A DNA stretch of 64,000 nt. Source: Patescibacteria group bacterium. Its GTDB lineage: Bacteria; Patescibacteriota; Patescibacteriia; GWA2-46-9. A model generated the notes under the pieces. It was given only the letters and a program-made list of their open reading frames with translations. It made no database searches and was not told the DNA's origin. Where the stretch lies: positions 64,835-128,834 of the forward strand of contig JBAZXG010000003.1 in the NCBI GenBank assembly GCA_041660005.1. Reading direction: 5' to 3'. A program made the translations under genes and the position numbers. Each line of letters starts with the position of its first letter. Position 1 is the first letter of the stretch. Positions 1-64,000 of the stretch are shown in pieces.

Positions 1-495
1 CACAAAAATATTGAGGAACTTCTGGATGCATGGGTTGCGGTAGGTGAGCACCATAAAGTTACGTTGGTGCTTGTAGGCCCTGAAGACAGTTTTGCGAAGC
101 GGCTGCAAGATCGGCTTCGGAAAATGGAGTCCTCAGTTAGTCGGCATGTAGTTTTTATGGGCGCAGTCGGCGACGAAGAACTACGCGAGCTTTACCGCAA
201 GGCTCTATTCGTTCTCTTTCCTAGTCTCTATGAGGGCTTTGGCCTCCCGGGCGTAGAGGCATCATTGTTGGGAAAAAGTATTGTTTCTTCGGCGCGATCT
301 GTTCTTCCGGAGTCGTACGGTCGGAGTGCTGTTTATGTACCTGCTGGGAATACAGTTTATTTGGCTCGTGCATTGAACGCATTACTAGCTGACGCGCGTA
401 GCACAACGGAGCGACCCCCCATAAGTACAACTTCCATTGAACAGTTTAGGGATCAGTTACTGGTCGTGTATGACCGGGCCCTTCAGAATAAATGA
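1..495 (+). CDS. Glycosyltransferase family 1 (GT-B fold), C-terminal part; 5' end outside window
   Basis: Frame 1 is open from base 1 into ORF 64..495. It carries the C-terminal GT1/GT4-type motif EGFGLPGVEA. Confidence 0.7.
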   Translation, partial: HKNIEELLDAWVAVGEHHKVTLVLVGPEDSFAKRLQDRLRKMESSVSRHVVFMGAVGDEELRELYRKALFVLFPSLYEGFGLPGVEASLLGKSIVSSARSVLPESYGRSAVYVPAGNTVYLARALNALLADARSTTERPPISTTSIEQFRDQLLVVYDRALQNK

Positions 496-3035
496 CCATG
501 CAAAAAAAATCAGAAAAAAAAAGAAGCCAGGCAACTAAACAGAAATCCGTGATGCCTTTAAAGCGGGAAATACCCATTCGAATTACCACTGGACCGCATC
601 GCGTATCAGAATTTTTAGTAACGACGAGGCCAGCATTATTTTCTGAACCAGTATACAGAAAAAACGTACCAACAAATGCGCGGTTTAATGTTCGTGGTAT
701 TTGGATTGCGGTTCAACCCTATGTCTTTCAAATTAGCACAACGACGCTTTTCGCTTTTTTAGGATGGGTTATTGTCAGAATAGCTGTTTTGGTTTTTTGG
801 CTGCCGGATACTGCTGGCGTGATGCCGCGTGTTATTGCGGTTAAAGAAAAACGACAAAGCATTTTTGCGGGCGTACTCGCGAGCGCCAGGACTTCATTTG
901 CAGCTGTTGCTACTTCTACGAGACCAGCTACGGATGTGACGCTCTCGCCAGTCAGCCCTTTGCCTAAGCAGAGGTTACCGAAGAAGAGTACGGAACCTGC
1001 TTGGTCGTTTCAATTTTTCTCAATATGGAGAGCATTGATTCCGCGCTCACTTAGTTTTGCGGCGTTTTCCTTTGCGTTGGCGTTACCGATTTGGTTTGTC
1101 GGTCAAATTTCTATAGTGAAAGCAGTAAGTACGGACGTCATTGGTTCAATGAAAGTTGGAGTACAGTCCTTTGTGGACGGAGCTTCTTCGTTTCAGCTTG
1201 GCCAGTACGACGCAGCCGGAAGTACGTTTGAAGCGTCTCTGGAAAATTTTAAGCAAGCCAAACAACAGCTGGACAAACTACCAGTGGGTCTGACCTTCGC
1301 CGCAGCAGCTCTACCTCAGGGAGAAACGCTTGCCTCTGTTCGACATGTTATTGATGCAGCGAATGATTTGGCGGCCGTTGCTTCTGAAGTAACAACCTCA
1401 CTCGCTCTTTTTGAAAGTGAACAAAATAAAGCAGTAGGTGATGATGTCGGGTCGGCTCTTACTGCGCTGAGAAGCTTGGCAGAAAAAGCCATACCGCAAC
1501 TTACCAACGCAACTCAGTCTCTGTCTCTTGTTGATGCTGAGTCCTTGCCGCAACCGTACGCAGAATTTTTTGGCAACCTTCAGGGTGTTATTTTGCCGCC
1601 ACTCAAAGAAGCGGTGCAGAGTTTGACTTTGATTCAATTTATTGAGCCGCGACTACTTGGCGTTGATCGTCCGCAGCGCTATTTGTTTGTTTTTCAAGAC
1701 GATTACGAACTACGTGCCAGTGGCGGGTTTATGGGTAGTTTTGCTCTTCTGGATGTTTCCAAAGGGAGTATTCAGAACATTGAGTTTCCTGGCGGTGGCA
1801 GCTATGACCTTGAAGGATCTCTCGCTGTGCAGGAAAAGCCGCCACACCCACTCAGCTTAGTTGCCAGTCGGTGGGAGTTTCAAGATGCAAATTGGTGGGT
1901 AGATTGGCCGACCTCAGCAAAAAAGATTGCTTGGTTTTATGACCATTCTGGCGGCAGCACGGTTGACGGCGTTATTGCAGTCGATACTCAGTTTATGAAG
2001 CGCGTTTTGTCTATTACTGGTCCTATTGATATGCCAAAGTATGGCATTATGGTCGATGAACATAATTTCATAGAGCAAATTCTGAATCAGGTTGAAGTGC
2101 ACTACGATCGCACAGAAAATAAGCCAAAGCAAATATTAGCAGATCTTTTACCAATCGTTACACAAAAACTTTCTGAAAGATTGCCACATGATGGCATCAG
2201 CGTGTTGACAGCACTACGACAATCGCTCGCAGAAAAGCACATACTTGTTTATAGTCGAGATGCAGCGACTGAGCGGGCGCTTGATGGTCTTGGCTGGGCT
2301 GGTGCTCTTGTTGAGAGAGCTCCCCAGTCTGATTCGTTAAGCGTCGTCAACACGAATATTGCCGGACAAAAAACAGACGGGGTCATAACGGATTCGGTTG
2401 TACATAACGTAACGGCCAACAGTGACGGATCATTAGAGGTCTCTCTGGCGATCACTCGTCAACATAATGGCGTGAAAGGTACGCCGTTTACGGGCGTGCG
2501 AAATGTTGATTATATGCGCATTTATGTTCCCGAGGGTAGTCAGTTAGTGAATGCCGTTGGGTTTGAAACAATTGATCCGTCGCTTTTTAAAAGTCCAGCG
2601 CCAAATACTGTTGACGACGCAGATATTCAAGCAACTACCGCGAGCGAACATTATGACATGACGACTGGCATTACTGATTACCGTGAGCTATCGAGAACCG
2701 TTTTTGCTGGTTGGCTTACCTTGGACCCAGGACAAAAGAAAACAGTGCAACTTACTTATCGTTTACCTTGGCGTTTTTCAGAAGTTAGCAATCGCGCGAG
2801 TGTTCCTTGGCTGACTTTTTTAACTTCTGAACCCTCTAATTTAGGGTATACTTTCTATTGGGAGAAACAGCCCGGTACAGTTGAAACCACACTTAGTCAT
2901 TATTTTGTGGCGCCTGGAGAGAACCTTGATCTCGTACGCTCGTCAATTCCGCCGGTGCGAAGTGACACGGGTTGGTTGTGGCAGCTCGTTCCACGAACGG
3001 ATACAGCATTTATAACTCTATTTAAAAAGCGTTAG
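492..3035 (+). CDS. DUF4012-like membrane protein (envelope locus)
   Basis: 847-aa ORF whose ATGA start overlaps the upstream stop. It has N-terminal hydrophobic segments. The core RYLFVFQDDYELRASGGFMGSFALLDV...PGGGSYDLEG matches my recollection of the DUF4012 signature. Confidence 0.65.
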   Translation: MTMQKKSEKKRSQATKQKSVMPLKREIPIRITTGPHRVSEFLVTTRPALFSEPVYRKNVPTNARFNVRGIWIAVQPYVFQISTTTLFAFLGWVIVRIAVLVFWLPDTAGVMPRVIAVKEKRQSIFAGVLASARTSFAAVATSTRPATDVTLSPVSPLPKQRLPKKSTEPAWSFQFFSIWRALIPRSLSFAAFSFALALPIWFVGQISIVKAVSTDVIGSMKVGVQSFVDGASSFQLGQYDAAGSTFEASLENFKQAKQQLDKLPVGLTFAAAALPQGETLASVRHVIDAANDLAAVASEVTTSLALFESEQNKAVGDDVGSALTALRSLAEKAIPQLTNATQSLSLVDAESLPQPYAEFFGNLQGVILPPLKEAVQSLTLIQFIEPRLLGVDRPQRYLFVFQDDYELRASGGFMGSFALLDVSKGSIQNIEFPGGGSYDLEGSLAVQEKPPHPLSLVASRWEFQDANWWVDWPTSAKKIAWFYDHSGGSTVDGVIAVDTQFMKRVLSITGPIDMPKYGIMVDEHNFIEQILNQVEVHYDRTENKPKQILADLLPIVTQKLSERLPHDGISVLTALRQSLAEKHILVYSRDAATERALDGLGWAGALVERAPQSDSLSVVNTNIAGQKTDGVITDSVVHNVTANSDGSLEVSLAITRQHNGVKGTPFTGVRNVDYMRIYVPEGSQLVNAVGFETIDPSLFKSPAPNTVDDADIQATTASEHYDMTTGITDYRELSRTVFAGWLTLDPGQKKTVQLTYRLPWRFSEVSNRASVPWLTFLTSEPSNLGYTFYWEKQPGTVETTLSHYFVAPGENLDLVRSSIPPVRSDTGWLWQLVPRTDTAFITLFKKR

Positions 3036-3037
3036 CA

Positions 3038-4855
3038 ATGGGTAAAAGAAACATTCAGAGAAATTATCAGGATTTGGAGAGAATCTATCGCTCAGAAGGT
3101 GGTGGCAAGATGGAAACGGTTTTTGAGCAGCGTACGTCACATTCCTGGAGACGCCTGACATTTTTTCTTTTTATCCTCTTGGTCGCCGCGAGCGCTGCTG
3201 CTTGGCTGGGATTTTATGCATTTAGGACTTTGCAGCAAAATAACGGGGGAGCAGTAACGTTGCAAATTATCGCTCCTACGGAAGCGTCGGTTGGTTCAGC
3301 TGTTACCTACCGTTTCCTGGTTAATAATAAAGCGTCTGATGTGGTTAATAATGTTAATCTCAGGGTCAATTATCCGAGCGGTTTCTTGTGGCACGCCTCA
3401 AGTATTACGCCCGACGGAGAAAGTAAGAATACGTGGTCACTCGCTGCCATCCAACCGGGTGAGTCCAAAGAGGTGGATGTTGACGGGACGTTACTAGGCG
3501 AGGCGGGGAGTCTCGGCACGGTCTTTGGCACATTGACCTATAAGCTAGCGAATTTTCAGTCCGAGCTGCAAACGAGCGATTCCGTTTCTACTGCTCTCAC
3601 CACTGGAAATCAAACGCTTAGCTGGGAGGGGGACGCGCAGGCGGTTCCCGGAACAGAAGTGACGTATGTTCTTCATTACGCAAACAAGAGTAACGAACCT
3701 TTGCCACCTGCGGTACTACGCATTAATAATGTTGATGGTTTTAGCGTAACAAGTACTGATCCAAAAGTTGACGCAACGAGCGACGGTGTTTCCTGGAATA
3801 TCGATGCGTTGCCCCCGGCTGCGGAAGGGAAAGTCAGTCTTATTGGAAAGTGGAATAATACAACCGTGGGTGAGCATGCGCTTACTGCAACACTTGAAGT
3901 AGCGGGAGATCAGGGGAAGACGAATGTTATCACCAGCGCAGAGTTGAAAGTAACGGCAGTTGGTGGGGAAGCCCTCCTCAGTTTGACGGTGAATGGTCAG
4001 CAGAACCAACCAGTCGCTTCTTTAGGTGATACACTTCACCTGAACTTACATTATCAAAATATATCTGATGTTTCACTCGGCAATGCTACGGTCAGTGTGT
4101 CGTTTGATTCGAGCGTCATCAATTGGCCCGAGGTCAATCTCAGCGATGGTTCTGTTGACGGTTCGTCCACTGTTTGGACGAGTAAAGACCTTCCGATATT
4201 GGCACGCATCGTTCCTGGAGGAGGCGGGGACATCAGTTGGGATATGCCTCTTAAAAATCAGGTAAGCGTAGGAACAAATTTATCACTAACGGTGACACCG
4301 ACCCTTCATTACGAAAAGCGAGACAATGACGTTAAGCCAAACGATATTGAAGGTGCACCCGTAATCATAGCCGTAAATACGGGGTTGAATCTTGATGCGA
4401 GTGCGCGTTACTTTTTGAGCGACGGCACACCGGTTGGGTCGGGGCCGCTGCCGCCCCGAGTCGGCAGTGAGACGAGTTATCAGATAACGTGGAAGTTAAG
4501 CAGTAGTGTGCATACGCTTACCTCGGTCATTGTTACGGGCAATTTACCGACGAATGTGAAGATAGGGAGCGGTAGTGCTAGTGTTGGAACGTGGCAGAAC
4601 AATAACGGACAGCCAGAGTGGCACATTACTTCACTGCCGCCAGGGTTAGAGCCCGAAGCTCATTTTACGGTTACACTTCGTCCCGTGTCAGCCGATGCAG
4701 GGAAAATTCTTATTCTGGCGGGGAAAAACGCATTGACCGCCAATGACGATGTTACAAAAGGTCAGGTTTCTATTGCGGGCAACACCGTGACTACCAATCT
4801 CGACGGAGATACGGTAGCTAGCGGCAAGGGAATTGTTGCCGCTGGTACGCCATAA
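3038..4855 (+). CDS. Membrane-anchored surface protein with DUF11/CARDB-like repeats
   Basis: 605-aa ORF with one N-terminal TM helix (LTFFLFILLVAASAAAWLGFYAF). It carries repeated beta-rich modules of the type G-x-VTY-x-n-N-x-n-V-x-V-x-x-P-x-GF. Confidence 0.5.
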   Translation: MGKRNIQRNYQDLERIYRSEGGGKMETVFEQRTSHSWRRLTFFLFILLVAASAAAWLGFYAFRTLQQNNGGAVTLQIIAPTEASVGSAVTYRFLVNNKASDVVNNVNLRVNYPSGFLWHASSITPDGESKNTWSLAAIQPGESKEVDVDGTLLGEAGSLGTVFGTLTYKLANFQSELQTSDSVSTALTTGNQTLSWEGDAQAVPGTEVTYVLHYANKSNEPLPPAVLRINNVDGFSVTSTDPKVDATSDGVSWNIDALPPAAEGKVSLIGKWNNTTVGEHALTATLEVAGDQGKTNVITSAELKVTAVGGEALLSLTVNGQQNQPVASLGDTLHLNLHYQNISDVSLGNATVSVSFDSSVINWPEVNLSDGSVDGSSTVWTSKDLPILARIVPGGGGDISWDMPLKNQVSVGTNLSLTVTPTLHYEKRDNDVKPNDIEGAPVIIAVNTGLNLDASARYFLSDGTPVGSGPLPPRVGSETSYQITWKLSSSVHTLTSVIVTGNLPTNVKIGSGSASVGTWQNNNGQPEWHITSLPPGLEPEAHFTVTLRPVSADAGKILILAGKNALTANDDVTKGQVSIAGNTVTTNLDGDTVASGKGIVAAGTP

Positions 4856-4859
4856 TACT

Positions 4860-5228
4860 ATGGTGGCATCTCGCAGCGTACCCGTTATTGCTCGCTCAGT
4901 AATCGTAGAGCTTGCTTACAGCCCTTTCTGGTGGTACACCATCGGTTTATCTTTGCAGTTCAAACGGTTAGCCAAAGCATTGCATTACGCAAACGAATCC
5001 TCTGGATTTTCCTTGTGGTTAAAGAACCTTTTTGTGCCCATGTTCGGGCAGAATGATTTTGCGGGCAGAACGATCAGTTTTTTTATGCGAGTCTTTCAGC
5101 TGTGCGTTCGCTTCGTCATATATGTTTGTTACGTGGCGTGGGCCGTTGCGTTATTTTTACTGTATATTATCGTTCCCCCTATTATTTTATGGAAGCTCGC
5201 GGAGTCAACACTGAACTTCATAGCGTAG
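4860..5228 (+). CDS. Small integral membrane protein, hypothetical
   Basis: ORF 4833..5228. The first ATG after the upstream stop (4855) is at 4860. The C-terminal half is hydrophobic, with two predicted helices. Confidence 0.4.
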   Translation: MVASRSVPVIARSVIVELAYSPFWWYTIGLSLQFKRLAKALHYANESSGFSLWLKNLFVPMFGQNDFAGRTISFFMRVFQLCVRFVIYVCYVAWAVALFLLYIIVPPIILWKLAESTLNFIA

Positions 5229-7930
5229 GAGGCATCCCAACGCAGCAGCTGATTGTTTGCGATCAGTGTTTAGGATCGGGCATTTATCGCGGAAAGAAAT
5301 GCCGTTCGTGTTTTGGTGCTGGCACAGGGATAACCCTTGGCGGTATTAAAGCGTACGTTCCTCGAGATTTGAGCACGCGGCTACTAGAGGATGACCGCGT
5401 CTATTTACTTGCCCAAAGCGCAGTGCGCTTTACTTTTTTTATTATTGCCGTTATTTTTTTGGTTTACACAGCAGTGCGCGTGGTGGTTGGGTTAGTTGAG
5501 CAGTCGTATGGTGAGGTATATTCCATCGTGAACGCCACGGCAGGAAGTTCATTATTTTGGTTTGGAGCATTGGCTGCTCTTTACGTTTATAGCAGCATGG
5601 AGAGAGACTTGGCTGGAGCCGCGAAGGTTCCTCATAAAACATATGAACAAAAAAATATTTTTTCGTTCTTTCATCGGCAACCTAGAGCAATTAATATTTA
5701 CTCAGTATTAAGTGCTGACGCCAAGTTGCAGCTACTTCGCGCTACCCGTTTAGCCAGACGAAGAAAGGAGCATTTTTATTCTGAGCATCTTTTTCTTGCG
5801 TTGACTGTTGTTGGCAGTGTCCGCGAAATGTTTTCGCGCCTCGGCGTTGATGTCATTTCTGTTCGGGAAACGGTTGGTAGGGTACTTCGTGAGCAGGCCC
5901 ATGCAAAAACGACAACGTACGATGAGCTGGTGAAGATTTTACTTTTTTCCTATCGCGAAGCGTATATAGACCGCGGAACTAATATAGATATACCTTGTCT
6001 TTTTCTGGTAACAGCAATTGAGAGTGAACTTGTTCGCGAAGTGCTTTACGATTATGGCATCGACGATCAGAAATTGCGAAACGTCGTCCTCTGGCAACAA
6101 AACGAAAGGCTTTTGCGAAGCAGGTATCGTTATGTACGTTCTCGTAGTCGTATGCGTCCTAAAGGAAAACTTGATCGCGCCATGACGGCCCTGGCAACGC
6201 CGATGCTTGATCACTTTTCTGAAGATCTTACCGCATTAGCGCAGCGGGGTTATTTTCTCCCTGCGGTACGGCGGCAAGATGAAATTGATGCTGCTCTCCG
6301 TATTTTTGAAGGCGGTGGCGCACCCATACTGGTTGGTGAGGCGGGTGTCGGTAAGCGCAGCATACTTGAGGATATTGCTGATCGGATGGTGACCGGAGAG
6401 GTACCTGCTGTTTTGCAGGATAAACGGCTTGTTAGTTTATTGCTACCGCGAGTTGTCAGCGGAGTTACGCCCGCAGAGGCCGCCGAGCGCGTGCAGCGTC
6501 TTTTGTATGAGGCTGCACGAGCGAGGAACATTGTCCTCGCTATTAATGATGTGCATGGAGTTCGTGGTATTACGAGCGGTGGTGAAGGCAGTGTAGACTT
6601 AGCCGAGGTTTTAGCCGCAAATTTACGAACCCGGCGCGTGCCGTACTTAGCTACCAGTAAGCCCGACGAGTACCGTAAGTATCTTGAAGGTACTTCGCTT
6701 GCGGGCGTTTTTGAAACGGTACTGGTGCAAGAACCAACGATCGACGATACGATAAAAATAGTTCAGTCCCGTTTGACGATCACTGAGTTTAAACAGCATG
6801 TTTATTTTTCGTATGATGCTATTCAAAGACTTGTGAATCTGGTCAGCAAGTTTATGCCCGAGCGCCGTTTACCTAAGAAGGCGATTGAACTTCTCGATGA
6901 ACTTGCCCTTTTTGTTCGTCAGAAGAAAGGAGAATACAGCGTTATTTTGGCGGGTGACGTAGAGATGTTTTTGAGTAGTAAATTGAACATGCCGATTAAG
7001 CGCGTTGACAATAAAGAATCGTCGCTGCTTCTTTCCTTTGAAGACAGAGTACATGAACGGCTTGTCGACCAAGAGGAAGCCGTGAGCGCCGTTGCCAACG
7101 CACTCAGGCGTGCACGAGCTGAAGTTCGTGACGTGAAGAGGCCGGTCGTCAATTTACTTTTTCTTGGACCAACGGGCGTCGGTAAAACGGAGCTTGCTAA
7201 AACGGTTGCCGCTCTATACTTTGGCGACGAAGGAAAAATGGTTCGTCTTGATATGTCAGAGTTTCAAGACGCGGGTAGTGTAACGAAACTCATAGGCGGA
7301 GAAAGAAGCGGGGAACCGGGTATATTAACGCAGGCAGTCCGCAATAATCCCTTTTCCTTAGTGCTGCTTGATGAAGTTGAAAAAGCGAGTCCGGGAGTGC
7401 TCAATATATTTCTCCAAGTGATGGATGACGGACGGTTAACATCTGGCGCCGGTGAAACGATAGATTTTACGAACGTCATTCTGATTGCAACATCTAACGC
7501 TGGTGCGGCATATATTCAAGATGCAGTTCGTAATAGTGTAGCGTTTTCTGTGATTGAAAAAAATTTACGCCAGCAAGAACTCGGTAAGTTTTTTCAGCCG
7601 GAATTCATTAACCGATTTGACGGTGTCATTATGTTTAAACCGTTAACGCTTGAACACGTTTTGCAGATTACTCGTTTGCTTCTGGTGAAAATTGCCAAGA
7701 GGCTTTCTTCACAAGGAATTTATTTCGAACCCAGCGAAGAGGCGGTTGTAGAGTTAGCGCAAAAGGGCTACGACCCTGAGTTCGGTGCTCGTCCGTTACG
7801 CCGTGTTTTGCAGGACACTGTTGATTCTGAGATTGCTCGCTATCTACTTGACGGAAGGGTTAAGCGCCGCGATACTATTGTTCTTGAAGCGGGCGGAGTA
7901 ATACGTGTCAAAAAGGCAAAAAGCTTATGA
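5189..7930 (+). CDS. Clp/Hsp100-family double-AAA+ ATPase with N-terminal DnaJ-type zinc finger and two TM helices
   Basis: ORF 5102..7930; the start is uncertain and the ATG at 5189 is used here. The N-terminus has CDQCLGSG and CRSCFGAG motifs, two hydrophobic helices and a Clp_N-like repeat. NBD1 reads GEAGVGKRS / INDVH. NBD2 reads GPTGVGKTELAK / LLDEVEKA, followed by GARPLRRV near the C-terminus. Confidence 0.8.
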   Translation: MEARGVNTELHSVGGIPTQQLIVCDQCLGSGIYRGKKCRSCFGAGTGITLGGIKAYVPRDLSTRLLEDDRVYLLAQSAVRFTFFIIAVIFLVYTAVRVVVGLVEQSYGEVYSIVNATAGSSLFWFGALAALYVYSSMERDLAGAAKVPHKTYEQKNIFSFFHRQPRAINIYSVLSADAKLQLLRATRLARRRKEHFYSEHLFLALTVVGSVREMFSRLGVDVISVRETVGRVLREQAHAKTTTYDELVKILLFSYREAYIDRGTNIDIPCLFLVTAIESELVREVLYDYGIDDQKLRNVVLWQQNERLLRSRYRYVRSRSRMRPKGKLDRAMTALATPMLDHFSEDLTALAQRGYFLPAVRRQDEIDAALRIFEGGGAPILVGEAGVGKRSILEDIADRMVTGEVPAVLQDKRLVSLLLPRVVSGVTPAEAAERVQRLLYEAARARNIVLAINDVHGVRGITSGGEGSVDLAEVLAANLRTRRVPYLATSKPDEYRKYLEGTSLAGVFETVLVQEPTIDDTIKIVQSRLTITEFKQHVYFSYDAIQRLVNLVSKFMPERRLPKKAIELLDELALFVRQKKGEYSVILAGDVEMFLSSKLNMPIKRVDNKESSLLLSFEDRVHERLVDQEEAVSAVANALRRARAEVRDVKRPVVNLLFLGPTGVGKTELAKTVAALYFGDEGKMVRLDMSEFQDAGSVTKLIGGERSGEPGILTQAVRNNPFSLVLLDEVEKASPGVLNIFLQVMDDGRLTSGAGETIDFTNVILIATSNAGAAYIQDAVRNSVAFSVIEKNLRQQELGKFFQPEFINRFDGVIMFKPLTLEHVLQITRLLLVKIAKRLSSQGIYFEPSEEAVVELAQKGYDPEFGARPLRRVLQDTVDSEIARYLLDGRVKRRDTIVLEAGGVIRVKKAKSL

Positions 7931-9018
7931 TTTATGCGGTTGTTTTCATTTTTGCGGCAGTATTAACAACGGCGGTAACGCCGTTTGTTATGCGTTTCGC
8001 GCGGCGGTTTCATGTCGTAGACGATCCAAGTGTTGAAGGTGACCGGCGGATTCACGTGACTCCAGTTCCTCTTCTCGGCGGAGTTGGTATTTGGCTCGTG
8101 CTGGTTATTTGTATTGGGTATTTATCTTTTTTTAGACCGGAACTTATTTTTTACTATATTAAGCCTGTTCAGCTCGTTGGGTTTTTGGTTGGTGCAAGCA
8201 TTCTCATGGTTGGCGGCTATCTTGACGATCGTTACAAGCTTAAAACGGTGTGGAAAATTTTATTTCCTTGTGCGGCCGCGCTCTTAGCGATTTTGAGCGG
8301 CATCGGTGTTAATTTTATTACTAATCCTTTTGGCGGCGTGTGGAGGATTGATAGCATTGTGTGGTCAGTTCTTCAATATGGAAATTTTAATTACGTTCTG
8401 AGTATCGGAACGGTTTTTTTTACGCTGGTGTGGTTGATGGCCGCAATGTTTACAACAAAAGTCCTCGATGGTTTGGACGGCTTAGTTACTGGCATTGCCG
8501 CTATTGGCGCTTTAATCATTGTGGCGCTTTGCTTAAGGCCGCCGGTACTGCAGAGTGACACTGCAATTTTTGCCACAATGATTGCCGGTGCGTTTGTGGG
8601 TTTTTTGCCGTTTAATTGGTCCCCGGCAAAAATTTTTTTGGGTGAAGGGGGTAGTTTATTGGCGGGCTACACTCTCGGCATTCTCGCCGTTGTGGCCGGA
8701 GGAAAAATTGCAACCGCGGGAATTATTTTAGCGATACCGCTATTCGATGCCGTCTGGGTCGTTTTGCGCCGTGTCTTTCTAGACCGTCGTTCTCCCGTTT
8801 CTCCTGATCGTTCGCACTTGCATTTTGCGCTAATTGATCTTGGTTTAAGTGTTCGTCAGGTTGTTTCGTTCTTTTATATGATAACTCTGGCGTCTGGCCT
8901 CTTAGCACTCTTTTTACCCTCTCTGCAGAAGCTTTACGCGGTGTTCATTCTCGGTATGTTATTTTTTGTCGGTGCCGTCTATCTTTTGTTTCGAGATTTG
9001 AAAACTTCACGAGGGTAA
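7927..9018 (+). CDS. MraY/WecA-family polyprenyl-phosphate HexNAc-1-phosphate transferase
   Basis: 363-aa polytopic membrane ORF. Motifs present are DDPSVEGDRRIH, LDDRYKL, LDGLDGL and FLGEGGS. Confidence 0.8.
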   Translation: MIYAVVFIFAAVLTTAVTPFVMRFARRFHVVDDPSVEGDRRIHVTPVPLLGGVGIWLVLVICIGYLSFFRPELIFYYIKPVQLVGFLVGASILMVGGYLDDRYKLKTVWKILFPCAAALLAILSGIGVNFITNPFGGVWRIDSIVWSVLQYGNFNYVLSIGTVFFTLVWLMAAMFTTKVLDGLDGLVTGIAAIGALIIVALCLRPPVLQSDTAIFATMIAGAFVGFLPFNWSPAKIFLGEGGSLLAGYTLGILAVVAGGKIATAGIILAIPLFDAVWVVLRRVFLDRRSPVSPDRSHLHFALIDLGLSVRQVVSFFYMITLASGLLALFLPSLQKLYAVFILGMLFFVGAVYLLFRDLKTSRG

Positions 9019-9021
9019 TGT

Positions 9022-10506
9022 ATGACTAATCGCCAGCAGTATCGACTATTAGAAATGATCCCAGGCACACTGGTCTGGTTGACCTTTGCTTTGGCTATTA
9101 TTCTTTCTTTAACAAAACCACTGTGGGCTATTAGTTTAGTTATCGTGTACGATTTATATTGGCTGTTCCGTGTTAGCTATTTTGTATTTTATTTGATCCA
9201 CGCTTGGCGCCGTTACCGGCGGGAGATTAAACGAGACTGGACTCAAGAGTTACAGGAACGCTTTCCAGCAGTCAAGGAGTACTTTCATGTTATTTTTTTG
9301 CCGACCTATAAAGAACCATTTTCGGTTGTTGAGGGCACAATTGAGCGCTTAACAAAGGTCAGCTACGACCCGAAAAAATTTATTATTGTCTTAGCTGGCG
9401 AGTCAAGGGATGAAGCAAACTTTTTGCGTTATGCTAGTGACGTCATTACTCGCTATGGAGATTCATTCAAGAAAATTATTGTTACAGTGCATCCGTCGGA
9501 CTTGCCCGATGAAGTCCCTGGAAAAGGTTCAAACTTGCACTGGGCAGGTCAAAAGACCAAAGAGTACATTGACGAAGTGGGAATAGCGTATGATCGCCTC
9601 ATTGTGTCGGCCTTCGATATTGACACTATCGTGCATCCGCAGTATTTCTCCTGTCTTTCCTACACCTACCTCAGCTATCCCGATCCGCAGCATGCCAGTT
9701 TTCAACCGGCGGTTCTTTATAACAATAATCTTTGGGAGTCACCGGCGCTTGTTCGTATTGCCGCATTGGGTACAACATTTTGGCTCATGACTGAACTTGC
9801 GCGTCCGGAACGTCTCTTTACATTTTCATCACATAGCATGAGCTGGCAGGCGCTCGTAGACGTTGGTTTTTGGGACAAAAGAATTGTTACAGAAGATTCT
9901 AGAATTTTTTTGCAATGTTTCTTGCGCTATGAGGGTAACTATACCGTTGTTCCCATTTACGTGCCGGTTTCCATGGACATGGTTTCAGCAGGGAGTTATA
10001 GCGCGAGCTTGCTTGAGCTTTACCGTCAGCAGCGGCGGTGGGCCTGGGGCGTAGAGCATTTGCCATTCATGCTGTGGAATTTTCGTAAACATCCGCAAAT
10101 TCCTTGGCGCAAAAAATTGCATTATCTTTGGAATCTTGGAGAGGGGATGTATACCTGGGCAACAGCGCCAATACTGATAACTGCCCTCGGACAGTTGCCG
10201 CTCTTCTTGTCGCGCGGCGTAGTCAATGAGACGGTTTTTGCGCAAAACGCCCCAGCGGTGCTGGCGCTCTTAATGCAGCTTGCTATGGTTGGTATTTTTG
10301 TCAGCGGCATATTGGGCATGTTCCTTTTGCCGCCACCGCCGTCCGACGCAAAAGTTCATCACTATATCTTAATGCTCTTACAGTGGGCGCTGCTACCATT
10401 CACTTTGGTATTGTTTGGTTCTATTCCGGCAGTGGACGCTCAAACAAGATTAATGATTGGACGTCCGCTTGGTTTCAATGTAACTAAAAAAGTAAGATCT
10501 TCATGA
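9022..10506 (+). CDS. Membrane-embedded processive GT2-type glycosyltransferase (cellulose/chitin-synthase-like)
   Basis: 494-aa ORF with TM helices at both ends. It carries D-containing motifs (FDIDT, VTEDSRIF) and QQRRWAWG, a Q-x-x-R-W motif. Confidence 0.6.
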   Translation: MTNRQQYRLLEMIPGTLVWLTFALAIILSLTKPLWAISLVIVYDLYWLFRVSYFVFYLIHAWRRYRREIKRDWTQELQERFPAVKEYFHVIFLPTYKEPFSVVEGTIERLTKVSYDPKKFIIVLAGESRDEANFLRYASDVITRYGDSFKKIIVTVHPSDLPDEVPGKGSNLHWAGQKTKEYIDEVGIAYDRLIVSAFDIDTIVHPQYFSCLSYTYLSYPDPQHASFQPAVLYNNNLWESPALVRIAALGTTFWLMTELARPERLFTFSSHSMSWQALVDVGFWDKRIVTEDSRIFLQCFLRYEGNYTVVPIYVPVSMDMVSAGSYSASLLELYRQQRRWAWGVEHLPFMLWNFRKHPQIPWRKKLHYLWNLGEGMYTWATAPILITALGQLPLFLSRGVVNETVFAQNAPAVLALLMQLAMVGIFVSGILGMFLLPPPPSDAKVHHYILMLLQWALLPFTLVLFGSIPAVDAQTRLMIGRPLGFNVTKKVRSS

Positions 10507-11492
10507 CGGTAACTGTAGCAATTGTCACGAGAAATGGTGCAGCTTATTTGCCAAAGTTGCTGCAAAGTCTTGATGAACAAACTTTTCATGATTTCGAAAC
10601 TTCTTTCTTGGATAACGCCTCAACTGACGCATCGGTAGAAATAGTGAAGGAGTGGTTAAATAATCATCAAGGATTTCTGACAGAGGAGAGGGAGAATACT
10701 GGTTTTGCCAGCGCTTACAATAAGTTAATTCAAGATGTTACGACACCGTACATATTGGTATTAAATCAGGATGTCGTTCTTGATAAGGAATATCTTTCAA
10801 GACTCGTATCACAAGCGGTTATTGATAAGCAGGTAGGGGTATTCTCCGGTATACTTTTGCGGTTTAACATGACGAGTACTCGGCCCATTTTTACGCAGGT
10901 CATTGACGCCTTCGGTTTAAAGTTGTTTAGAACACATCGCGCCGTTGAATGGTTGCGCGGTCAAGACGTAACTGTCGCACCGAAGATCTCAATGCCTGTT
11001 TTTGGGGTGCCCGCTACTGCTGCGTTGTACAGAATGGATGCGTTAAAGAGTGTAGCAATTCAGCGATCCCATAAAACGTTATATTTTGATGATTTGTTTT
11101 TTGCTTATAAAGAAGACGTTGATATTGCCTATCGTTTGCAGTTGAAAGGGTGGGGTAGTGTAGTGGTGCCTCAGGCGGTGGCTTATCATTACCGGACGGT
11201 GAGAGGCGAGGTAGACTCAGGTTCGCTCTTTAACAGTGTTACGAAAAGCGCTAAGGTGCGGCAGGAACGCTCTGAGTTTAACAAGTACCAGTCTTACCGT
11301 AATCACTTGTTTTTTCTGTTTGGTACAGTAAAAGTGTCATTCTTTTCCCTATCTTTTTGGCTTACGCTCATATACGAAGTTGGGAAATGCGCCTATCTTA
11401 TATTTACATCATCGTCGCATTTACGCGCCTGGAAAGAGGTTTACCAAGTAAGGCGTGAACTTCGAGAAAAAAGACTTCAGGTGCAAGGATAA
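10503..11492 (+). CDS. Glycosyltransferase family 2
   Basis: The N-terminus VAIVTRNGAAYLPKLLQSLDEQTF...DNASTD is typical GT2. The start overlaps the upstream stop. Confidence 0.75.
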   Translation: MTVTVAIVTRNGAAYLPKLLQSLDEQTFHDFETSFLDNASTDASVEIVKEWLNNHQGFLTEERENTGFASAYNKLIQDVTTPYILVLNQDVVLDKEYLSRLVSQAVIDKQVGVFSGILLRFNMTSTRPIFTQVIDAFGLKLFRTHRAVEWLRGQDVTVAPKISMPVFGVPATAALYRMDALKSVAIQRSHKTLYFDDLFFAYKEDVDIAYRLQLKGWGSVVVPQAVAYHYRTVRGEVDSGSLFNSVTKSAKVRQERSEFNKYQSYRNHLFFLFGTVKVSFFSLSFWLTLIYEVGKCAYLIFTSSSHLRAWKEVYQVRRELREKRLQVQG

Positions 11493-11515
11493 AATAGTTT
11501 AATATTGAGAGTAAT

Positions 11516-12334
11516 ATGGTGGATACAATAGCTACAAGTTTATCAATTGTCATCGTGAACTATAAGACGCGCGGTCTACTGCGGCAGTTACTTTTAAGTA
11601 TTCGCAAGTTTCCACCGTCGGTACCCTATGAAGTGATTGTGGTGGACAATCATTCAATGGACGGAAGCATAGAAATGCTCCAGAGTGACTTTCCTGAAAT
11701 CGAGACTTTAGCGCTTAAGAGTAACTTAGGGTATAGCAAAGGCACGAACAAGGGTGTCGAGAGAGCGAAGTCGTCGTTTGTTCTTTTGGTAAACACGGAT
11801 ATCGTTTTTGATGGCAAAATTATCGATGGGTTAGTGCATTATTTTACACGTCACGAAGAAGTGGGCGCTGTCTCACCGCGGTTGCATAACGCTGATGGTA
11901 CACTGCAACATTCTGCGTTTCGATTTTATCATTTTATGACGCCGCTTTACCGCCGTAGTTTTCTTGCCAATACCAAAAAAGGTAAAGCCGAAATTAATAG
12001 ATTTCTTATGCTGGATTGGGATCATTCCTCGACGCGGCCGGTAGACTGGCTCATGTCGAGCTGCCTACTCATCCGTAAAAAAGCGTTCGACGAAATTCGT
12101 GGCTTTGACGAGAGATTTTTTGTTTACCTATCCGACACTGATTTTTGTCGTCGTCTGTGGTTAAAGAATTGGCAGGTGCATTATGTGGCTGACTTAGTCT
12201 TGGTTCATTATCATCGTCGAGAGTCAGCCGAGCGATTTCAGGTTAGTCTCATTCATGCGAAGGATTTTGCCGCATATTTTTTGAAATGGTCAGGAAAACC
12301 TTTGCCGCAGTATAAAATGGATCGATTGTCATAA
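11516..12334 (+). CDS. Glycosyltransferase family 2
   Basis: SIVIVNYKTRGLLRQLL...VVDNHSMDGS...NLGYSKGTN is a typical GT2 (rhamnosyltransferase-like) pattern. Confidence 0.75.
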   Translation: MVDTIATSLSIVIVNYKTRGLLRQLLLSIRKFPPSVPYEVIVVDNHSMDGSIEMLQSDFPEIETLALKSNLGYSKGTNKGVERAKSSFVLLVNTDIVFDGKIIDGLVHYFTRHEEVGAVSPRLHNADGTLQHSAFRFYHFMTPLYRRSFLANTKKGKAEINRFLMLDWDHSSTRPVDWLMSSCLLIRKKAFDEIRGFDERFFVYLSDTDFCRRLWLKNWQVHYVADLVLVHYHRRESAERFQVSLIHAKDFAAYFLKWSGKPLPQYKMDRLS

Positions 12335-12378
12335 CCCTTGCCAGTAGGGCTAGACCTTGGGTATACTGTAGTACCTTT

Positions 12379-13386
12379 ATGATTTTCAAAAAGATAGCTA
12401 TTGACCTTGGTACAACGAATACTTTAGTTCATTTACCAAAGCGGGGCATTGTCATCAACGAACCTTCGGTCGTGGCTATTTCTATTGTGGACAAAAAAAT
12501 TCTGGCCGTTGGCAACGAGGCAAAAGAAATGCTTGGCCGAACACCAGACACCATTACGGCGTTGCGGCCACTCAAAGAGGGAGTTATTGCCGACTATCGA
12601 ACAACTGAAGCCATGCTTCGCTATTTTATCAATAAGGCGCTTGGTGGTGTGCGTTTCTTTCGACCGGAGGTTATGGTGGCTGTGCCGGCGGGTATCACCG
12701 CGACCGAACGTAGAGCAGTTATTGATGCTTGTATGGCTGCAGGTGCCAAAGCTGCATTTATCATTAAGGAGCCCATCGCAGCCGCCATTGGTGCGAATAT
12801 TCCAATTGGTTCCGCTTCGGGTCATATGATTATTGATATTGGTGGTGGCACTTCTGAGATGGCAGTCATTTCACTTGGTGGCATTGTTGCGAGCACGTCG
12901 GTGCGTATTGGTGGTACAAAATTCGATGCCGCCATTTCCGAGTACATTCGTAAAAAATATAACTTAGCAATAGGGGAACGTACCGCTGAAGATATTAAAG
13001 TCGAAATTGGCTCAGCTCTGTATCTTGAAGATAAACTGCACATGGATGTGCGCGGTCGCGACATGGTGACTGGTTTACCGCAGACGGTGACCGTTACGTC
13101 AGACGACATTACGGAAGCTATTCAGGCAGAGTTGGAGGGTATCATTGAAGCAGCAAAATCAGTGTTACAAAACACACCGCCAGAGTTGTCAGCTGACGTC
13201 ATTGATAAAGGTATGGTGCTTTCTGGTGGAAGCTCGCTTCTGCGTAATATCGATCAACTACTAAGTCGGGCAACTGGTGTGCCCGCCTATGTAGCGGACG
13301 ACGCCTTGCTTTGTGTCGCTCGGGGTACGGGTATTGCTCTTGAAAATCTTGATGCCTACAAACGAAGTATTTTGGCGACTCATTAA
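12379..13386 (+). CDS. mreB: Rod shape-determining protein MreB
   Basis: IAIDLGTTNT...VINEPSVVA...DIGGGTSE...GIVLSGGSSLL are actin-like ATPase motifs. The 335-aa length is full. Confidence 0.92.
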   Translation: MIFKKIAIDLGTTNTLVHLPKRGIVINEPSVVAISIVDKKILAVGNEAKEMLGRTPDTITALRPLKEGVIADYRTTEAMLRYFINKALGGVRFFRPEVMVAVPAGITATERRAVIDACMAAGAKAAFIIKEPIAAAIGANIPIGSASGHMIIDIGGGTSEMAVISLGGIVASTSVRIGGTKFDAAISEYIRKKYNLAIGERTAEDIKVEIGSALYLEDKLHMDVRGRDMVTGLPQTVTVTSDDITEAIQAELEGIIEAAKSVLQNTPPELSADVIDKGMVLSGGSSLLRNIDQLLSRATGVPAYVADDALLCVARGTGIALENLDAYKRSILATH

Positions 13387-13389
13387 GAG

Positions 13390-13418
13390 TTGACAGGAGT
13401 TGTCTGATTAGGTAAAAT
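13390..13418 (+). promoter_or_regulatory. Sigma70-like promoter upstream of rplU
   Basis: TTGACA (13390-13395), a 17-nt spacer, then TAAAAT (13413-13418), 28 nt upstream of the rplU ATG. Confidence 0.4.
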
Positions 13419-13445
13419 CTTCTAACTTATTCTTTTTCTGATTCT

Positions 13446-13760
13446 ATGCAGGCGGTAATTAAAACAGGCGGAAAACAATACCTTGTCGCTGAAGGTCAAC
13501 GTCTCAGCATCGAGAAAATCGATGGAGAGGTTGGTGCAGTAATTAATTTTGACGAAGTACTATTGGTTGCCGATGGGGACAAAGTGGTTATTGGCACTCC
13601 TAAGGTTTCAAAGGCAAAAGTGTCGGCAAAGGTTGAAACTCAAGGAAGATCGCGAACAATTGATGTCATTAAGTATAAGGCGAAGGTGCGTTATCGCCGA
13701 AAAATTGGGCATCGGCAGCATTTCACAAAAGTGCTTATCAACAAAATTATGACCTCATAA
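13446..13760 (+). CDS. rplU: 50S ribosomal protein L21
   Basis: MQAVIKTGGKQYLVAEGQRL...GHRQHFTKV is the canonical L21 pattern; 104 aa. Confidence 0.92.
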   Translation: MQAVIKTGGKQYLVAEGQRLSIEKIDGEVGAVINFDEVLLVADGDKVVIGTPKVSKAKVSAKVETQGRSRTIDVIKYKAKVRYRRKIGHRQHFTKVLINKIMTS

Positions 13761-13777
13761 CGAGGTCATAATTTTTT
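13743..13777. terminator. Bidirectional hairpin terminator shared by convergent rplU and recR
   Basis: A 14-bp perfect stem AAAATTATGACCTC / GAGGTCATAATTTT with loop ATAAC. A/T runs flank both sides, and the stem overlaps both stop codons. Confidence 0.55.
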
Positions 13778-14371
13778 GGTATTTTTTCTTTCGGTAATCG
13801 CAGCGCCTAGAGTCACTTCGTCGGCGTACTCAAGCCGATAGCCCGCGGGCAAGCCGCGAGCAGGCTTCGTGATAGGAATGCCGTACTTTCGCAATTCTTC
13901 GACTAAGTAGGAAGCAGTCGCCTCGCCATTGGTGTCTGCATCGAACACTAAAATAACTTCCTTAACGGTTTTGTCCTCTAGGCGACGATGCAGAGACGAA
14001 ATTGAAAGCTGATTAGGGGTAATGCCGTCTATGGGGTTTAAAACACCGCCAAGGACAAAATAGAGCCCATGGTAGATGCCTGTGTCCTCGATGGCGTTGA
14101 GTGTCCTGTCGTCAGCCACAATGCAAAGTAATCCCTGCTCGCGAGAGGTAGTCGAGCAGATGACGCAAGGATTTTTTTCGCTAAACGAGTTGCACCTTTG
14201 GCAGCGAATGAGGTTTTGATGCAGACCAAGAATGGCCTCGGCCAGAATTGCAGCATCTTTTGCATTGCCGTGTATGAGCGAGTAAGCAAAGCGTATGGCT
14301 GTGCGGCGACCAATACCGGGCAGTATTAAGAAAGCATCAATCAACCGCTGTACTGGCTGCGGGTAGCGCAT
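13766..14371 (-). CDS. recR: Recombination protein RecR
   Basis: LPGIGRRTAIRFA helix-hairpin-helix, a C-x2-C...C-x2-C zinc finger (CQRCNSFSEKNPCVIC) and a Toprim region; 201 aa. Confidence 0.9.
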   Translation of the reverse strand: MRYPQPVQRLIDAFLILPGIGRRTAIRFAYSLIHGNAKDAAILAEAILGLHQNLIRCQRCNSFSEKNPCVICSTTSREQGLLCIVADDRTLNAIEDTGIYHGLYFVLGGVLNPIDGITPNQLSISSLHRRLEDKTVKEVILVFDADTNGEATASYLVEELRKYGIPITKPARGLPAGYRLEYADEVTLGAAITERKNTKKL

Positions 14372-14373
14372 GT

Positions 14374-15771
14374 TTAGAATGTTGGGCCGGCGGTTTGCTC
14401 TCGGCGTTCGAGGTTTTGGAAACTAACGCGACCTTCGTCAAAGTAAAGTTCGATTTTACCCGTTGGGCCATTGCGGTGTTTTTCGATGTGAATTTCGGCA
14501 ATGTTTTTTTCTTCAAGGGACAGGTCTCGAATACTCTTATCCATTGATTTTCTGTAGATAAACATGACCACGTCTGCGTCTTGTTCGATGGCGCCAGAGT
14601 CGCGAAGATCGGCAAGTTTAGGAATAGCCGGACTACGCGCTTCAACGGCACGCGACAGCTGCGACAGCGCTAGTACAGGAATTTGCAGTTCACGAGCTAA
14701 GCCCTTGAGGGCACGGCTAATTTCTGAAATTTCTTGAACACGACTCTCTGCTTTGCCGCGTCCTTCCATAAGCTGCAGGTAGTCAATAATGAGGAGGCCA
14801 AGTCCTTTCTCCATCTGTAGTCGGCGAGCACGCGCGCGAATATCCATGACGTTGGCGCTCGCCGCGTCATCAATATAAATTGGCGCTTCGGCAAGTACGC
14901 CCATGGCTTGCCCAATGCGAGTGAAGTCATCATTTTCGCCTTTGTCAGTAAGACGCCCAGTGCGCATTTTCCAGAGGTCAACGCCGGCCTCAGCGCAAAG
15001 AATTCTGTCGACGAGTTGCTCTTTGGACATTTCAAGACTAAAAATACCAACGGGAATTTTACCCCGCACTGCAATGTGCCTTGCTAAGTCAAGAGCGAAC
15101 GAAGTTTTACCCATGGACGGGCGAGCTGCCAAAATAATTAAATCTGATTTTTGGAACCCAGCTAGCGTGTGGTCAAGATCCTTATAGCCCGTTGGGATAC
15201 CACGTAATTTGCCACCTTGGCGGTGGAGTTCATCAATACGATCGAACGCTTCAGTGAGCAAAGACTTCATGGGACGGAAGAGGTGCTGCATGTAGCGCTG
15301 TGTCACCGACATCAATTTTTGCTCTGCTTTGTCGAGCGCTACATCAATCTCTTCATCTTCTTCAAACCCCAGGCCAGTAATTTCTATGCCGGCTTCAATG
15401 AGGCGTCGCAGTGTAGCTTTGCGCTGCACGATTTTTGCATAGTGGCTGACGTTTGAAGCTGAAGGTACGTTATTAGAAAGACTTGCTAGGTAAGAACGAC
15501 CGCCAATTTTTTCAAGTTGGTTCCTTCCTTCGAGCTTTGACGAGACACTGAGTACGTCAATCGGCTCATGTTTTGCAAACAGGTCCTGCATGGCCTCAAA
15601 GATAAGGCCATGAATTTCGCGATAAAAGTCAGCCGGCGCCACCATATCTGTCACCTGGACAATGGCATCTTTGCTGAGTAAAACAGCACCCAAAAGTGAC
15701 TGCTCGGCTTCTAGGCTTTGTGGTGGTATTTTTGAGGAATCTTCACCTTGTGTTTTTGCCATAAAGGTCAT
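14374..15771 (-). CDS. dnaB: Replicative DNA helicase DnaB
   Basis: PPQSLEAEQSLLGAVLL N-terminus, Walker A ARPSMGKTSFAL, Walker B LLIIDYLQLM. The ORF-track start at 15915 runs through tRNA-Lys, so the ATG at 15771 is used (15762 is also possible). Confidence 0.9.
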   Translation of the reverse strand: MTFMAKTQGEDSSKIPPQSLEAEQSLLGAVLLSKDAIVQVTDMVAPADFYREIHGLIFEAMQDLFAKHEPIDVLSVSSKLEGRNQLEKIGGRSYLASLSNNVPSASNVSHYAKIVQRKATLRRLIEAGIEITGLGFEEDEEIDVALDKAEQKLMSVTQRYMQHLFRPMKSLLTEAFDRIDELHRQGGKLRGIPTGYKDLDHTLAGFQKSDLIILAARPSMGKTSFALDLARHIAVRGKIPVGIFSLEMSKEQLVDRILCAEAGVDLWKMRTGRLTDKGENDDFTRIGQAMGVLAEAPIYIDDAASANVMDIRARARRLQMEKGLGLLIIDYLQLMEGRGKAESRVQEISEISRALKGLARELQIPVLALSQLSRAVEARSPAIPKLADLRDSGAIEQDADVVMFIYRKSMDKSIRDLSLEEKNIAEIHIEKHRNGPTGKIELYFDEGRVSFQNLERREQTAGPTF

Positions 15772-15842
15772 TACACTGTAGCGCCAACTCCGTATACGTT
15801 CAAGTTGCGGAATTGGGTATCTTTCAATATACTGCAGTCCAT

Positions 15843-15914
15843 GCCCCGGTAGCTCAGTGGTAGAGCAGTGGCCTTTTAAGCCAATGGTCGCAAGTTCGAT
15901 CCTTGCCCGGGGCA
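15843..15914 (+). tRNA. tRNA-Lys (anticodon UUU)
   Basis: Manual cloverleaf: acceptor GCCCCGG/CCGGGGC, D arm GCTC-AGTGGTA-GAGC, anticodon loop CTTTTAA, T arm GCAAG-TTCGATC-CTTGC. No CCA is encoded. Confidence 0.92.
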
Positions 15915-15924
15915 AAAAAACTTT

Positions 15925-15949
15925 AAGGAAAACCGCCTGGGTTTTCCTT
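15925..15949 (+). terminator. Hairpin downstream of tRNA-Lys
   Basis: 9-bp stem AAGGAAAAC / GTTTTCCTT with loop CGCCTGG. The downstream T-tract is weak. Confidence 0.4.
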
Positions 15950-16120
15950 AATATTCCTTTCCCTCCTTAGAGGACGTTCGAATTTTTCTTCGCTTCCACA
16001 ACTGTCATAGCCAGATTGTGGTTCTCGAAAAATTCTCACTCAGCAGTAGACCTTTCGATACAACTTCATGCCTGTCCGCCTTTGGCGGAGCTTTCTAGAA
16101 TAACTCTTTCCCTTGCCATT

Positions 16121-16924
16121 ATGAATCAAAAGAAATTTATCATAACAGTGTTCGCTGTCTGTGCAATAATTGTCATTGGAGCAGTTGGGTATGTTGTTGT
16201 AAATACGCGAGTAGCTGCGCCAACTTCCAATACAGTATTTACTCCAACACCAGTTTCTACGCCAACTCCGACGACAGGGGAATCTTCAAACTTACTCACG
16301 GCACCATTGGCTGGTGGTGAAGTTAACACAAGTGGGTACCGGTATGAGTTTGCACATAAGCAGGATCCGCCTGGGAATACGTTGAATGACCACTTGGTTT
16401 TTGTATCACCATCTGGAGAGAAAACCGTTGTTCCTGATAGCATCTGGTTTCAAATTTATGCAGCAACTGCTTTTGATAAAACCGAAAAGCAGGGTGGTCA
16501 AAACTTAACAAGTTTTTATATGCCCGTTCACCCCACAAACAAGGATATAATTTTTCTATCAACAGAAGAACCTTTAGTTGAAACATTTTCAAGAATAACA
16601 AATAGGATTTACTCTTATAATCTGAAAACTTCTGAGCTGAAAGAGGTTTATTCTGAAACCGTTGAAAATAATTCTCCAATGAATCCGCATAGTGCTAGAA
16701 TTTTGAGAACTGTAGGTACTGATGGTTCTAAGGTTCTTGTGCTTTATGATGATTATGAGAATTCTCCCGGACCTTGCACAAAAATTTGGTACCACTACAA
16801 AGACCGAGTGGCATATCTCGAACTCGCTGATGTGCAAGGGGGATTAAAGTCGTACACTGTACCTTCATACAAAGTTGAAGAAGGTCGAGTCGACTCTGAC
16901 AAGTGCTTACAAGAACTTCAGTAA
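16121..16924 (+). CDS. Hypothetical membrane-anchored or secreted protein
   Basis: ORF 16016..16924. The internal ATG at 16121 gives MNQKKFIITVFAVCAIIVIGAVGYVVV (signal anchor) followed by a T/P-rich linker. No family recognised. Confidence 0.45.
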   Translation: MNQKKFIITVFAVCAIIVIGAVGYVVVNTRVAAPTSNTVFTPTPVSTPTPTTGESSNLLTAPLAGGEVNTSGYRYEFAHKQDPPGNTLNDHLVFVSPSGEKTVVPDSIWFQIYAATAFDKTEKQGGQNLTSFYMPVHPTNKDIIFLSTEEPLVETFSRITNRIYSYNLKTSELKEVYSETVENNSPMNPHSARILRTVGTDGSKVLVLYDDYENSPGPCTKIWYHYKDRVAYLELADVQGGLKSYTVPSYKVEEGRVDSDKCLQELQ

Positions 16925-17009
16925 GTGTTGAGGAAGAAAAAATCAATAGCGGGAACTTTGAATTACGTTGACGAAAGCAGTAAATTTTGGTACTCTCGAA
17001 GTAATATTT

Positions 17010-17414
17010 ATGCGTCGATACATTGCAGGTCTCACAATCATCATGCTTCTGGCACTTAGTGTCGGCTATACAGTTATGCCAATGGATATGGATGACATGG
17101 TTATGGATAAAATGGCTGCAACTGGTTCAGTGATTATGTCAGCCGTACACTGCTCAATGGACGGGTGCTTAACAGAAAGCTCTGCCACGGTACCCAGCGT
17201 GTCATGTTTGGAACATTGTTTGGCAGCGGGCAGCAAAGCGTTACCGAATAGTCTCCCTATGACGGAGCGTACTATTGGAATCAGTCTCATTTTTGGTTTA
17301 GCTGCAGCTTTTGCTTTTGTAAAACCACGAACCAAGAAGTTGCAGCAGCGCCTTCTTGCTTTTCAAGAACTATTTCGTTTGCAACAATTGTCGACCGTTG
17401 TACTGCGCGACTAG
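17010..17414 (+). CDS. Small membrane protein with Met-rich and Cys/His-rich segments (possible metal-binding accessory protein)
   Basis: ORF 16968..17414 with an ATG at 17010. It has an N-terminal TM helix, MPMDMDDMVMDKM, then HCSMDGC...SCLEHC and a second TM helix. It lies directly upstream of the copper locus. Confidence 0.4.
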   Translation: MRRYIAGLTIIMLLALSVGYTVMPMDMDDMVMDKMAATGSVIMSAVHCSMDGCLTESSATVPSVSCLEHCLAAGSKALPNSLPMTERTIGISLIFGLAAAFAFVKPRTKKLQQRLLAFQELFRLQQLSTVVLRD

Positions 17415-17477
17415 CGATATCACGGACTAGCTAGGCTTTTGTATTAAGGCCTGGATTTATTTACTGTGATTTATGCT

Positions 17478-19085
17478 ATGCGCATATTAAAGTTTAACGT
17501 TACAAATCTTCATAAGGACAACGCAGCATCGTTTGAGACTGCGTCTCTTGCGCACCCTGGGGTTAAGCAAGTGGAGACCTGGCAGGGGCGTGCTGAGATT
17601 AAAGTTGATGATTCTGCAAATCAGTCCGCTCTCATAAATGAGCTCAAAGCAAACGGTTTTGAGTTGGTGGTCAGAGAGCAGGTGGACAAACCAACGAGTG
17701 TAACTAAAGTGCATGTTGATGGTATGACGTGCAGAAGTTGCGAACTAACTATCGAGCGGAAGCTCATGAAATTACCTGGTGTGGCAAAGGTGGACGCCAA
17801 CGCGGGAAATGGAAAGGTACGTTTGTTCTGCTACGACGCCGCGCCGAACTTGAAAGTACTACAGAATGCTCTTGGTGATGAGAAATACACTGTGCGTCCG
17901 TTTGAAAGCAAGACTGCTCATCAGAAAAGTCAGCTCAGCAAGCAAAACGAGGGTAGGCCATCGTTTGGTAAACTAATTGTTTTGTTTGGCGGCGTTTTTG
18001 TTGTTGGGTGGTTCCTCTCTCGACTAGGGCTCTTCAGTTCTAATTATCAAATTGGAACGAGTGTCGGTTTCACTGCTGCTATTGTGTTGGGCCTTATTGC
18101 CGGCAGCTCGTCTTGCCTTGCGGTTGCTGGAGGGCTCTTACTCTCATCAGCTTCAAAGTTCCACGAACGGTATGGCAACCAGACATTTGTACATCGCATG
18201 CGCCCTGTTGGTCTCTTCATCACTGGTCGCATTCTTTCGTACGGAATGCTAGGAGGACTCATTGGATACCTCGGCAAATCGTTAACACCGTCGCCATTAA
18301 TAACGGGCGCACTCACCATACTCGCTGCGCTCTACATGTTGACGATGGGTCTCGACATGCTTCACTTAGCGCCACGCTGGCTAAAAGCATTGATGCCGAG
18401 AATGCCGAAATCAATCGGTCACAAAATTATGGATGCCGAAGGTAAAGATCACTGGGTTACCCCGTTTTTGCTGGGCGGCGCAACATTCTTTTTGCCGTGT
18501 GGCTTCACACAATCTCTGCAGCTCTACGCCCTAACTACCGGTAGCTTTACGAGCAGTGCCATAACCCTCGCTGCGTTTGCCTTAGGAACAGCTCCGGCAC
18601 TCTTTGCTCTCGGCTGGGCTTCGAGCTCACTCAAAGGCAAGTCCGGTCGATTATTCTTTCAGTTCGCTGGCGCAGTTGTCATTGTTCTTGGCCTCCTCAA
18701 CATTCAGAACGGGTTAGCAGTGAGTGGCTACTCTTTGTCACTGCCGAGCTTTGCCGTTAGTAGCCGAACTGCAACGGCAGGAAGCGTTGATGATAGCAAT
18801 GTCATTTTTGACGGCAAGACTTCGAACATCAAGATGCGGCTCACTGATTCTTCTCCATACTATTCGCCAAGCGATGAATTCACTGTTCGGGCAGGATACC
18901 CTGTGCACATACAAATTGACGGCTACGGTACAGGATGCCGGGCGGTGTTCCAAATTCCTCGTCTTAACGTTGAGACACTTCTAGATAAGCAAGTAAACAT
19001 CGTTGATTTTACTCCGACAAGGGCAGGCGACTATACGTTCAGCTGTTCCATGGGTATGTATCGCGGCACCTTACGTGTCATTTAA
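17478..19085 (+). CDS. Fusion protein: degenerate HMA-like repeat + HMA (GMTCRSC) + 6-TM DsbD_2/TauE-like domain + C-terminal cupredoxin-like domain
   Basis: ORF 17466..19085 (GTG at 17466 or ATG at 17478). It has the HMA motif VDGMTCRSCELTIE, TM helices with FFLPCGFTQS, and a C-terminus ...GTGCRAVF...YTFSCSMGMYRGTLRVI. Confidence 0.7.
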   Translation: MRILKFNVTNLHKDNAASFETASLAHPGVKQVETWQGRAEIKVDDSANQSALINELKANGFELVVREQVDKPTSVTKVHVDGMTCRSCELTIERKLMKLPGVAKVDANAGNGKVRLFCYDAAPNLKVLQNALGDEKYTVRPFESKTAHQKSQLSKQNEGRPSFGKLIVLFGGVFVVGWFLSRLGLFSSNYQIGTSVGFTAAIVLGLIAGSSSCLAVAGGLLLSSASKFHERYGNQTFVHRMRPVGLFITGRILSYGMLGGLIGYLGKSLTPSPLITGALTILAALYMLTMGLDMLHLAPRWLKALMPRMPKSIGHKIMDAEGKDHWVTPFLLGGATFFLPCGFTQSLQLYALTTGSFTSSAITLAAFALGTAPALFALGWASSSLKGKSGRLFFQFAGAVVIVLGLLNIQNGLAVSGYSLSLPSFAVSSRTATAGSVDDSNVIFDGKTSNIKMRLTDSSPYYSPSDEFTVRAGYPVHIQIDGYGTGCRAVFQIPRLNVETLLDKQVNIVDFTPTRAGDYTFSCSMGMYRGTLRVI

Positions 19086-19096
19086 CTAAGTAATAT

Positions 19097-19309
19097 ATGG
19101 CTACAACATCATTCAGTATCACTGGCATGCACTGTGAGTCATGCAAAGGTCTCATCGAAGACGTGGTAATGGACGTGCCGGGCGTTATGAGTTGCAGTGT
19201 CAATCAGGAGACGAATTCTGGTACAATAGAGCATAGTGAATCGTTTAATTTTGGTGACCTCGTGAAAGAGATTGAAGCACTGGGTCCTTACCGAATAGCA
19301 AAAATATGA
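19097..19309 (+). CDS. copZ: Copper chaperone CopZ-like HMA protein
   Basis: 70 aa with [14 protein letters not shown] (GMxCxxC). It is adjacent to and overlaps copA. Confidence 0.8.
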
Positions 19310-21489
19310 AAACCGTAACTTTCCAGATTAGCGGAATGCATTGCGCTTCGTGCGTCATAAAAAACGAGCGCAGCTTAAAGAAGATTGCTGGTGTCCAAAA
19401 CGCTAGCGTCAACTTTGCCATGAGTAACGCAACGGTAGAGTTCGATGAAAAATTGGCTTCAGAAAAGGCGCTGCATCACGCAGTCGAAAAAAATGGTTAC
19501 AAAGTGCTGACCGAAGAGCATGCCAAGGACCACAAAGACCACATGCAGCATGAGTTCAAGGCGACAAAACAGCGTGCGCTTGTCGCTCTGGCGCTTGCGC
19601 TGCCGGCAGTGGTGCTAGCAATGTCAGGAGTTGTTCTTCCGTACTCACTCGCCGGGTACAATCTTAGCGTGTTGCTGCAAGCTATTTTTGGAAGTACCGT
19701 TGTTTTGGTTCTTGGTTGGGAGTTCCATGTGAATATGTTGAAGCAAGCTAAAATGCTTTCGGCTGACATGGATACGCTGATTTCAATTGGCACGCTCGCA
19801 GCAGTCGGCTATAGCGTATGGGCAGTTGTGACAGGGTTAGCGCAACTTTATTTTGAGACGGGCGCTGTGATTACTGCGCTCATTTTGCTCGGGCGCTACT
19901 TCGAGGCGAAAAGCCGCGGACAAGCAAGTGAAGCCATTGAAAAGTTGCTAGAGCTCGGCGCAAAAAGTGCACGATTGATTGATGCGGAAGGACATGAGAA
20001 GGAAGTGCCAATTGAAGCCGTAAGAATAGGCGACATTTTGCTCGTAAAACCCGGAGAGAAAATTCCTGTGGATGCAACAATTACTCAAGGGGCGACCAGT
20101 ATTGATGAATCGATGTTAACCGGAGAGAGTATGCCCGTTGATAAACAGGTTGGCGACAGTGTTTTTGGTGCAACCATTAACATCAATGGTGCGGTGCAAG
20201 TTCGTGCCGAAAAAATTGGTAGCGATACCGTTCTTGCTCAAATTGTAAAAATGGTGAATGACGCGCAGGTACAAAAAGCGCCCATGCAAAAATTGGCAGA
20301 TAAAGCATCGAGCATCTTTGTACCATTTGTTCTTGTCTTTGCCGTACTCACCGGGGTTGTTTGGTATTTTTTGACTGGGGACATTACGCAAAGCATTATT
20401 CCAGCCGTAGCTGTTTTGGTCATTGCCTGTCCTTGCGCCTTGGGTTTGGCAACGCCGACGGCAATTATGGTGGGCACTGGTTTAGGTGCTAAGCGGGGCA
20501 TTCTCATAAAGAACGGCGAGTCACTAGAGCGCGGAAAGAAAATTGACGCAGTGCTTTTCGACAAAACAGGAACGCTTACAGAGGGAAAGCCAATTGTGAC
20601 CGATGTTGTTACCCTTTCAGAGTTATCTGAGGACAGTATTCTGCTCTACGCGGCGAGCCTCGAAAAACTTTCGGAACACCCTCTAGCTTCAGCTATTGTC
20701 AACGCCGCGACGGACAAAAAAATTGCCTTAAAAAAGGCAGACGCTTTCAAGAACGAAGCAGGCAAAGGTGTACGAGCTATAGTAGACGGAGAAAACATCA
20801 TCGTCGGTAGTACGCGTCTCATGGCGGAAGCTGGAATTTCTTCGGGGGATTATCTTTCAAAAGTTGAGGCGCTTGAGCTGCAGGCAAAAACAGTAATTGT
20901 GGTCATTAAAAATAACGTTCTCGTTGGTCTCATTGCGATTGCCGATACCTTAAAGTCAGATGCCAACGATGCGGTAGCGAAACTTCGTGCTATTGGTATT
21001 CAAACCATCATGATTAGTGGCGACAACCAAAAAACAGCGGAGGCGATTGCGCGTAGTGTCGGGATTGAAAAAGTTTTTGCTGGAGTGCTGCCACACGAAA
21101 AGGCAATCAAAGTGAAAGAGTTACAGCAAGCCGGTCTTAAGGTGGCATTTGTTGGAGATGGTATTAACGATGCGCCAGCGCTGGCAGAGGCCGATCTTGG
21201 CATCGCCATGGGCACAGGAACGGACATTGCGATTGAATCAGGTAATATCGTTCTCGTTAAAGGTAATCCTTCGAAGGTTGTTGAGGCACTTCTTTTGTCT
21301 CAGTTAACCTTTCGAACGATTAAGCAAAATATGTTTTGGGCGTTCTTCTACAATATCGCTGCGCTACCCCTAGCAGCGCTTGGGCTCTTGAATCCGATGA
21401 TCGCAGCGGGGGCTATGGCGTTTTCGAGCGTCAGCGTTGTTGGAAATAGTCTTCGCATCAAAAGGTTTAATAGAGCGAATGCTCGCTAA
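19306..21489 (+). CDS. copA: Copper-translocating P1B-type ATPase
   Basis: N-terminal HMA GMHCASC, TGES, the CPC motif ([12 protein letters not shown]), DKTGTLT and GDGINDAP; 727 aa. Confidence 0.92.
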
Positions 21490-21499
21490 CTATTTCTTT

Positions 21500-21643
21500 A
21501 TGTTTCATGAAGAAGTGTCCCCGTCCGAGGCAACTGAAGAAAATGCGAAAATGTATTTTTTTTCCGGCGTTGCCGTTGGTATTCTTTCGCTTTGCACTAT
21601 CGGATTTTTCGTGCTTCTTGCGGTGATGTTTGCGTCTAAGTAG
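21500..21643 (+). CDS. Possible 47-aa single-TM peptide downstream of copA
   Basis: ATG at 21500 within ORF 21437..21643, with the hydrophobic segment FFSGVAVGILSLCTIGFFVLLAVMF. No other support. Confidence 0.25.
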   Translation: MFHEEVSPSEATEENAKMYFFSGVAVGILSLCTIGFFVLLAVMFASK

Positions 21644-21671
21644 TTAGGGCAGTTTGTTTGCCCTCGTTTGC

Positions 21672-21749
21672 AGCGGTAACGTTTCTCTCTAAAAGGTCGT
21701 GTCGTATTCGATCCATGAGGGCGAAAACGTTACCGCTTTCGGTTTTTTT
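21672..21749 (+). terminator. Long-stem hairpin plus T-run closing the copper locus
   Basis: 13-bp stem AGCGGTAACGTTT (21672-21684) / AAACGTTACCGCT (21725-21737) around a 40-nt loop, followed by TTCGGTTTTTTT. Confidence 0.4.
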
Positions 21750-21763
21750 GTTACAATTCATGC

Positions 21764-22402
21764 ATGACCAAAAGTTCTCCTATTGAACTTCGAGAGAGCG
21801 AGCGCATTATAGAGGTGTTCAGCCAATACTGGCTTCGCTTCGGACTTATATTGGCTTCGCTTGTTGTTCTCTTCACGCTGCCATTTTTCTTTCTTTGGCC
21901 TCTCTTTAAGCTTGGCTACTTTGGCTTAGCTATCTTTGCGTTTCTTGTGTTTACTCTTGCTGTGCTTATGCTTCGCGAATTCTATAAGTGGAGAAACACC
22001 ACGCTTATTGCTACCACGAAAAGGATTGTCGTTAAGGAGCAGCGGGCACTTTTCAACAGTATTACCTCGGAGGTTGCGCTTACCACTCTAGCCGACGTTG
22101 AGGAGCAGAGAAGGGGATTTTGGCAAACCGTTGCCGGTTATGGCACGGTCATTCTGCGAGCCGATGGTCGAACTGACCCTATCTACTTTCATCATGTGGG
22201 TCGCCCTCATTTTGTGCGTCAGATGCTTTTGGAACTACGAGATACAACACCCGACAATGTTACAGAGCTTACCGGTGAGTGGTGGTGGGACAGATTTGTT
22301 CAGCTTGAAGGTAAGGAACAACACACCTTACTCGCAAAAGCGCGCTCACTTATGGGTGAAGATAAATGGCGAGAACTTTTTCGACCATACCCTGACGCAT
22401 AG
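21764..22402 (+). CDS. Membrane protein with bacterial PH-like (bPH_2/YdbS-type) domain
   Basis: Two N-terminal TM helices, then TTKRIVVKEQRALFNSITSEVALTTLADVEEQRRGFWQTVAGYGTVILRADG, which resembles the bPH_2 pattern. Confidence 0.55.
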   Translation: MTKSSPIELRESERIIEVFSQYWLRFGLILASLVVLFTLPFFFLWPLFKLGYFGLAIFAFLVFTLAVLMLREFYKWRNTTLIATTKRIVVKEQRALFNSITSEVALTTLADVEEQRRGFWQTVAGYGTVILRADGRTDPIYFHHVGRPHFVRQMLLELRDTTPDNVTELTGEWWWDRFVQLEGKEQHTLLAKARSLMGEDKWRELFRPYPDA

Positions 22403-22404
22403 TT

Positions 22405-22794
22405 ATGAAATTACCCGTTTTACGTTTGAACAGAGAACAATTATTACCATGGGGTCTTGGCCTGCTTATTGCCCTTCTGGTTATTGGGAATGTTAAATTG
22501 GTGATTAAGCGCTACCAAATACAGAAAGAATCTGATAAGTTATATGCGGAGCAGCAAAAGCTTCGGGACTCCAATAGTGATTTAAGTAAGTTACTGGAGT
22601 ACGTGCGTACTCCGGCATTTGTTGAAGAGGAGGCAAGACTACGTTTTAATTTGGCAAAACCAGGAGAAAAAATTTTTATTGTTCCAGAGGGAAACGAGAA
22701 TGCAGAGGGTACAAATAGTGAAACAGGGGGTTCCAGTAGTAACAATGGCACCTGGTTTTCTAACTGGTGGCAGCATTTTTTTGGTAATAAATAA
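22405..22794 (+). CDS. Septum formation initiator family protein (FtsB/DivIC-like)
   Basis: One TM helix, a coiled coil, then RTPAFVEEEARLRFNLAKPGEKIFIV, typical of FtsB/DivIC. Confidence 0.65.
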   Translation: MKLPVLRLNREQLLPWGLGLLIALLVIGNVKLVIKRYQIQKESDKLYAEQQKLRDSNSDLSKLLEYVRTPAFVEEEARLRFNLAKPGEKIFIVPEGNENAEGTNSETGGSSSNNGTWFSNWWQHFFGNK

Positions 22795-22796
22795 CT

Positions 22797-23726
22797 ATGT
22801 CTGACAGTAAAGAAAAAGATTTGAACAAGCCGGCATTTGATGAACCGACAAGGAAGCGGATGCATGAAGTGGTTCTCGCTTGGTTGCAGAAACACGGTTC
22901 GGAAAGTAATGTCAGCACGCCAACTATCGCGTCTGCGCGAGTACCATCGAGCCCTTTACCTGTTGAGGAGAAGCCCAAAAAAGAGCTGAAGACAGCCGTG
23001 CGTCGGCAAACGAGCGCACCGCAAGAAATAAAAAAACAAGCCGTGATACTCGACCCGTCACACGAGCTTGCTTCTCCGCGCATGCCACTTCTGTTAACGT
23101 CGGGTAGTCACCTGCATACACTACTTAGAAAATTCGTTACTGTTGCGGTGTATGCATTTGTTGGTGTTCATATTTTGGCCGCGCTACTTGTTTACGGGTT
23201 TAAGCAAACGAACGGTGTCGCGCAAGTGTTATCCAACTTTGTGCCGTTGCCTTACGCTTTTGTGAGTTATCATCCAATTTTTTATAGCGAAATCAATAAA
23301 GAGACTGACGCACTCGACCTTTTCTACAGTCAACAGACGGCTCAGAATGTTCGCCGACCAACAAGAGACGACATTCATAGATTGGTCACTACTGCTATAA
23401 CGCGGCGACTCGTTGCAGAGGAATTGGCGCGTCGTCGAGGAATTTGGGTTACAGAAAAGGATATTGATGCGGCACTCGCAAAAGTTGTTGAACAGGCAGG
23501 TTCACTTGATAAAGTTAAAGGCTCTATCAAACAACTTTGGGGCTGGCGCCTCAGCGAATATCGCTACTACGTACTTCGTCCGTATCTTGTTAAGGAGCAG
23601 TTGTTGGTTGCGTTCTCTGAGGACCCGATTATCAAGCGCGAGTTACCAGCCGGTAGCAGCATCCAGTCGCTCGATCGCTACCTCGATAAAGTTGCCCCTA
23701 CAATGCTGAAGCAAGTTGGCCCGTAG
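22797..23726 (+). CDS. Hypothetical membrane-anchored protein
   Basis: 309-aa ORF with a central TM helix (VAVYAFVGVHILAALLVYGF). No family recognised. Confidence 0.4.
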   Translation: MSDSKEKDLNKPAFDEPTRKRMHEVVLAWLQKHGSESNVSTPTIASARVPSSPLPVEEKPKKELKTAVRRQTSAPQEIKKQAVILDPSHELASPRMPLLLTSGSHLHTLLRKFVTVAVYAFVGVHILAALLVYGFKQTNGVAQVLSNFVPLPYAFVSYHPIFYSEINKETDALDLFYSQQTAQNVRRPTRDDIHRLVTTAITRRLVAEELARRRGIWVTEKDIDAALAKVVEQAGSLDKVKGSIKQLWGWRLSEYRYYVLRPYLVKEQLLVAFSEDPIIKRELPAGSSIQSLDRYLDKVAPTMLKQVGP

Positions 23727-23986
23727 GGTCGACTATTAGGGGGCTTTATTTTAGTCCAATACCTCGACGGCTTGCCGCGAAATTAAAATAAAACTAAAAT
23801 ATCCCGCGTAGCTCCCTGACCGGCCGTAGCCTTGCTGTGTCCTGCCGTAGTTTTGTACGAAGGAGGAGCGAAGGAGGTTAGCGAAGTGGGATTACTTATG
23901 CACATACCCCGTCCGCACGCGGCGGGGGTGATTGATCAGTTGATTTACTCGTGTCATAATTAGTTCATTATTTAACATTCAAAACT

Positions 23987-24550
23987 ATGAAAAAAGGACT
24001 AATAATAGGAGCAGTTATCGTTGTTGGTTTGTTTCTTTACAGCTTCAGCATTTACAACCGCATGGTGACCAGTTCCGAGGCGGTGGACGGGCAGTGGGCT
24101 CAAGTTGAGACGCAGTATCAGCGCCGATTTGATTTGATTCCAAACTTAGTGGAGTCAGTGAAGGGGATTTTCGAACAAGAAAAGTCAGTCTTTGGTCTTA
24201 TTGCAGAAGCGCGCACCAAGTACGCCGGTGCTGTGGCTAGCGGAACGGTTGCCGAAAAAGTAGCGGCCACGAACCAAGTTGAGTCGGCCTTAGCTAGACT
24301 CTTGGTTGTGGTAGAGAATTACCCTGAGCTTCGTTCTTCAGAAAGTGTGCAGACCTTAATGGCGCAACTAGAGGGTACTGAAAACCGGGTAAGCGTTGAG
24401 CGGAAGCGCTTTAACGATCAGGTGCGCGATTACAACGTTCTCATTAAGCGTTTTCCAGCAAGCGTGCTAGCGCGCATGTACGGATTTGACGTCAAAATAT
24501 ATTTTGAGTCAGTGAGCGGCGCAGAGACAGCACCTAAGGTTGAATTTTAG
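23987..24550 (+). CDS. lemA: LemA family protein
   Basis: N-terminal TM helix, then YNRMV...EAVDGQWAQVETQYQRRFDLIPNLV...ENYPELRS...RKRFNDQVRDYN, the canonical LemA pattern. Confidence 0.9.
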   Translation: MKKGLIIGAVIVVGLFLYSFSIYNRMVTSSEAVDGQWAQVETQYQRRFDLIPNLVESVKGIFEQEKSVFGLIAEARTKYAGAVASGTVAEKVAATNQVESALARLLVVVENYPELRSSESVQTLMAQLEGTENRVSVERKRFNDQVRDYNVLIKRFPASVLARMYGFDVKIYFESVSGAETAPKVEF

Positions 24551-24576
24551 CGACAATTTTGTAGCTTCGTTTGTTC

Positions 24577-25446
24577 ATGCGTAAAAAATACGCCGCCGCG
24601 CTATTTGCGTTACTCTTAACGCCGTTAATAGCGGCGGCGTATTTTAGTCCTGGTATACCAACGGGGTTTGTTAATGATTTTGCCAGTGTTTTGTCTGCTG
24701 ACCAAAAGCAATCACTGGAGTTAAAACTTTCCAATAACAATAAAACAAGCGGCAATGAAATTTCGGTCGTAACAATTCAAAGTTTGAAAGGGGATACGGT
24801 TGAAAACTATGCAGTAGAATTATTTAAAGAGTGGGGGATTGGTAAAAAGGGGAAAGACAACGGCGTTTTGCTACTCGCTGCAATAGAGGACAGAAAAGTA
24901 AGAATAGAGGTTGGCTATGGTCTTGAAGGGTCGCTCACAGACGCACAAAGTTATTGGATCATTCAAAATGATATTGTCCCAAATTTTAGGAGCACGAAAT
25001 ACTACGCAGGATTAAATTTGGCAACGAACCATATCATTGCGGTAACCAGCGGCGAGCAACTGCCAGTAGCGCAAGACCAGTCTTCAAACACACTTCCCGT
25101 AGACTGGAAACTGTTCGCTTATTTAATTTTCTTTATTCCCTTGTGGTTGGCTAGTGTTCTCGGTCGATCAAAGTCATGGTGGACCGGTGGACTTCTTGGT
25201 GGTGCTGTGGCGATTGTCGGTGGCTTAATAATGGGTTTTTTGTATTTTGGTTTAATTGCTTTTGTTATTTTGGTTCCACTGGGTCTTTTCTTTGATTTTA
25301 TAGTTTCTAAATCGTACACAAAAGGTAAGGCACGTGGGCATATCCCTTGGTGGATTGGCGGCGGCAAAGGTGGGATGGGTGGCGGAGGTTTCGGCGGATT
25401 TGGCGGCGGTTCATCTGGTGGTGGCGGTGCAAGTGGGGGATGGTAA
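24577..25446 (+). CDS. TPM domain-containing protein with Gly-rich C-terminal tail
   Basis: Signal peptide, VNDFASVLSADQKQSLE...EISVVTIQSL...NGVLLLAAIEDRKVRIEVGYGLEG, TM helices and a GGGGFGGFGGGSSGGGGASGGW tail. This is the usual lemA neighbour. Confidence 0.8.
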   Translation: MRKKYAAALFALLLTPLIAAAYFSPGIPTGFVNDFASVLSADQKQSLELKLSNNNKTSGNEISVVTIQSLKGDTVENYAVELFKEWGIGKKGKDNGVLLLAAIEDRKVRIEVGYGLEGSLTDAQSYWIIQNDIVPNFRSTKYYAGLNLATNHIIAVTSGEQLPVAQDQSSNTLPVDWKLFAYLIFFIPLWLASVLGRSKSWWTGGLLGGAVAIVGGLIMGFLYFGLIAFVILVPLGLFFDFIVSKSYTKGKARGHIPWWIGGGKGGMGGGGFGGFGGGSSGGGGASGGW

Positions 25447-25477
25447 TTAAAATCGGGCGGCGGAAAACTAATTTAGG

Positions 25478-25506
25478 TTGACGGACACGATAAAATGTGC
25501 TAGTAT
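25478..25506 (+). promoter_or_regulatory. Sigma70-like promoter with extended -10
   Basis: TTGACG (25478-25483), a 17-nt spacer, then TGcTAGTAT (-10 at 25501-25506), 31 nt upstream of the ATG at 25538. Confidence 0.4.
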
Positions 25507-25537
25507 ATTGATGTTAATTCATATATAAATAACTTAT

Positions 25538-25999
25538 ATGGGAGAACGCGAGCACACAGGTGACATTCCTGCAGATTGGAATAAAGATGCAAAGGAAGTT
25601 AGTCCTGATGATTGGGCGAGGGCTCGAATGGGTCTTGGTACGCCACCACAAGTTGAGGTTGATAAAGTTCGATCAGTGAGCGAACAGCTCAAAAATTTAC
25701 GTGATGCTTTACCTATTGCTGGGAAGCTTGAGTTTGTCGATCGTTTCCGGAAGAAATATCCGGATGCAGGAGCCGATATAAACCCACGTCAAGATATAAC
25801 CGCAGAAGAAGTCGATGAGTTATACATGAAATGTCTTACACGAGTCATGGACATAGAAGCACAAAGAGGGGGTAGTCGCTATGCTTATGAGGAACCACTA
25901 CAAAAACTTAGAGAGGAAGCGCCTGTTGTTTTTACAGAACCCACAAAGGCACAAGCACCCGAATCAACCGATGCTGCTGAGGTAAGTAGTGCGGAATAG
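25538..25999 (+). CDS. Hypothetical acidic protein
   Basis: 153-aa ORF bracketed by its own promoter-like element and a strong terminator. No family recognised. Confidence 0.4.
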   Translation: MGEREHTGDIPADWNKDAKEVSPDDWARARMGLGTPPQVEVDKVRSVSEQLKNLRDALPIAGKLEFVDRFRKKYPDAGADINPRQDITAEEVDELYMKCLTRVMDIEAQRGGSRYAYEEPLQKLREEAPVVFTEPTKAQAPESTDAAEVSSAE

Positions 26000-26021
26000 T
26001 TAGAAAAGAACACTCAACAAA

Positions 26022-26049
26022 AGAGCGACCACAAGGGTCGCTCTTTTGA
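26022..26049 (+). terminator. Rho-independent terminator
   Basis: 10-bp stem AAGAGCGACC / GGTCGCTCTT with loop ACAAG, followed by TT. Confidence 0.65.
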
Positions 26050-26113
26050 TTATGTTTAATTTATATATAAGTCCTCTTAATACAGTCTTCAAACCAAGTT
26101 TAACTTGGTACTC

Positions 26114-26171
26114 ATCTTGGCCCAGTCAAACTGGGCACACCTGCGTCAAACCAAGTTTGACTTGGTGGAGC
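26114..26171. repeat. 58-bp hairpin-rich repeat, copy A (abuts the 3' end of tRNA-Thr)
   Basis: ATCTTGGCCCAGTCAAACTGGGCACACCTGCGTCAAACCAAGTTTGACTTGGTGGAGC is identical base-for-base to 27282-27339. It contains the hairpins CCCAGT-CAA-ACTGGG and ACCAAGT-TTG-ACTTGGT. Confidence 0.95.
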
Positions 26172-26241
26172 CACCTCCCGGATTTGAACCGGGGACCTCT
26201 ACTTTACGAAAGTATTGCTCTACCAGCTGAGCTAAGGTGGC
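26166..26241 (-). tRNA. tRNA-Thr (anticodon CGU), CCA encoded
   Basis: The reverse complement folds as GCCACCT-TA-GCTC-AGCTGGTA-GAGC-A-ATACT-TTCGTAA-AGTAG-AGGTC-CCCGG-TTCAAAT-CCGGG-AGGTGGC-T-CCA. Confidence 0.92.
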
Positions 26242-26263
26242 AAAAGTTGTTTCAACTATGTTA

Positions 26264-27199
26264 TTAGTTATTTGGCTGTGTCCAGCAATGTATTCCGCTC
26301 GACATTGTTGCACAGAGTTTGTAGTGTTGTCCATCCTCAGAGGCGACATAAGTAAAACGTTTGAGCTGAATTTGATTGTCTTTATCTGTTGACTCGTCTA
26401 ATGTAATTTGCGCTTCAAGGAGTGTTTTCGGGTAAATCTTATATCTCAAGTAGAATAAATCAAGTTCAGCTCGCAAGAATTGACTCTTTCCCGATAACAT
26501 TTCGTCACTTGTATTAATTGAAACATTCACTTGTTGAATCATGTTAACAATTCCAAATGCAATTACTAAAACAACGACAATTATCGATACACCCGTAACA
26601 AATTGTTCAACTGCAAGGGATTTTCTGGATCGATTAATAATTATTTCTTTGTGCTGGAAACAATAAAGCAGCAGATAGTAAACGACAATAATATCAACCC
26701 CATGCAAACAAGTAAGATATGAATTGATTGAGTTGTAAGAAATAAGGAGATAGAGAAGAAAACCAAAAATATTGATTCCGGTAACCCAATTAACAATTTG
26801 TTTTGATCGGGTAGCATCAATTTGGCTTGTCTTAATTACACTATTTGTTGCAATCCAAATTGCAAACGAACTTGCCGAAAGATAAAGAAGTGCCACGAGT
26901 AGTAGTAGTGCTGCACGTGTTAGTTGCTGAGTAACGTCAGGAAGAAAAAAATTAACTAAGATACTGCCGAAGGTAAATACAAACGAACCGACAGCTAGTC
27001 GTGTAATTATTATGGTCCTTACTTGCCAGAATAAGCTTCGTTGAGATGGTAGGATGGGTGGTGTTGTAGGAGAAACTTCCATAAGGGTAAGGGTTATTTT
27101 CTTGGAGCGCTGCTTATCGCGAGACAATGACCTTATCATCAGGCAGTGGTTCATTCGATAACTCTGAGTACCGCAAACGTAATATTTATTGCTATCCAT
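26264..27199 (-). CDS. Hypothetical polytopic membrane protein with pilin-like C-terminal module
   Basis: 311-aa low-GC ORF with an uncertain start and about 5 hydrophobic helices. The last ~130 aa resemble a type IV pilin-like module (see findings). Confidence 0.5.
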   Translation of the reverse strand: MDSNKYYVCGTQSYRMNHCLMIRSLSRDKQRSKKITLTLMEVSPTTPPILPSQRSLFWQVRTIIITRLAVGSFVFTFGSILVNFFLPDVTQQLTRAALLLLVALLYLSASSFAIWIATNSVIKTSQIDATRSKQIVNWVTGINIFGFLLYLLISYNSINSYLTCLHGVDIIVVYYLLLYCFQHKEIIINRSRKSLAVEQFVTGVSIIVVVLVIAFGIVNMIQQVNVSINTSDEMLSGKSQFLRAELDLFYLRYKIYPKTLLEAQITLDESTDKDNQIQLKRFTYVASEDGQHYKLCATMSSGIHCWTQPNN

Positions 27200-27205
27200 A
27201 TGCCT

Positions 27206-27222
27206 GCGACGTCTGACGTCGC
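27206..27222. promoter_or_regulatory. Perfect 8+1+8 palindrome just upstream of ORF 26264..27199
   Basis: GCGACGTC-T-GACGTCGC, 7 nt upstream of the annotated ATG on the minus strand. Operator-like; its function is unknown. Confidence 0.35.
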
Positions 27223-27281
27223 ATACATAAAATATAATTACCTATCCCGTCAAACAAGACAGAATGTTTGACTTGCTAGGA

Positions 27282-27339
27282 ATCTTGGCCCAGTCAAACT
27301 GGGCACACCTGCGTCAAACCAAGTTTGACTTGGTGGAGC
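27282..27339. repeat. 58-bp hairpin-rich repeat, copy B (abuts the 3' end of tRNA-Gly)
   Basis: Identical to 26114-26171. Similarity continues in degenerate form for about 20 bp to the left (GTTTgACTTGcTA vs GTTTaACTTGgTA). Confidence 0.95.
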
Positions 27340-27407
27340 GGGATACGGGAATCGAACCCGTGCCTAAACCTTGGGAAGGTCTCGTACTGCCATTATACTA
27401 ATCCCGC
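27334..27407 (-). tRNA. tRNA-Gly (anticodon CCC), CCA encoded
   Basis: The reverse complement folds as GCGGGAT-TA-GTAT-AATGGCA-GTAC-G-AGACC-TTCCCAA-GGTTT-AGGC-ACGGG-TTCGATT-CCCGT-ATCCCGC-T-CCA. Confidence 0.9.
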
Positions 27408-27582
27408 GCAAAGGAACAGCTAAAACGTTAAATGTAAAAGGACTTTGCGTCCCGAGTGTATCGAGGGGCTACCTTAATCTTAACGCCCTGAGCGAAGTCG
27501 ACCTATGGTGAGCGTATAATTACTAGCTATTCGCTTTTTTCAATCATCACAATTTGCTATACTATATTGTACCAAACATCAG

Positions 27583-28302
27583 ATGACAAGCGAACCAAAA
27601 AATAAACAAAAAAATCAACCCATGATAGAGCTGAAAGGCGTGAGCAAGCTCTATGGGGACAATATTACTGCATTGCAAAGTGTCAGTTTTAGTATTGTTC
27701 CTGGAGAACTCGTGTCCGTCGTCGGCAGATCTGGAGCTGGCAAGAGCACTATTGTTCGGTTATTACTTGCTGAGGAGAAGGTCTCGCGCGGCAGCATCAG
27801 CGTCGGTGGCTGGGACATAACAAATGTTTCGCGTCGCGACGTACCGCAGTTGCGTCGGCAGATTGGCACGGTTTTTCAAGACTTTAAATTGCTTCCCAAA
27901 AAAACTATTTTTGAAAATGTTGCCTTTGCGCTCGAGGTGAGTGGAGAAGCATCAAAGATTATTCGTGAAGTGGTGCCGCAAGTTTTGCAACTGGTCGGTT
28001 TAGGTAACCGCTTGCATCAATACCCGGCGCAACTTTCTGGCGGTGAACAGCAGCGTGCCAGTATTGCGCGTTCACTCATCCATCGTCCGAAGCTGTTACT
28101 TGCTGACGAACCGACAGGGAATCTTGACTCGATTAACACCGCAGAAATTATTGATCTTCTAAAAAAGATTAATGATCTTGGCACCACCGTGGTGCTGGTA
28201 ACGCACAACCGCGACGTAGTGAATACTTTGCGTAAGCGCGTTATCACGCTCGACAAGGGAACTATTATTTCAGACCAAGCTGTTGGTCGTTACGTTTTAT
28301 AA
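27583..28302 (+). CDS. ftsE: Cell division ATP-binding protein FtsE
   Basis: Walker A GRSGAGKST, ABC signature LSGGEQQR, Walker B LLLADEPTGNLD. It is followed directly by ftsX. Confidence 0.9.
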   Translation: MTSEPKNKQKNQPMIELKGVSKLYGDNITALQSVSFSIVPGELVSVVGRSGAGKSTIVRLLLAEEKVSRGSISVGGWDITNVSRRDVPQLRRQIGTVFQDFKLLPKKTIFENVAFALEVSGEASKIIREVVPQVLQLVGLGNRLHQYPAQLSGGEQQRASIARSLIHRPKLLLADEPTGNLDSINTAEIIDLLKKINDLGTTVVLVTHNRDVVNTLRKRVITLDKGTIISDQAVGRYVL

Positions 28303-28320
28303 TTGAGAATTGAGGTCATT

Positions 28321-29235
28321 ATGATTGCTGCTACACATAGAGTCCTACGTTTTGCTCTCCAGTCAATGTGGAGAAATTTATGGTTGACCATTGCCACAGG
28401 CGCCACAATTGCCCTCACGGTTTTTTCTCTGAGCAGTCTTCTGGCTATTCACGTTGGCATTGCACAAGTTGTTCGGTCGGTCGAGAGTCAGCTTGATCTT
28501 ACGTTGACACTTTACCCAACCGTCACGGAGTCACAAGCAAATACCCTCGTTGTTGCCATCAATGGACTCCCAAATGTAAAGAAAGTTACCTACGTATCTA
28601 AGGAGCAAGTGCTCGAAGAGCAAAAACAAAGTGGCGACGCCGAAGTGCTACGGTCGCTAGAAGCGATCGGGGAGAACCCTTTTGGCGCGTCACTCATTGT
28701 TGAAGCCACAGACTCGAAGGCGTATCTCGCGATCATTGACGAGCTAAAAAAAGAGCAGTACTCCGCGCTTATCGAAGGCCAAGAAAAGCACTTTGAAGAG
28801 AACAAGAATTTTTTGCAGAATTTCTCCAATTTTGCCGATAAGGTCCGCTATGCAGCACTGGCTGTAACGGCTGTATTTGCCCTTATAAGCGCCTTAATGG
28901 TGTTTAATGCCGTACGGGTAGCGATTTACACACAGAGGGAGGAAATCACGGTTATGCGCCTCGTCGGAGCGACAAGTTCATTCATTCGTGGACCATACCT
29001 CGCCGAACTATTTATTTACTCTGTTACGTCAGTCATTATTGGCGGTGCGTTATTCATGGGTCTGCTGTATGCCGGCCAACCCTATCTATCAACGTATTTT
29101 GGTCAGGAAAATGTTAACTTACTCGGATATTTCCAAGACAATGCACTCCTTATTTTTGGCGCTCAATTTGTAGGGCTAATGCTTTTGAGCATGGTCAGCG
29201 CGTCACTGGCAGTGCAGCGATATTTGAGCGTTTAG
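28321..29235 (+). CDS. ftsX: Cell division permease FtsX
   Basis: ORF 28303..29235. The ATG at 28321 is preceded by GAGG. Topology is TM1, a periplasmic loop domain, then three C-terminal TM helices, typical of FtsX. Confidence 0.85.
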   Translation: MIAATHRVLRFALQSMWRNLWLTIATGATIALTVFSLSSLLAIHVGIAQVVRSVESQLDLTLTLYPTVTESQANTLVVAINGLPNVKKVTYVSKEQVLEEQKQSGDAEVLRSLEAIGENPFGASLIVEATDSKAYLAIIDELKKEQYSALIEGQEKHFEENKNFLQNFSNFADKVRYAALAVTAVFALISALMVFNAVRVAIYTQREEITVMRLVGATSSFIRGPYLAELFIYSVTSVIIGGALFMGLLYAGQPYLSTYFGQENVNLLGYFQDNALLIFGAQFVGLMLLSMVSASLAVQRYLSV

Positions 29236-29296
29236 TGTATCTAAACGCCCGCTGTTTACTGAAATCACAATAATCGTTACTATAAGGCGCACCTGA

Positions 29297-29370
29297 TGGG
29301 GGATCGTCTAATGGTAGGACAGCGGCCTTTGAAGCCGTGAATCATGGTTCGAATCCATGTCCCCCAGCCA
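29297..29370 (+). tRNA. tRNA-Gln (anticodon UUG), CCA encoded
   Basis: TGGGGGA-TC-GTCT-AATGGTA-GGAC-A-GCGGC-CTTTGAA-GCCGT-GAAT-CATGG-TTCGAAT-CCATG-TCCCCCA-G-CCA. The U1-A72 pair is typical of bacterial tRNA-Gln. Confidence 0.92.
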
Positions 29371-29407
29371 AAAATCCTGGGCCCCCTTTACGGGGCTGAG
29401 GATTTTT
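29371..29407 (+). terminator. Hairpin terminator immediately after tRNA-Gln
   Basis: AAAATCCT-GG-GCCCC-CTTTAC-GGGGC-TG-AGGATTTT followed by T. Confidence 0.6.
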
Positions 29408-29418
29408 GATTGTAGGAG

Positions 29419-29681
29419 TATAATGGATTCGAACTTAGCATCACCCCGTGGCGGGTTTCTCGAGGGCCGAGGGGCCCTCGAAGTGGGGGTCGGGGTGAGG
29501 CGGTATGGTTCTAGGAGCTCCGCTAGCCGGCGGGGCGACGGAATCCTGTCCCCAGGTTGGAGATTTTTTGTTTGAGAGATACAATGAATTCGAAGCGGGA
29601 AGGTGTTCCGCCAGAGGCGGACAGGATGGGAAGCGAAGCGACTGGTTCTAGGCCCGTTTAACGGGCCGGAATCCATGTCCC
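29419..29681 (+). repeat. Two tandem GC-rich structured units carrying degraded copies of the tRNA-Gln 3' end
   Basis: Unit 1 is 29419-29553 and unit 2 is 29580-29681. Each reads TAyAAT-GrATTCGAA ... stable hairpin ... TGGTTCTAGG-hairpin-CGGAATCC(A)TGTCCC. Compare tRNA-Gln CATGGTTCGAATCCATGTCCCCCA. Confidence 0.6.
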
Positions 29682-29789
29682 TTCAACGAGCACCGGCGAA
29701 GTTGGTACAGAGCGCACCAGCGCGAATGTAATACTTTGCCAATGGACTATCTGCGTATAAGGCGGTTCGAATTGCTTGTTAATTGACCT

Positions 29790-30515
29790 ATGTTATTCAC
29801 GAAAAAAGAAATTTTAGATGAAATAAGACGTACCGCAGAAGAAAACGGGGGTATACCCTTAGGCATGGACAGGTTCAAAAAAGAAACTGGGATAGGCCCA
29901 TTTGACGTAAGCAGATATTGGCCACGCTTTGGTGATGCGATAAGTGAAGCTGGATTGACGCGAAACGAACGATGGACACGTTATTCTGACGATCTTTTAA
30001 TAGAGAAGTCAATTGAAAAAATAAGGAAGTATGGTAGGTACCCAACCTTGAATGAATTATTTGTGGAATTTAATCAGGGTGATGATTTTCCGTTTCACAT
30101 ATTCAAAAAACGTTCTCAACCTTACATGGTAAAGAAAATACTTGAATACTGTCATAGTAGAAACGGTTATGAAGATGTCATTCAGGCTTGTGAACCTATT
30201 CTTAAAAAATTGAACAGTAAGGATGACCTATATAGTGATACCAAAAAGACCGAAAAAATTGGTGAGGTTTATCTCTTTAAATCCGGTAAATACTATAAGA
30301 TTGGAAAAACAAATGATACCGTGCGACGTGGAAAAGAACTTCGAATTCAACTGCCTGAAAATTTAAAGCTAATTCATTCAATTAAAACTGATGACACAAG
30401 TGGTATTGAAACATATTGGCACAAAAGGTTTGAGGGTAAGAGGATGAACGGTGAATGGTTTGATTTAAGTGCAGCAGATATTAAATCCTTTAAAAGCTGG
30501 AGGCGTATAGCTTAG
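29790..30515 (+). CDS. GIY-YIG superfamily (T5orf172/MUG113-type) protein with two N-terminal homing-endonuclease-associated helical repeats
   Basis: N-terminal repeats KKEILDEIRRTAEENGGIPL...RFGDAISEAGL and a second degenerate copy. The C-terminus reads GEVYLFKSGKYYKIGKTNDTVRRGKEL...YWHKRFEGKRMNGEWFDL. Confidence 0.65.
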   Translation: MLFTKKEILDEIRRTAEENGGIPLGMDRFKKETGIGPFDVSRYWPRFGDAISEAGLTRNERWTRYSDDLLIEKSIEKIRKYGRYPTLNELFVEFNQGDDFPFHIFKKRSQPYMVKKILEYCHSRNGYEDVIQACEPILKKLNSKDDLYSDTKKTEKIGEVYLFKSGKYYKIGKTNDTVRRGKELRIQLPENLKLIHSIKTDDTSGIETYWHKRFEGKRMNGEWFDLSAADIKSFKSWRRIA

Positions 30516-30594
30516 GTTCATTTATTATCTTAAGGTAGGTTTCGCATTCCGAAGAGTATTGGATTAATTGTGCGTGTTTTAATGAAATTGTTAT

Positions 30595-31140
30595 ATGGAT
30601 GAGAAAAACGAAGAAAGACTAGCTCCAGATGGTCTGCCGAAGCATTTTAAGATTGAGTGGAATGAGCCATTTTCTGTCTCCACTGGATCAACACCAGGAT
30701 CGTATTCTTCTGTTTCGATTCCAGTTGATTCCACAAAGTTGAAATCGGCAAAAATAAACACAGGTGGTAGTGGCGGTGTGATATTCGAAGATACGCCAGT
30801 ATATAAGTTTAAAACTACAAATTTAAAAATTAAAGACGGTAACTCTTGGGCCCATGTACGTACAAAAGTTGATTCAAGGGGAGATTATATTGATGTAATT
30901 TTTGGAAATTCAATAAACCCTCGACATTCACACATAGGATTTGAATTATCAGCTCCGCTTTTTTTAGAAATGCGAAACAAAGGCACTATTAATACAGAAT
31001 CTGCCGCTGAGGAAGGTGTAGGAGTGACCGCAGGTTCGCTTAGCTTAAAGGATACTCCTACAGGGAAATTAGTAAGACTCGACTTCGCATTAAATCTAAG
31101 TAGTAATGAAATAGAGATAACTGATTTTATTTTTATTTAG
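30595..31140 (+). CDS. Hypothetical protein (cassette gene B)
   Basis: 181-aa soluble, beta-rich ORF in the low-GC block. No family recognised. Confidence 0.45.
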   Translation: MDEKNEERLAPDGLPKHFKIEWNEPFSVSTGSTPGSYSSVSIPVDSTKLKSAKINTGGSGGVIFEDTPVYKFKTTNLKIKDGNSWAHVRTKVDSRGDYIDVIFGNSINPRHSHIGFELSAPLFLEMRNKGTINTESAAEEGVGVTAGSLSLKDTPTGKLVRLDFALNLSSNEIEITDFIFI

Positions 31141-31152
31141 TGTTTAAAGACA

Positions 31153-31629
31153 ATGACAAATATAGCTTGGAATTTAAGAAGCATCGTAATTTATGAAAAA
31201 ATCACTAACAAAGAATCCGGAAATTCAGGAGAACAAGAGATTGTGGATCTTGTACCGTGTCCGAATTGCGGTAAGAAGTTGATGAAACTTCCCCCGAACT
31301 ATCCTTTATATGACGTTCAATGCACGGGGTGCTCTTTTCGTGCCCAAGTAAAGACAAACCAGAGCAAACCAAAGTCCGTCGTTTTTGGTGCAGGATGGCA
31401 AATTATGAACAAGGTGTTGAAGTCTGGTTATATGACACCGCCCCTATTTCTTAATTTTAAGTGGCTAGAAAAAAGCATTCAAAGACAGGAAGTCCGTTTT
31501 TATCCGTTTGTACCTAAAAAGAATCTCTCCAACTACCGTCTTTCTAATACAGCCAGACGCGCCAACTACGAAATGTTTACTTATACAGGGATGGACAAAC
31601 TTCCATATTTTTCAGTATTTAAAAAATGA
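31153..31629 (+). CDS. Zinc-ribbon PD-(D/E)xK-like nuclease, DpnI/Dam-replacing-family-like catalytic domain only (cassette gene C)
   Basis: CPNCGKKL...YDVQCTGCSFRAQVKT...GAGWQIMNKVL...PPLFLNF...LSNTARRANY is colinear with my recollection of the DpnI N-terminal domain. There is no winged-helix C-terminal domain. Confidence 0.5.
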   Translation: MTNIAWNLRSIVIYEKITNKESGNSGEQEIVDLVPCPNCGKKLMKLPPNYPLYDVQCTGCSFRAQVKTNQSKPKSVVFGAGWQIMNKVLKSGYMTPPLFLNFKWLEKSIQRQEVRFYPFVPKKNLSNYRLSNTARRANYEMFTYTGMDKLPYFSVFKK

Positions 31630-31662
31630 TAAGGTGTTTAGAAATTATAATTAGTGAATAAT

Positions 31663-32535
31663 ATGGATCAGTCTTCCGTGTTGGCTTTAGCAAGTTTATC
31701 AAAAGATATAGCACAGCTTAATTTAGGATACTTAGGAATATCAGTAGCAATTCTTGGTGCGCTTGGTGGGGTTTTTGTTTATTTTAACTTAAATCCCTTG
31801 AAAGAAAACTTAAGCAAACAAGAAAAGAAAATCGAAGATTTAAAAGCCGAAGCACACAGCTTATTAGATGAATCAAAAGTTCAATCTGAGAAAACACTTG
31901 AAGATTTTGCAATAAGTCAGTTTGATAAAACGAGCCTACTTCTTAAACAGCAAAAAAATGAAATTGACTTAGAGACAAAAAATAAGATACAAGATTCTCA
32001 TAGTTTGTTATCGGATAAAATTGAAAATATTTCAGAAAGTAAAGACCTGAAACTTAAAGAAATTATTCTTTCGGAGTCTAATAATAATTTAGCTATCCTA
32101 GACAAAAATCTAACCCTGAAAATTAGTACGACCAAAGAGGATGTTCTTAAAGAAATTAAGTTAGTGAATGCTGGGATAAATGCAAAAATTAAGGAATTAA
32201 GTGAAAAAGTCATAGAATTGCAGGTTTATAAATACAGTAAAGAAGGACAGATGGGTGCAATAATTTATTCTATTGAGTTGCTTGAAAATGCGATAGAAGA
32301 TTATTTTAAAACGAAAAAAGAACTTGTTAATAAGTTGGAAAATTCATCTGACGACAAGACGTTTGGGTGGAAAGTTAATTATAGGTTAGAGGGTTTAATA
32401 AAGGAAATTGGTGATTCCAAATTGGAGGAGGATGAAGTCAAAAAAATTCTTATACAAATATCAAAAATTGAAAATGAAAGTGTTTTTAAGGTTTTAGCTG
32501 GAGAACTTAAGAAAAAAGTTTTGTATAAAAATTGA
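31663..32535 (+). CDS. Single-pass membrane protein with long K/E-rich coiled coil (cassette gene D)
   Basis: TM helix LGYLGISVAILGALGGVFVYF, then about 240 aa of heptad-like K/E/L-rich sequence. GTG at 31654 is an alternative start. Confidence 0.5.
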   Translation: MDQSSVLALASLSKDIAQLNLGYLGISVAILGALGGVFVYFNLNPLKENLSKQEKKIEDLKAEAHSLLDESKVQSEKTLEDFAISQFDKTSLLLKQQKNEIDLETKNKIQDSHSLLSDKIENISESKDLKLKEIILSESNNNLAILDKNLTLKISTTKEDVLKEIKLVNAGINAKIKELSEKVIELQVYKYSKEGQMGAIIYSIELLENAIEDYFKTKKELVNKLENSSDDKTFGWKVNYRLEGLIKEIGDSKLEEDEVKKILIQISKIENESVFKVLAGELKKKVLYKN

Positions 32536-32590
32536 AGTTCCATTTTATCTGCAAACATACTAACTTGTAATAGATAATTTACCAATAAAT

Positions 32591-33538
32591 ATGGAAAATA
32601 TTGCAGAAAAATTCTTCAATTCCTTTACTAAAATGGAAGATATCGAAAAATTAATTAGCGAAGGAGAAACCGAAGGCCAATATCTAGAATGTAAAAGCCC
32701 TCAGGGTCCATATTTTGACAAAGGATTGAAATCACAGCTAGCAAAAGAACTCTCTGCTTTCGCTAATGCAGGTGGTGGGGTTATTTTATTTGGTGTTTCT
32801 ACCACAAAACATAAGCATTCTGAAACAGATGTTTTGTCTCAGATTGAAGAAGTGGGAGCAGTTAAAAAATTTAGAAAAGAACTTGACGTGATCACAACAA
32901 CCTTAATTGAACCATCTATAATATCTTGTAGGTCAAAAGTTATTTTTAGAAATCCTTCTGATTCTAGGGGAGTAGTAGTAACTTTTGTTCCTCCAACTCC
33001 TGGTGATCCAATTAGAAGTAACCTTGACCGTGAGTTTTATATAAGAATTGGGGATGATTCAAGCAAAATGCCATATGAAACCGTAAAAAAAATGTTTGCT
33101 GGGACAGCAGGTCCAGAATTATCAGCGTTGTTTAATGACAGATTAGTAAAGTTAGAAGGTGATGGATCATGGAAAATTCCAATAATTTTAAGTAACGAAT
33201 CTAGTGCTGCAGCCAAAGACACAGAAGTTTCAGTCACGGTAATAAATGGTAGTGCCTGTGAAACTATTAGTGGAGAAATCTTCAAGGATCAGTCAAATGT
33301 AAACCCTGGGTCAAAAGTATTTATGACTGATATCGATAAGCCAATTTTTAGGGGAAAGAACGTTGTGGTCGGCTATATAGTTGTAAAAATGAAAAAAGCA
33401 AAGTTTTATAAAAGAAATTTAAATCTCAAAATAGATATATTTGCTAGTAATATGAGGGCTAAAACATATACGATAACAATAAAACTCGCAAAAAAGGGCT
33501 TTTCTGTAATGAAAACTAAGTCTGAATATTTATACTAG
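32591..33538 (+). CDS. AlbA_2/Schlafen-type putative nucleic-acid-binding domain protein with unknown C-terminal domain (cassette gene E)
   Basis: EGETEGQYLECKSPQ...LAKELSAFANAGGGVILFGVS matches the AlbA_2 (PF04326-like) pattern as I recall it. The C-terminal ~170 aa are unassigned. Confidence 0.55.
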   Translation: MENIAEKFFNSFTKMEDIEKLISEGETEGQYLECKSPQGPYFDKGLKSQLAKELSAFANAGGGVILFGVSTTKHKHSETDVLSQIEEVGAVKKFRKELDVITTTLIEPSIISCRSKVIFRNPSDSRGVVVTFVPPTPGDPIRSNLDREFYIRIGDDSSKMPYETVKKMFAGTAGPELSALFNDRLVKLEGDGSWKIPIILSNESSAAAKDTEVSVTVINGSACETISGEIFKDQSNVNPGSKVFMTDIDKPIFRGKNVVVGYIVVKMKKAKFYKRNLNLKIDIFASNMRAKTYTITIKLAKKGFSVMKTKSEYLY

Positions 33539-33689
33539 GATCATACTCGAGGCGCTTTCTTTTGCCGTAACAAAAGAGTCAGCAATAACATTGTAAAGTA
33601 ACGAGTCAAAAGGTTAGTGCTCGAAAACGGCAGCAAAAATTCCTCCCTCCACGGTTGGAACTTTCCCCCTCGCGAGATACAATTTAAAC

Positions 33690-33935
33690 ATGCCTAAAAC
33701 AGCCCCATCTTTCACACATAAAGTTCCAGCGGACTTCCGAAGGGCTATTGGCTCTACCCCTCGCGCGAAAGCGGTATGGGATGATATCACTCCAATAGCA
33801 CGCAATGAGTGGATTTGCTGGGTAACATCCGGCAAAAAAGCCGAGACGCGAAATATCCGGATCGCAAAAGCACTTTCAAAACTAAGTGGAGGAATGCGCA
33901 GACCTTGCTGTTGGGCCAGCTGTCCGCACCGTTGA
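33690..33935 (+). CDS. YdeI/OmpD-associated family protein (short form)
   Basis: VPADFRRAIGSTPRAKAVWDDITPIARNEWICWVTSGKKAETRNIRIAKALSKL...RRPCCWASCPH is a typical YdeI C-terminal domain. Its GC is normal, unlike its neighbours. Confidence 0.7.
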   Translation: MPKTAPSFTHKVPADFRRAIGSTPRAKAVWDDITPIARNEWICWVTSGKKAETRNIRIAKALSKLSGGMRRPCCWASCPHR

Positions 33936-33973
33936 GAAAAACAGGTAAGTTTTCTGCCATAGTGGTAACAAAT

Positions 33974-34495
33974 ATGCAGCCCTATAGATTTAGTCCAATA
34001 GAAAATAAAGAACAGTTGTTAGAAGCTATAGAATATACGCATTTTAAATGTTTTGAGTTATGCAAAAAGAACTTTGGCAGATATCTTCCCGTTGCCGGTA
34101 ATATCGGAATATTTTCTCATTATGATGATGAGTATGAGTTTCTTACAAAGTTAAGAGAAGAACTAACTGAAAAGTCCGATAATTGGAACCATAAGTATTA
34201 CCGTCTTCTCGAGCCTATAAGAATTGCCGCAAAGGGTGATGTGCCTGATACTGTATATACTTATCTCTATATTCGTAAACCAGATAAGCATAAGGAAGTT
34301 GGCGATGTTGATTTTGTCTTGGGTCTCAATGAATTTAGTGAATTAAAAGACTCTTTACATCACAGCAAGGAAATCAAAGGTATAGAAGTATTCGACCGCG
34401 TTGACCTTGATCTAATTAAACTGTTCGACTCCGATACTGATGTCCTTTCTTTTATCGGGACGAAGAACATGACCGAAAATATACGACCATTATGA
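33974..34495 (+). CDS. Hypothetical protein
   Basis: ATG at 33974 inside ORF 33809..34495; the upstream part overlaps ydeI in another frame. Low GC. No family recognised. Confidence 0.4.
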   Translation: MQPYRFSPIENKEQLLEAIEYTHFKCFELCKKNFGRYLPVAGNIGIFSHYDDEYEFLTKLREELTEKSDNWNHKYYRLLEPIRIAAKGDVPDTVYTYLYIRKPDKHKEVGDVDFVLGLNEFSELKDSLHHSKEIKGIEVFDRVDLDLIKLFDSDTDVLSFIGTKNMTENIRPL

Positions 34496-34749
34496 CCCCA
34501 TACAAACACACGCAAATTGGATATCTGATGCTGGTTGTTACGTTTTGTGTGCTGGTGCTCTTCGCATGGGCGCAAATTACGGTTCGGCTTGAGCCGCCCT
34601 CTGCCGACTCTGGAGCAAATTTTGCCATTACTGCGATAATGGTATTAGTTCTGTTTATTGTAACCGATTTCCACCGTCAAAATAAGACCGGAATCATGTC
34701 CACGGGGGCTATGGCCTATACCGTGCTTATCCTCTTATTCTTGTGTTAG
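34492..34749 (+). pseudogene. Truncated duplicate of the 5' part of gene 36310..36774
   Basis: The first 168 nt (34492-34659) are about 89% identical to 36310-36477 by hand alignment with 18 mismatches. The reading frame then diverges and stops after 85 codons. Confidence 0.6.
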
Positions 34750-34779
34750 TTCCAATTATAGTATATAATTTAAACCAAA

Positions 34780-34799
34780 GGTACCCATATTTGGGTACC
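34780..34799. promoter_or_regulatory. Inverted repeat (candidate AbiEi operator) upstream of abiEi
   Basis: GGTACCCA-TATT-TGGGTACC, 48 nt upstream of the ATG at 34847 and just downstream of a TATAGTATATAAT stretch. Confidence 0.45.
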
Positions 34800-34846
34800 A
34801 ATATCGTACAAATCATCAATTTACTTGTAGTGAGCAAAGTCGCACT

Positions 34847-35494
34847 ATGGAAAAAGACTACATTTTAGACTTAATGAGATCAAAGAAGACTGTCTTTACT
34901 TTTAAAGACCTTATTTTGCTTTGGGGAGAATCTGACGTCAATTTTGTTAAGAAGAAGATTCATCGCTATGTTAAAGCTGGCAAAATGAACGCTGTACGCA
35001 GAGGCATTTACTCCAAAGATAAAAATTACGATAAATACGAGTTAGCTACAAAAATATATACTCCTTCATACGTCAGCATGGAGACGGCTTTAGGCGCGGC
35101 CGGAATTACTTTTCAGCTGTACGGGCAGATTTTTATTGCGTCATATACCACCAAAGAAATTGAGTGTGATGGGCAGAAATATTCTTATAAGAAAATAAAG
35201 GATACCATTCTCACCAATCAGGCTGGTATAGAGTCAAGAGAAAATTACAGTATCGCTTCGCGCGAAAGAGCATTTTTGGATGTTATCTATCTCAATAAGG
35301 ATTATCATTTTGATAATCTCTCGGCTTTGAATTGGGAAAAAGTATACGAAATCTTACCCATTTATCGTGGTAATAAACGTATGGCTAAGATGGTGAAAAT
35401 GTACCATAAAGCATTTTCTGCCGACTTGTCCGCCGAAGCCGCAGCGCAGGCGGGAGGAGGTCCGCCTCTAGCAGAAAGAATTCCAACTAGATAA
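34847..35494 (+). CDS. AbiEi-family type IV toxin-antitoxin antitoxin
   Basis: The N-terminal wHTH-like segment (FTFKDLILLWGESDVNFVKKKIHRYVKAGKMNAVRRGIYS) and its position directly upstream of an AbiEii gene support the call. Confidence 0.75.
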   Translation: MEKDYILDLMRSKKTVFTFKDLILLWGESDVNFVKKKIHRYVKAGKMNAVRRGIYSKDKNYDKYELATKIYTPSYVSMETALGAAGITFQLYGQIFIASYTTKEIECDGQKYSYKKIKDTILTNQAGIESRENYSIASRERAFLDVIYLNKDYHFDNLSALNWEKVYEILPIYRGNKRMAKMVKMYHKAFSADLSAEAAAQAGGGPPLAERIPTR

Positions 35495-35501
35495 TAATCA
35501 T

Positions 35502-36206
35502 ATGGCTCTTGATACCGCAAAGCATAAAAATGTTCTCATAAAAATCCTCAAGGATATCTATACTGACGCAACCATTAGTCCGATCTTAGGATTTAAGGGT
35601 GGGACAGCTGCTACATTTTTCTATAACCTCGACCGCTTCTCGGTGGATTTGGATTTTGATTTACTTGATTCAGACAAAGAGAACTACGTGTTTGGTCGTG
35701 TTAAAGCAATTATTGAGAATTATGGCAAATTAAAAGAGTCACGAAAGAAAAGATTCAATCTTTTTTATATTCTTTCTTATGACGACAAAGATATTAACGC
35801 CCAAAACGTCAAGGTAGAAATTAATCGCCGTGAATTCGGTTCAAAATATTCGGTGGAATCATTTCTTGGTATCTCGATGCAGGTGATGGTGAAAGAAGAT
35901 ATGGTTGCACATAAACTTTGTGCTATGTACGAACGGATTGGTAAGACGAATCGCGACATTTTTGATGTTCAGTTTTTCCTTTCGCACGACTGGCCTGTTA
36001 ATAAAAAAATTGTTGAGAATCGTACAGGTGTCTCGTATGCAGAATTTTTGAAAAAGTGTATTGATGTAATGGAAAAATTCGATGACAGCAATGTACTTTC
36101 CGGTATGGGTGAATTACTCACTGAGAAACAGAAAGCATGGGCAAAAACAAAGCTTAAGTCAGAGGCGTTGTTTTTGCTTAGGTTAGCTCTGGAGAAGGAA
36201 AAGTAA
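35502..36206 (+). CDS. AbiEii/AbiGii-family nucleotidyltransferase toxin (DUF1814)
   Basis: LGFKGGTAATFFYNLDRFSVDLDFDLLD is the characteristic GGTA...R.S.D.D motif block; 234 aa. Confidence 0.85.
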   Translation: MALDTAKHKNVLIKILKDIYTDATISPILGFKGGTAATFFYNLDRFSVDLDFDLLDSDKENYVFGRVKAIIENYGKLKESRKKRFNLFYILSYDDKDINAQNVKVEINRREFGSKYSVESFLGISMQVMVKEDMVAHKLCAMYERIGKTNRDIFDVQFFLSHDWPVNKKIVENRTGVSYAEFLKKCIDVMEKFDDSNVLSGMGELLTEKQKAWAKTKLKSEALFLLRLALEKEK

Positions 36207-36309
36207 ACTTATATGCCAAATATAATCGCCGACAAAACCAAAAAACAGACTTACTATAAGTGCACTTCACTCACTATCCTCGGCAATAAGGTGATCACAG
36301 AATAGATTT

Positions 36310-36774
36310 ATGACTTCCTACAAACACACGCAAATTGGATATTTGATGCTGGTTGTCACGTTTTGTGTGCTGATGCTTTTCGCATGGGCTCAAATTACGG
36401 CCCGGCTTGAGCCACCCTCTGTCGACTCTGGAGCAAATTTTGCCGTTACGAGCATCATGGTATTAGTTCTGTTTATTCTTTCATCATTTGCGACGCTCAC
36501 AGTGTCGATTGATGAAAATTATCTTCGAGTTAAATTTGGCTATGGTATTTTCGCCAGGAAGTTTGAATTGAATCAGATAGCTTCAGTTAAAACAGTAAAG
36601 AATCACTGGTACTACGGATGGGGGATAAGGTTGTGGTTCTGGCCCAAAATGTGGATTTTTAATGTTTCCGGTTTTGATGCAGTCGAGCTCGTTATGAAAA
36701 ATGGAAAAATCTACCGCATAGGAACAGACGTTCCAGGAGAGCTTGAGACTGCGATCAAAGCGGTGTTAAAGTAA
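36310..36774 (+). CDS. Small membrane protein (two TM helices plus a soluble C-terminal domain), intact paralogue of 34492..34749
   Basis: 154-aa ORF beginning MTSYKHTQIGYLMLVVTFCVLMLFAWAQI, with a C-terminal beta-rich domain. No family recognised. Confidence 0.55.
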   Translation: MTSYKHTQIGYLMLVVTFCVLMLFAWAQITARLEPPSVDSGANFAVTSIMVLVLFILSSFATLTVSIDENYLRVKFGYGIFARKFELNQIASVKTVKNHWYYGWGIRLWFWPKMWIFNVSGFDAVELVMKNGKIYRIGTDVPGELETAIKAVLK

Positions 36775-36783
36775 TTTGGAATT

Positions 36784-37203
36784 GTGCCCACCAATAAACA
36801 AAAAATTCTAGAGTTCATCAAAGCACATCATATTGCCGTTGTTGCCACGACGGATACTGAAAAACCTGAAGCAGCAGTTGTTGAGTACGGCGAGACCGAT
36901 GAACTGGAACTCATTATTGATACCTTCATTTCTTCACGAAAGAGCAAAAATATTTTGCATAACCCAAACGTCGCTCTTGTCATCGGTTGGGACAATAACA
37001 TAACCCTTCAGTATGAAGGTGAGGCGACCGAACTAAAAGGTAGTGAGCTAGAAAAAAGCAAGGAGATATATTTTAAAAAGAACCCGCGTGCAAAAGAGTG
37101 GGACGGTCGTGAAGGAATAGTATATTTTAAAATCATTCCAAAATGGATCCGATATTCTGATTTGAATAAACACCCATGGGAAGTTTTTGAGATCAATCTA
37201 TAA
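36784..37203 (+). CDS. Pyridoxamine 5'-phosphate oxidase family (FMN-binding split barrel) protein
   Basis: IAVVATTDTEKPEAAVVEYG...NPNVALVIGWDNNITLQYEGEA...YFKIIPKWIRYSD fits the PNPOx-like pattern. GTG start. Confidence 0.65.
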   Translation: MPTNKQKILEFIKAHHIAVVATTDTEKPEAAVVEYGETDELELIIDTFISSRKSKNILHNPNVALVIGWDNNITLQYEGEATELKGSELEKSKEIYFKKNPRAKEWDGREGIVYFKIIPKWIRYSDLNKHPWEVFEINL

Positions 37204-37282
37204 ATGATTACTGGGTTATTAAACCTCTTTGATTTAGTACAATTTACAGGGTACACTCAGTTTCGATTGATAGGGTCAAAAT

Positions 37283-38215
37283 ATGATTGAAAAAAGAGGA
37301 CAATTTAATCCAGAGGTAAAGCTACCACCCGAAACTGAAAGCGACATGGCTTCAATTCGTTTGGAATTCTTTCGCCATGACGATAAAGAATCTGAAGCAG
37401 GTGACCCTTCGGTTCGTCTATCTCAACGTGGTCGGGTACATGCCACCGAAGCTGGCCTAACTAAAAATGCGCACGCGGAAGTCGCTTTAGCTTATGGCTC
37501 GTTAAAGGATAGAACAGCCGAAACAGCATTGCGACATGCGTTGGCGCGGCGAGAGGAAATTCAGCCAACGCACTCTTTGGAGGATATTCAGAGAATTGTT
37601 GATCAAGAATTAAATGTTGGGAAAAAAGGTAAAAAACTTATTAAAAACAGAGTATTACCGCAATTAAATTTGAATAATCGTGGTACGGCGCAATATCGTC
37701 AACAGTGGTTGCAGCACTACAAAGAAAGTAAGGATGCCTTGCGGTTTGTTTATCACGATAGTGATCGGTTAGCACAAGAGTTAAATGACAAAAAATCAAC
37801 TTCTTATTCCCGAGCAGCTGGTAATGTGGCTGAGTTAATTCAAAAGTATATTGGCATCCTGCCACGCTGGCAGGAAATTGTTAAACAGAATCCCGATAAG
37901 TACAAAAGATTCCGCGATGAGTTGCAGAGGTTTTTTTGTTCTCATCACGCCGTATTAGAGCCGTTCTTAATGAAAGTTATTGAACGGACCGAAGGGGAAG
38001 AGGGGGTTGAAAAATTTATTGAGTCGTTGCCAAACAAAAATGGGTTTGGTTTAAGTGAAGGTTATTCGGTTACCATAACAGGGCACGATGGTCAGCCCAC
38101 TGTTACTTTAAAGTACGGCGACAAGGAGTGGGTTATACCGACAGAAATGGTGAACGAAATTGTTCGAGAAAGAGATGAATTCAATCATCTGATAGATAAT
38201 AAATCTTCAGTATGA
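37283..38215 (+). CDS. Hypothetical protein, possible divergent histidine-phosphatase-superfamily member
   Basis: N-terminal IRLEFFRHDDKES...LSQRGRVHATEAG resembles the RHG...LT.G..QA motif block. The remaining ~200 aa are unassigned. Confidence 0.35.
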   Translation: MIEKRGQFNPEVKLPPETESDMASIRLEFFRHDDKESEAGDPSVRLSQRGRVHATEAGLTKNAHAEVALAYGSLKDRTAETALRHALARREEIQPTHSLEDIQRIVDQELNVGKKGKKLIKNRVLPQLNLNNRGTAQYRQQWLQHYKESKDALRFVYHDSDRLAQELNDKKSTSYSRAAGNVAELIQKYIGILPRWQEIVKQNPDKYKRFRDELQRFFCSHHAVLEPFLMKVIERTEGEEGVEKFIESLPNKNGFGLSEGYSVTITGHDGQPTVTLKYGDKEWVIPTEMVNEIVRERDEFNHLIDNKSSV

Positions 38216-38742
38216 AATTTATTTTTGTAAGGCACGGAGAAACGGATTGGAACAAAAAAGGTTTGTTGCAAGGTCATAATGACACAGAGTTAAACAAAAC
38301 GGGCATACAACAAGCGGTTCAGTTGTTGCCCACTCTGGAAAAATATCATTTTGACGTTATATACTCGTCATCCCTAAAACGTGCTTACGAAACAGCAAAA
38401 ATAATAAGTAATCACTTTAATGTGCCCATAATTATCAGCGATCACCTAAAAGAAAAGAATTTTGGCTCACTTGCGGGTAAAAGCTGGCAAGAAAACAGCG
38501 AAGCGACAGGAAAAGATTTAAAAACTATCGATCGGCGTCAGCAGTACGACTATAGTCCATATGGTGGCGAAACAGCAGAGGAAGTTAAGGCAAGAGTTAA
38601 AAAGTTTATTGAAGAGGTAAAAATAAGCGGTTACAAACAACCATTGGTTATTAGTCACGGAGGTATCATTAGAGTGTTGCGTCCTTATTCCGATGAGGTA
38701 CCGAAAGTTATGAATGCCTCGGTTCATCAATTTGATCTTTAG
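38212..38742 (+). CDS. Histidine phosphatase family protein (phosphoglycerate-mutase-like)
   Basis: FIFVRHGETDWNKKGLLQGHNDTELNKTGIQQA...SSSLKRAYETA...VISHGGIIR is canonical. The ATGA start overlaps the upstream stop. Confidence 0.85.
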   Translation: MKFIFVRHGETDWNKKGLLQGHNDTELNKTGIQQAVQLLPTLEKYHFDVIYSSSLKRAYETAKIISNHFNVPIIISDHLKEKNFGSLAGKSWQENSEATGKDLKTIDRRQQYDYSPYGGETAEEVKARVKKFIEEVKISGYKQPLVISHGGIIRVLRPYSDEVPKVMNASVHQFDL

Positions 38743-38751
38743 TGAATAATA

Positions 38752-39210
38752 ATGCGTACCATTAACCGAGACATCGTTTCTGTTTTGTTGCTTTCCAAAG
38801 AGGGTAAGTTACTTATTGGGCTGCAGTCTTTAAATGAATATAATGTTTACCCAGGATGTTGGGGTATTATCGGCGGAGGTGTCGACAACGGTGAAGACCA
38901 AAGAACTGCACTTAATCGCGAAGTATTAGAAGAGTCTGGTGTTGATATTCAAAAATACCATGCGGAGTTGATTGATGTAGCCGGTGGTGAAGCAGAAAAA
39001 ACTTTAAGAAACACGAATGAACGCGTTCTTGTAAAAATGAAGTTCCATGTTTACAGGGTCGTCATGGACGATAAAAACTCAAACGATATCACGGTAACGT
39101 TAAACGATGAGCACTCTGCATATCAGTGGCTATATTCATCTGAATTGAGTCAATTAAAACTTGCGCCTCCATCAGAAGCTTTATTTAAAAAACTTGGATA
39201 TTTGCAATAG
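38752..39210 (+). CDS. NUDIX hydrolase
   Basis: Nudix box GGGVDNGEDQRTALNREVLEESGV (G-x5-E-x7-REVxEExG). Confidence 0.85.
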   Translation: MRTINRDIVSVLLLSKEGKLLIGLQSLNEYNVYPGCWGIIGGGVDNGEDQRTALNREVLEESGVDIQKYHAELIDVAGGEAEKTLRNTNERVLVKMKFHVYRVVMDDKNSNDITVTLNDEHSAYQWLYSSELSQLKLAPPSEALFKKLGYLQ

Positions 39211-39221
39211 TGTAATTATCA

Positions 39222-39509
39222 ATGATCTCCCTACTCAAAAAACCGAGTGCCTGGATTCCAATAGTTATTCCGCTACTCTTTTTTGCCTATATAGTTATTG
39301 CAATTTCTTTTTTTGAAATAGTGCGAGAGAAAGACGAAGGAGTTGGTGCGCACCTTTTTCAGTTGTGGCTCCTCATTGAACCGTTTATGGTTGGATATTT
39401 TGCTATTCGTTGGTTGCCGCGTGCACCGAAACAAGCAGTTACGATTCTAGTCATTCAGGTTCTCGCTGCACTTTTGCCTATATCAACAGTTTTCGCTTTT
39501 AAGCTATAA
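39222..39509 (+). CDS. Small membrane protein, hypothetical
   Basis: 95-aa ORF with three hydrophobic helices. Confidence 0.4.
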   Translation: MISLLKKPSAWIPIVIPLLFFAYIVIAISFFEIVREKDEGVGAHLFQLWLLIEPFMVGYFAIRWLPRAPKQAVTILVIQVLAALLPISTVFAFKL

Positions 39510-39520
39510 AGAACGAAACT

Positions 39521-40348
39521 ATGAAAGTTCTGTTACTCGGAGCAAATAGTTATGTCGGTTCACGAGTTTATTTAGAACTAAAAAAGGATCATGAAGTAGT
39601 TGGCACATTTCACAACAAAAAACTTTTTACGAATCTCGTCTTTCTTGATGTTACCGATAGGCAAGCGGTAATGGATCTTATTATTAAAGAAAAACCGAAC
39701 GTAATCGTTCACTGTGCAAATCAGGCGAGTAATAGGTGGTGCGAAGAACATTTAGAAGATGCCGTTAAGATTAATCGGGAGGCAACAAAATTTATTGTAG
39801 AGGGGGCGAATATTGTTGACTCAAAAGTAATTTATGTTTCTTCCTTCGCGGCGATTTCTCCGACTAACTTGTATGGAATAATGAAAGAGGAGTCAGAACG
39901 GATGATTAAAACGGTTCGTTCGGGTTACGCAATAATCCAGCCGGGGGTAATAGTTGGTATTAGTCCAAAGATAAAAAAGGAAGATGGATTTTTTAGTTCT
40001 CTTATGGAAAATTTAAATGACAATAAGCCGGCCGAGTATGACAATATCAAAAAGTATCAACCAACCTATTTGGGTCATATTTGCGAAGTAATCAAGTTGA
40101 TTTTAGAAAGAGGTCTTTGGAATAAAACATTTCCCGTAGCATCACTAGGCGTTAAAACAAAGTATGAATTAGCAAAAGACATCTTATCTCCTTTTGGAAT
40201 AACAGTAGAAGAAGTTGAAGGTAGTCACACGATTACTAAGAAAAAGACACAAGGCCTAAAGGAACTAAACGAATCGAGTCTGCCGGTCTACACATATATG
40301 CAGACCATTGAGAAGGTTGTCGAAGAAATTAAAGCCAGTAACTGTTGA
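39521..40348 (+). CDS. NAD-dependent epimerase/dehydratase (extended SDR, RmlD-like)
   Basis: N-terminal Rossmann MKVLLLGANSYVGSRVY and a YxxxK-type region (NLYGIMKEESE). Confidence 0.65.
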   Translation: MKVLLLGANSYVGSRVYLELKKDHEVVGTFHNKKLFTNLVFLDVTDRQAVMDLIIKEKPNVIVHCANQASNRWCEEHLEDAVKINREATKFIVEGANIVDSKVIYVSSFAAISPTNLYGIMKEESERMIKTVRSGYAIIQPGVIVGISPKIKKEDGFFSSLMENLNDNKPAEYDNIKKYQPTYLGHICEVIKLILERGLWNKTFPVASLGVKTKYELAKDILSPFGITVEEVEGSHTITKKKTQGLKELNESSLPVYTYMQTIEKVVEEIKASNC

Positions 40349-40351
40349 ACT

Positions 40352-40963
40352 ATGAAAATCTTCCTCGCCACAACCAACGGTGGGAAAATTGAGCGGCTTA
40401 CGAAACTACTAAAACAGATCAACGTAGACATTGAAGTTTATACTCCGGCAGATTTACACATAGAAATTCCCGAAATTGTGGAAACTGGAAAATCTTTACT
40501 CGAGAATGCAAAGACTAAGGCCCGCGCATATTTTGGCAAAGTTCAAATGCCTATTCTTGCAAACGACACAGGTTTTTATGTAGAGGGGGAGGGGTTCATT
40601 GATGCGCCTAAACGGGAAGCGCTTGGAGAGGCCAGCGAGGGTACGTTGTCCTTAGAAGAGATCTCTAAAAAAATGGCAGATTTTTGGAAAGGTATAGCCA
40701 TTAAACACGGCGGCAAAGTAGACGCGTCATGGATTGAATCTTTTGTGGTTCTCTACCAGGACGGCACAATGAAAGAAGCTGAGTCCCGTAGAGATGTTGT
40801 TTTGACGAACCAAGAGTTTGGTACACCGCACGTACAAATGCCGGTACGTGCCCTCTATTACTCAAAAGTCACTAATAAACCCGCCATTCAACATACTAAA
40901 GAAGAGGAGATTCAAGAGATGAAGCCGATCATAGATGCTTTAGTCAATGTGTTAGAATATTGA
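40352..40963 (+). CDS. Non-canonical purine NTP pyrophosphatase (Ham1/RdgB/ITPase family)
   Basis: MKIFLATTNGGKIERL...ETGKSLLENAKTKA...DTGFYV is a Ham1-like pattern. Confidence 0.65.
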   Translation: MKIFLATTNGGKIERLTKLLKQINVDIEVYTPADLHIEIPEIVETGKSLLENAKTKARAYFGKVQMPILANDTGFYVEGEGFIDAPKREALGEASEGTLSLEEISKKMADFWKGIAIKHGGKVDASWIESFVVLYQDGTMKEAESRRDVVLTNQEFGTPHVQMPVRALYYSKVTNKPAIQHTKEEEIQEMKPIIDALVNVLEY

Positions 40964-41029
40964 TTTTGGAAGCGTAGGGATGGTATTTGGCGCTTGACAG
41001 TAAATAACCGTTGTATATACTATAGATAT

Positions 41030-41305
41030 ATGAAAACTATTATCAACGTGAAAGCAGATAGGGACACAAAAATTAAAGCGCAACGTTTAGCAAAAGAGCT
41101 TGGATTACCTCTAAGCGTTGTTATTAACCAGTATTTAAAGGACTTTATACAGCAGGGTAAAATTACATTTTCGCAACCCTTGATGCCAAATACCAGAACT
41201 CGAAAGATGCTTGATCGGGTATTGGCTGACATCAAGAAAGGTAAGAATGTATCTCAGAGCTTTAACAATGCAAAGGATTTGATTGCTGACTTAAGAAAGA
41301 AGTAA
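41030..41305 (+). CDS. RelB/DinJ-family type II antitoxin
   Basis: ATG at 41030 in ORF 40994..41305. MKTIINVKADRDTKIKAQRLAKELGLPLSVVINQYLKDF is a ribbon-helix-helix DinJ pattern. The stop overlaps the toxin start. Confidence 0.75.
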   Translation: MKTIINVKADRDTKIKAQRLAKELGLPLSVVINQYLKDFIQQGKITFSQPLMPNTRTRKMLDRVLADIKKGKNVSQSFNNAKDLIADLRKK

Positions 41306-41565
41306 TGTTGGTGCGTTATCACCGAGACTTTAAGAAGCAGTTTCAGAAATTAACTTTAAAGCAACAAAGCCAGTTTGATGAAAGGTTGGCCATTTTTAGC
41401 AATGATCCTTTTGCGTCGCAGTTGAATAATCATTCATTGCGGGGTGTTTACCAGGGCTGTCGCAGTATAAATATTTCCGGTGATCTACGAGTGATCTATG
41501 TTGCTGACAATGAAGGCGTTGCGTTACTTATAGCCATTGGAACGCATAGCCAGCTTTATGGGTAG
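41305..41565 (+). CDS. RelE/YafQ-family type II toxin (mRNA interferase)
   Basis: 86 aa with FKKQFQKL...HSLRGVYQGCRSINISGDLRVIY...IGTHSQLY, the typical RelE/YafQ pattern. Confidence 0.8.
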   Translation: MLVRYHRDFKKQFQKLTLKQQSQFDERLAIFSNDPFASQLNNHSLRGVYQGCRSINISGDLRVIYVADNEGVALLIAIGTHSQLYG

Positions 41566-41567
41566 CT

Positions 41568-42113
41568 ATGATTAAAGTTGTAACTGTTCATGGCAGGTTC
41601 CAGCCGCCGCTACATAAGAATCACTGGAACTATATTAAAGCAGCTTTTGGCGTTGCAGAAAAAGTTATTATTCTTATCACTAACCCCAACCTGTCTGAAA
41701 AAGCTGTACCTGAAGCTGAACACAGAAATAAAGCTGATAATAATCCGTTGTCGTACGATGAGAGAGTAAAAATCTTTAAATCTTTTTTTGACAACATTGG
41801 CATCGCAAAAAATAGGTATGAATTCAAACCTTTTGATATTACCGACGAGAAGGAGTGGAGGAAGTTAGACAAGGGCACTCCAAATATGGTTAACGTGTAT
41901 AGTGACTGGAGTAATTCGAAGCTAGAAAAATTTAAAACACATGATCTTAAGGTTATTCGACTAGATCTTCAGCCGTTGGACGGTGTATCTGGAACACGTA
42001 TTCGTGAAATAATCTGGCGAAATATTGACGCATCTCAGATGCGAAATGAGTTGTTAAAAGCAGGGTATATGGAAGAAGCAATTCCAGGTCTTTTTGAAGT
42101 ATTGGGTTATTAG
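41568..42113 (+). CDS. Cytidylyltransferase-fold nucleotidyltransferase, NMN adenylyltransferase-like
   Basis: VHGRFQPPLHKNH (variant of GRFQP.H.GH) and a C-terminal SGTRIRE (ISSTxxR-like) motif. Confidence 0.55.
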   Translation: MIKVVTVHGRFQPPLHKNHWNYIKAAFGVAEKVIILITNPNLSEKAVPEAEHRNKADNNPLSYDERVKIFKSFFDNIGIAKNRYEFKPFDITDEKEWRKLDKGTPNMVNVYSDWSNSKLEKFKTHDLKVIRLDLQPLDGVSGTRIREIIWRNIDASQMRNELLKAGYMEEAIPGLFEVLGY

Positions 42114-42135
42114 TAAGAAGTGATATAATACTTCT

Positions 42136-43182
42136 ATGACAAACACTCAAAACAATCTTCATAGTTTCTGGCAGCGCACCTCGTGGCTTACGGTTATATT
42201 GGCAATTTTAACGGTTGTTACTTTCATTGCTGTATCGAACCCGGGTGTTCGATATGCGGTGCAACTCGGAACGCGAGGAGTAATGATGGAAAATGCAGGT
42301 AGCTCAGGGGCGGTGCCTTCGGTGCCTGCTGATGTTTCAACGAAGAGTATTGATGGATTGAACTATCCCGAACAAGGCATGATGGATTTGAGTTATCCGT
42401 ATCCATACCAAAATCCTGATGTACCAGTGACCGATACGCGTGAACTCATGAAAACCTATTACAGCGCGTCAATGAGGACTCGCGACGTGCAAGGTCTCAC
42501 GCGACGCGTTGAAACAACGGTTCGTGGGTACAGTGGGCGGATAGATCAGCAAGCAAGTTCGCCAAAATACGGTTTCATTAGTTTTTCCGTACCGCAGAGT
42601 AAGTACGACGCATTCCGAACCGAACTTGAAAGTATGGTTGGTAGCCGTTTCCTCACAGTTAATATCTCATCTCAAAATCTTTTACCGCAGAAGCTAAGTA
42701 TTGAGGAACAACAAACGCAGGCCGACAAGGCCCTAGCGGATTACACTATGGCACGTGAAGATATTACAACCGCGCATACAGCTGCCGTGCAATCCCTGCA
42801 GTCGAAAATTGACGACGATGAACAGCAATTGATTGCACTTCGAGCCAAACCAGAAACACCAAAAATACTGGCAGAGATACAGGCGGTGTCGAGTGACTTG
42901 GCATTACAGAAAAGGCGGCTCGATAGTGAAAACGCTTTGTATTCGACGCGTCTAAAAAACGCTGATAGGAATATTAAGTTTGCAGAGGATCGGCAAAAGG
43001 CAGTTCAAACGCAAGATAAGACACTACTGGACAACGTTGCAACGGTAACCGGCATCGTTTCTGTTCAATGGATTAGTTTGTGGAATACTGTTCTGCTCTA
43101 TCTACCCGGTTACTCAATTCCATCAATTTTTGCCGTACTGACGATTTTTTCAGTTGTTTGGGACCGCCGAAAACTTAGCTAG
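42136..43182 (+). CDS. DUF4349-like membrane-anchored protein
   Basis: N-terminal TM helix, a central domain plus coiled coil, and C-terminal TM helices. The architecture and the YYSASMRTRDVQGLTRRVETTVRGYSGRI segment resemble DUF4349. Confidence 0.45.
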   Translation: MTNTQNNLHSFWQRTSWLTVILAILTVVTFIAVSNPGVRYAVQLGTRGVMMENAGSSGAVPSVPADVSTKSIDGLNYPEQGMMDLSYPYPYQNPDVPVTDTRELMKTYYSASMRTRDVQGLTRRVETTVRGYSGRIDQQASSPKYGFISFSVPQSKYDAFRTELESMVGSRFLTVNISSQNLLPQKLSIEEQQTQADKALADYTMAREDITTAHTAAVQSLQSKIDDDEQQLIALRAKPETPKILAEIQAVSSDLALQKRRLDSENALYSTRLKNADRNIKFAEDRQKAVQTQDKTLLDNVATVTGIVSVQWISLWNTVLLYLPGYSIPSIFAVLTIFSVVWDRRKLS

Positions 43183-43184
43183 GT

Positions 43185-43991
43185 GTGCATAGCTCACTAG
43201 CGGACAAAGAGTTTAAAGAATTCGCAGAAGACTTCGCAAGGCGCGCAGGCGGTATAATGCGCGAGAACTTCAGTTTGGGTATGCGAAAAGACTGGAAGTC
43301 AGACGGCGGTCCCGTTACTGAGACTGACTTAAGTATAAATTCTCTTTTGATTAGCGAGGTTAAAAAACGATTTCCAGACCACAGAATTTTAGCTGAGGAG
43401 CAAAGCGATTTAAGTGGTAGTTCCCCTTATACATGGGTCTGCGATCCTGTAGACGGCACTATACCATTTTCGCACGGTATACCAATTTCAACTTTTTCTC
43501 TCGCTTTAACTAAAAATGGTGAGAGTATCTTAGGTGTTGTTTATGATCCTTTTCAGAGTAGACTGTACTCGGCAGTCAAAGGTGAAGGCGCCTTTATGGA
43601 CGGGAACAAAATGCATGTTTCAACGAAAGATCAATTGAAGTTGTCCGCCGGAGAATATGAGATGTTTGAGATGGCGAAATACGATGTTAACAAACTACAA
43701 GAGCGGCTAACAAACGAGGGGGTTAAATTGATGCGGTTGTGTTCTGTGGTTTATCCGTCAGTATTAGTAGCCGCTGGGGAACTGGCTTTCACGATTTTTC
43801 CTCACACCACAGCTCATGATGGGGCTGCAATTAAAGTAATCGTTGAAGAGGCGGGCGGAAAGGTGACAAATATTTTCGGTGAAGAGCAAGCGTATGATAC
43901 AGAAATTGAAGGATTTATTGCCTCAAACGGTTTTCTACACAAAACGCTAGTTGACCTGTGCAAAGAACTAGTCGTACCGCAAAAAAAATGA
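43185..43991 (+). CDS. Inositol monophosphatase family protein
   Basis: ILAEEQS...WVCDPVDGT...VEEAGG motifs. GTG start. Confidence 0.85.
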   Translation: MHSSLADKEFKEFAEDFARRAGGIMRENFSLGMRKDWKSDGGPVTETDLSINSLLISEVKKRFPDHRILAEEQSDLSGSSPYTWVCDPVDGTIPFSHGIPISTFSLALTKNGESILGVVYDPFQSRLYSAVKGEGAFMDGNKMHVSTKDQLKLSAGEYEMFEMAKYDVNKLQERLTNEGVKLMRLCSVVYPSVLVAAGELAFTIFPHTTAHDGAAIKVIVEEAGGKVTNIFGEEQAYDTEIEGFIASNGFLHKTLVDLCKELVVPQKK

Positions 43992-44000
43992 AGCAGTCTG

Positions 44001-44354
44001 TTATCTTCCCGCCTGCCTGGTGTTGAAAATGTTCGGAGAATAGAAACCAGTAAATTGCTTGACCCTATGCATGTCGCCTGTTTCGTAAAGTACGGCGGCG
44101 AGAACTTCTTGATCACTCAGAATAGTTACTCTTTCACGTAGTGCACAATAAAGCGCAACCTCAGCCGGTTCTAAGGCAATGCCTGTATATCGAGCCATGT
44201 TTTCAGCCTGCCCACGCGAATTTGGGTTAAGCACGAATTCAGGATTTCCCGTAAGCTCACGAGCAGCTTGAAGCACGTCCTGGTTGAATTGCGGGCGGCC
44301 TTCAGTTGTGAGACCTCCGGGCGCGCCTTCGTGATTTTCGGGAGAATCTATCAT
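44001..44354 (-). CDS. Hypothetical protein
   Basis: 117-aa ORF convergent with the IMPase gene. No family recognised. Confidence 0.35.
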   Translation of the reverse strand: MIDSPENHEGAPGGLTTEGRPQFNQDVLQAARELTGNPEFVLNPNSRGQAENMARYTGIALEPAEVALYCALRERVTILSDQEVLAAVLYETGDMHRVKQFTGFYSPNIFNTRQAGR

Positions 44355-44460
44355 AGGATAAATATATGTTGAGTCTGTGAATTTAGCAACCAGTCAGCAA
44401 TTTGGAGATATTAACTTTGGGCGATACAATGTTTTCATAACATTCAAGAAGAATACCTCT

Positions 44461-45669
44461 ATGACAGAGCCGACACTAGATAAGCAAACAAACAAGAGAA
44501 TTTTTGGATTGCCAAAAAATATTTTCTTTCTTGGTCTCACCAGCTTTTTTAACGACTTTTCTTCAGAGATGGTGTTCTCGGTTTTTCCTGCTTTTTTTAC
44601 GTCGGTTTTGAAAGCCGGTGCTGGCGCTCTTGGCTTAGTCGACGGCATAGCTGAAGGGTTGTCAAATCTTTTCAAAATTTATTCGGGGGCTCTCTCTGAT
44701 AAATTTCAAAACAGAAAGCAGCTCATCGTTATAGGTTACACACTTTCTGTTCTTACCCGCCCTTTTTATGTTTTGACGTCAGTCGTTTCAGGTGCTCTCG
44801 GACTTCGTGTTTTAGATAGGGTAGGGAAGGGGCTTAGAGACGCACCACGAGACGCAATTATTTCACTCTCGTCACCAAAAGAAGAACTCGGTAGGTCTTT
44901 TGGGTACCATCGCACCATGGATACACTTGGCGCAATTCTCGGCCCACTGGTCGCTTACTTTATACTCAAGAATTATCCACTGCGTTTTAGTGCGGTTTTT
45001 ACGACTGCTTTTTTTGTTGGCATCATCGCCATTGGTACATTATTTTTTATTTCTGACATTGCGTTACGTACCTCAAGCCGCCCCGTAAGTATTACTGATG
45101 TTTTTAAAAAAATACCACCAAAGTTCAAAATTTTCTTGTTCTCCATTTTTGTCCTTTCACTCGGCAGCATACCAATTGCCATTCTTCTTTTGAAAACGCA
45201 ATCGATTGGTTTAATGATCGCTGATATCCCGTTGTTTTATATGGTCTACAACCTGTCATACGCAGGGTTCTCAATAACAGCTGGTAGGGTGAGCGATAAA
45301 GTCGGTGCGAAAGCCGTTATCTTTGTTGGCTACGCCATTCTCTTGGTGAGTTATTTATTTCTTTACGAAGCAAACACTGCCTGGGTATTAGTTGCTAGTT
45401 TTTTTATTCTTGGCCTCTTTCCTGCGCTTACTGATGGCGTGCAGCGATCTTTGGCGGCGCAACTGACAACAGAAGAACTTAGGGGCGGTGCGCTTGGCCT
45501 TTTGAATGCTGCAGTTGGTATCGGTGCGCTTTTTGCCGGCGTTGGTGGTGGTTATTTATGGCAAGTATACGGCTCGGGATTTGCATTCTTCGCTGCTGGC
45601 GTTGCTATCGTTATTGGGCTATTCTTGTTTTTCTATTCAACGAGAACTGAAAATGCAGTTACAAACTAA
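44461..45669 (+). CDS. MFS transporter
   Basis: ATG at 44461 in ORF 44377..45669. About 12 TM helices and MFS loop motifs (GALSDKFQNRK, GRVSDKVGAK). Confidence 0.8.
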   Translation: MTEPTLDKQTNKRIFGLPKNIFFLGLTSFFNDFSSEMVFSVFPAFFTSVLKAGAGALGLVDGIAEGLSNLFKIYSGALSDKFQNRKQLIVIGYTLSVLTRPFYVLTSVVSGALGLRVLDRVGKGLRDAPRDAIISLSSPKEELGRSFGYHRTMDTLGAILGPLVAYFILKNYPLRFSAVFTTAFFVGIIAIGTLFFISDIALRTSSRPVSITDVFKKIPPKFKIFLFSIFVLSLGSIPIAILLLKTQSIGLMIADIPLFYMVYNLSYAGFSITAGRVSDKVGAKAVIFVGYAILLVSYLFLYEANTAWVLVASFFILGLFPALTDGVQRSLAAQLTTEELRGGALGLLNAAVGIGALFAGVGGGYLWQVYGSGFAFFAAGVAIVIGLFLFFYSTRTENAVTN

Positions 45670-45700
45670 CTCGTGCCCGTATTAAAAGTAATTTCAATGC

Positions 45701-46474
45701 ATGAAAGTCATTAATAAAAAAATTCCGTCAAGTCAGGGCAACCTTGCCGCGGTTGTGCATTACCCGAACTCAGTGACGGATAAGCTTGCAATACTTTGCC
45801 CTGGTTTTTTAGATACAAAAGATTATGCACATCTGGTTGCTTTAGCTAACGAGCTTAGTAAAGTCGGGTATACCGTTGTTCGATTCGACCCCACAGGAAC
45901 ATGGGAAAGTGCAGGGTCGATTACCGACTACACCACAACTCAATATCTAGCGGATATTAAAAGCGTTCTTGAGTACATGCTCCAGGAGCGACCGTACACG
46001 CACGTTTTTCTTGGTGGGCATAGTCGCGGGGGTTTCATGTCACTATTGTATGCAGCTCGAGACACAAGAATCAATAAAGTTTTAGGAGTTATGCCGTCTT
46101 CCGGACGCAGATATACAGAGGATGTTCGTGATGCATGGAAAACAACTGGCTTTTACATCTCAAAAAGAGATGTACCTGGCAGTCCGAGCGAGATACGTGA
46201 ATTTCGTGTTCCTTATTCTCATCTGGAGAACAGAGACCAGTTCAATATTTTTGAAGATGTCAAAAAGATAACTTCTCCAGTTGTTTTGATTGCAGGTGAA
46301 AGGGATACGTTAGTGTTGCCAGTAGACGTTAAGAAGATTTTTGACAGCGCCAATGAGCCAAAGAAATTTGTCGTAATTCCAAAAATTGGGCACAGTTACC
46401 GTCACGACGAAAACGAAATCAAGGTTGTTAATAACATCATCTTGGACGAACTTTTGACTGAACGCGTGGTATAA
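45701..46474 (+). CDS. Alpha/beta hydrolase
   Basis: Nucleophile elbow GGHSRGG, a later D (GERDTLV) and H (GHSY). Confidence 0.75.
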   Translation: MKVINKKIPSSQGNLAAVVHYPNSVTDKLAILCPGFLDTKDYAHLVALANELSKVGYTVVRFDPTGTWESAGSITDYTTTQYLADIKSVLEYMLQERPYTHVFLGGHSRGGFMSLLYAARDTRINKVLGVMPSSGRRYTEDVRDAWKTTGFYISKRDVPGSPSEIREFRVPYSHLENRDQFNIFEDVKKITSPVVLIAGERDTLVLPVDVKKIFDSANEPKKFVVIPKIGHSYRHDENEIKVVNNIILDELLTERVV

Positions 46475-46482
46475 TTAGACTC

Positions 46483-47379
46483 ATGAAAACACTACCTCGT
46501 CTTGGCCTTGGTACCTGGAAATCTGAACCCGGCAAAGTCGGCGCTGCCGTAACGCACGCCATAACGAATTGTGGTTATCGGCATATTGACTCAGCCGCAA
46601 TTTATGGTAATGAAAAAGAAATCGGCGAGGCATTAAGTAAACTATTCACGACAAAGACCATCACGCGCGAAGAATTGTTCGTTACGAGCAAGCTCTGGAA
46701 TAACATGCATAAAAAAGAACGGGTGCGCATGGCCTGTGAGAAAACACTAAAAGACCTACAGCTTGATTATCTTGACCTTTACCTTATGCACTGGGGCGTA
46801 GCTATGCCCGAAAGTGGTCAGTCCTTTGATGAGGAAGGTCTTCTTGTCACCGAAAAAACATCAATTCGCGAAACCTGGGAAGCTATGGAAGAGTTAGTTG
46901 ACGCTGGCTTAGTGCGGAGTATCGGCGTTGCAAATTTTACCGCACCGATGCTTCTCGATCTTCTAAGCTACGCCAGGGTTTTACCAGCCATGAACCAAAT
47001 TGAGTTGCATCCCTATATTCAGCAACCCGAGCTCGTTCAATTTTGCACTGAGAGAGGCATACAGGTGACTGCTTATTCACCACTTGGCTCACGGGGTAAT
47101 ACTGAAAAACGAGGATTGCCTTCGCCGCTCGACGACGCAACAATCATATCTCTTGCAAAGCAACACAATAAAACGCCGGCGCAGATTGCACTTCGCTGGG
47201 CAATTCAGCGCAAAACAATACCAATACCGAAAAGCGTAACGCCGAAAAGAATTAAAGAAAATTACGATGTCTACGACTTTGAACTATCAGAGAGCGACAT
47301 GCAAGCAATACGGCAAATAGACAAAAATATGCGGTTCATTGATCCGAGTTTATGGTGGAAAATTCCTTACTTTAATTAA
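46483..47379 (+). CDS. Aldo/keto reductase
   Basis: LGLGTWKS...GYRHIDSAAIYGNE...SKLWN...LMHWG are canonical AKR motifs. Confidence 0.9.
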   Translation: MKTLPRLGLGTWKSEPGKVGAAVTHAITNCGYRHIDSAAIYGNEKEIGEALSKLFTTKTITREELFVTSKLWNNMHKKERVRMACEKTLKDLQLDYLDLYLMHWGVAMPESGQSFDEEGLLVTEKTSIRETWEAMEELVDAGLVRSIGVANFTAPMLLDLLSYARVLPAMNQIELHPYIQQPELVQFCTERGIQVTAYSPLGSRGNTEKRGLPSPLDDATIISLAKQHNKTPAQIALRWAIQRKTIPIPKSVTPKRIKENYDVYDFELSESDMQAIRQIDKNMRFIDPSLWWKIPYFN

Positions 47380-47398
47380 TAGGTACTAACTTTACAAA

Positions 47399-48331
47399 AT
47401 GAAAAAATCTTCTATTGGAGCATTGCTCATCATGCTAGCTGCCGCGCTCTGGGCGCTTGATGCGCTCATTCGCACAACATTGACAACGACGATTCCATCA
47501 ACCTGGATTGTTTTTATTGAGCACTTTGTCGGTCTCATTGTTCTTTTGCCATTTCTCATTCGTGAGCGGAGTGTTTATAAAACGCTGACAGTAAAAGATT
47601 GGCTCGTTGCCGTTGGACTCACGCTCGTGAGCAGTGTATTCGGTACATTACTCTTTACACAGGCGCTGGCACTGAGTTTTGTGAACTTCGATTTTGCAAC
47701 GCCGGTACTCCTACAGAAACTTCAACCACTTTTTACCATTGCCGTAGCGGGGCTTTTCTTAAGAGAGAGAGTGAGTCTGCGTTACCTGTTCCTAGTGCCT
47801 GGTGCATTTATTGGCAGCTACATGATCAGTTTCGGGACTGAGCCGATTACGTTTCAACTGGCCGGAAAGGAACTCGTCTATGTTTTAGCTATTGGGGCTG
47901 CAGCTGCTTGGGGGAGCGGTACGGTGCTAAGTAAGTCCTTACTTAATAAAATGAACTATTCAGCAGCCACGGCACTTCGGTTTCTTCTTGCGATTCCGTT
48001 AAGTCTTGGTGTTGCCCTATATCTCGATCCGCATTATTCCGTTATGGGCTTGCAGTTTGCCGAATTGTGGCGTTTTCTATTGATTGCCCTGACCACTGGA
48101 GCTGGCGCAATTCTTATCTACTATCGAGGGCTGCGCCATACAACCGCAAGTGTGTCGACTATTGCTGAGCTGACGTTTCCCATTGTGAGCATTTTGATTG
48201 CCATAACCTATCTCAACCCCTATGGAGAGCCGCAGCACCTTACACTCGCCAATATTTTTGGTATACTTATTTTGCTCTCCTCCATCTTAGGCATTGGTTT
48301 TGATAGGGAAGCAGTTAAACAACATAGCTAA
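47399..48331 (+). CDS. EamA/DMT-family transporter
   Basis: 10 TM helices in two EamA-like halves; 310 aa. Confidence 0.75.
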   Translation: MKKSSIGALLIMLAAALWALDALIRTTLTTTIPSTWIVFIEHFVGLIVLLPFLIRERSVYKTLTVKDWLVAVGLTLVSSVFGTLLFTQALALSFVNFDFATPVLLQKLQPLFTIAVAGLFLRERVSLRYLFLVPGAFIGSYMISFGTEPITFQLAGKELVYVLAIGAAAAWGSGTVLSKSLLNKMNYSAATALRFLLAIPLSLGVALYLDPHYSVMGLQFAELWRFLLIALTTGAGAILIYYRGLRHTTASVSTIAELTFPIVSILIAITYLNPYGEPQHLTLANIFGILILLSSILGIGFDREAVKQHS

Positions 48332-48333
48332 TT

Positions 48334-48678
48334 ATGTATCTACTCTACCGATGGTTACTCAGCGCGGTTGCACTGCTCCTGGCAGCAGCAATTATTCCTG
48401 GAATACACGTTGATGGTTTGTTTTACGCGTTGATTGTTGCCCTCATTCTCGGTTTTGCGAACGCGATTTTGCGTCCCATTATTGTCTTACTGACCTTACC
48501 GATCAACATTTTAACACTCGGCTTATTCACTTTTGTTATTAATGGATTTCTTTTCTGGTTTGTGTCCATTGTTACCGAAGGTTTTGTCGTTGATAATTTT
48601 AGCAGTGCCTTTTTAGGGGCAATCATTGTGTCGGCTATCAGTTGGTTTGGTAGTAAAACATTACTTGCGGAAAAATGA
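48334..48678 (+). CDS. Phage holin family 4 (YvlD-like) membrane protein
   Basis: GFANAILRPIIVLLTLPINILTLGLFTFVINGFLFW is the typical Phage_holin_4_2 pattern. Confidence 0.7.
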   Translation: MYLLYRWLLSAVALLLAAAIIPGIHVDGLFYALIVALILGFANAILRPIIVLLTLPINILTLGLFTFVINGFLFWFVSIVTEGFVVDNFSSAFLGAIIVSAISWFGSKTLLAEK

Positions 48679-49124
48679 GGAGGCGTAAACTCTACGGATC
48701 CCTCGCGTTTATTTGTCTGTTGCTCATAGTTGGCGTCTCTCTTGTATGGACAACAACTCGGTTGCCGAAAGCGAGTGTCCTCATTAATGGCGAACGAGTA
48801 AATGTAGATATTGCAACAACGGAAGCGAGTCGTCAGCAAGGACTTTCGGGTCGTCAATCAATTGGACCAAACAATGGGATGCTTTTTATTTTTGAGTCTA
48901 CGGGTCGACCAGGAATCTGGATGAAAGACATGCGGTTCGCTATCGACATTGTTTGGCTTGATGATACTTGGCTGGTCGTGGACAGCACAAAAAACGCTGC
49001 ACCCGCGAGTTATCCAGAAATTTTTGAAACCAAAATGGATGCCCGTTATGTCTTGGAGCTACCCGCCGGATGGCTCGACCGTCATAATGTAAAACTTCTT
49101 GATCACGTTTTGTTGATTCCGTAA
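48675..49124 (+). CDS. DUF192 domain-containing protein
   Basis: QGLSGR...GMLFIF...WMKDMRFAIDIVWLD...VLELPAG is the DUF192 pattern. Confidence 0.75.
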   Translation: MRRRKLYGSLAFICLLLIVGVSLVWTTTRLPKASVLINGERVNVDIATTEASRQQGLSGRQSIGPNNGMLFIFESTGRPGIWMKDMRFAIDIVWLDDTWLVVDSTKNAAPASYPEIFETKMDARYVLELPAGWLDRHNVKLLDHVLLIP

Positions 49125-49151
49125 AAAAATAAAATAGAATAAAATTTAGGT

Positions 49152-50834
49152 ATGCCAATCATTTTTATACAACTCAGCGCAGTTTTGTGCATCGCTACCC
49201 TTGTTTCGTGGCTGATGAAGCGGCTCGAGCAGCCGCTGATGGTCGGTTACATTCTTACCGGTATCATTATTGGGCCAGCTCTTCTTGGGTTGGTACACCA
49301 ATCAGATGCCATTGAAACGTTTGGAAAAATCGGTGTTGCCTTTTTACTTTTTCTCGTTGGTCTTCGGTTGAAGCCAAAGATGATTCGCGAGGTGGGAATG
49401 ATTGCTTTGTTGACCGGCCTCGGTCAAATTGCGGTAACAGCTTCTCTTGGTTTTTTGTTGGCTCAGTCCCTTGGTTTTTCGTTTATTCCTGCTCTTTATG
49501 TGGCTATTGCCTTCACCTTCTCAAGTACGATTGTTATTCTGCAGCTTCTGTACACGAAGGAGGAGCAGGACACATTGTACGGGCGCATCGCTACCGGCTT
49601 TATGCTGGTTCAAGATATTGTGGCCATGGTGCTTCTGCTTTTGTTATCGAGCACAGTCAAAAATGGAAGCATGAGTTTATTCATAGCCCTTGTTTTTGTA
49701 AAAGCGTTCGTCATCATTTTTTCAGTCTACCTTTTAACTGTTTACCTCATCCCAAAAATTGATCGTTTTTTTGCCGAATCACGGCAAGTGCTTTTTTTGT
49801 TTGCCCTCTCTGTATGTTTTTTGTTTGCCACCATTTTTTCGATTTTAGGTTTTTCTTTTGAGCTCGGTGCCTTTCTTGCGGGTGTCCTTCTTTCTGTCTC
49901 GCCGTACCATCGCGACATTGCCTCACGCATCAGTACGTTGCAGGATTTTTTTCTAGTGATGTTTTTCATTGTCCTCGGCACACAGGTCATTCCGGCGACG
50001 CTCGTTGGAAACTGGACGTGGATTATTTTGTTCTCACTCTTTATTCTGATTGCTGATCCCTTGGTTGTTATTTTAATCATGCGGCCGTTTGGCTACACCT
50101 TGCGCACCAGCTTTTACACAGGACTAACTGCGGCGCAAATTTCTGAATTTTCTCTTGTTCTTTTGGCTACCGGAGTGAATCTTGGTCATATCCCGGAAAA
50201 TATTTTTGGTCCAGCGACCATGGTGGCGCTCATAACCATATTTGCCTCATCGTACATGATTATGAATAATGAGCGAATTTACAATTTCTTTGAGCGCCCA
50301 CTCAAGTTCATTTTTGGTGTAGACGCAACTTGCGAAATACCTCAAGTGCTGCGAAAGGCGGACACGATTTTATTTGGCTGCCACCGACTTGGCTCCGGTA
50401 TTGTTGACGCACTGGAAACCATGCAAACAGATTTTTTTGTAGTCGACCATAACCCTGAAACGATAAAAATTTTGTCGCAGGGCAAAATTAAAAGCATATT
50501 TGGCTCAGCCGATGATGTTGCTTTTTTGGCTTCACTGCCGATTAAAAACGCACGTCTCATTATTTCAACCGTTCCAGAAGGGCAGGTTAACTTAACGCTC
50601 GTGAACTTTGTGCGCCAAATAAACAAGGATGCTGTTGTTATTTGCGTTTCCTATCACGAATCTCAAGCAGAAGAACTCTATGTCGCCGGTGCAACGTATG
50701 TTGTTATTCCCCCTTACCTTGGGAAACGCTACCTTATCGATCTTCTTAAAACACATCAATTTGATGACTCAAGCTACAGAAGAGAGCGACTAAAGCACCG
50801 AAAAGACCTTAAATATTTGAAAGAAATGCTGTAA
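49152..50834 (+). CDS. Cation:proton antiporter (CPA2/Kef-type) with C-terminal RCK/TrkA-N-like domain
   Basis: About 12 TM helices followed by the Rossmann-like ILFGCHRLGSGIVDAL...FVVDHNPE. Confidence 0.8.
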   Translation: MPIIFIQLSAVLCIATLVSWLMKRLEQPLMVGYILTGIIIGPALLGLVHQSDAIETFGKIGVAFLLFLVGLRLKPKMIREVGMIALLTGLGQIAVTASLGFLLAQSLGFSFIPALYVAIAFTFSSTIVILQLLYTKEEQDTLYGRIATGFMLVQDIVAMVLLLLLSSTVKNGSMSLFIALVFVKAFVIIFSVYLLTVYLIPKIDRFFAESRQVLFLFALSVCFLFATIFSILGFSFELGAFLAGVLLSVSPYHRDIASRISTLQDFFLVMFFIVLGTQVIPATLVGNWTWIILFSLFILIADPLVVILIMRPFGYTLRTSFYTGLTAAQISEFSLVLLATGVNLGHIPENIFGPATMVALITIFASSYMIMNNERIYNFFERPLKFIFGVDATCEIPQVLRKADTILFGCHRLGSGIVDALETMQTDFFVVDHNPETIKILSQGKIKSIFGSADDVAFLASLPIKNARLIISTVPEGQVNLTLVNFVRQINKDAVVICVSYHESQAEELYVAGATYVVIPPYLGKRYLIDLLKTHQFDDSSYRRERLKHRKDLKYLKEML

Positions 50835-50878
50835 ACTAACAGTAATAAGTAGTAAATAACAAATAACTGATTTACATT

Positions 50879-51979
50879 ATGCTAAATATCGTTTCCCACT
50901 CGCGAAGCGTTCGACCATCGCTCTACTTTGCTGCCGCGGGTTTTTTTATCGCCGTGGGTATATTAGTCAATGTTAGTCCCTTACGTTTATTGCGGGCAAC
51001 TGACACGCCGTCTCCTGAAGAATCAGCAATTGTGAGTATCATTGCACATTCGTTACCGAGTGTCGTTAGTATAGTCGGCGTACAGGACCAAGGTCAGACG
51101 AGTAGTGTTGTTGGTCGCGGTTCAGGTTTTGTTGTCAGCAAAGATGGCTTAATTCTCACAAACAAGCATGTTGTTGAGCAGCCGAACCTGACGTACCGCA
51201 TTTTTTTTGATGACGGTCGGAAATTCACCGCAAAGGTTGTAGCACGCGACCCATTGAACGATATCGCCATCCTTAAAATTCCTGGCAACAACTTTACGTC
51301 ACTAGCGCTTGGTAACTCAGACAATGTGAAAATTGGTCAAACAACGATTGCTATCGGCAATTCACTGGGAGCATACGAGAATAGCGTGACGAAAGGGATT
51401 GTTAGCGGTCTTGGGCGGTTTATCAATGCAAGTAATGATCTCACCGGTAGTACCGAGACGATCGAAGACGCTATTCAGACTGACGCTGCTATTAATCAGG
51501 GGAACTCCGGTGGGCCGCTTCTTAATTCGCGCGGAGAAGTGATGGGCATTAACACTGCCATCGTTTTACAGGGTAGGGGAGTAGGATTTGCTATTCCCAT
51601 TAACCTTGCTAAAAACGCCATTAGTTCTTACCAAAAAAACGGAAGAATTGTTGAGCCATACCTTGGTGTTCGTTACGTATCCATTAATGCAGAATTTCAA
51701 GAGACCAACAAACTACGCTACGACTATGGCGCCATGGTGAGCTCTGGCACTGATGCACGCTCGCCATCAGTGATAGCTGGAAGCCCCGCCGCGATTGGTG
51801 GACTGCAAGACGGTGATATCATCCTCAGTGTGAACAACGTGTTAATCCGTGGAAAAAATACGCTGCGTGACATTATTACAACGCATAAACCTGGTGATAA
51901 GCTAACGCTCGTGGTAGCTCGGGCTGGCAGTGTTTTGAACATAGTGGTTACGCTTGTTGAAGTTCCTGCAGCGCAGTAA
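50879..51979 (+). CDS. HtrA/DegP-family serine protease with PDZ domain
   Basis: Catalytic triad context TNKHVV, NDIAILK, GNSGGPLL, and a C-terminal PDZ (GLQDGDIILSVNN). Confidence 0.9.
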   Translation: MLNIVSHSRSVRPSLYFAAAGFFIAVGILVNVSPLRLLRATDTPSPEESAIVSIIAHSLPSVVSIVGVQDQGQTSSVVGRGSGFVVSKDGLILTNKHVVEQPNLTYRIFFDDGRKFTAKVVARDPLNDIAILKIPGNNFTSLALGNSDNVKIGQTTIAIGNSLGAYENSVTKGIVSGLGRFINASNDLTGSTETIEDAIQTDAAINQGNSGGPLLNSRGEVMGINTAIVLQGRGVGFAIPINLAKNAISSYQKNGRIVEPYLGVRYVSINAEFQETNKLRYDYGAMVSSGTDARSPSVIAGSPAAIGGLQDGDIILSVNNVLIRGKNTLRDIITTHKPGDKLTLVVARAGSVLNIVVTLVEVPAAQ

Positions 51980-53199
51980 TGGCAAAAAAAGTTCTTATCT
52001 TAGGAAGCGGTTTCGGTGCGGTTTACACCTATCGCGCCTTGCGAAAAGCATTCCGTACCGACAAGGAAATTACCGTCACTATTCTTGCCAAAACGAACTA
52101 CTTTTTATTCAGTCCAATGCTGCATGAAGTAGCGACGGGCGGGTTAGACCAACGTGATATCGTACAATCGATACGAGGCATATTGAACTGCTGCCAGGAT
52201 GCCTTTATTGAATGTGAGGTTAGTGGTATTAATGCTGAAACAAAAAGAGTTAGCACCAACAGGGGCGAGTTTTCCTATGATTATCTGGTTGTTGCGGTTG
52301 GTGCAAACGCATCCTTTTTTAATGTCCTTGGCGCCGCAGAGTTTGCGCTGCCCTTGAAAACTCTGCACGATGCGCTAGCTATTCGTTCCAAAATTCTGTC
52401 ACTACTTGAGGAGTCACTTTCAACAAAAGACCAGGAAGAACGTCGACGACTTTTACGCTGGGTTGTTGTTGGCGCTGGTCCAACAGGGGTTGAGCTTGCC
52501 GCTGAAATGGTGGAATTAGCTGAATCGTTCGCTAAGACTGCTCCAATGGGTACTAAATTTGAAATCGATACACAATTACATCAGTCAAGTAATCAGATAC
52601 TAGCAACCTTTGACCCTAAAGTGCAAAAAGTGGCCGCATCGGTTCTGAGAAAAAAAGGTGTAATCATAAATTTAAATAGCAAAATTATCGAGGTAAAGAA
52701 GAATGGCGTGACACTAGCAAGTGGAGAGTTTTTACCTGCGGGTGTCGTCATCTGGACAGCTGGAGTAGCAGCCGTTCCGCTCATCTGTAATCCAACGACT
52801 ATCCTGAATGACCGTCAGTGTATAAAAATTACGCAGTATTTAAACACTATAGAGTACCCAGAAATTTTTGCGGTTGGCGACGTTGCCTATGTACCCGGTG
52901 TCCCGCAAACGGCGCAGGCCGCCGTAGCTGAGGCCATAGTAGCAGGTAAAAATATTTTGGCTATGGTCAAAGACAAACCGCTTATTCCTTTTCACTTTAA
53001 AGAAAAAGGTACCCTTGTTTCGTTGGGTCAATGGAGGGCCGCCGGTATGCTCTATGGGGTTAAGATTGAGGGCAGATTTGCCTGGTGGCTATGGAGAACG
53101 ATTTATCTTTTTAAACTGATTGGCGTACGGAACCGCATTCGTGTTGCTATAGACTGGACGCTGAACCTTTTTTTCTTGAGAGATATATCGCAGATCTAA
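51979..53199 (+). CDS. Type II NADH dehydrogenase (NDH-2)-like FAD-dependent oxidoreductase
   Basis: Two dinucleotide folds, VLILGSGFGAVY and VVVGAGPTGVELAAE, plus GDVA near the C-terminus. Confidence 0.8.
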   Translation: MAKKVLILGSGFGAVYTYRALRKAFRTDKEITVTILAKTNYFLFSPMLHEVATGGLDQRDIVQSIRGILNCCQDAFIECEVSGINAETKRVSTNRGEFSYDYLVVAVGANASFFNVLGAAEFALPLKTLHDALAIRSKILSLLEESLSTKDQEERRRLLRWVVVGAGPTGVELAAEMVELAESFAKTAPMGTKFEIDTQLHQSSNQILATFDPKVQKVAASVLRKKGVIINLNSKIIEVKKNGVTLASGEFLPAGVVIWTAGVAAVPLICNPTTILNDRQCIKITQYLNTIEYPEIFAVGDVAYVPGVPQTAQAAVAEAIVAGKNILAMVKDKPLIPFHFKEKGTLVSLGQWRAAGMLYGVKIEGRFAWWLWRTIYLFKLIGVRNRIRVAIDWTLNLFFLRDISQI

Positions 53200-53325
53200 T
53201 CCGAGCGAGATTCACTGTGTTATGGCGCGTCAATTTTATGAATTTTTTAAAGCAATTGAGTTGACGAAAATGCTAATTTGGGTTAAACCTATAGGGCATT
53301 TATTTACCCGAACAGTCATTTTGCA

Positions 53326-53805
53326 ATGAATAATTTGGGCTCACAAGCTGTTTTAACGGAGAAGGGAAGGAAAAAGGCAGAGGAGGAGCTGTCATTGCTT
53401 ATAAATAATAAACGACCCGAAGTTTCTGAAAAAATTCGCACCGCTAAAGAAATGGGCGATATTTCTGAAAATGCTGAATATGCCGCAGCGAAAGAAGAGC
53501 AGAGCTTCAACGAAGCGAGAATCCTAGAATTACAAAATTTACTTAAGACCGCCGAAATTGTTACAAACACTGGGAGCGGAAAAAACAGTACGGTTAGTGT
53601 AGGTGGTACGGTGGTCGTTCGCGACAACGGAGGCAAAGAGCGAAGATTTACAATCGTCGGAGTTAACGAAGCGAACCCCAAAGAGGGAAAAGTAACCAAT
53701 GAGTCCCCGGTCGGACAAGCGCTCATTGGTCAAAAAAAGGGCGATACCGTTCAGGTTGAAACACCAAACGGAATAAAATCACTAACAATTCTTGAGATTT
53801 TGTAG
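53326..53805 (+). CDS. greA: Transcription elongation factor GreA
   Basis: LTEKGRKKAEEEL...AKEMGDISENAEYAAAKEEQ...SPVGQALIGQKKGDTV is the canonical GreA pattern. Confidence 0.9.
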   Translation: MNNLGSQAVLTEKGRKKAEEELSLLINNKRPEVSEKIRTAKEMGDISENAEYAAAKEEQSFNEARILELQNLLKTAEIVTNTGSGKNSTVSVGGTVVVRDNGGKERRFTIVGVNEANPKEGKVTNESPVGQALIGQKKGDTVQVETPNGIKSLTILEIL

Positions 53806-53811
53806 GTTACT

Positions 53812-55299
53812 ATGGCTGAACCACACGACGAGCTTACCGTAAGGCGAGAACGCTTGGAACATATTATTGCTAGTGGACTTGATCCTTATCCAAGTACCAG
53901 TAGCAGAACCCATGCTATTGACGCAGTTAAACAGGACTTCGATGCACTTCTAGCTGGAAAAGAAGTCGTTACTATAGCGGGTCGTGTTTTAGCCATACGT
54001 GAACATGGTGGCTCTACTTTTCTTTCCCTTAACGACGGGACGGGAGACTTGCAGGGCTACATGAAGCAGGATGTGGTTGGCGACACTAGTTATTTATTGC
54101 TTCAAGATTTAGACGTCGGCGATTTCATTGAAATAACGGGCACACTATTTATAACGAAGCGAGGCGAGAAATCAATTTTGGCCTCTGTTGGGCATCGTAT
54201 GCTCGCAAAATCCTTGCGACCGCTCCCAGAAAAGTGGCACGGGTTAGCGGATACTGAATTGAGACTCCGAAAGCGGTATCTTGACCTCATTGTGAACGAA
54301 GAGATGCGGGACCGCATGTATAAGCGCTCAGCAGTAATTTTGGCAATGCGAAATTTTATGAACAGTAACGGCTTTCTTGAAGTCGAGACGCCAACACTGC
54401 AGCCCATTTATGGCGGCGGTCTCGCTCGTCCATTTAAAACCTACCACAATACACTTAAAAGAGAGTTCTATTTGAGAATATCTGATGAGATGTACTTGAA
54501 ACGGCTCTTGGTTGGCGGCGTAGAAAAAGTCTATGAAATTACAAAAGTTTTCCGCAACGAAGGCATCGACAGAGATCACAACCCTGAGTTCACTATGTTT
54601 GAGTCGCAAACAGCATACAAAAATTACGAATGGGGGATGGACTTTTTCGAAGCTATATTCGAGCATGTGGCAACGTCCGTTTTTGGAAAAACAATAATTG
54701 AATACCAAGGAGTAGAGTTAAACTATAAGCGGCCATGGAAACGGGTGCGCTTTATTGATGCTGTTCAAGAAGTTACCGGCCTCGATGTTTCTAAATGCAG
54801 CACCCCAAAAATCGCTAAAGATGAAGTGAAGAAATTGTTACCAAAAGAACTGGCGGAAAAGCTTACGCCGCTCGAAACGGTGGGTGAAATACTGGCTTTA
54901 GCTTTTGAGGAATTAGTTGAATCCACTTTCATACAACCCACAATAGTTTATGACTACCCGGTTGAGGTTTCGCCACTGGCAAAGAAAACACCGGATAAAA
55001 AATTTGTAGAAAGGTTTGAAGCGTTCATTATGGGTAGTGAAGTAGGTAATAACTATTCTGAGCTCAATGACCCAGTGGACCTGGAAAAACGCTTTATTGA
55101 CGAGAAAAGGAAAGAAAAAGCTGGATTTACAGAAGCACACCAAACCGACTACGAATACCTGGAAACAATTCAGCATGGTATGCCGCCCGCTTGTGGTTTA
55201 GGAATTGGAGTGGATCGCATGATTATGTTCATGACGAACGCAAAGAACATTAAGGAGGTTATTCTTTTCCCAACGCTACGCCCTAAGGAAGACGAATAG
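53812..55299 (+). CDS. lysS: Lysine--tRNA ligase (class II)
   Basis: OB-fold N-terminus, RKRYLDLI, FLEVETPTLQ, FRNEG, GLGIGVDRMIM. Confidence 0.92.
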   Translation: MAEPHDELTVRRERLEHIIASGLDPYPSTSSRTHAIDAVKQDFDALLAGKEVVTIAGRVLAIREHGGSTFLSLNDGTGDLQGYMKQDVVGDTSYLLLQDLDVGDFIEITGTLFITKRGEKSILASVGHRMLAKSLRPLPEKWHGLADTELRLRKRYLDLIVNEEMRDRMYKRSAVILAMRNFMNSNGFLEVETPTLQPIYGGGLARPFKTYHNTLKREFYLRISDEMYLKRLLVGGVEKVYEITKVFRNEGIDRDHNPEFTMFESQTAYKNYEWGMDFFEAIFEHVATSVFGKTIIEYQGVELNYKRPWKRVRFIDAVQEVTGLDVSKCSTPKIAKDEVKKLLPKELAEKLTPLETVGEILALAFEELVESTFIQPTIVYDYPVEVSPLAKKTPDKKFVERFEAFIMGSEVGNNYSELNDPVDLEKRFIDEKRKEKAGFTEAHQTDYEYLETIQHGMPPACGLGIGVDRMIMFMTNAKNIKEVILFPTLRPKEDE

Positions 55300-55300
55300 T

Positions 55301-55732
55301 ATGGAAAAGAAAGTTCTGATTTTCGGGACCTTTGATCTATTGCATCCTGGACACCTTAGTTTTTTAAAAGAGGCAGGCGACATCGGTTCGGTTGTCGTTG
55401 CGCTGACGCCTGACGCATTGTTGGTTACCTACAAAGGAAGGCCTGCAGTTAACCCGTATGCCGTAAGAAAAAGACGCCTTGAACGGCTTACCTGGGTGCA
55501 GGAAGTAGTCAGCGCAGATGCAATCCCAAATACGTATAGTATTTTGATGCGGGTTAAGCCCGAAGTCATTTTGCTCGGTTACGACCAAGGACACCTAGCA
55601 AAGCAGCTCACTACCCGCATTCGTGAGTACCATCTGAAGATTGACATTGTTATCGCGCGTCCTTATAGAGCTTCTATTTACCGTTCGTCGCTTTTTCGTG
55701 TACCAATGATAAAGGTTAAAGCTGCTGTCTAG
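55301..55732 (+). CDS. Cytidylyltransferase-like nucleotidyltransferase
   Basis: VLIFGTFDLLHPGHLSFL contains the (T/H)xGH motif; 143 aa. Confidence 0.65.
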   Translation: MEKKVLIFGTFDLLHPGHLSFLKEAGDIGSVVVALTPDALLVTYKGRPAVNPYAVRKRRLERLTWVQEVVSADAIPNTYSILMRVKPEVILLGYDQGHLAKQLTTRIREYHLKIDIVIARPYRASIYRSSLFRVPMIKVKAAV

Positions 55733-55779
55733 TTGCGCTGATAGCAACACACGCTATACTTAAAACATGCTTGATAAGT

Positions 55780-57063
55780 ATGCTTGATATTGAGATTCTT
55801 CGTAAACAACCACAGATAGTCATCGCCTCACTGAAAAAAAGGGGAGGGGATGTGGTAAGGGTTGATGAACTGATTAAATTGGATAATGCTTGGCGTTCAA
55901 AAACTGAAGAAGTTGAAGCACTGCGTTCAAAGCAAAAAACTTTATCAAATGAGCGTCGCATTGATGAGGCAAAGATCAATAAAGAGGCTATTAAGCAGGC
56001 CGAGAGCGAACTTTTAGAACTTCAGAGTATGCGTGATGCCGCTTGGATCGCTATTCCAAACATCTTGCATGAGGATGTACCCGAAGGAAAAGATGATTCA
56101 GAGAACAAGGTTATAAAGACGTGGGGTGTGCAACCGGCATTTACCTTCCCGCCGAAAGATCATATGGCGCTCGGTGAGTCACTGGATATTATTGACATGG
56201 AGCGCGCGGCTGAGGTTACGGGTGCTCGGTTCTACTACCTTAAGGGAGATGGGGCGCTGCTGGAGTTTGCATTACTCCACTATGCTATGTCGCGCTTAAC
56301 TGACGAAGCATGGATAGCTAAAGTTGCAGCTGCTGCGGGTGACGGTGTCAGCACGAAAACTTTTATACCGGTTATTCCTCCGGTGATGGTACGTCCGGAT
56401 GTTTTCGTTAAAATGGCGCGCCTACAACCCGGCGTCGACGAAGATGAGCGTTATTATATCCCGTCTGATGACCAGTACCTCATTGGCAGCGCGGAACATA
56501 CACTGGGTCCGCTCCACATGAACTCAACACTGAACGAAGATGACTTGCCCATACGGTATGTCGGTTTTTCTACCTGTTTCAGGCGCGAAGCCGGCTCTTA
56601 CGGAAAAGACACCAAAGGTATGATTCGCGTGCATCAGTTTGACAAGGTAGAAATGGAGACTTTCGCTACTGCGGATATGGCCACGCAGGAGCAAAACTTT
56701 TTAGTCACTGTTCAAGAAACGTTACTACAAGAACTTGGCTTGCCGTATCAAGTCGTGGCAGTGTGCGGCGGTGATATTGGTAGCCCTGATGCTCGACAAA
56801 TTGATTTGGAGTGTTGGATGCCCGGACAGCAGAAATATCGAGAAACAAATTCGGCTGATTTGGTCAGCGACTACCAAGCAAGACGCTTAAATACAAAAGT
56901 TCGTCGTAAAGAAGGCGTTGAATTCGTGCATATGAACGACGCAACAGCTATAGCCATGAGTCGCATCATTGTCGCTCTTTTAGAAAACTACCAGCAAGAG
57001 GATGGCACCATTGCCGTTCCGCAGGTTCTTCGTCCATTTATTGGCAAAGATAGGATCAGCTAA
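55780..57063 (+). CDS. serS: Serine--tRNA ligase
   Basis: N-terminal coiled-coil arm and class II motifs (FRREAGS, RVHQFDKVE, NDATAIAMSR). ATG at 55780, or TTG at 55771. Confidence 0.92.
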   Translation: MLDIEILRKQPQIVIASLKKRGGDVVRVDELIKLDNAWRSKTEEVEALRSKQKTLSNERRIDEAKINKEAIKQAESELLELQSMRDAAWIAIPNILHEDVPEGKDDSENKVIKTWGVQPAFTFPPKDHMALGESLDIIDMERAAEVTGARFYYLKGDGALLEFALLHYAMSRLTDEAWIAKVAAAAGDGVSTKTFIPVIPPVMVRPDVFVKMARLQPGVDEDERYYIPSDDQYLIGSAEHTLGPLHMNSTLNEDDLPIRYVGFSTCFRREAGSYGKDTKGMIRVHQFDKVEMETFATADMATQEQNFLVTVQETLLQELGLPYQVVAVCGGDIGSPDARQIDLECWMPGQQKYRETNSADLVSDYQARRLNTKVRRKEGVEFVHMNDATAIAMSRIIVALLENYQQEDGTIAVPQVLRPFIGKDRIS

Positions 57064-57081
57064 ATTGCTGCAATTCTTGTT

Positions 57082-58251
57082 ATGCAGCTTGATCCGAAGA
57101 CCGTTGAACTATCAAAAATTAAACAGATAGAACTGCTAGCGTCGGCGAGGCCCGATACTGTCTCCTTGGCTCAAGGAATACCATCATTTGACACGCCAGA
57201 CGAAGTCAAGCGTTTTGCTATTCGTGCCATCGAAGACGGTCGCGTTGCTAAATATTCGCTCGCCCCTGGTCTCATTGAACTACGTGAAGCCATTGAAGAA
57301 TCGCTGATTAAAGACAGTATGCACTACGACTCCGAAGAAGAAATAATTGTAACCGCAGGTTCAATCGAGGCAATAAGTGCGACCATGCTGGCGTTGTTAC
57401 AATCCGGCGATGAGGTCATTCTGTTTTCACCCAGTTATGTTTCTTACCGTCAGTCAATTTTATTGGCAAAGGCCAAACCGGTTTATGTACCTCTCGACGA
57501 AGAGCATGAGTGGAGCATCAATTTTGAAGCGCTTCTTGCGGCACTTACTTCGAATACGCGAGTCATTCTGATTTGTAATCCTAATAACCCAACCGGCAGC
57601 ATTTTTAAAAAAGACGATCTTCTTAAAATCGCGCAAATCGCTGAGAGCCGTAATCTTTTCGTTGTACTCGATGAGGTGTATAAAGATTTTATATACGATA
57701 ATCGTACGTTTTACTCACTAGCTACCGAAAGCAAATACCGTGACCGCGTCATTCGCGTCTATAGTTTTTCAAAAGCGTATGCAATGACCGGCTGGCGTAT
57801 TGGTTATTTACATACAAGTAAGGAGCTAGCGAGAAGAATTTTGGCCGTTCATGACGGTTTGGTAACATGCGCTCCGGTTGTGTCGCAGTACGCCGCACTT
57901 GGCGCGCTGACTCTTCCCGCAGCATCTTGGCAGGTTTATCTTGGCGAGTATAAAGCCCGTCGGGACCTCCTTGCGTCTTACCTTGATAAAATTGTAGGGT
58001 TAACCTACACCATGCCAACTGCCTCGTACTTTTTCTTCCCAAAAATTAATCGAAACGTGGTTAACAATTATGCTGATTCCGAAACTTTTGCCCTGCAAAT
58101 GCTCAGTATCGCAGGCGTTGCAACTGTCCCGGGTTCTGCATTCGGCCCAAGTGGAGAAGATCATCTTCGCCTATCTTTTGGCAGGGATCGGGAAACAATA
58201 AGTAAAGGCATGGAAAGAATGATGACATTTTTTAAATCACATGCCGACTAG
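57082..58251 (+). CDS. Class I/II pyridoxal-phosphate-dependent aminotransferase
   Basis: NPNNPTG, DEVY and SFSKAYAMTGWRIGY (PLP lysine). Confidence 0.85.
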   Translation: MQLDPKTVELSKIKQIELLASARPDTVSLAQGIPSFDTPDEVKRFAIRAIEDGRVAKYSLAPGLIELREAIEESLIKDSMHYDSEEEIIVTAGSIEAISATMLALLQSGDEVILFSPSYVSYRQSILLAKAKPVYVPLDEEHEWSINFEALLAALTSNTRVILICNPNNPTGSIFKKDDLLKIAQIAESRNLFVVLDEVYKDFIYDNRTFYSLATESKYRDRVIRVYSFSKAYAMTGWRIGYLHTSKELARRILAVHDGLVTCAPVVSQYAALGALTLPAASWQVYLGEYKARRDLLASYLDKIVGLTYTMPTASYFFFPKINRNVVNNYADSETFALQMLSIAGVATVPGSAFGPSGEDHLRLSFGRDRETISKGMERMMTFFKSHAD

Positions 58252-58987
58252 CTTAGTTAAAAATATTGTTCGAGTTTATCTTGGTGTTCTCGCACGCACG
58301 CGGGTTTTACGCAGTCAGTCTTACGTTGTTGTCGTGTCGGGTATTAACGGCAAGACAACCACAAAACGAGCAATTTACGACGCACTTAAGGATAGGAACT
58401 GCAATGTCTTCATGTCGGAAATGAATTACAATACGGATATTGGTTTACCCTTAACGATTCTTGGCTTAACCCCTCCACCAAGAAAGGCAGGGGAGTGGGC
58501 TATTGCCCTCTGCAAGGCCGCGATGAGTTCTCTGTTTGGAAAGAAACTTCCAGAATTCTTAGTTGTGGAATTTGGTATTGCAGACAAGGGTGACATGAAT
58601 AAACTTCTCACTGTAGTGAAGCCAAACATTACTGTTGTTACGAATACTCATTATTCGGACTTTAACCCCAATACAACACTTGATGAACTGGCGCACGAAC
58701 TGTCAGTGCTTGCAGCCGCAACTTCTACCAGGGGTCTTGTGGTTCTCGGGGGCGATAATGCTTACGTTGATGCATTGCGCTCTGCTACCAAAGCAAGAAC
58801 GGTAACGTTCGGTTTTGAAAAAAATAACGACATTGTTATTTCAAAAACAGACGAGACGGTGGATGGTACAACCATTTTAATCAACAATAAAGAGTACACT
58901 GTTGCATCATCGGGGAATAATCATTTTTATGCTTTTACTGCTGCTCAGCTCGTCAGCGACTTCATTTTCAAAAAAATAAAAGAATAA
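58241..58987 (+). CDS. Short Mur-ligase-family protein (central ATPase domain only)
   Basis: P-loop SGINGKTTTK, VVEFGIADKGDM, VVTNTHYSDF. At only 248 aa it has no C-terminal Mur ligase domain. Confidence 0.55.
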   Translation: MPTSLVKNIVRVYLGVLARTRVLRSQSYVVVVSGINGKTTTKRAIYDALKDRNCNVFMSEMNYNTDIGLPLTILGLTPPPRKAGEWAIALCKAAMSSLFGKKLPEFLVVEFGIADKGDMNKLLTVVKPNITVVTNTHYSDFNPNTTLDELAHELSVLAAATSTRGLVVLGGDNAYVDALRSATKARTVTFGFEKNNDIVISKTDETVDGTTILINNKEYTVASSGNNHFYAFTAAQLVSDFIFKKIKE

Positions 58988-58992
58988 CGTGT

Positions 58993-59817
58993 ATGTTCGA
59001 TAAGCTACACTGGCGCTACCAACCAAAGAGAGTTTCGCCCTATAGAGACAATACTAAACAGGTGATAAAAAAGGGGTTGCGACCTTTCTGGATAGTTGTT
59101 TTTATTATTATCGCAGGTATTGTCTACCTACTCTTCGGCACTCGTTTTTTTTATATTAATAAGATCAATGTCCAGGGGACTCGCTATCTTGAAAAGCAAC
59201 AAATTGTCGACAAAGTTAACGCGCTATTACAGCATCGTCGTTGGTTCATTATCCCTGAGTCAAATATCTTCTTTACGCCAGTGGCGCAGATCCAGAGCGA
59301 CTTAACGGATATACGTTTAGAACGTATCAGCGTAACTCGCTCATTTCCAAGTACGTTGAATATTCAAATTACCGAGAAGCAGGCCAGTGCCTTCTGGAGC
59401 TCTGGTAACCGATGGTATGAGCTCGATAAAAACGGATTTATCATGAGCGAGGTGGTCAAACCCAGCGATAATAGTGTCAAAATTACCTTTGCGAACTCCT
59501 TAGAGCCGGCAGAAATTGGTAAGCAGGTAATAGACCCGAAACTTCTTGAGGAGGCGCTAGCTATTAAAGCGAACTTGCCAGACCTGCCAGTAACCGCGCT
59601 TGATGTATTTGTGATTGATCCTGCGAACCCATACACGATCAGTTTCAGAAACAAACAAGGTGCACTCATTTATTTTACGACCGAACTTTCGCTACAAACG
59701 CAACTTCAGAAACTGACAATTTTTAACAATGACAAAAATAGAACGGAAGCCGGTTGGCAGGATAAAATTCATTACATTGACTTAAGATACGGCACAACAA
59801 AAGTCTATTATCAATAA
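58993..59817 (+). CDS. ftsQ: FtsQ-type cell division protein (POTRA domain)
   Basis: N-terminal TM helix, then POTRA-like INKINVQGTRYLEKQQIVDKV and an FtsQ-like beta domain. Confidence 0.65.
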   Translation: MFDKLHWRYQPKRVSPYRDNTKQVIKKGLRPFWIVVFIIIAGIVYLLFGTRFFYINKINVQGTRYLEKQQIVDKVNALLQHRRWFIIPESNIFFTPVAQIQSDLTDIRLERISVTRSFPSTLNIQITEKQASAFWSSGNRWYELDKNGFIMSEVVKPSDNSVKITFANSLEPAEIGKQVIDPKLLEEALAIKANLPDLPVTALDVFVIDPANPYTISFRNKQGALIYFTTELSLQTQLQKLTIFNNDKNRTEAGWQDKIHYIDLRYGTTKVYYQ

Positions 59818-60393
59818 ATTATTGTGCGACACATAGATATTCTGCAGACGATCGAGAGGGCACAGAGTAGTTCGAATAGTCGAGTCTATATAAATGATGA
59901 TAGAAAGGACCCTGTCCTATGGACAAAAATCTTCAACGCAAGGCTTGCGTTAGTCATATTAAGTCCCGATGGACTATCTGGTTAATAACTTAAATTTAGA
60001 CTCAATTCAAGGCTTTTAAATGCCCTGGGCTGCGTTCAATCTGAACCAGCTAAGTGTTTATACCTTTGACACGTTCTTGTTGGACTTCGGTAATTATAAT
60101 CGTTGCTGATAATCAGACATGGAGAATTTCTACCTAGGCACACTCTCTATAAGAAAGAAGACACTAAACTAGAAATGTAGGGTCAGAAGAAAATGGGCGG
60201 TAACGACTTACTTATGGATAACCATTACTTTAGTGTCGTATAAGATATATTGTGCGACTCATACATAATATAACTTATGAAGTTAAAACTACTCCCCTAT
60301 AGTATTTACACCCGCGGAGATTGTCTGAATCTCGCGCGGGTGTAATCGTATCGCCTCCTTCTTGTAACTAATTATTGTCTGGTTGCGTGGCGG

Positions 60394-61485
60394 CTATCTT
60401 GTGGTGTGTAACTCGCCGGCGAATGTTCCCCGGAATTCGACTTGCGGCTCGTCTCCGCGGCGGTTCACCACTTGGCCTATCTGGATGGCAGACTCCCCGA
60501 CCGGTCGCAGGCGCGGTGAACAACGCAGCTCGCCGTTTTCGACCACGCTAACCATCTGGATACCTTGATTGAAGACGTGATCCATTTCATCAGGATCGAT
60601 CTGGCCGACGAATTGAGCCATCCGCAGTATCGGCGGCCGATCCCAGGCATCGCGATTCAGTACGACCTTGAGCGTCGACGGGAGAATGCGCGGGATGTTC
60701 TCGACGAGACCGCCGCCCGTGATGTGAGCATGAGCCGCAAAAACGGTACCCAGCTTACGCTCAGCCTCGCAGGCGTCGATGTACATCTGCGTCGGTACCA
60801 TCAGCGCGTCAGCGAGAGTGTCGTCGAGATCTGACCAGTACTTTGCAAGTCGGCGCAGAACAGTTCTCGGACCGGCATTCAGCCCGAAGACTCGCCGCAG
60901 TAGCGAATAGCCATTCGCTCCCGGTCCCTTCGAGGGCCAACCGTAGACACATTGTCCAGCTTTGACCGCTCCGGTAATCGTTCCGGCAGAAAAGCCGATG
61001 CCGAAAGCAGCGATGTCGAAACCGTTTGCTCTCCGGAACATTCCCGGATGCTCAGCTGTTTCTCCACCGATCAGTCTGCACCCGGCAGCCTTGCAGGCAG
61101 CGATGACGCCGTCGATCACCTCGATGTGGTCTTCTGGCACGAGCTTCGCGACCGCCAGATAGTCGAGGGCAAAGGCGGGTTGGTGGCCCGCGCAGTACAG
61201 GTCGACCAGAGCCATGGCGCCAGCATCGCTCCCGACCCCCTTGTAGTAGCCGCGACCAAGCACTGCAGCGATGTCCGGCTTTGTGCCCGCGCCATCGGTT
61301 GATGCCGCTAAGCGCGCTACCCGCCGACGAGCGCTCCGAGGAATCAATCCCCCGCCAGCAAACCCGCCGATTTCATCCCCTCCGCCTGGCCAGGCCTTCT
61401 CTATTCGTGCTTTCACGAGATCCTCGAAGACACCTGCCGCAGAAAGGCTGACTCCGGCTTGTTCGTACAGTCTTGCAGTTGTCAA
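60394..61485 (-). CDS. purM: Phosphoribosylformylglycinamidine cyclo-ligase (AIR synthase, PurM), compositionally foreign
   Basis: STDGAGTK, GGETAEHPGMF and HITGGGLVENIPRILP match PurM motifs. TTG start with an AAGGAG Shine-Dalgarno 9 nt upstream. A spot count gives 39/60 GC at 60661-60720. Confidence 0.85.
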   Translation of the reverse strand: MTTARLYEQAGVSLSAAGVFEDLVKARIEKAWPGGGDEIGGFAGGGLIPRSARRRVARLAASTDGAGTKPDIAAVLGRGYYKGVGSDAGAMALVDLYCAGHQPAFALDYLAVAKLVPEDHIEVIDGVIAACKAAGCRLIGGETAEHPGMFRRANGFDIAAFGIGFSAGTITGAVKAGQCVYGWPSKGPGANGYSLLRRVFGLNAGPRTVLRRLAKYWSDLDDTLADALMVPTQMYIDACEAERKLGTVFAAHAHITGGGLVENIPRILPSTLKVVLNRDAWDRPPILRMAQFVGQIDPDEMDHVFNQGIQMVSVVENGELRCSPRLRPVGESAIQIGQVVNRRGDEPQVEFRGTFAGELHTTR

Positions 61486-61677
61486 TGTCGTTCACTCCTT
61501 ATAGAAACGTCTCACGGTTGATCCGTGGCGGAAACATCTTATCACTTAACTCAAATTTTGCAATTGATTTTTTAATAACTACTGTACTCGTTGCGCCGCG
61601 TAGCTTTTGTTTCCCTTACTTTAATGCTTTAAAGTATTGATGTATTTCGAAAGACAATCAAGACTTAGCTTATTAAG

Positions 61678-62430
61678 CTACTCCTTGATCGACGCACTAA
61701 AACTTTCACCTCGAACGTAAAGATAGTCGCTGCTCGTCTCACGCTGATGACGGATAGACAAGTACACCATCAAAAAAGCGGCGCAGTACAGTATTCTAAA
61801 AACGACGAGTTGCCAGTCAGAAACAACCTTTGCGAGGTCAATAGCTCCTAAGAAAATATACAGAAGAATGGCACTGTTATACAGCAATTCATAACCCGAA
61901 GCCCTGCTTTTTTTCATTTTCCATTCACGGTATTTTGTTACTGAGTCATAGAGAAGTAAAAGCGCCAGCACCGCTATTGAAACGCGAAACAGTATGGCTG
62001 AAACCGGGTTAGCTACCGCTTCTGTTGTAAAAAAAGTTATGGGTTCAAAAATTACGCCGTTGGGTTGCGCCAAAAACCAACTCCCTATAACAGAAACAAT
62101 AAATGAAAGGAACGCTAAAATACGTGCAATGCGAACGTTTTTAAAAACTTTCAATCCTACGTAATAGTAGAGTGGTATACCGCTCAAAAAAACAGTCGCC
62201 TGACTGAAAACCGCTGAGGTAAAGCGTGGAAAATCCTCAACTCCAACTCCTAATAGAGTATTTCGGTACGCGTTCTGAGCCCATAGGAGGCCCGTAGCGA
62301 GCCAGAACAGCCCATAAGCACTCATAATATGGCTAAGATGCTTAGAAAAGAGCTCATAAACTAATATAAATGCAACCACTGATACGACAGCGGTTACAAA
62401 TGCATGGAAAATGAGCCCAATGCTTACCAT
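61678..62430 (-). CDS. Hypothetical polytopic membrane protein
   Basis: 250-aa ORF with about 7 hydrophobic helices. No family recognised. Confidence 0.45.
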   Translation of the reverse strand: MVSIGLIFHAFVTAVVSVVAFILVYELFSKHLSHIMSAYGLFWLATGLLWAQNAYRNTLLGVGVEDFPRFTSAVFSQATVFLSGIPLYYYVGLKVFKNVRIARILAFLSFIVSVIGSWFLAQPNGVIFEPITFFTTEAVANPVSAILFRVSIAVLALLLLYDSVTKYREWKMKKSRASGYELLYNSAILLYIFLGAIDLAKVVSDWQLVVFRILYCAAFLMVYLSIRHQRETSSDYLYVRGESFSASIKE

Positions 62431-62439
62431 GGTGAAATT

Positions 62440-63660
62440 TTACGGAAGGTAACGCACAGGGTCAACCGAAACGCCGTTTTCATGAACCTCGAAGTGAAGG
62501 TGCGGCCCAGAGCTGTACGGTCCGGTACCTGGTGCGCCAGGAGTAGCGCCAGAAAGTGCAATAACCTGACCCTGAGTTACAAAAGTATCTTGGGCAACAA
62601 GCGCGCTCGATATGTGGCCGTACACGGTCGTCAATCCACCGTCGTGAATCAAGGCAATATACCAATAATTTCGAGGGTTACCTGTTTTAATTTTTGCGAC
62701 ATAACCGGATGCCGCAGCCCGAATTGGTGTCCCCTGCGCAGCTCTAATATCGATTGCATTGTGCTCAAAAAGGTAACGAAGCGGATAGTCGGGGTCTCGG
62801 AAATTGGTTGTAACTTTGTTCTTGGGAACTGGCCAAATAAGTCTTGGTGCGGGACCGTTGGTTTGCACGCCTTCCGCCTTCAACTTATCACGGACAGTCT
62901 GTTCTAAAGCGGCAACTTCTCTATTGGCTTGCTCTTGCTGATCTTTAACTTGTTGCAATAGCGCTGAGAATCGTTGTTCGGAGGACTTTGTTTGATCCAA
63001 AACATATCTCTTCAAAGACTGCCGATCCTCTAAGTCTAGAGACTGCTGACGTAGATCATCTGTCGCTGAAATAAGCTCCCCGCGCTTATTTTCAATTTGC
63101 TTTTTTTCGTCAGCCAACGCTTGCCGTGTTGCGTCTACTTCAACAATGACATTGTCGAGCTTATTTTGAAGCGTTTGTAGGTTTTGCAGATGACTGTAAA
63201 AAGTAGAAAAATTTTGCGTCGTAAAAAGTGCTTGCAGTGGCGAACGGCTTCTCTCACGAACCAAATAACGAAGTAGCGAACCAAGATCTGCTCGAAGTGA
63301 AGTCAGTTTATCTTGCTTGTCGTTAATTTCAGTTTCCAGGTTGCTTATTTCTAAATTCACTTTTTCAATATTTAACTGACCAGTCTCAATGTTAATTTGG
63401 GTTTTAGAAATTTGGTCACTGAGTATGCCTAACTGGTTTGCCAAGGTACGTTTTTCACTTTGCTTTTGCTTCAAACTTTTTTGGTACTCTGCTGCTTGCT
63501 CCTGCAGCTTTTTCATTTCTTCTTGCTTGGCGTTTATCTGCTGCTGCAGTGCGGTTATTTCATTACTGTCTGCGGCAAATACGTTGAAGCTGTACATCGG
63601 CAACAGTGAAAAGATTACAGCCACAAAAATTGTTAGTATGCCGTGCTTAATCATTTGCAT
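62440..63660 (-). CDS. M23-family metallopeptidase with N-terminal coiled coil (EnvC/PcsB-like)
   Basis: Signal anchor, about 230 aa of Q/E/L-rich coiled coil, and a C-terminal M23 domain with HNAIDI and GPHLHFEV. Confidence 0.85.
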   Translation of the reverse strand: MQMIKHGILTIFVAVIFSLLPMYSFNVFAADSNEITALQQQINAKQEEMKKLQEQAAEYQKSLKQKQSEKRTLANQLGILSDQISKTQINIETGQLNIEKVNLEISNLETEINDKQDKLTSLRADLGSLLRYLVRERSRSPLQALFTTQNFSTFYSHLQNLQTLQNKLDNVIVEVDATRQALADEKKQIENKRGELISATDDLRQQSLDLEDRQSLKRYVLDQTKSSEQRFSALLQQVKDQQEQANREVAALEQTVRDKLKAEGVQTNGPAPRLIWPVPKNKVTTNFRDPDYPLRYLFEHNAIDIRAAQGTPIRAAASGYVAKIKTGNPRNYWYIALIHDGGLTTVYGHISSALVAQDTFVTQGQVIALSGATPGAPGTGPYSSGPHLHFEVHENGVSVDPVRYLP

Positions 63661-64000
63661 TGGTTAATTTTACGAGCGCACTGTCAATACGCTCCAGGAC
63701 AGACGCCTTTCCTATTACGCACGCAATGGTAAATGGACTTGGGCTAACCGCTTCGCCAGAAAGCGCAGTCCTGAGTGGCCACAGGGTCTCCCCTACTCCC
63801 AAATTGTCTTTGGTTATTGTAGCCCGTAATTCGCTCTCGAATTTTTGCTCCTCAAAAAAGTTATCACCTAAATTAGTTACCCACGCACGAATAGCACGTA
63901 ATCGTTCAATGGTTGTATCTTTATTTGATTTTTTGGGTACGAGGAGTGCTGGGTCGTAGTCAAAATTTGGATCAAGATAAACCTTCAGTGCGTCTGGTAG
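63647..64000 (-). CDS. gltX: Glutamate--tRNA ligase, C-terminal part; 5' end outside window
   Basis: The minus-strand frame is open from 64000 to a TAA at 63647-63649. Its translation ...ETLWPLRTALSGEAVSPSPFTIACVIGKASVLERIDSAL resembles the GltX anticodon-binding C-terminus. Confidence 0.6.
   Translation of the reverse strand, partial: LPDALKVYLDPNFDYDPALLVPKKSNKDTTIERLRAIRAWVTNLGDNFFEEQKFESELRATITKDNLGVGETLWPLRTALSGEAVSPSPFTIACVIGKASVLERIDSALVKLTNAND

Follow-up and report, generated by a model that had tools for sequence, protein, structure and literature searches.

How did an AbiE toxin-antitoxin module come to lie between two diverged copies of the 5' end of one and the same gene? Here, we address this question for a locus in a 64,000-nt stretch of contig JBAZXG010000003.1 from a Patescibacteria group bacterium, referred to below as the window. 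Our analysis supports a scenario in which the abiE cassette was acquired horizontally and was probably integrated into a gene for a membrane/PH-like protein with the help of homology to a divergent allele of that gene. The locus documents ordinary gene acquisition well and does not represent a new kind of system.

Results

A diverged direct repeat flanks the abiE genes

A repeat search of the window identified a direct repeat of 170 nt with 89% identity (34490-34659 versus 36308-36477), which is the sole long repeat within 33-38 kb of the window. The initial annotation had reported a repeat of about 89% identity at 34492-34659 and 36310-36477 with 18 mismatches; this is borne out by the search and by our count of 18 mismatches over the 168 coding nt compared, the full extent being 170 nt. 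In the alignment, homology begins 2 nt 5' of each ATG and ends abruptly past codon 56, and uninterrupted identical runs between the two copies do not exceed 24 nt. The right copy (36308-36477, forward strand) is the 5' end of an intact, conserved gene (36310-36774, forward strand) for a protein of 154 aa with two TM helices and a PH-like domain/fold; as the fourth cistron behind abiE, this gene may be co-transcribed with it. The left copy (34490-34659, forward strand) consists of the stranded codons 1-56 of the same gene (tblastn, 85% identity over 60 aa), and tblastn found no further copy elsewhere in the window. The left copy lies in an ORF of 85 codons (34492-34749, forward strand), in which the 56 gene codons are followed by 29 codons from a filler and the abiE promoter, the last two being the -35 hexamer. 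The 29-residue tail is matched by no homologue of the membrane gene, and this ORF is an accidental fusion. The ORF list agrees with the earlier description of a left ORF of 85 codons and an intact right gene of 154 codons.

Upstream of the left copy is a conserved Patescibacteria gene (33944-34495, forward strand; 173-183 aa; 455 homologues at 61-98% identity) in which no Pfam domain was found. Read from the sequence, its TGA stop codon overlaps the ATG of the left fragment (ATGA), and the left junction therefore looks native. The membrane-gene site sits between this 173-aa gene and a PNPOx gene.

Such an arrangement could in principle be an assembly artefact, in which the MAG contig mis-joins the alleles of two strains around a co-binned AbiE contig. 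Logan contigs of SRR18595301 match the window at 29342-34542 (99.94%), 34852-36622 (100%) and 36594-42203 (100%), so that the right junction is seen in a second assembly. These contigs break at 34542, 34852 and 36594-36622, as an artefact might lead one to expect, and the left junction (34543-34851) is missing from them and is supported by a single assembly; in addition, contig L061 differs at three clustered positions immediately 5' of the left copy. However, L061 also extends 51 nt into the left copy, where it agrees with the left and not the right allele; the independent contig L146 is 100% identical to the window from abiEi through abiEii, the zinc-ribbon remnant described below and the right copy to a point 145 nt past the repeat; and the identical runs between the copies are short. 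We therefore regard a mis-join as very improbable.

The cassette encodes an AbiEi/AbiEii pair

The first cassette gene, abiEi (34847-35494, forward strand), encodes a predicted antitoxin/repressor of 215 aa. It matches the PADLOC model PDLC02255 over residues 3-185 (4.8e-59) and 22 further AbiEi models in PADLOC; it has no match in Pfam and no PDB sequence match, and its score of 29.1 bits against NCBIfam TAA_AbiEi is below the cutoff of 150. The last ~25 residues (DNA 35417-35490) form a GC-rich variable tail, and the protein varies from 191 to 215 aa across loci. We considered the GC-rich stretch as an inserted repeat element and rejected this; although unique in the window, it is homologous to a hypervariable AbiEi tail common to L069, L110 and L111. 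The second gene, abiEii (35502-36206, forward strand), follows on the same strand after a 7-nt gap, an order kept in 60 full-length related loci. It encodes a DUF1814 nucleotidyltransferase toxin of 234 aa that matches Pfam PF08843 (57.8 bits versus a gathering cutoff of 22.5; 2e-15), PADLOC PDLC02324 (6.1e-76) and the JHP933 structure 4o8s in the PDB (1.6e-10). The four catalytic motifs hG[GS], R..DhD, KLxAaxxR and +DxxD, mutation of which abolishes toxicity in Streptococcus agalactiae (PMC3985639), are all present, i.e., G33G34, R45/D49-L-D51, K138-L-C-A-M-Y-E-R145 and R151-D-I-F-D155. Motifs I and II are 14 residues apart, and this spacing is given as x = 15 for AbiEii/DUF1814 (PMC3985639). 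By positional analogy only, S47 is placed two residues before D49 as T65 is before D67 in the S. agalactiae toxin.

A conserved promoter and palindrome precede abiEi

The abiE promoter (34741-34769, forward strand) comprises a -35 box TTGTGT (34741-34746), a 17-nt spacer and a perfect -10 box TATAAT (34764-34769). Relatives have TTGCGY as the -35 box; a generic promoter scan missed the promoter because the -35 box in the window matches at only 3/6 positions. Alignment and an information-content profile over 68 unique loci place this promoter at the conserved 5' edge of the cassette. Starting 10 nt after the -10 box is a perfect 20-bp palindrome with an 8-N4-8 structure, GGTACCCA-TATT-TGGGTACC (34780-34799), which corresponds to roughly +4 to +23 relative to the inferred start of transcription. 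The palindrome GGTACCCATATTTGGGTACC is unique in the window, with 0 chance matches expected. It is present in 84/133 related loci, perfectly so in 47, with near-invariant arms and a variable spacer, and is retained even at ~57% AbiEii identity. Across the 68 unique loci, no other non-coding element of the cassette is as conserved as GGTACCCA-N4-TGGGTACC, which makes it, as judged from sequence, a credible AbiEi operator. An RNA hairpin is a less likely explanation for the palindrome, given that compensatory changes are few, that one-sided changes include both G-T and A-C and that the core is invariant; this invariant core favours recognition by a protein. The initial annotation had placed the palindrome where AbiEi operators are expected from AbiE in Streptococcus. 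Its position, conserved and directly after the -10 box, fits this idea; in architecture, it is a single compact 8-N4-8 element and not the 2 x 23-bp repeats of S. agalactiae. Between the palindrome and abiEi is an optional leader segment of 24 nt (34822-34845, forward strand), which is found in about half of the cassettes and is duplicated in L014.

Additional sequences lie between the repeats

AbiEi, AbiEii and the palindrome had been listed as the only elements between the repeats; all three are there, but the list was incomplete. An 80-nt filler (34660-34739) separates the left repeat copy from the conserved cassette, and has no significant match among 146 loci or elsewhere in the window. 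On the other side of abiEii is the remnant of a third cassette gene encoding a DUF7695 zinc-ribbon protein (36213-36305, forward strand), as identified by alignment with 8 intact copies. The intact gene encodes 63 aa (the L080 copy matches Pfam PF24749, 1.7e-11), and ~100 nt are deleted internally from the remnant in the window. The remnant ends in a TAG stop codon (36303-36305), and the ATG of the intact membrane gene follows after 4 nt. The bases at the right junction are the 3' end of the zinc-ribbon gene; at this border, the cassette-end consensus TAA-ATTT-ATG has TTATG in common with the target CATTATGAC. A weak inverted match that had been noted between 34829-34846 and 36259-36275 did not survive comparison with relatives. 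It pairs the optional leader with coding sequence of the zinc-ribbon remnant and is not conserved, arguing against terminal inverted repeats, and is most likely due to chance.

The cassette is mobile and has a sharp 5' edge

Several lines of evidence support the proposal of the initial annotation that the AbiE module was acquired as a toxin-antitoxin cassette. First, we identified 133 related cassette loci, and the 75 with enough upstream DNA represent 51 unrelated upstream contexts. Second, the membrane gene is near none of the 133 cassettes. Third, the cassette is common to distant Patescibacteria groups at 80-90% DNA identity, and AbiEii is 76-92% identical across Levyi-, Doudna-, Moranii- and Paceibacterota and Saccharibacteria MAGs. 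The cassette spans the sequence from the -35 box through abiEii, sometimes including the zinc-ribbon gene. Its 5' edge is shared at the -35 box across at least 51 unrelated upstream contexts. Its 3' edge is ragged, and falls at the abiEii stop codon or inside or after the zinc-ribbon gene.

Repeats of host-gene fragments flank the cassette at 5/33 loci, compared to 0/232 pseudo-insert controls (0/122 and 0/110). Because the other 28 of the 33 tested loci have no flanking repeat, insertion does not necessarily entail duplication. The flanking repeats vary from 26 to 170 nt, and their length and distance from the cassette differ from locus to locus. Elsewhere, the diverged fragments come from quite different genes, with 3' ends (42 and 84 nt) in L024 and L123 and a 133-nt fragment in L110. 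At L013, a 3' fragment lies to the left of the intact gene, which misfits a simple one-anchor scheme.

The sharp 5' edge common to so many contexts is what a site-specific mobile element would produce, with the repeats as attL/attR or with a recombinase or transposase acting in trans on defined ends; a tRNA-Gln gene 5 kb upstream of the low-GC, defence-like island also fits such an element. However, we detected no ORF for an integrase or transposase between the repeats or among the neighbouring ORFs scanned with Pfam, several of which have no family match. Moreover, the repeats are only 89% identical over 170 nt, repeat length and distance from the cassette vary at every locus, and the cassette has a ragged 3' edge and neither conserved terminal inverted repeats nor an end motif. 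A scan of IMG/VR for relatives found no viral contig with the cassette, and carriage by phage was rejected on this basis. Altogether, a site-specific element is hardly credible here.

The divergence of the two copies shows a sign of selection

The two repeat copies differ with a dS of 0.32 and a dN/dS of 0.19. For this pair, a neutral model is rejected with p = 0.001 and a model in which one branch is neutral with p = 0.034. When the pair is pooled with those of L123, L024 and L110, pN/pS is 0.25, and the neutral and half-neutral models give p = 4e-6 and p = 0.007, respectively. The pooled differences include a serine codon switch (TCC to AGC) and an in-frame indel in L123. Both copies in the window have F18 and C19, which are present in 0/118 homologues, and the copies match each other at 50/56 residues compared to at most 48/56 for any other homologue. 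Because they share F18 and C19, we regard the copies as sister alleles that are mutually closest. Together with the dS of 0.32 and dN/dS of 0.19, this indicates that both were still functional genes during their divergence, so that a fresh target duplication is a less favoured origin than recombination with a divergent allele. The argument made earlier from the 11% divergence is strengthened by the synonymous divergence, the pooled pN/pS and the shared residues. The low dN/dS could partly reflect continuing selection on the 85-codon fusion ORF, and could partly be a bias caused by the conserved part alone being aligned.

Two alternatives bear on these data. In the first, a staggered break or replication template switching generated identical 170-nt copies in situ, which later drifted apart. 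The variable flanking repeats (26-170 nt) at several loci do resemble irregular target duplications. However, a stranded copy is expected to evolve neutrally, while the observed substitutions are strongly skewed to synonymous changes when set against the half-neutral model, both in the window pair and in the pooled pairs; moreover, a dS of 0.32 means that the event would be very old, yet the 56 codons in the fusion ORF contain neither a frameshift nor a stop codon. In-situ duplication is therefore improbable. In the second, two full-length tandem paralogues diverged anciently, and AbiE was inserted illegitimately, deleting the 3' part of the first copy and the intergenic region. The low dN/dS and the dS of 0.32 fit two functional paralogues equally well, the copies are mutually closest relatives, and the left copy retains the native-looking overlap with the upstream gene. 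By contrast, in each of the two independent contexts that we examined, the membrane gene occurs only once within +/-6 kb, and the window has no further copy; in addition, fragments of other genes flank the cassette at L024, L123 and L110, each of which would need its own pre-existing tandem paralogue. We consider tandem paralogy unlikely. No relative with tandem paralogues was found, in a search in which the closest homologue of the membrane gene was only 85% identical.

Searches for an empty site or donor

Neither an empty site, nor a donor arrangement with abiE beside the membrane gene, nor a circular form was found among the relatives and the 133 cassette loci. Apart from the same strain, relatives of the membrane gene do not exceed 85% identity, the contexts of the nearest ones are not syntenic with the window, and none provided an uninterrupted site. 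Of the homologues of the upstream gene, P0175 is from the same strain, whereas the genes around P0176 are different. Look-ups of P0002 and P0121 gave nothing. A recurrent hotspot at codon 56 was rejected, with no second case among the truncated homologues P0122, P0153, P0158, P0147 and P0174; the contig of P0122 (L059) is riddled with frameshifts, and in P0158 (L060) the truncation is due to a different, convergent gene. Given that the searches yielded neither an empty site nor a donor nor a recombinase, the exact mechanism of insertion, including the recombination route and the choice of the resident copy, is one that we infer.

Discussion

Here, we suggest that a horizontally acquired toxin-antitoxin/abortive-infection cassette, in which a promoter with its operator precedes abiEi, abiEii and a DUF7695 zinc-ribbon gene in decay, integrated 168 nt into the membrane gene, most likely by recombination aided by homology to a divergent allele of the same gene. 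This may have occurred by one homologous crossover and one illegitimate joint, or, after circularisation of a fragment, by a single crossover of the Campbell type. By either route, 56 codons of one allele would be stranded on the left, fused to junk and overlapping the upstream stop codon, and the intact gene would be reconstituted on the right, 4 nt behind the last stop codon of the cassette. By analogy with the family, AbiEii is predicted to arrest growth, probably by modifying tRNA 3' ends, and AbiEi to neutralise it; an AbiEi dimer may, via its N-terminal DNA-binding domain, repress the operon at the 8-N4-8 palindrome overlapping the transcription start.

The AbiE systems of S. agalactiae and Lactococcus lactis pNP40 combine a DUF1814 toxin with a COG5340 antitoxin/repressor, and are classified as type IV or, as proposed in a 2026 preprint, type VII. 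The module in the window resembles them in its abiEi-abiEii order, an antitoxin recognised by AbiEi HMMs, DUF1814 motifs I-IV, a Ser/Thr placed two residues ahead of the Asp of motif II, carriage on mobile DNA and an inverted repeat that overlaps the start of transcription. In the mechanism proposed for type VII, T65 of the S. agalactiae toxin is the phospho-acceptor near motif II. In S. agalactiae, the inverted repeats bound by AbiEi overlap the transcription start (PMC7319586; PMC3985639); however, these are two 23-bp repeats 3 bp apart rather than one 20-bp 8-N4-8 palindrome. The window AbiEii is also shorter than the S. agalactiae toxin, with catalytic residues ~16-40 positions earlier (G33 versus G49, D152 versus D192). 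Finally, in contrast to both systems, the cassette often has the third, DUF7695 gene attached, its hosts are Patescibacteria and it is known here from sequence. The MenAT and Rv2827c-Rv2826c systems of Mycobacterium tuberculosis, from which the mechanism of tRNA 3'-end modification is borrowed, belong to the same toxin superfamily, and there the antitoxin autoregulates via inverted repeats overlapping the promoter. They differ in having two pairs of 23-bp repeats, negative cooperativity and a larger antitoxin, and only distant sequence similarity to the window proteins is expected.

The proposed integration is reminiscent of the displacement of T6SS effector-immunity modules in Vibrio cholerae and of orphan Rhs/CDI arrays, which have been attributed to homology-facilitated illegitimate recombination (PMC5361080). 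There, and by our proposal here, homology in a conserved gene next door anchors an incoming conflict module, and pieces of the resident gene are left stranded beside it (PMC5361080). However, in those systems the anchor belongs to the same functional system and the fragments form arrays, whereas the window has an unrelated accessory gene and one fragment; the comparison also assumes natural transformation in the window organism. The locus shares with integrative elements at att sites in tRNA or protein genes a direct repeat of a gene end that flanks the insert, with the gene intact on one side. In contrast to such elements, it has no integrase, and the repeat is 170 nt long, 89% identical and variable in length and position by locus.

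More tentatively, AbiE(-DUF7695) might be a recombinase-free hitch-hiking module that is spread among Patescibacteria lineages by natural DNA uptake and captured via fragments of accessory genes that are widely shared and unusually conserved, and which would serve as portable homology arms. We regard this broader idea as possible but doubtful. If true, it would explain the diverged partial duplications of host genes in about 10-15% of contexts, as well as the repeated position of the cassette 4 nt before a downstream ATG (restriction-modification methylase, PLD-type gene, membrane gene), a spacing that would place the downstream gene under the AbiEi-controlled promoter.

Our findings leave the knowledge of how AbiE works unchanged. 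They define a cassette promoter and a compact candidate operator that are directly testable, and they document a clean, dated-looking scar of the acquisition of a defence gene in an uncultured, reduced-genome lineage in which the biology of mobile elements is poorly known. The scar also gives a hint that defence modules in Patescibacteria may be moved through homology to shared accessory genes and not by dedicated recombinases.

Results

The AbiE genes lie between the two copies of a 170-nt direct repeat (34490-34659 and 36308-36477; 89% identity), and the repeat search detected no other long repeat within 33-38 kb. In pairwise alignment, similarity between the copies runs from 2 nt 5' of each ATG through codon 56, where it breaks off, with 18 substitutions among the 168 coding nt, ranging from position 6 to position 147. 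The right copy belongs to an intact membrane-protein gene of 154 codons (36310-36774), whose product is identical to NCBI WC817_03035 of Patescibacteria group bacterium; the left copy is part of an 85-codon ORF (34492-34749). Between them are abiEi (34847-35494; PADLOC AbiEi 4.8e-59, full length) and abiEii (35502-36206; Pfam PF08843, 57.8 bits vs. a cutoff of 22.5; PADLOC 6e-76), and the nearest solved structure to AbiEii is JHP933 (4o8s, 1.6e-10). Repeat search, alignment, ORFs and Pfam/PADLOC thus confirm the initial annotation of the repeat, of both ORFs and of AbiEi and AbiEii between the copies.

The cassette was defined by 133 related loci from 53 species-representative genomes and 80 metagenome contigs. 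First, at the 5' edge, similarity to every relative begins at the -35 box (34741-34746; TTGTGT in the window, TTGCGY elsewhere), which is followed after a 17-nt spacer by a perfect TATAAT -10 box (34764-34769). Because the final two sense codons of the 85-codon ORF are this -35 hexamer, the ORF is an accidental fusion; no homologue of its 29-residue tail was found. Second, the 80-nt filler that separates the repeat from the -35 box (34660-34739) has no match in 146 loci or in the rest of the window. Third, a zinc-ribbon gene of 63 aa (DUF7695, PF24749, 1.7e-11) follows abiEii in about a dozen loci, and the ORF at 36213-36305 is this gene with an internal deletion of ~100 nt, aligning over its first 18 codons, its last ~7 codons and its stop codon (36303-36305); 4 nt separate this stop from the start codon of the intact membrane gene. 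Altogether, cassette edges, filler and zinc-ribbon remnant delimit the inserted DNA to 34660-36307, i.e., filler plus a three-gene cassette. The initial annotation had placed only AbiEi, AbiEii and an inverted repeat between the copies; all three are there, but so are the filler and the remnant. No terminator-like site was found on the + strand between abiEii and the membrane gene, which would now form a fourth cistron in the abiE operon. AbiEi varies from 191 to 215 aa owing to a hypervariable C-terminal tail, and in the window (35417-35490) as well as in three other loci (L069, L110, and L111), a GC-rich, Gly/Ala/Ser-rich extension of ~20 residues replaces the common ...KKNLK end.

Three Logan contigs of run SRR18595301 cover the region: the first matches window 29342-34542 (99.94% identity) and stops 51 nt inside the left allele; the second matches 34852-36622 (100%), from abiEi to 145 nt past the right repeat; and the third matches 36594-42203 (100%). 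Because the second of these spans abiEi to beyond the right repeat, the right junction is independently assembled; the left junction was not recovered among the Logan contigs of this run. In a second assembly of the same strain (L061), 3 of 5201 positions differ, all within 7 nt (L061:5142-5148 vs. window 34483-34489; CGACCATT vs. CAAACAAT) among the final codons of the upstream gene, immediately before the left copy ATG. This cluster could be a strain polymorphism or mark where a recombination tract ends.

Several lines of evidence bear on the origin of the repeat. First, both copies share F18 and C19, found in 0 of 118 homologues, together with V53 (5/118) and L33 (13/118), and they are identical to each other at 50 of 56 residues vs. 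at most 48 of 56 for any other homologue. By these sequence comparisons, the copies are sister alleles. Second, for their divergence (Nei-Gojobori dS 0.32, dN 0.06, dN/dS 0.19) neutrality is rejected (p = 0.001), and a model in which one branch is neutral is disfavoured (p = 0.034). Third, the stop codon of the upstream 173-aa gene (33944-34495) overlaps the left copy ATG (ATGA), which looks like a native junction. Sister alleles, a dN/dS of 0.19 and a native-looking left junction together argue against a recent in situ target duplication, in agreement with the initial annotation, which had read the 11% divergence in this way. We favor a scenario in which two alleles diverged as working genes and were later brought together. 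Two rivals keep some probability because neither an empty site nor a donor was found: that the copies are tandem paralogues, which we consider unlikely, and that they arose by an old duplication in situ, which we consider more doubtful still.

Diverged direct repeats of nearby host-gene fragments also flank the cassette plus variable extra DNA at several other loci: 84 nt (L123) and 42 nt (L024) from the 3' end of the upstream gene, 133 nt (L110), about 200 nt with deletions (L013), 36 nt (L101), and 26 nt (L008). In a matched test, flank-to-flank repeats occurred at 5 of 33 cassette loci, with none at the remaining 28, whereas control pseudo-inserts showed none, either within those loci (0 of 122) or within the window (0 of 110) (hypergeometric p about 2e-5, approximate since control positions overlap). 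Four coding repeat pairs pooled gave a pN/pS of 0.25 (neutral p = 4e-6, half-neutral p = 0.007), and among these pairs are a TCC-to-AGC serine switch and an in-frame indel in L123. Repeat length and distance from the cassette vary at each locus, which points away from a site-specific mechanism and toward imprecise events assisted by homology; the geometry at L013 does not fit the simplest scheme. Homology-facilitated illegitimate recombination is a known analogue, as are the fragments left stranded next to displaced T6SS, Rhs, and CDI modules (PMC5361080).

The cassette is mobile. AbiEii proteins 76-92% identical, with DNA about 77-91% identical, occur in MAGs labelled Levyibacteriota, Doudnabacteria, Moraniibacteriota, Paceibacterota, Saccharibacteria, and others, and the 75 loci with at least 200 nt of upstream sequence form 51 clusters without detectable upstream similarity to each other. 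Both observations support the earlier proposal of an acquired TA cassette. The membrane gene is in the flanks of 0 of 133 loci, no relatives were found on viral contigs, and there is no recombinase between the repeats. Unrelated upstream contexts and this lack of a recombinase indicate that the cassette moves as a promoter-plus-operon unit without a mobility gene of its own. L013, labelled "uncultured Gammaproteobacteria bacterium", has a cassette 87% identical to Patescibacteria ones and neighbor genes typical of Patescibacteria genomes, and its label is probably a binning error.

The 20-bp palindrome GGTACCCATATTTGGGTACC (34780-34799) starts 10 nt after the -10 box, is unique in the window and is present in 84 of 133 loci, in 47 of them perfectly; it is kept in relatives with only about 57% AbiEii identity. 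Over 68 unique sequences, the two 8-nt arms have the highest information content, above further peaks at the -35 and -10 boxes, while the 4-nt spacer varies (TATT, AATA, CATT, AAAA, and others). Changes are few, G-T and A-C combinations both occur among the one-sided ones, and the core GTACCCA/TGGGTAC keeps its actual sequence. These features favor a site recognized by a symmetric protein dimer; that it acts only as a 5'-UTR RNA hairpin is the less likely reading. In Streptococcus agalactiae, the AbiEi binding site consists of two 23-bp inverted repeats that are separated by 3 bp and overlap the transcription start (PMC3985639; PMC7319586). The palindrome occupies an analogous position, where the initial annotation had expected an AbiEi operator; however, this candidate operator is far more compact (8-N4-8). 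Between operator and abiEi ATG, about half of the cassettes have a 24-nt segment, TACTTGTAGTGAGCAAAGTCGCAC (34822-34845), which the others lack and which is tandemly duplicated in L014.

Discussion

We conclude that the window contains a bona fide AbiE-family cassette, already covered by PADLOC models, and that this horizontally acquired unit sits within the 5' region of an accessory gene that is itself conserved. For the repeat, the best reading is that homology-assisted recombination placed two diverged alleles side by side. The 154-aa membrane protein has 3733 homologues (typical length 155 aa), 73-85% identical across several Patescibacteria classes, in nonsyntenic "grab-bag" neighborhoods of small enzymes and toxin-antitoxin pairs. 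Together with the upstream 173-aa protein, this 2-TM, PH-like protein is 65-85% identical across Patescibacteria classes in unrelated neighborhoods. Conservation at this level is unusually high in these lineages and suggests that both genes belong to an accessory pool that is widely exchanged.

A low-GC (0.28-0.39), defence-like island (29790-34495) directly follows tRNA-Gln (29297-29370). It encodes T5orf172/MUG113 (29790-30515), DpnI-like (31153-31629), and Schlafen AlbA_2 (32591-33538) proteins, a coiled-coil protein of 293 aa, and an unknown protein of 181 aa, and it also contains an OmdA-like ORF (33690-33935) but no visible integrase. Between tRNA-Gln and island, a GC-rich (0.54) noncoding stretch (29371-29800) holds two look-alike units, each after a TATAAT/TACAAT-GAATTCGAA motif, and a subthreshold Rfam match to Actinomyces-1 RNA (RF02928; 29437-29543; 28.5 bits vs. 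a gathering score of 39.1, E 0.016). The units may be a pair of small structured RNAs.

Elsewhere, type I HsdM genes and a PLD-type gene follow the zinc-ribbon gene across the "stop-ATTT-ATG" junction, and in-frame fusions of the first 7-8 zinc-ribbon codons to a type III Mod and an HsdM-like gene occur in L070 and L009 (all assigned by N-terminal sequence resemblance). The AbiE(-zinc-ribbon) cassette lies 4 nt 5' of type I HsdM or type III Mod genes in L085:4710-5925, L079, L017, L070, L018, and L009. This arrangement suggests that AbiE heads restriction-modification operons in which the zinc-ribbon gene has decayed repeatedly.

AbiEii has all four motifs (G33G34, R45/D49xD51, K138LxAxYxR145, and R151DxxD155) whose mutation abolishes toxicity in S. 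agalactiae (PMC3985639). Its S47 is at the position of T65, which a 2026 preprint proposes as phospho-acceptor; the same preprint reassigns AbiE to type VII and ties DUF1814 toxin toxicity to tRNA 3'-end nucleotidylation (bioRxiv 10.64898/2026.01.19.700257). By analogy with the family, AbiEi would neutralize AbiEii and would repress the promoter via the palindrome. The mildly novel aspects are limited to two: the diverged repeats of gene fragments that recur around the cassette, and the putative operator, which is compact and strongly conserved.

Follow-up and report, generated by a model that had tools for sequence, protein, structure and literature searches.

The solitary purM gene in the window, as we call the whole 64-kb stretch of DNA analysed here, was probably gained by horizontal transfer. 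An Uhrbacteria-like chromosome appears to have acquired a Patescibacteria-type purM as a single-gene block at its replication terminus, from a GC-richer donor for which an unsampled Patescibacterium is the likeliest candidate. In composition purM stands apart from the rest of this chromosome; it is absent from two syntenic relatives, belongs to a Patescibacteria-type PurM clade, keeps its conserved residues and lies beside a dif-like site at the terminus. We propose that it would have entered as one block of at most 1.41 kb, whose GC-rich core of ~1.2 kb would consist of the purM ORF and a 3' hairpin. The donor would be a more GC-rich genome with a Patescibacteria-type purM, and neither an actinobacterial host nor a phage. 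The block would have landed in a variable slot between dif and an M23-peptidase operon, with the purM stop codon 133 nt from the dif-like site. In this position purM runs in the same direction as the right replichore and the operon upstream, and its expression could come via read-through or from a weak promoter of its own, plus an AAGGAG ribosome-binding site.

The purM reading frame and its purine pathway context

The reading frame and its start signals are the following:

60394..61485, minus strand: purM-type coding sequence, 363 aa, TTG start (ORF listing; Pfam AIRS and AIRS_C domains)
61495..61500, minus strand: Shine-Dalgarno sequence AAGGAG, 9-nt spacer to the TTG start (read off the sequence)
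61536..61563, minus strand: putative weak promoter-like site, TTGCAA-16 nt-(TGa)TAAGAT

An earlier note on this DNA had the coordinates, strand, frame and TTG start of this 363-aa ORF right, as well as the AAGGAG ribosome-binding site (61500-61495) with its 9-nt spacer. The promoter-like site matches at 8 of 12 positions and has an extended -10 TG, and it scores under the promoter-scan threshold.

PurM is phosphoribosylformylglycinamidine cyclo-ligase, also called AIR synthetase, and converts FGAM and ATP to AIR, ADP and Pi. In the protein encoded here (the query), both Pfam domains score over their gathering cutoffs (PF00586, 60.5 bits; PF02769, 70.5 bits), and over its full length it can be aligned with solved PurM structures at E = 1.8e-52 to 5.8e-47 (best 2z01, residues 4-342). 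Alignment to solved PurM also bears out the earlier claim that the catalytic motifs DG.GTK, GGETAE.PG and AHITGGG are intact. The query shares the two-domain architecture of canonical PurM (EC 6.3.3.1; PF00586 + PF02769; TIGR00878; 1CLI, 2Z01, 2BTU) and conserves its motifs DG.GTK, GGETAE.PG, HITGGG and SNG.SL, but it is just 36-40% identical to canonical PurMs and falls in a separate clade with its own signatures. Its score of 220 bits against the TIGR00878 equivalog is short of the 236.35 cutoff. Scores below the cutoff (198-235 bits) were likewise obtained for 8 of the 10 clade members tested, including ones adjoining purD and purL, and the query is typical of the clade's range of 198-240 bits; the sub-cutoff score is a trait of the clade and not specific to the query. 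At clade alignment columns that are at least 90% conserved, the query is intact in 85 of 89 and differs at 4, and the median clade member differs at 3. Judged by its sequence, the ORF encodes a PurM with predicted AIR synthetase activity.

No other pur gene lies nearby, as had been claimed before: there is none within 69 kb (the 64-kb window and 5 kb beyond). Pfam scans of every ORF from 120 aa upwards found none in the window, and tblastn with PurD, PurF, PurL, PurN and PurQ queries from clade loci returned no match or remnant in the window, in locus L001 or in the flanks of L172, another locus with a lone purM. The earlier description of purM as an orphan therefore stands for the 69 kb around it, and its scope is those 69 kb and not the genome; on the favoured reading, the rest of the purine pathway would be encoded elsewhere in the genome. 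Too broad, on the other hand, was the premise that CPR bacteria lack de novo purine synthesis, since one study found the pathway complete in 32% of 399 CPR MAGs (PMC11608272) and members of the PurM clade also sit in pur clusters.

The gene might still be a dead end, an intact purM without pathway partners that is either undecayed, non-functional cargo or an enzyme in a non-canonical role. We take this possibility seriously while considering it improbable. With no other pur gene in 69 kb, a lone PurM has no obvious substrate; in the CPR study just cited most MAGs were without a complete purine pathway, 32% having one; and L172, from Buchananbacteria, likewise carries a lone GC-rich purM in a 21-kb locus without pur-gene remnants. 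What speaks for a working gene is the intact frame, the 85 of 89 highly conserved residues kept and the strong ribosome-binding site. In addition, of 9 other contexts 3 (L083, L084, L168) likewise have a clade purM standing alone within +/-10 kb, all without compositional anomaly, which is consistent with dispersed pur genes on a view limited to +/-10 kb.

The probable insertion and the replication terminus

The window shares its gene order with two relatives, L085, annotated as Candidatus Uhrbacteria, and L173: NDH2-GreA-AspRS-CTP transferase-SerRS-...-FtsQ to the left of the purM slot, and membrane protein-M23-GltX-WecG/NUDIX to the right. SerRS and FtsQ of L085 are 69% and 51% identical to the window proteins, SerRS of L173 is 63% identical, and the membrane protein is 68% identical to the L085 copy and 55% to the L173 copy. 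The Uhrbacteria annotation of the nearest syntenic relative points away from the Saccharibacteria-type organism that the earlier note had considered. No purM or purM remnant was found by tblastn in the gaps between the FtsQ and membrane-protein genes of L085 and L173 (374 and 771 nt). Since the slot is empty in both syntenic relatives, we read the purM region as an insertion of at most 1.41 kb; presence and absence in two relatives alone cannot tell one gain from two losses, so the polarity rests on composition. The block, the genes that bound the slot and the other elements of the region are:

60268..61677, no strand assigned: inserted block, maximal extent (alignments to L085 and L173)
60306..60345, no strand assigned: GC-rich hairpin, 11+6 bp stem, 5-nt loop (inverted repeat; fold test)
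58993..59817, plus strand: FtsQ-type POTRA gene, last of the left replichore, conserved left neighbour of the slot
61678..62430, minus strand: 250-aa membrane protein gene, conserved right neighbour, upstream of purM on the same strand
60233..60260, plus strand: dif-like site GTGTCGTATAA-GATATA-TTGTGCGACTC, 11-6-11 (PWM, 116 metagenome matches, skew)
59805..59832, plus strand: degenerate dif half-site overlapping the ftsQ stop codon (centre and right arm, 14/17)

On the left the block is bounded by the end of sequence alignable to the relatives, which is ancestral up to 60267, and on the right by the point where the conserved membrane-protein gene has its stop codon. Its GC-rich core spans 60306-61500 and has 59.4% GC. 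The hairpin starts 49 nt downstream of the purM stop codon and has no U-tract; the fold of 60280-60400 on the minus strand has z = -4.4, with 0 of 200 shuffles folding as well, and the hairpin may be a terminator or stabiliser. Both flanks of purM are AT-rich, as had been described (576 nt, 39.6% GC; 192 nt, 35.9% GC), but the 576-nt flank has features of its own: the dif-like site, the half-site copy and this strong hairpin. An Rfam search returned no riboswitch or ncRNA in the flanks (gathering threshold for the whole window; E <= 1 for 59700-61800). Among the neighbours of purM (window ORFs and 5 kb beyond) there is no integrase or transposase, and the nearest tRNA is 31 kb away. An AA(A/G)CTACTCC repeat at 60286/61675 was considered as a target duplication. 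That reading was dropped, as the 9/10 match is at chance level, with many equals in 2.1 kb, and both relatives have an equivalent of the left copy.

The AT-rich flank of purM is the replication terminus. All 4-kb bins of the window have positive GC skew up to 60 kb and negative skew thereafter. The site at 60233-60260, whose 28-mer is GYGTCGYATAAGATATATTGTGCGACRC, has the form by which dif is defined, that is, 28 bp with two 11-bp imperfectly symmetric arms and a 6-bp centre (PMC5357621). Its 24-nt core occurs exactly in 116 metagenome contigs, and the PWM built from 101 distinct sequences reads GYGTCGYATAA-GATATA-TTGTGCGACRC. The site is single-copy in the window and occurs once per contig, and the skew flanking such sites is positive on the left in 92% of 66 loci and negative on the right in 80% of 71. 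Across these loci, 91% of long-ORF bases are on the plus strand to the left of the site and 88% on the minus strand to its right. It is ancestral and lies outside the insert. Compared with bacterial dif (E. coli GGTGCGCATAATGTATATTATGTTAAAT; Kono et al. 2011, PMC3025954), to which it is identical at 16/28 positions, the candidate site is likewise a 28-bp, 11-6-11 imperfect palindrome with an AT-rich centre, a GC-skew switch and converging genes, but its arms are near-symmetric (GYGTCGYATAA; on the other strand GYGTCGCACAA) and its sequence is specific to these Patescibacteria. The 24-nt palindrome could also be read as an RNA hairpin, given its G-U-compatible Y position, or as an operator resembling an NrdR box. 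Both readings were abandoned for dif because skew and gene orientation converge on the palindrome in ~100 loci. Together with polar AGGGGAG words, the 28-bp motif marks the replication terminus in fragmentary MAGs, and it is usable for assembly checks and for finding terminus-associated cargo. A xer gene was not identified in the window. The half-site is conserved in both syntenic relatives: in L085, as in the window, it lies 290-430 nt left of dif, and L173 has a looser DR1-like copy ~340 nt left of dif; a query of the metagenomes with the FtsQ protein gave no match.

The mechanism of entry could have been Xer-linked capture, in which the host's Xer integrated the purM block at or beside dif. 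This would be compatible with the single-gene gain that we favour, and we regard it as unlikely. It would account for the closeness of purM to the only dif-like site of the window, and the slot from dif to M23 is variable, its length in 19 loci ranging between 96 nt and 4 kb; the degenerate half-site left of dif looks like an older Xer scar, and a block without its own integrase is usual for IMEXs (PMC5357621). However, a search around purM gave no second dif-like site (the best matches, 15-17/28, are background), and half-site and dif enclose a 400-nt non-coding segment and not purM. A search near the pur islands of L169 and L172 returned no dif-like site, and purM is in none of the other dif loci (54 analysed). 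Terminus regions also tolerate insertions in general. Like the purM block, the IMEXs (CTXphi, VGJphi, TLCphi, the gonococcal genetic island) and the Acinetobacter pdif/dif modules are recombinase-less cargo beside dif, and the degenerate half-site in the intergenic region of purM adds to the likeness, but the defining pair of dif-like sites that brackets their cargo was not found around purM (PMC5357621, PMC12907356, PMC11705084). Adjacency to dif alone does not make the purM block an IMEX.

Foreign composition of purM

The purM ORF has 60.3% GC in a window of 44.2% GC. No other stretch of 1092 nt is as rich in GC (sd 4.1 points), and the runner-up reaches 51%, in agreement with the earlier claim that it is the most GC-rich sequence in the window. 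That claim had cited two spot counts, which we reproduced exactly (39/60 and 22/60 GC), and long antisense ORFs, which are present; ORFs in antisense and alternate frames reach 116 aa. We also ran the codon and tetranucleotide comparison that the note had called for, against the window, and purM is an outlier in both. Its GC3 of 0.637 is 3.5 sd higher than the mean of the 60 other window ORFs (0.412, sd 0.064), and its tetranucleotide distance has z = 5.6. Its Karlin codon bias has z = 2.6, exceeded only by a probably spurious ORF overlapping tRNA-Gln. Codon choice differs from that of the window for CTG (0.48 vs 0.11), AAG (0.82 vs 0.34) and CCG (0.67 vs 0.30), and among 70 clade members the protein has the highest GARP (0.386) and the lowest FYMINK (0.190). 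GC3, codons, tetranucleotides and amino acids, together with the relatives without the gene, support the conclusion that purM is not native to this chromosome and stems from a genome richer in GC, as the earlier note had proposed.

Lawrence-Ochman-type islets are compositionally atypical, horizontally acquired genomic islets. The purM block matches them in its foreign GC3, codon usage and oligonucleotide signature, its terminus location and its absence from syntenic relatives, and differs in being a single gene of 1.2-1.4 kb without mobility gene, tRNA target or above-chance direct repeats.

An ancestral purM, intrinsically GC-rich and lost independently in both relatives, is very improbable. 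It is true that purM always exceeds its own genome somewhat in GC; in 7 other clade contexts the difference runs from 3.7 to 6.9 points. Here, however, the excess over its own contig is 15.6 points, GC3 lies 3.5 sd above that of the window's genes, the choice of CTG, AAG and CCG is foreign, and the relatives are without a remnant.

An assembly chimera or contaminating fragment is scarcely credible. The compositional boundary is sharp at both ends of the ORF and the sequence source is a MAG, but both flanks derive from one syntenic neighbourhood, as in the two relatives, so that a chimera would need two precise misjoins in one intergenic region. The same structure is found in a contig of an independent Logan assembly, which matches window positions 51543-64000 with 2 mismatches (99.98% identity) and reproduces both purM junctions, though the Logan and MAG assemblies may stem from the same reads. 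Misassembly at purM is unlikely.

The PurM clade, the probable donor pool and a possible traffic in pur genes

In a neighbour-joining tree (135 sequences, 332 columns, 200 bootstraps), 69 Patescibacteria-type PurMs including the query are split from 66 canonical PurMs at 100% bootstrap. The clade carries the signatures HAHITGGG (65/69 in the clade vs 0/66 outside), AWP (66/69 vs 4/66) and a C-terminal EPQV (57/69 vs 6/66), and the query has all three, the last within G-D/N-EPQV-x-F. Apart from the query the clade has 7 named members, every one from Patescibacteria; in MAGs of Buchananbacteria, Kerfeldbacteria, Andersenbacteria and Moranbacteria, members are labelled PurM or 'AIR synthase-related protein'. 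A contig scan with the clade alignment gave, among the matches listed, only canonical PurMs (33-42% identical), which served as outgroup. Clade purM genes adjoin purD and purF (L082), purN (L167) or purD, purL and purQ (L169), which indicates that the clade is a genuine AIR synthetase. No clade member is more GC-biased than the query in amino-acid composition, and the query gene is solitary, whereas these three members adjoin other pur genes. Its closest relatives are just 52-54% identical, and it forms a deep, lone branch (position bootstrap 0.54).

We consider an unsampled Patescibacterium of higher GC content the probable donor. As the nearest relative is only 52-54% identical and the query branches deep and alone, the donor lineage could also lie outside Patescibacteria. 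Transfer from a high-GC donor outside CPR, such as the actinobacterial host proposed in the earlier note, is nevertheless most improbable. A GC content of 60% would be compatible with Actinobacteria, and within its clade the query branches alone and deepest, but an Actinomycetota MAG (L029) and Planktophila (L070) reach 34% and 35% identity among the matches listed, a split with 100% bootstrap sets the query apart from all 66 canonical PurMs, and its three motifs are near-exclusive to the Patescibacteria clade. The grouping with Patescibacteria is the very outcome that the note had named as counting against its proposal. Its other suggestion, a phage-borne auxiliary gene or prophage remnant, can be set aside with equal assurance: cyanophages and other phages do carry purM and 198 phage records match, but the best identity is ~38% in these and 39% among the IMG/VR matches listed, all of canonical type, there are no phage genes among the neighbours, which encode FtsQ, M23, GltX, a Mur ligase and a membrane protein, and the inserted block is a single gene.

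A central question about Patescibacteria is how much they rely on host nucleotides. Under the favoured reading, a gain from an unsampled Patescibacterium, the locus is a clean case of purine-gene gain with Patescibacteria, and not the host, as donor pool; it is polarised because two syntenic genomes are without purM and the composition of the gene is foreign. A broader conjecture, to which we give limited credence, is that Patescibacteria-type pur genes circulate among Patescibacteria as GC-rich cassettes (the window, L172 and L169), caught here beside an undescribed, phylum-wide conserved dif and possibly by Xer. If true, such traffic would explain the patchy de novo purine synthesis of these episymbionts. 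GC-rich pur islands occupy one shared locus in two Buchananbacteria-type genomes, as a purD-purM-x-purL-purQ cluster in L169 and as the lone purM of L172, and that both bear the compositional signature seen here suggests that biosynthetic capacity in Patescibacteria is traded horizontally and not merely lost.

Composition and limits of the purM block

The earlier note described a strongly GC-rich purM within AT-rich, ORF-free DNA and read it as a recent transfer from a high-GC donor. Both of its spot GC counts were reproduced exactly, and the deviation is far beyond the variation within the window: the purM ORF has 60.3% GC vs 44.2% for the window and is the GC maximum among all 1092-nt windows (sd 4.1 points; the runner-up has 51%). 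GC3 is 0.637, compared with 0.412 ± 0.064 for 60 other long ORFs. The codon-usage and tetranucleotide comparisons proposed in that note also mark purM as an outlier, with a Karlin codon bias 2.6 sd and a tetranucleotide distance to the window 5.6 sd over the mean; codon fractions in purM and window genes are 0.48 vs 0.11 for CTG, 0.82 vs 0.34 for AAG, and 0.67 vs 0.30 for CCG. The flanks are indeed AT-rich (39.6% and 35.9% GC), but the left one, far from being merely ORF-free, holds a dif-like terminus site.

Features of the purM block (window coordinates)
60394..61485, (-): purM CDS, 363 aa, TTG start
61500-61495, (-): ribosome-binding site AAGGAG, 9 nt 5' of the TTG start
60306-60345: strong hairpin 3' of purM, fold z = -4.4
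60306-61500: GC-rich core of the block (ORF and 3' hairpin), 59.4% GC
60268-61677: maximal extent of the inserted block, at most 1.41 kb

The adjacent FtsQ-like protein has a sole close relative, 51% identical, from "Candidatus Uhrbacteria bacterium CG10_big_fil_rev..." (locus L085). This locus shares with the window the left-side gene order NDH2-GreA-AspRS-CTP transferase-SerRS-aminotransferase-Mur ligase-FtsQ and, on the opposite strand, genes for a membrane protein, M23, GltX, WecG/NUDIX and LigT. There, purM is absent and the gap from FtsQ to the membrane protein is only 374 nt; a more distant relative (L173, SerRS 63% identical) has the same arrangement with a gap of 771 nt. A tblastn search for purM remnants in L085 and L173 found none. 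Across the three genomes, intergenic DNA can be aligned from the ftsQ stop codon to window position 60267 and no further, which confines the inserted block to 60268-61677.

Presence and absence in two relatives alone would fit one gain or two losses. Composition settles the matter in favor of a gain: purM exceeds the GC content of its own contig by 15.6 points here and by 3.7-6.9 points in seven other genomes carrying a Patescibacteria-type PurM. Among all 70 members of that clade, the window protein is highest in Gly/Ala/Arg/Pro and lowest in Phe/Tyr/Met/Ile/Asn/Lys, a bias which indicates that the gene spent a long time in a GC-rich genome. Composition, together with the absence of purM from both relatives, gives good support to the core of the earlier proposal, a horizontal acquisition whose source was richer in GC.

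AspRS is split into two ORFs (352 aa and 99 aa) in L085, the NCBI Uhrbacteria assembly (4973-6380), and intact (491 aa) in L086, the ENA assembly of the same organism (4905-6380). The split probably reflects a frameshift introduced by sequencing or assembly.

The PurM clade, the probable donor and the predicted function

The window protein carries the Pfam domains AIRS and AIRS_C, and its best solved-structure relatives are PurM enzymes (2z01, E = 1.8e-52, residues 4-342), with which its DG.GTK, GGETAE.PG, and AHITGGG motifs align. It scores 220 bits against NCBIfam TIGR00878 (purM), under the cutoff of 236.35; ten clade members score 198-240 bits, and the sub-cutoff score is a trait of the clade. 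In a search of 5.8 billion proteins, the protein itself is followed by about 70 others at 42-52% identity, and all named ones are from Patescibacteria (Buchananbacteria, Kerfeldbacteria, Andersenbacteria, Moranbacteria, "Patescibacteria group"); canonical PurMs come next at 36-40%. We built a neighbour-joining tree of 135 PurM sequences (332 columns, 200 bootstraps), with an outgroup that included PurMs of an Actinomycetota MAG, Planktophila, Bacillota, Chloroflexota, Planctomycetota, and Proteobacteria. With 100% bootstrap support, the 69 Patescibacteria-type sequences, the window protein included, separate from the remaining 66. Three motifs, all present in the window protein, are nearly exclusive to the clade: HAHITGGG (65/69 vs 0/66 others), AWP (66/69 vs 4/66), and C-terminal EPQV (57/69 vs 6/66). 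Gene context identifies the clade as genuine PurM, since members adjoin purD with purF close by (L082), adjoin purN (L167), or lie inside a purD-purM-x-purL-purQ cluster (L169). This Patescibacteria-specific PurM clade is a result beyond routine annotation. At 89 clade columns conserved at 90% or more, the window protein deviates at 4 and the median member at 3; judged by its sequence, it appears free of decay.

The phylogenetic check suggested in the earlier note contradicts the donors named there, an actinobacterial host or a phage, by placing the gene with Patescibacteria PurMs. Among the matches listed, actinobacterial PurMs are 34-35% identical to the window protein and fall across the 100% split. 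Phage PurMs are all of the canonical type among the matches listed, with at most about 38% identity in GenBank and at most 39% on IMG/VR contigs, and no phage genes were found near purM. The window protein forms a deep, lone branch of the clade (best identity 52-54%, position support 0.54), so the donor lineage is unsampled. A higher-GC Patescibacterium is the most economical reading; NCBI lists Uhrbacteria bins with 52, 53, and 58 in their names, which we take to be GC percentages by those bins' naming convention. A donor from outside Patescibacteria that bore a Patescibacteria-type PurM is less likely.

The compositional signature of purM recurs elsewhere in Patescibacteria. On a 922-kb Patescibacteria contig (L169, 8366-15900), the purD-purM-x-purL-purQ cluster has 54-55% GC and a GC3 of 0.56-0.63 between genes of 36-42% GC, and in Buchananbacteria (L172, GCA_013359225.1, 10001-11092) a solitary purM of 56% GC lies in a 43% GC context. 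The proteins flanking these two loci are 64-69% identical (CCA-adding enzyme on one side, DHH and ValRS on the other); their PurMs are 52% identical and belong to different subclades, and no remnants of other pur genes were found at the L172 locus. With the window counted, GC-rich Patescibacteria-type pur islands occur in lower-GC Patescibacteria in 3 of 10 contexts, a small, non-random sample, which points to repeated pur exchange within the phylum. Their recurrence likewise goes beyond routine annotation.

The gene is predicted to encode an intact AIR synthetase, which would be translated from the strong ribosome-binding site and transcribed from a putative weak extended -10 promoter (61563-61536) or by read-through. 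As the earlier note had stated, no other purine gene is nearby: Pfam and tblastn searches found none in the 64-kb window, and gene context showed none in the next 5 kb. Solitary placement over this span does not imply orphan status in the genome. In several genomes, a clade purM of unremarkable composition is solitary within ±10 kb, and a complete de novo purine pathway is present in 32% of 399 CPR MAGs (PMC11608272). We lean slightly toward the remaining pathway being encoded elsewhere in the genome; that purM is a dead-end acquisition, not yet decayed, seems rather unlikely.

The dif-like site and the slot beside it

The left flank of purM contains a direct repeat of 20 nt, through which we found a palindromic 24-nt block, GTCGYATAAGATATATTGTGCGAC, that is invariant in the window, L085, and L173. 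Exact matches to this block occur in 116 stretches of JGI metagenome contigs, with 104 distinct, unrelated flanks and no contig occurring twice among the 80 loci listed. The motif is conserved over 28 bp, GYGTCGYATAA-GATATA-TTGTGCGACRC, an 11-6-11 architecture of the kind that defines dif sites (PMC5357621), and the window copy matches E. coli dif at 16/28 positions (sequence from PMC3025954).

Sites at the terminus (window coordinates)
60233-60260, (+): dif-like site in the ancestral left flank of purM (L085 11107-11134; L173 about 12645-12672; also metagenome loci L175-L290)
59805-59832, (+): degenerate dif half-site, centre and right arm 14/17, overlapping the ftsQ stop codon (L085 10836-10849; L173 about 12296-12318)
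60289-60302, (-): example of an AGGGGAG-type sequence

Once all loci are turned to the same motif orientation, 92% of 66 show positive GC skew in the left flank and 80% of 71 show negative skew in the right flank; the + strand carries 91% of the long-ORF bases left of the motif, and the - strand 88% of those right of it. In the window, skew stays positive in each 4-kb bin as far as 60 kb and is negative from there on, which is also where genes change strand. Skew and gene orientation thus converge on the 28-bp site, which marks the replication terminus. From its architecture and position, 60233-60260 is predicted to be the chromosome dimer resolution site. The locus combines known kinds of element (PurM, a horizontally acquired islet, a dif site); what goes beyond routine annotation is the terminus context, including the phylum-wide 28-bp dif-like motif. 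The literature searched makes no mention of this motif or of dif in Patescibacteria.

AGGGGAG and its relatives (GAGGGGA, TAGGGGA, GGGGAGA) point toward dif 172 times and away 6 times in 536 kb from 104 dif loci, where composition alone predicts 74% toward dif. This polarity resembles that of the sequences that orient FtsK in E. coli. AGGGGAG is a candidate for such a sequence, with gene co-orientation contributing to the bias.

The stop codon of purM is 133 nt right of dif, and purM reads in the same direction as both the right replichore and the operon upstream of it (WecG/NUDIX-GltX-M23-membrane protein). In a survey of 54 longer dif loci, 19 have a slot between dif and an M23 gene directed toward it, 10 of them also with FtsQ on the left; FtsQ lies left of dif in 21 of the 54. 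Given this wide recurrence of the arrangement ftsQ -> dif <- M23 (window 58993-63660), the terminus is framed by cell-division genes and has a variable slot to its right. Across the 19 loci the slot measures between 96 nt and 4 kb, with 0-4 unrelated ORFs inside, so purM occupies a naturally variable position.

In IMEX or dif modules, cargo is bracketed by two dif-like sites. No second site was found around purM (best match 15-17/28, equal to background), so this defining feature is lacking and Xer involvement in the integration of purM is improbable. Flanking the block, we found neither integrase nor transposase genes, and no tRNA or significant repeat. The half-site lies 290-430 nt left of the full dif in all three syntenic genomes; dif is only 1-22 nt past ftsQ in some genomes, so the two may bracket an older Xer-type insertion in the three relatives. 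The half-site may be a scar of such an event or an accessory binding site. Misassembly at purM is extremely improbable, as a 17.5-kb contig of the Logan assembly of run SRR18595301 (2 mismatches in 12,458 nt over window 51543-64000) crosses both block junctions and continues 5.1 kb past the window, and as both flanks form one conserved syntenic neighbourhood, so that a chimera would need two precise misjoins within a single intergenic region.

GC-rich segments of 300-450 nt also occur 50-100 nt right of dif in other genomes, with 53-62% GC in genomes of 34-45% (motif orientation: L247 about 4730-5100; L238 about 1960-2320; L239 about 400-700; L253 about 3010-3410). They match no Rfam family and contain only implausible ORFs; they may be unrecognised structured RNA or small cargo.

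Other compositional outliers of the window

The strongest codon bias of the window belongs to an ORF at 29308-29676 (-) of 122 aa and 56.6% GC. It gave no match in a Pfam search, overlaps tRNA-Gln (29297-29370), and is probably not a gene. Just past this tRNA starts a low-GC island, 29790-42100 (+), with 30-40% vs 44-48% GC. It carries genes for T5orf172/MUG113, a DpnI-like nuclease, Schlafen AlbA_2 and an AbiEii toxin; behind these come enzymes that handle nucleotides (PNPOx, His_Phos_1, NUDIX, RmlD-like, Ham1). The region resembles a defence or accessory island and would be the second in the window acquired by horizontal transfer.
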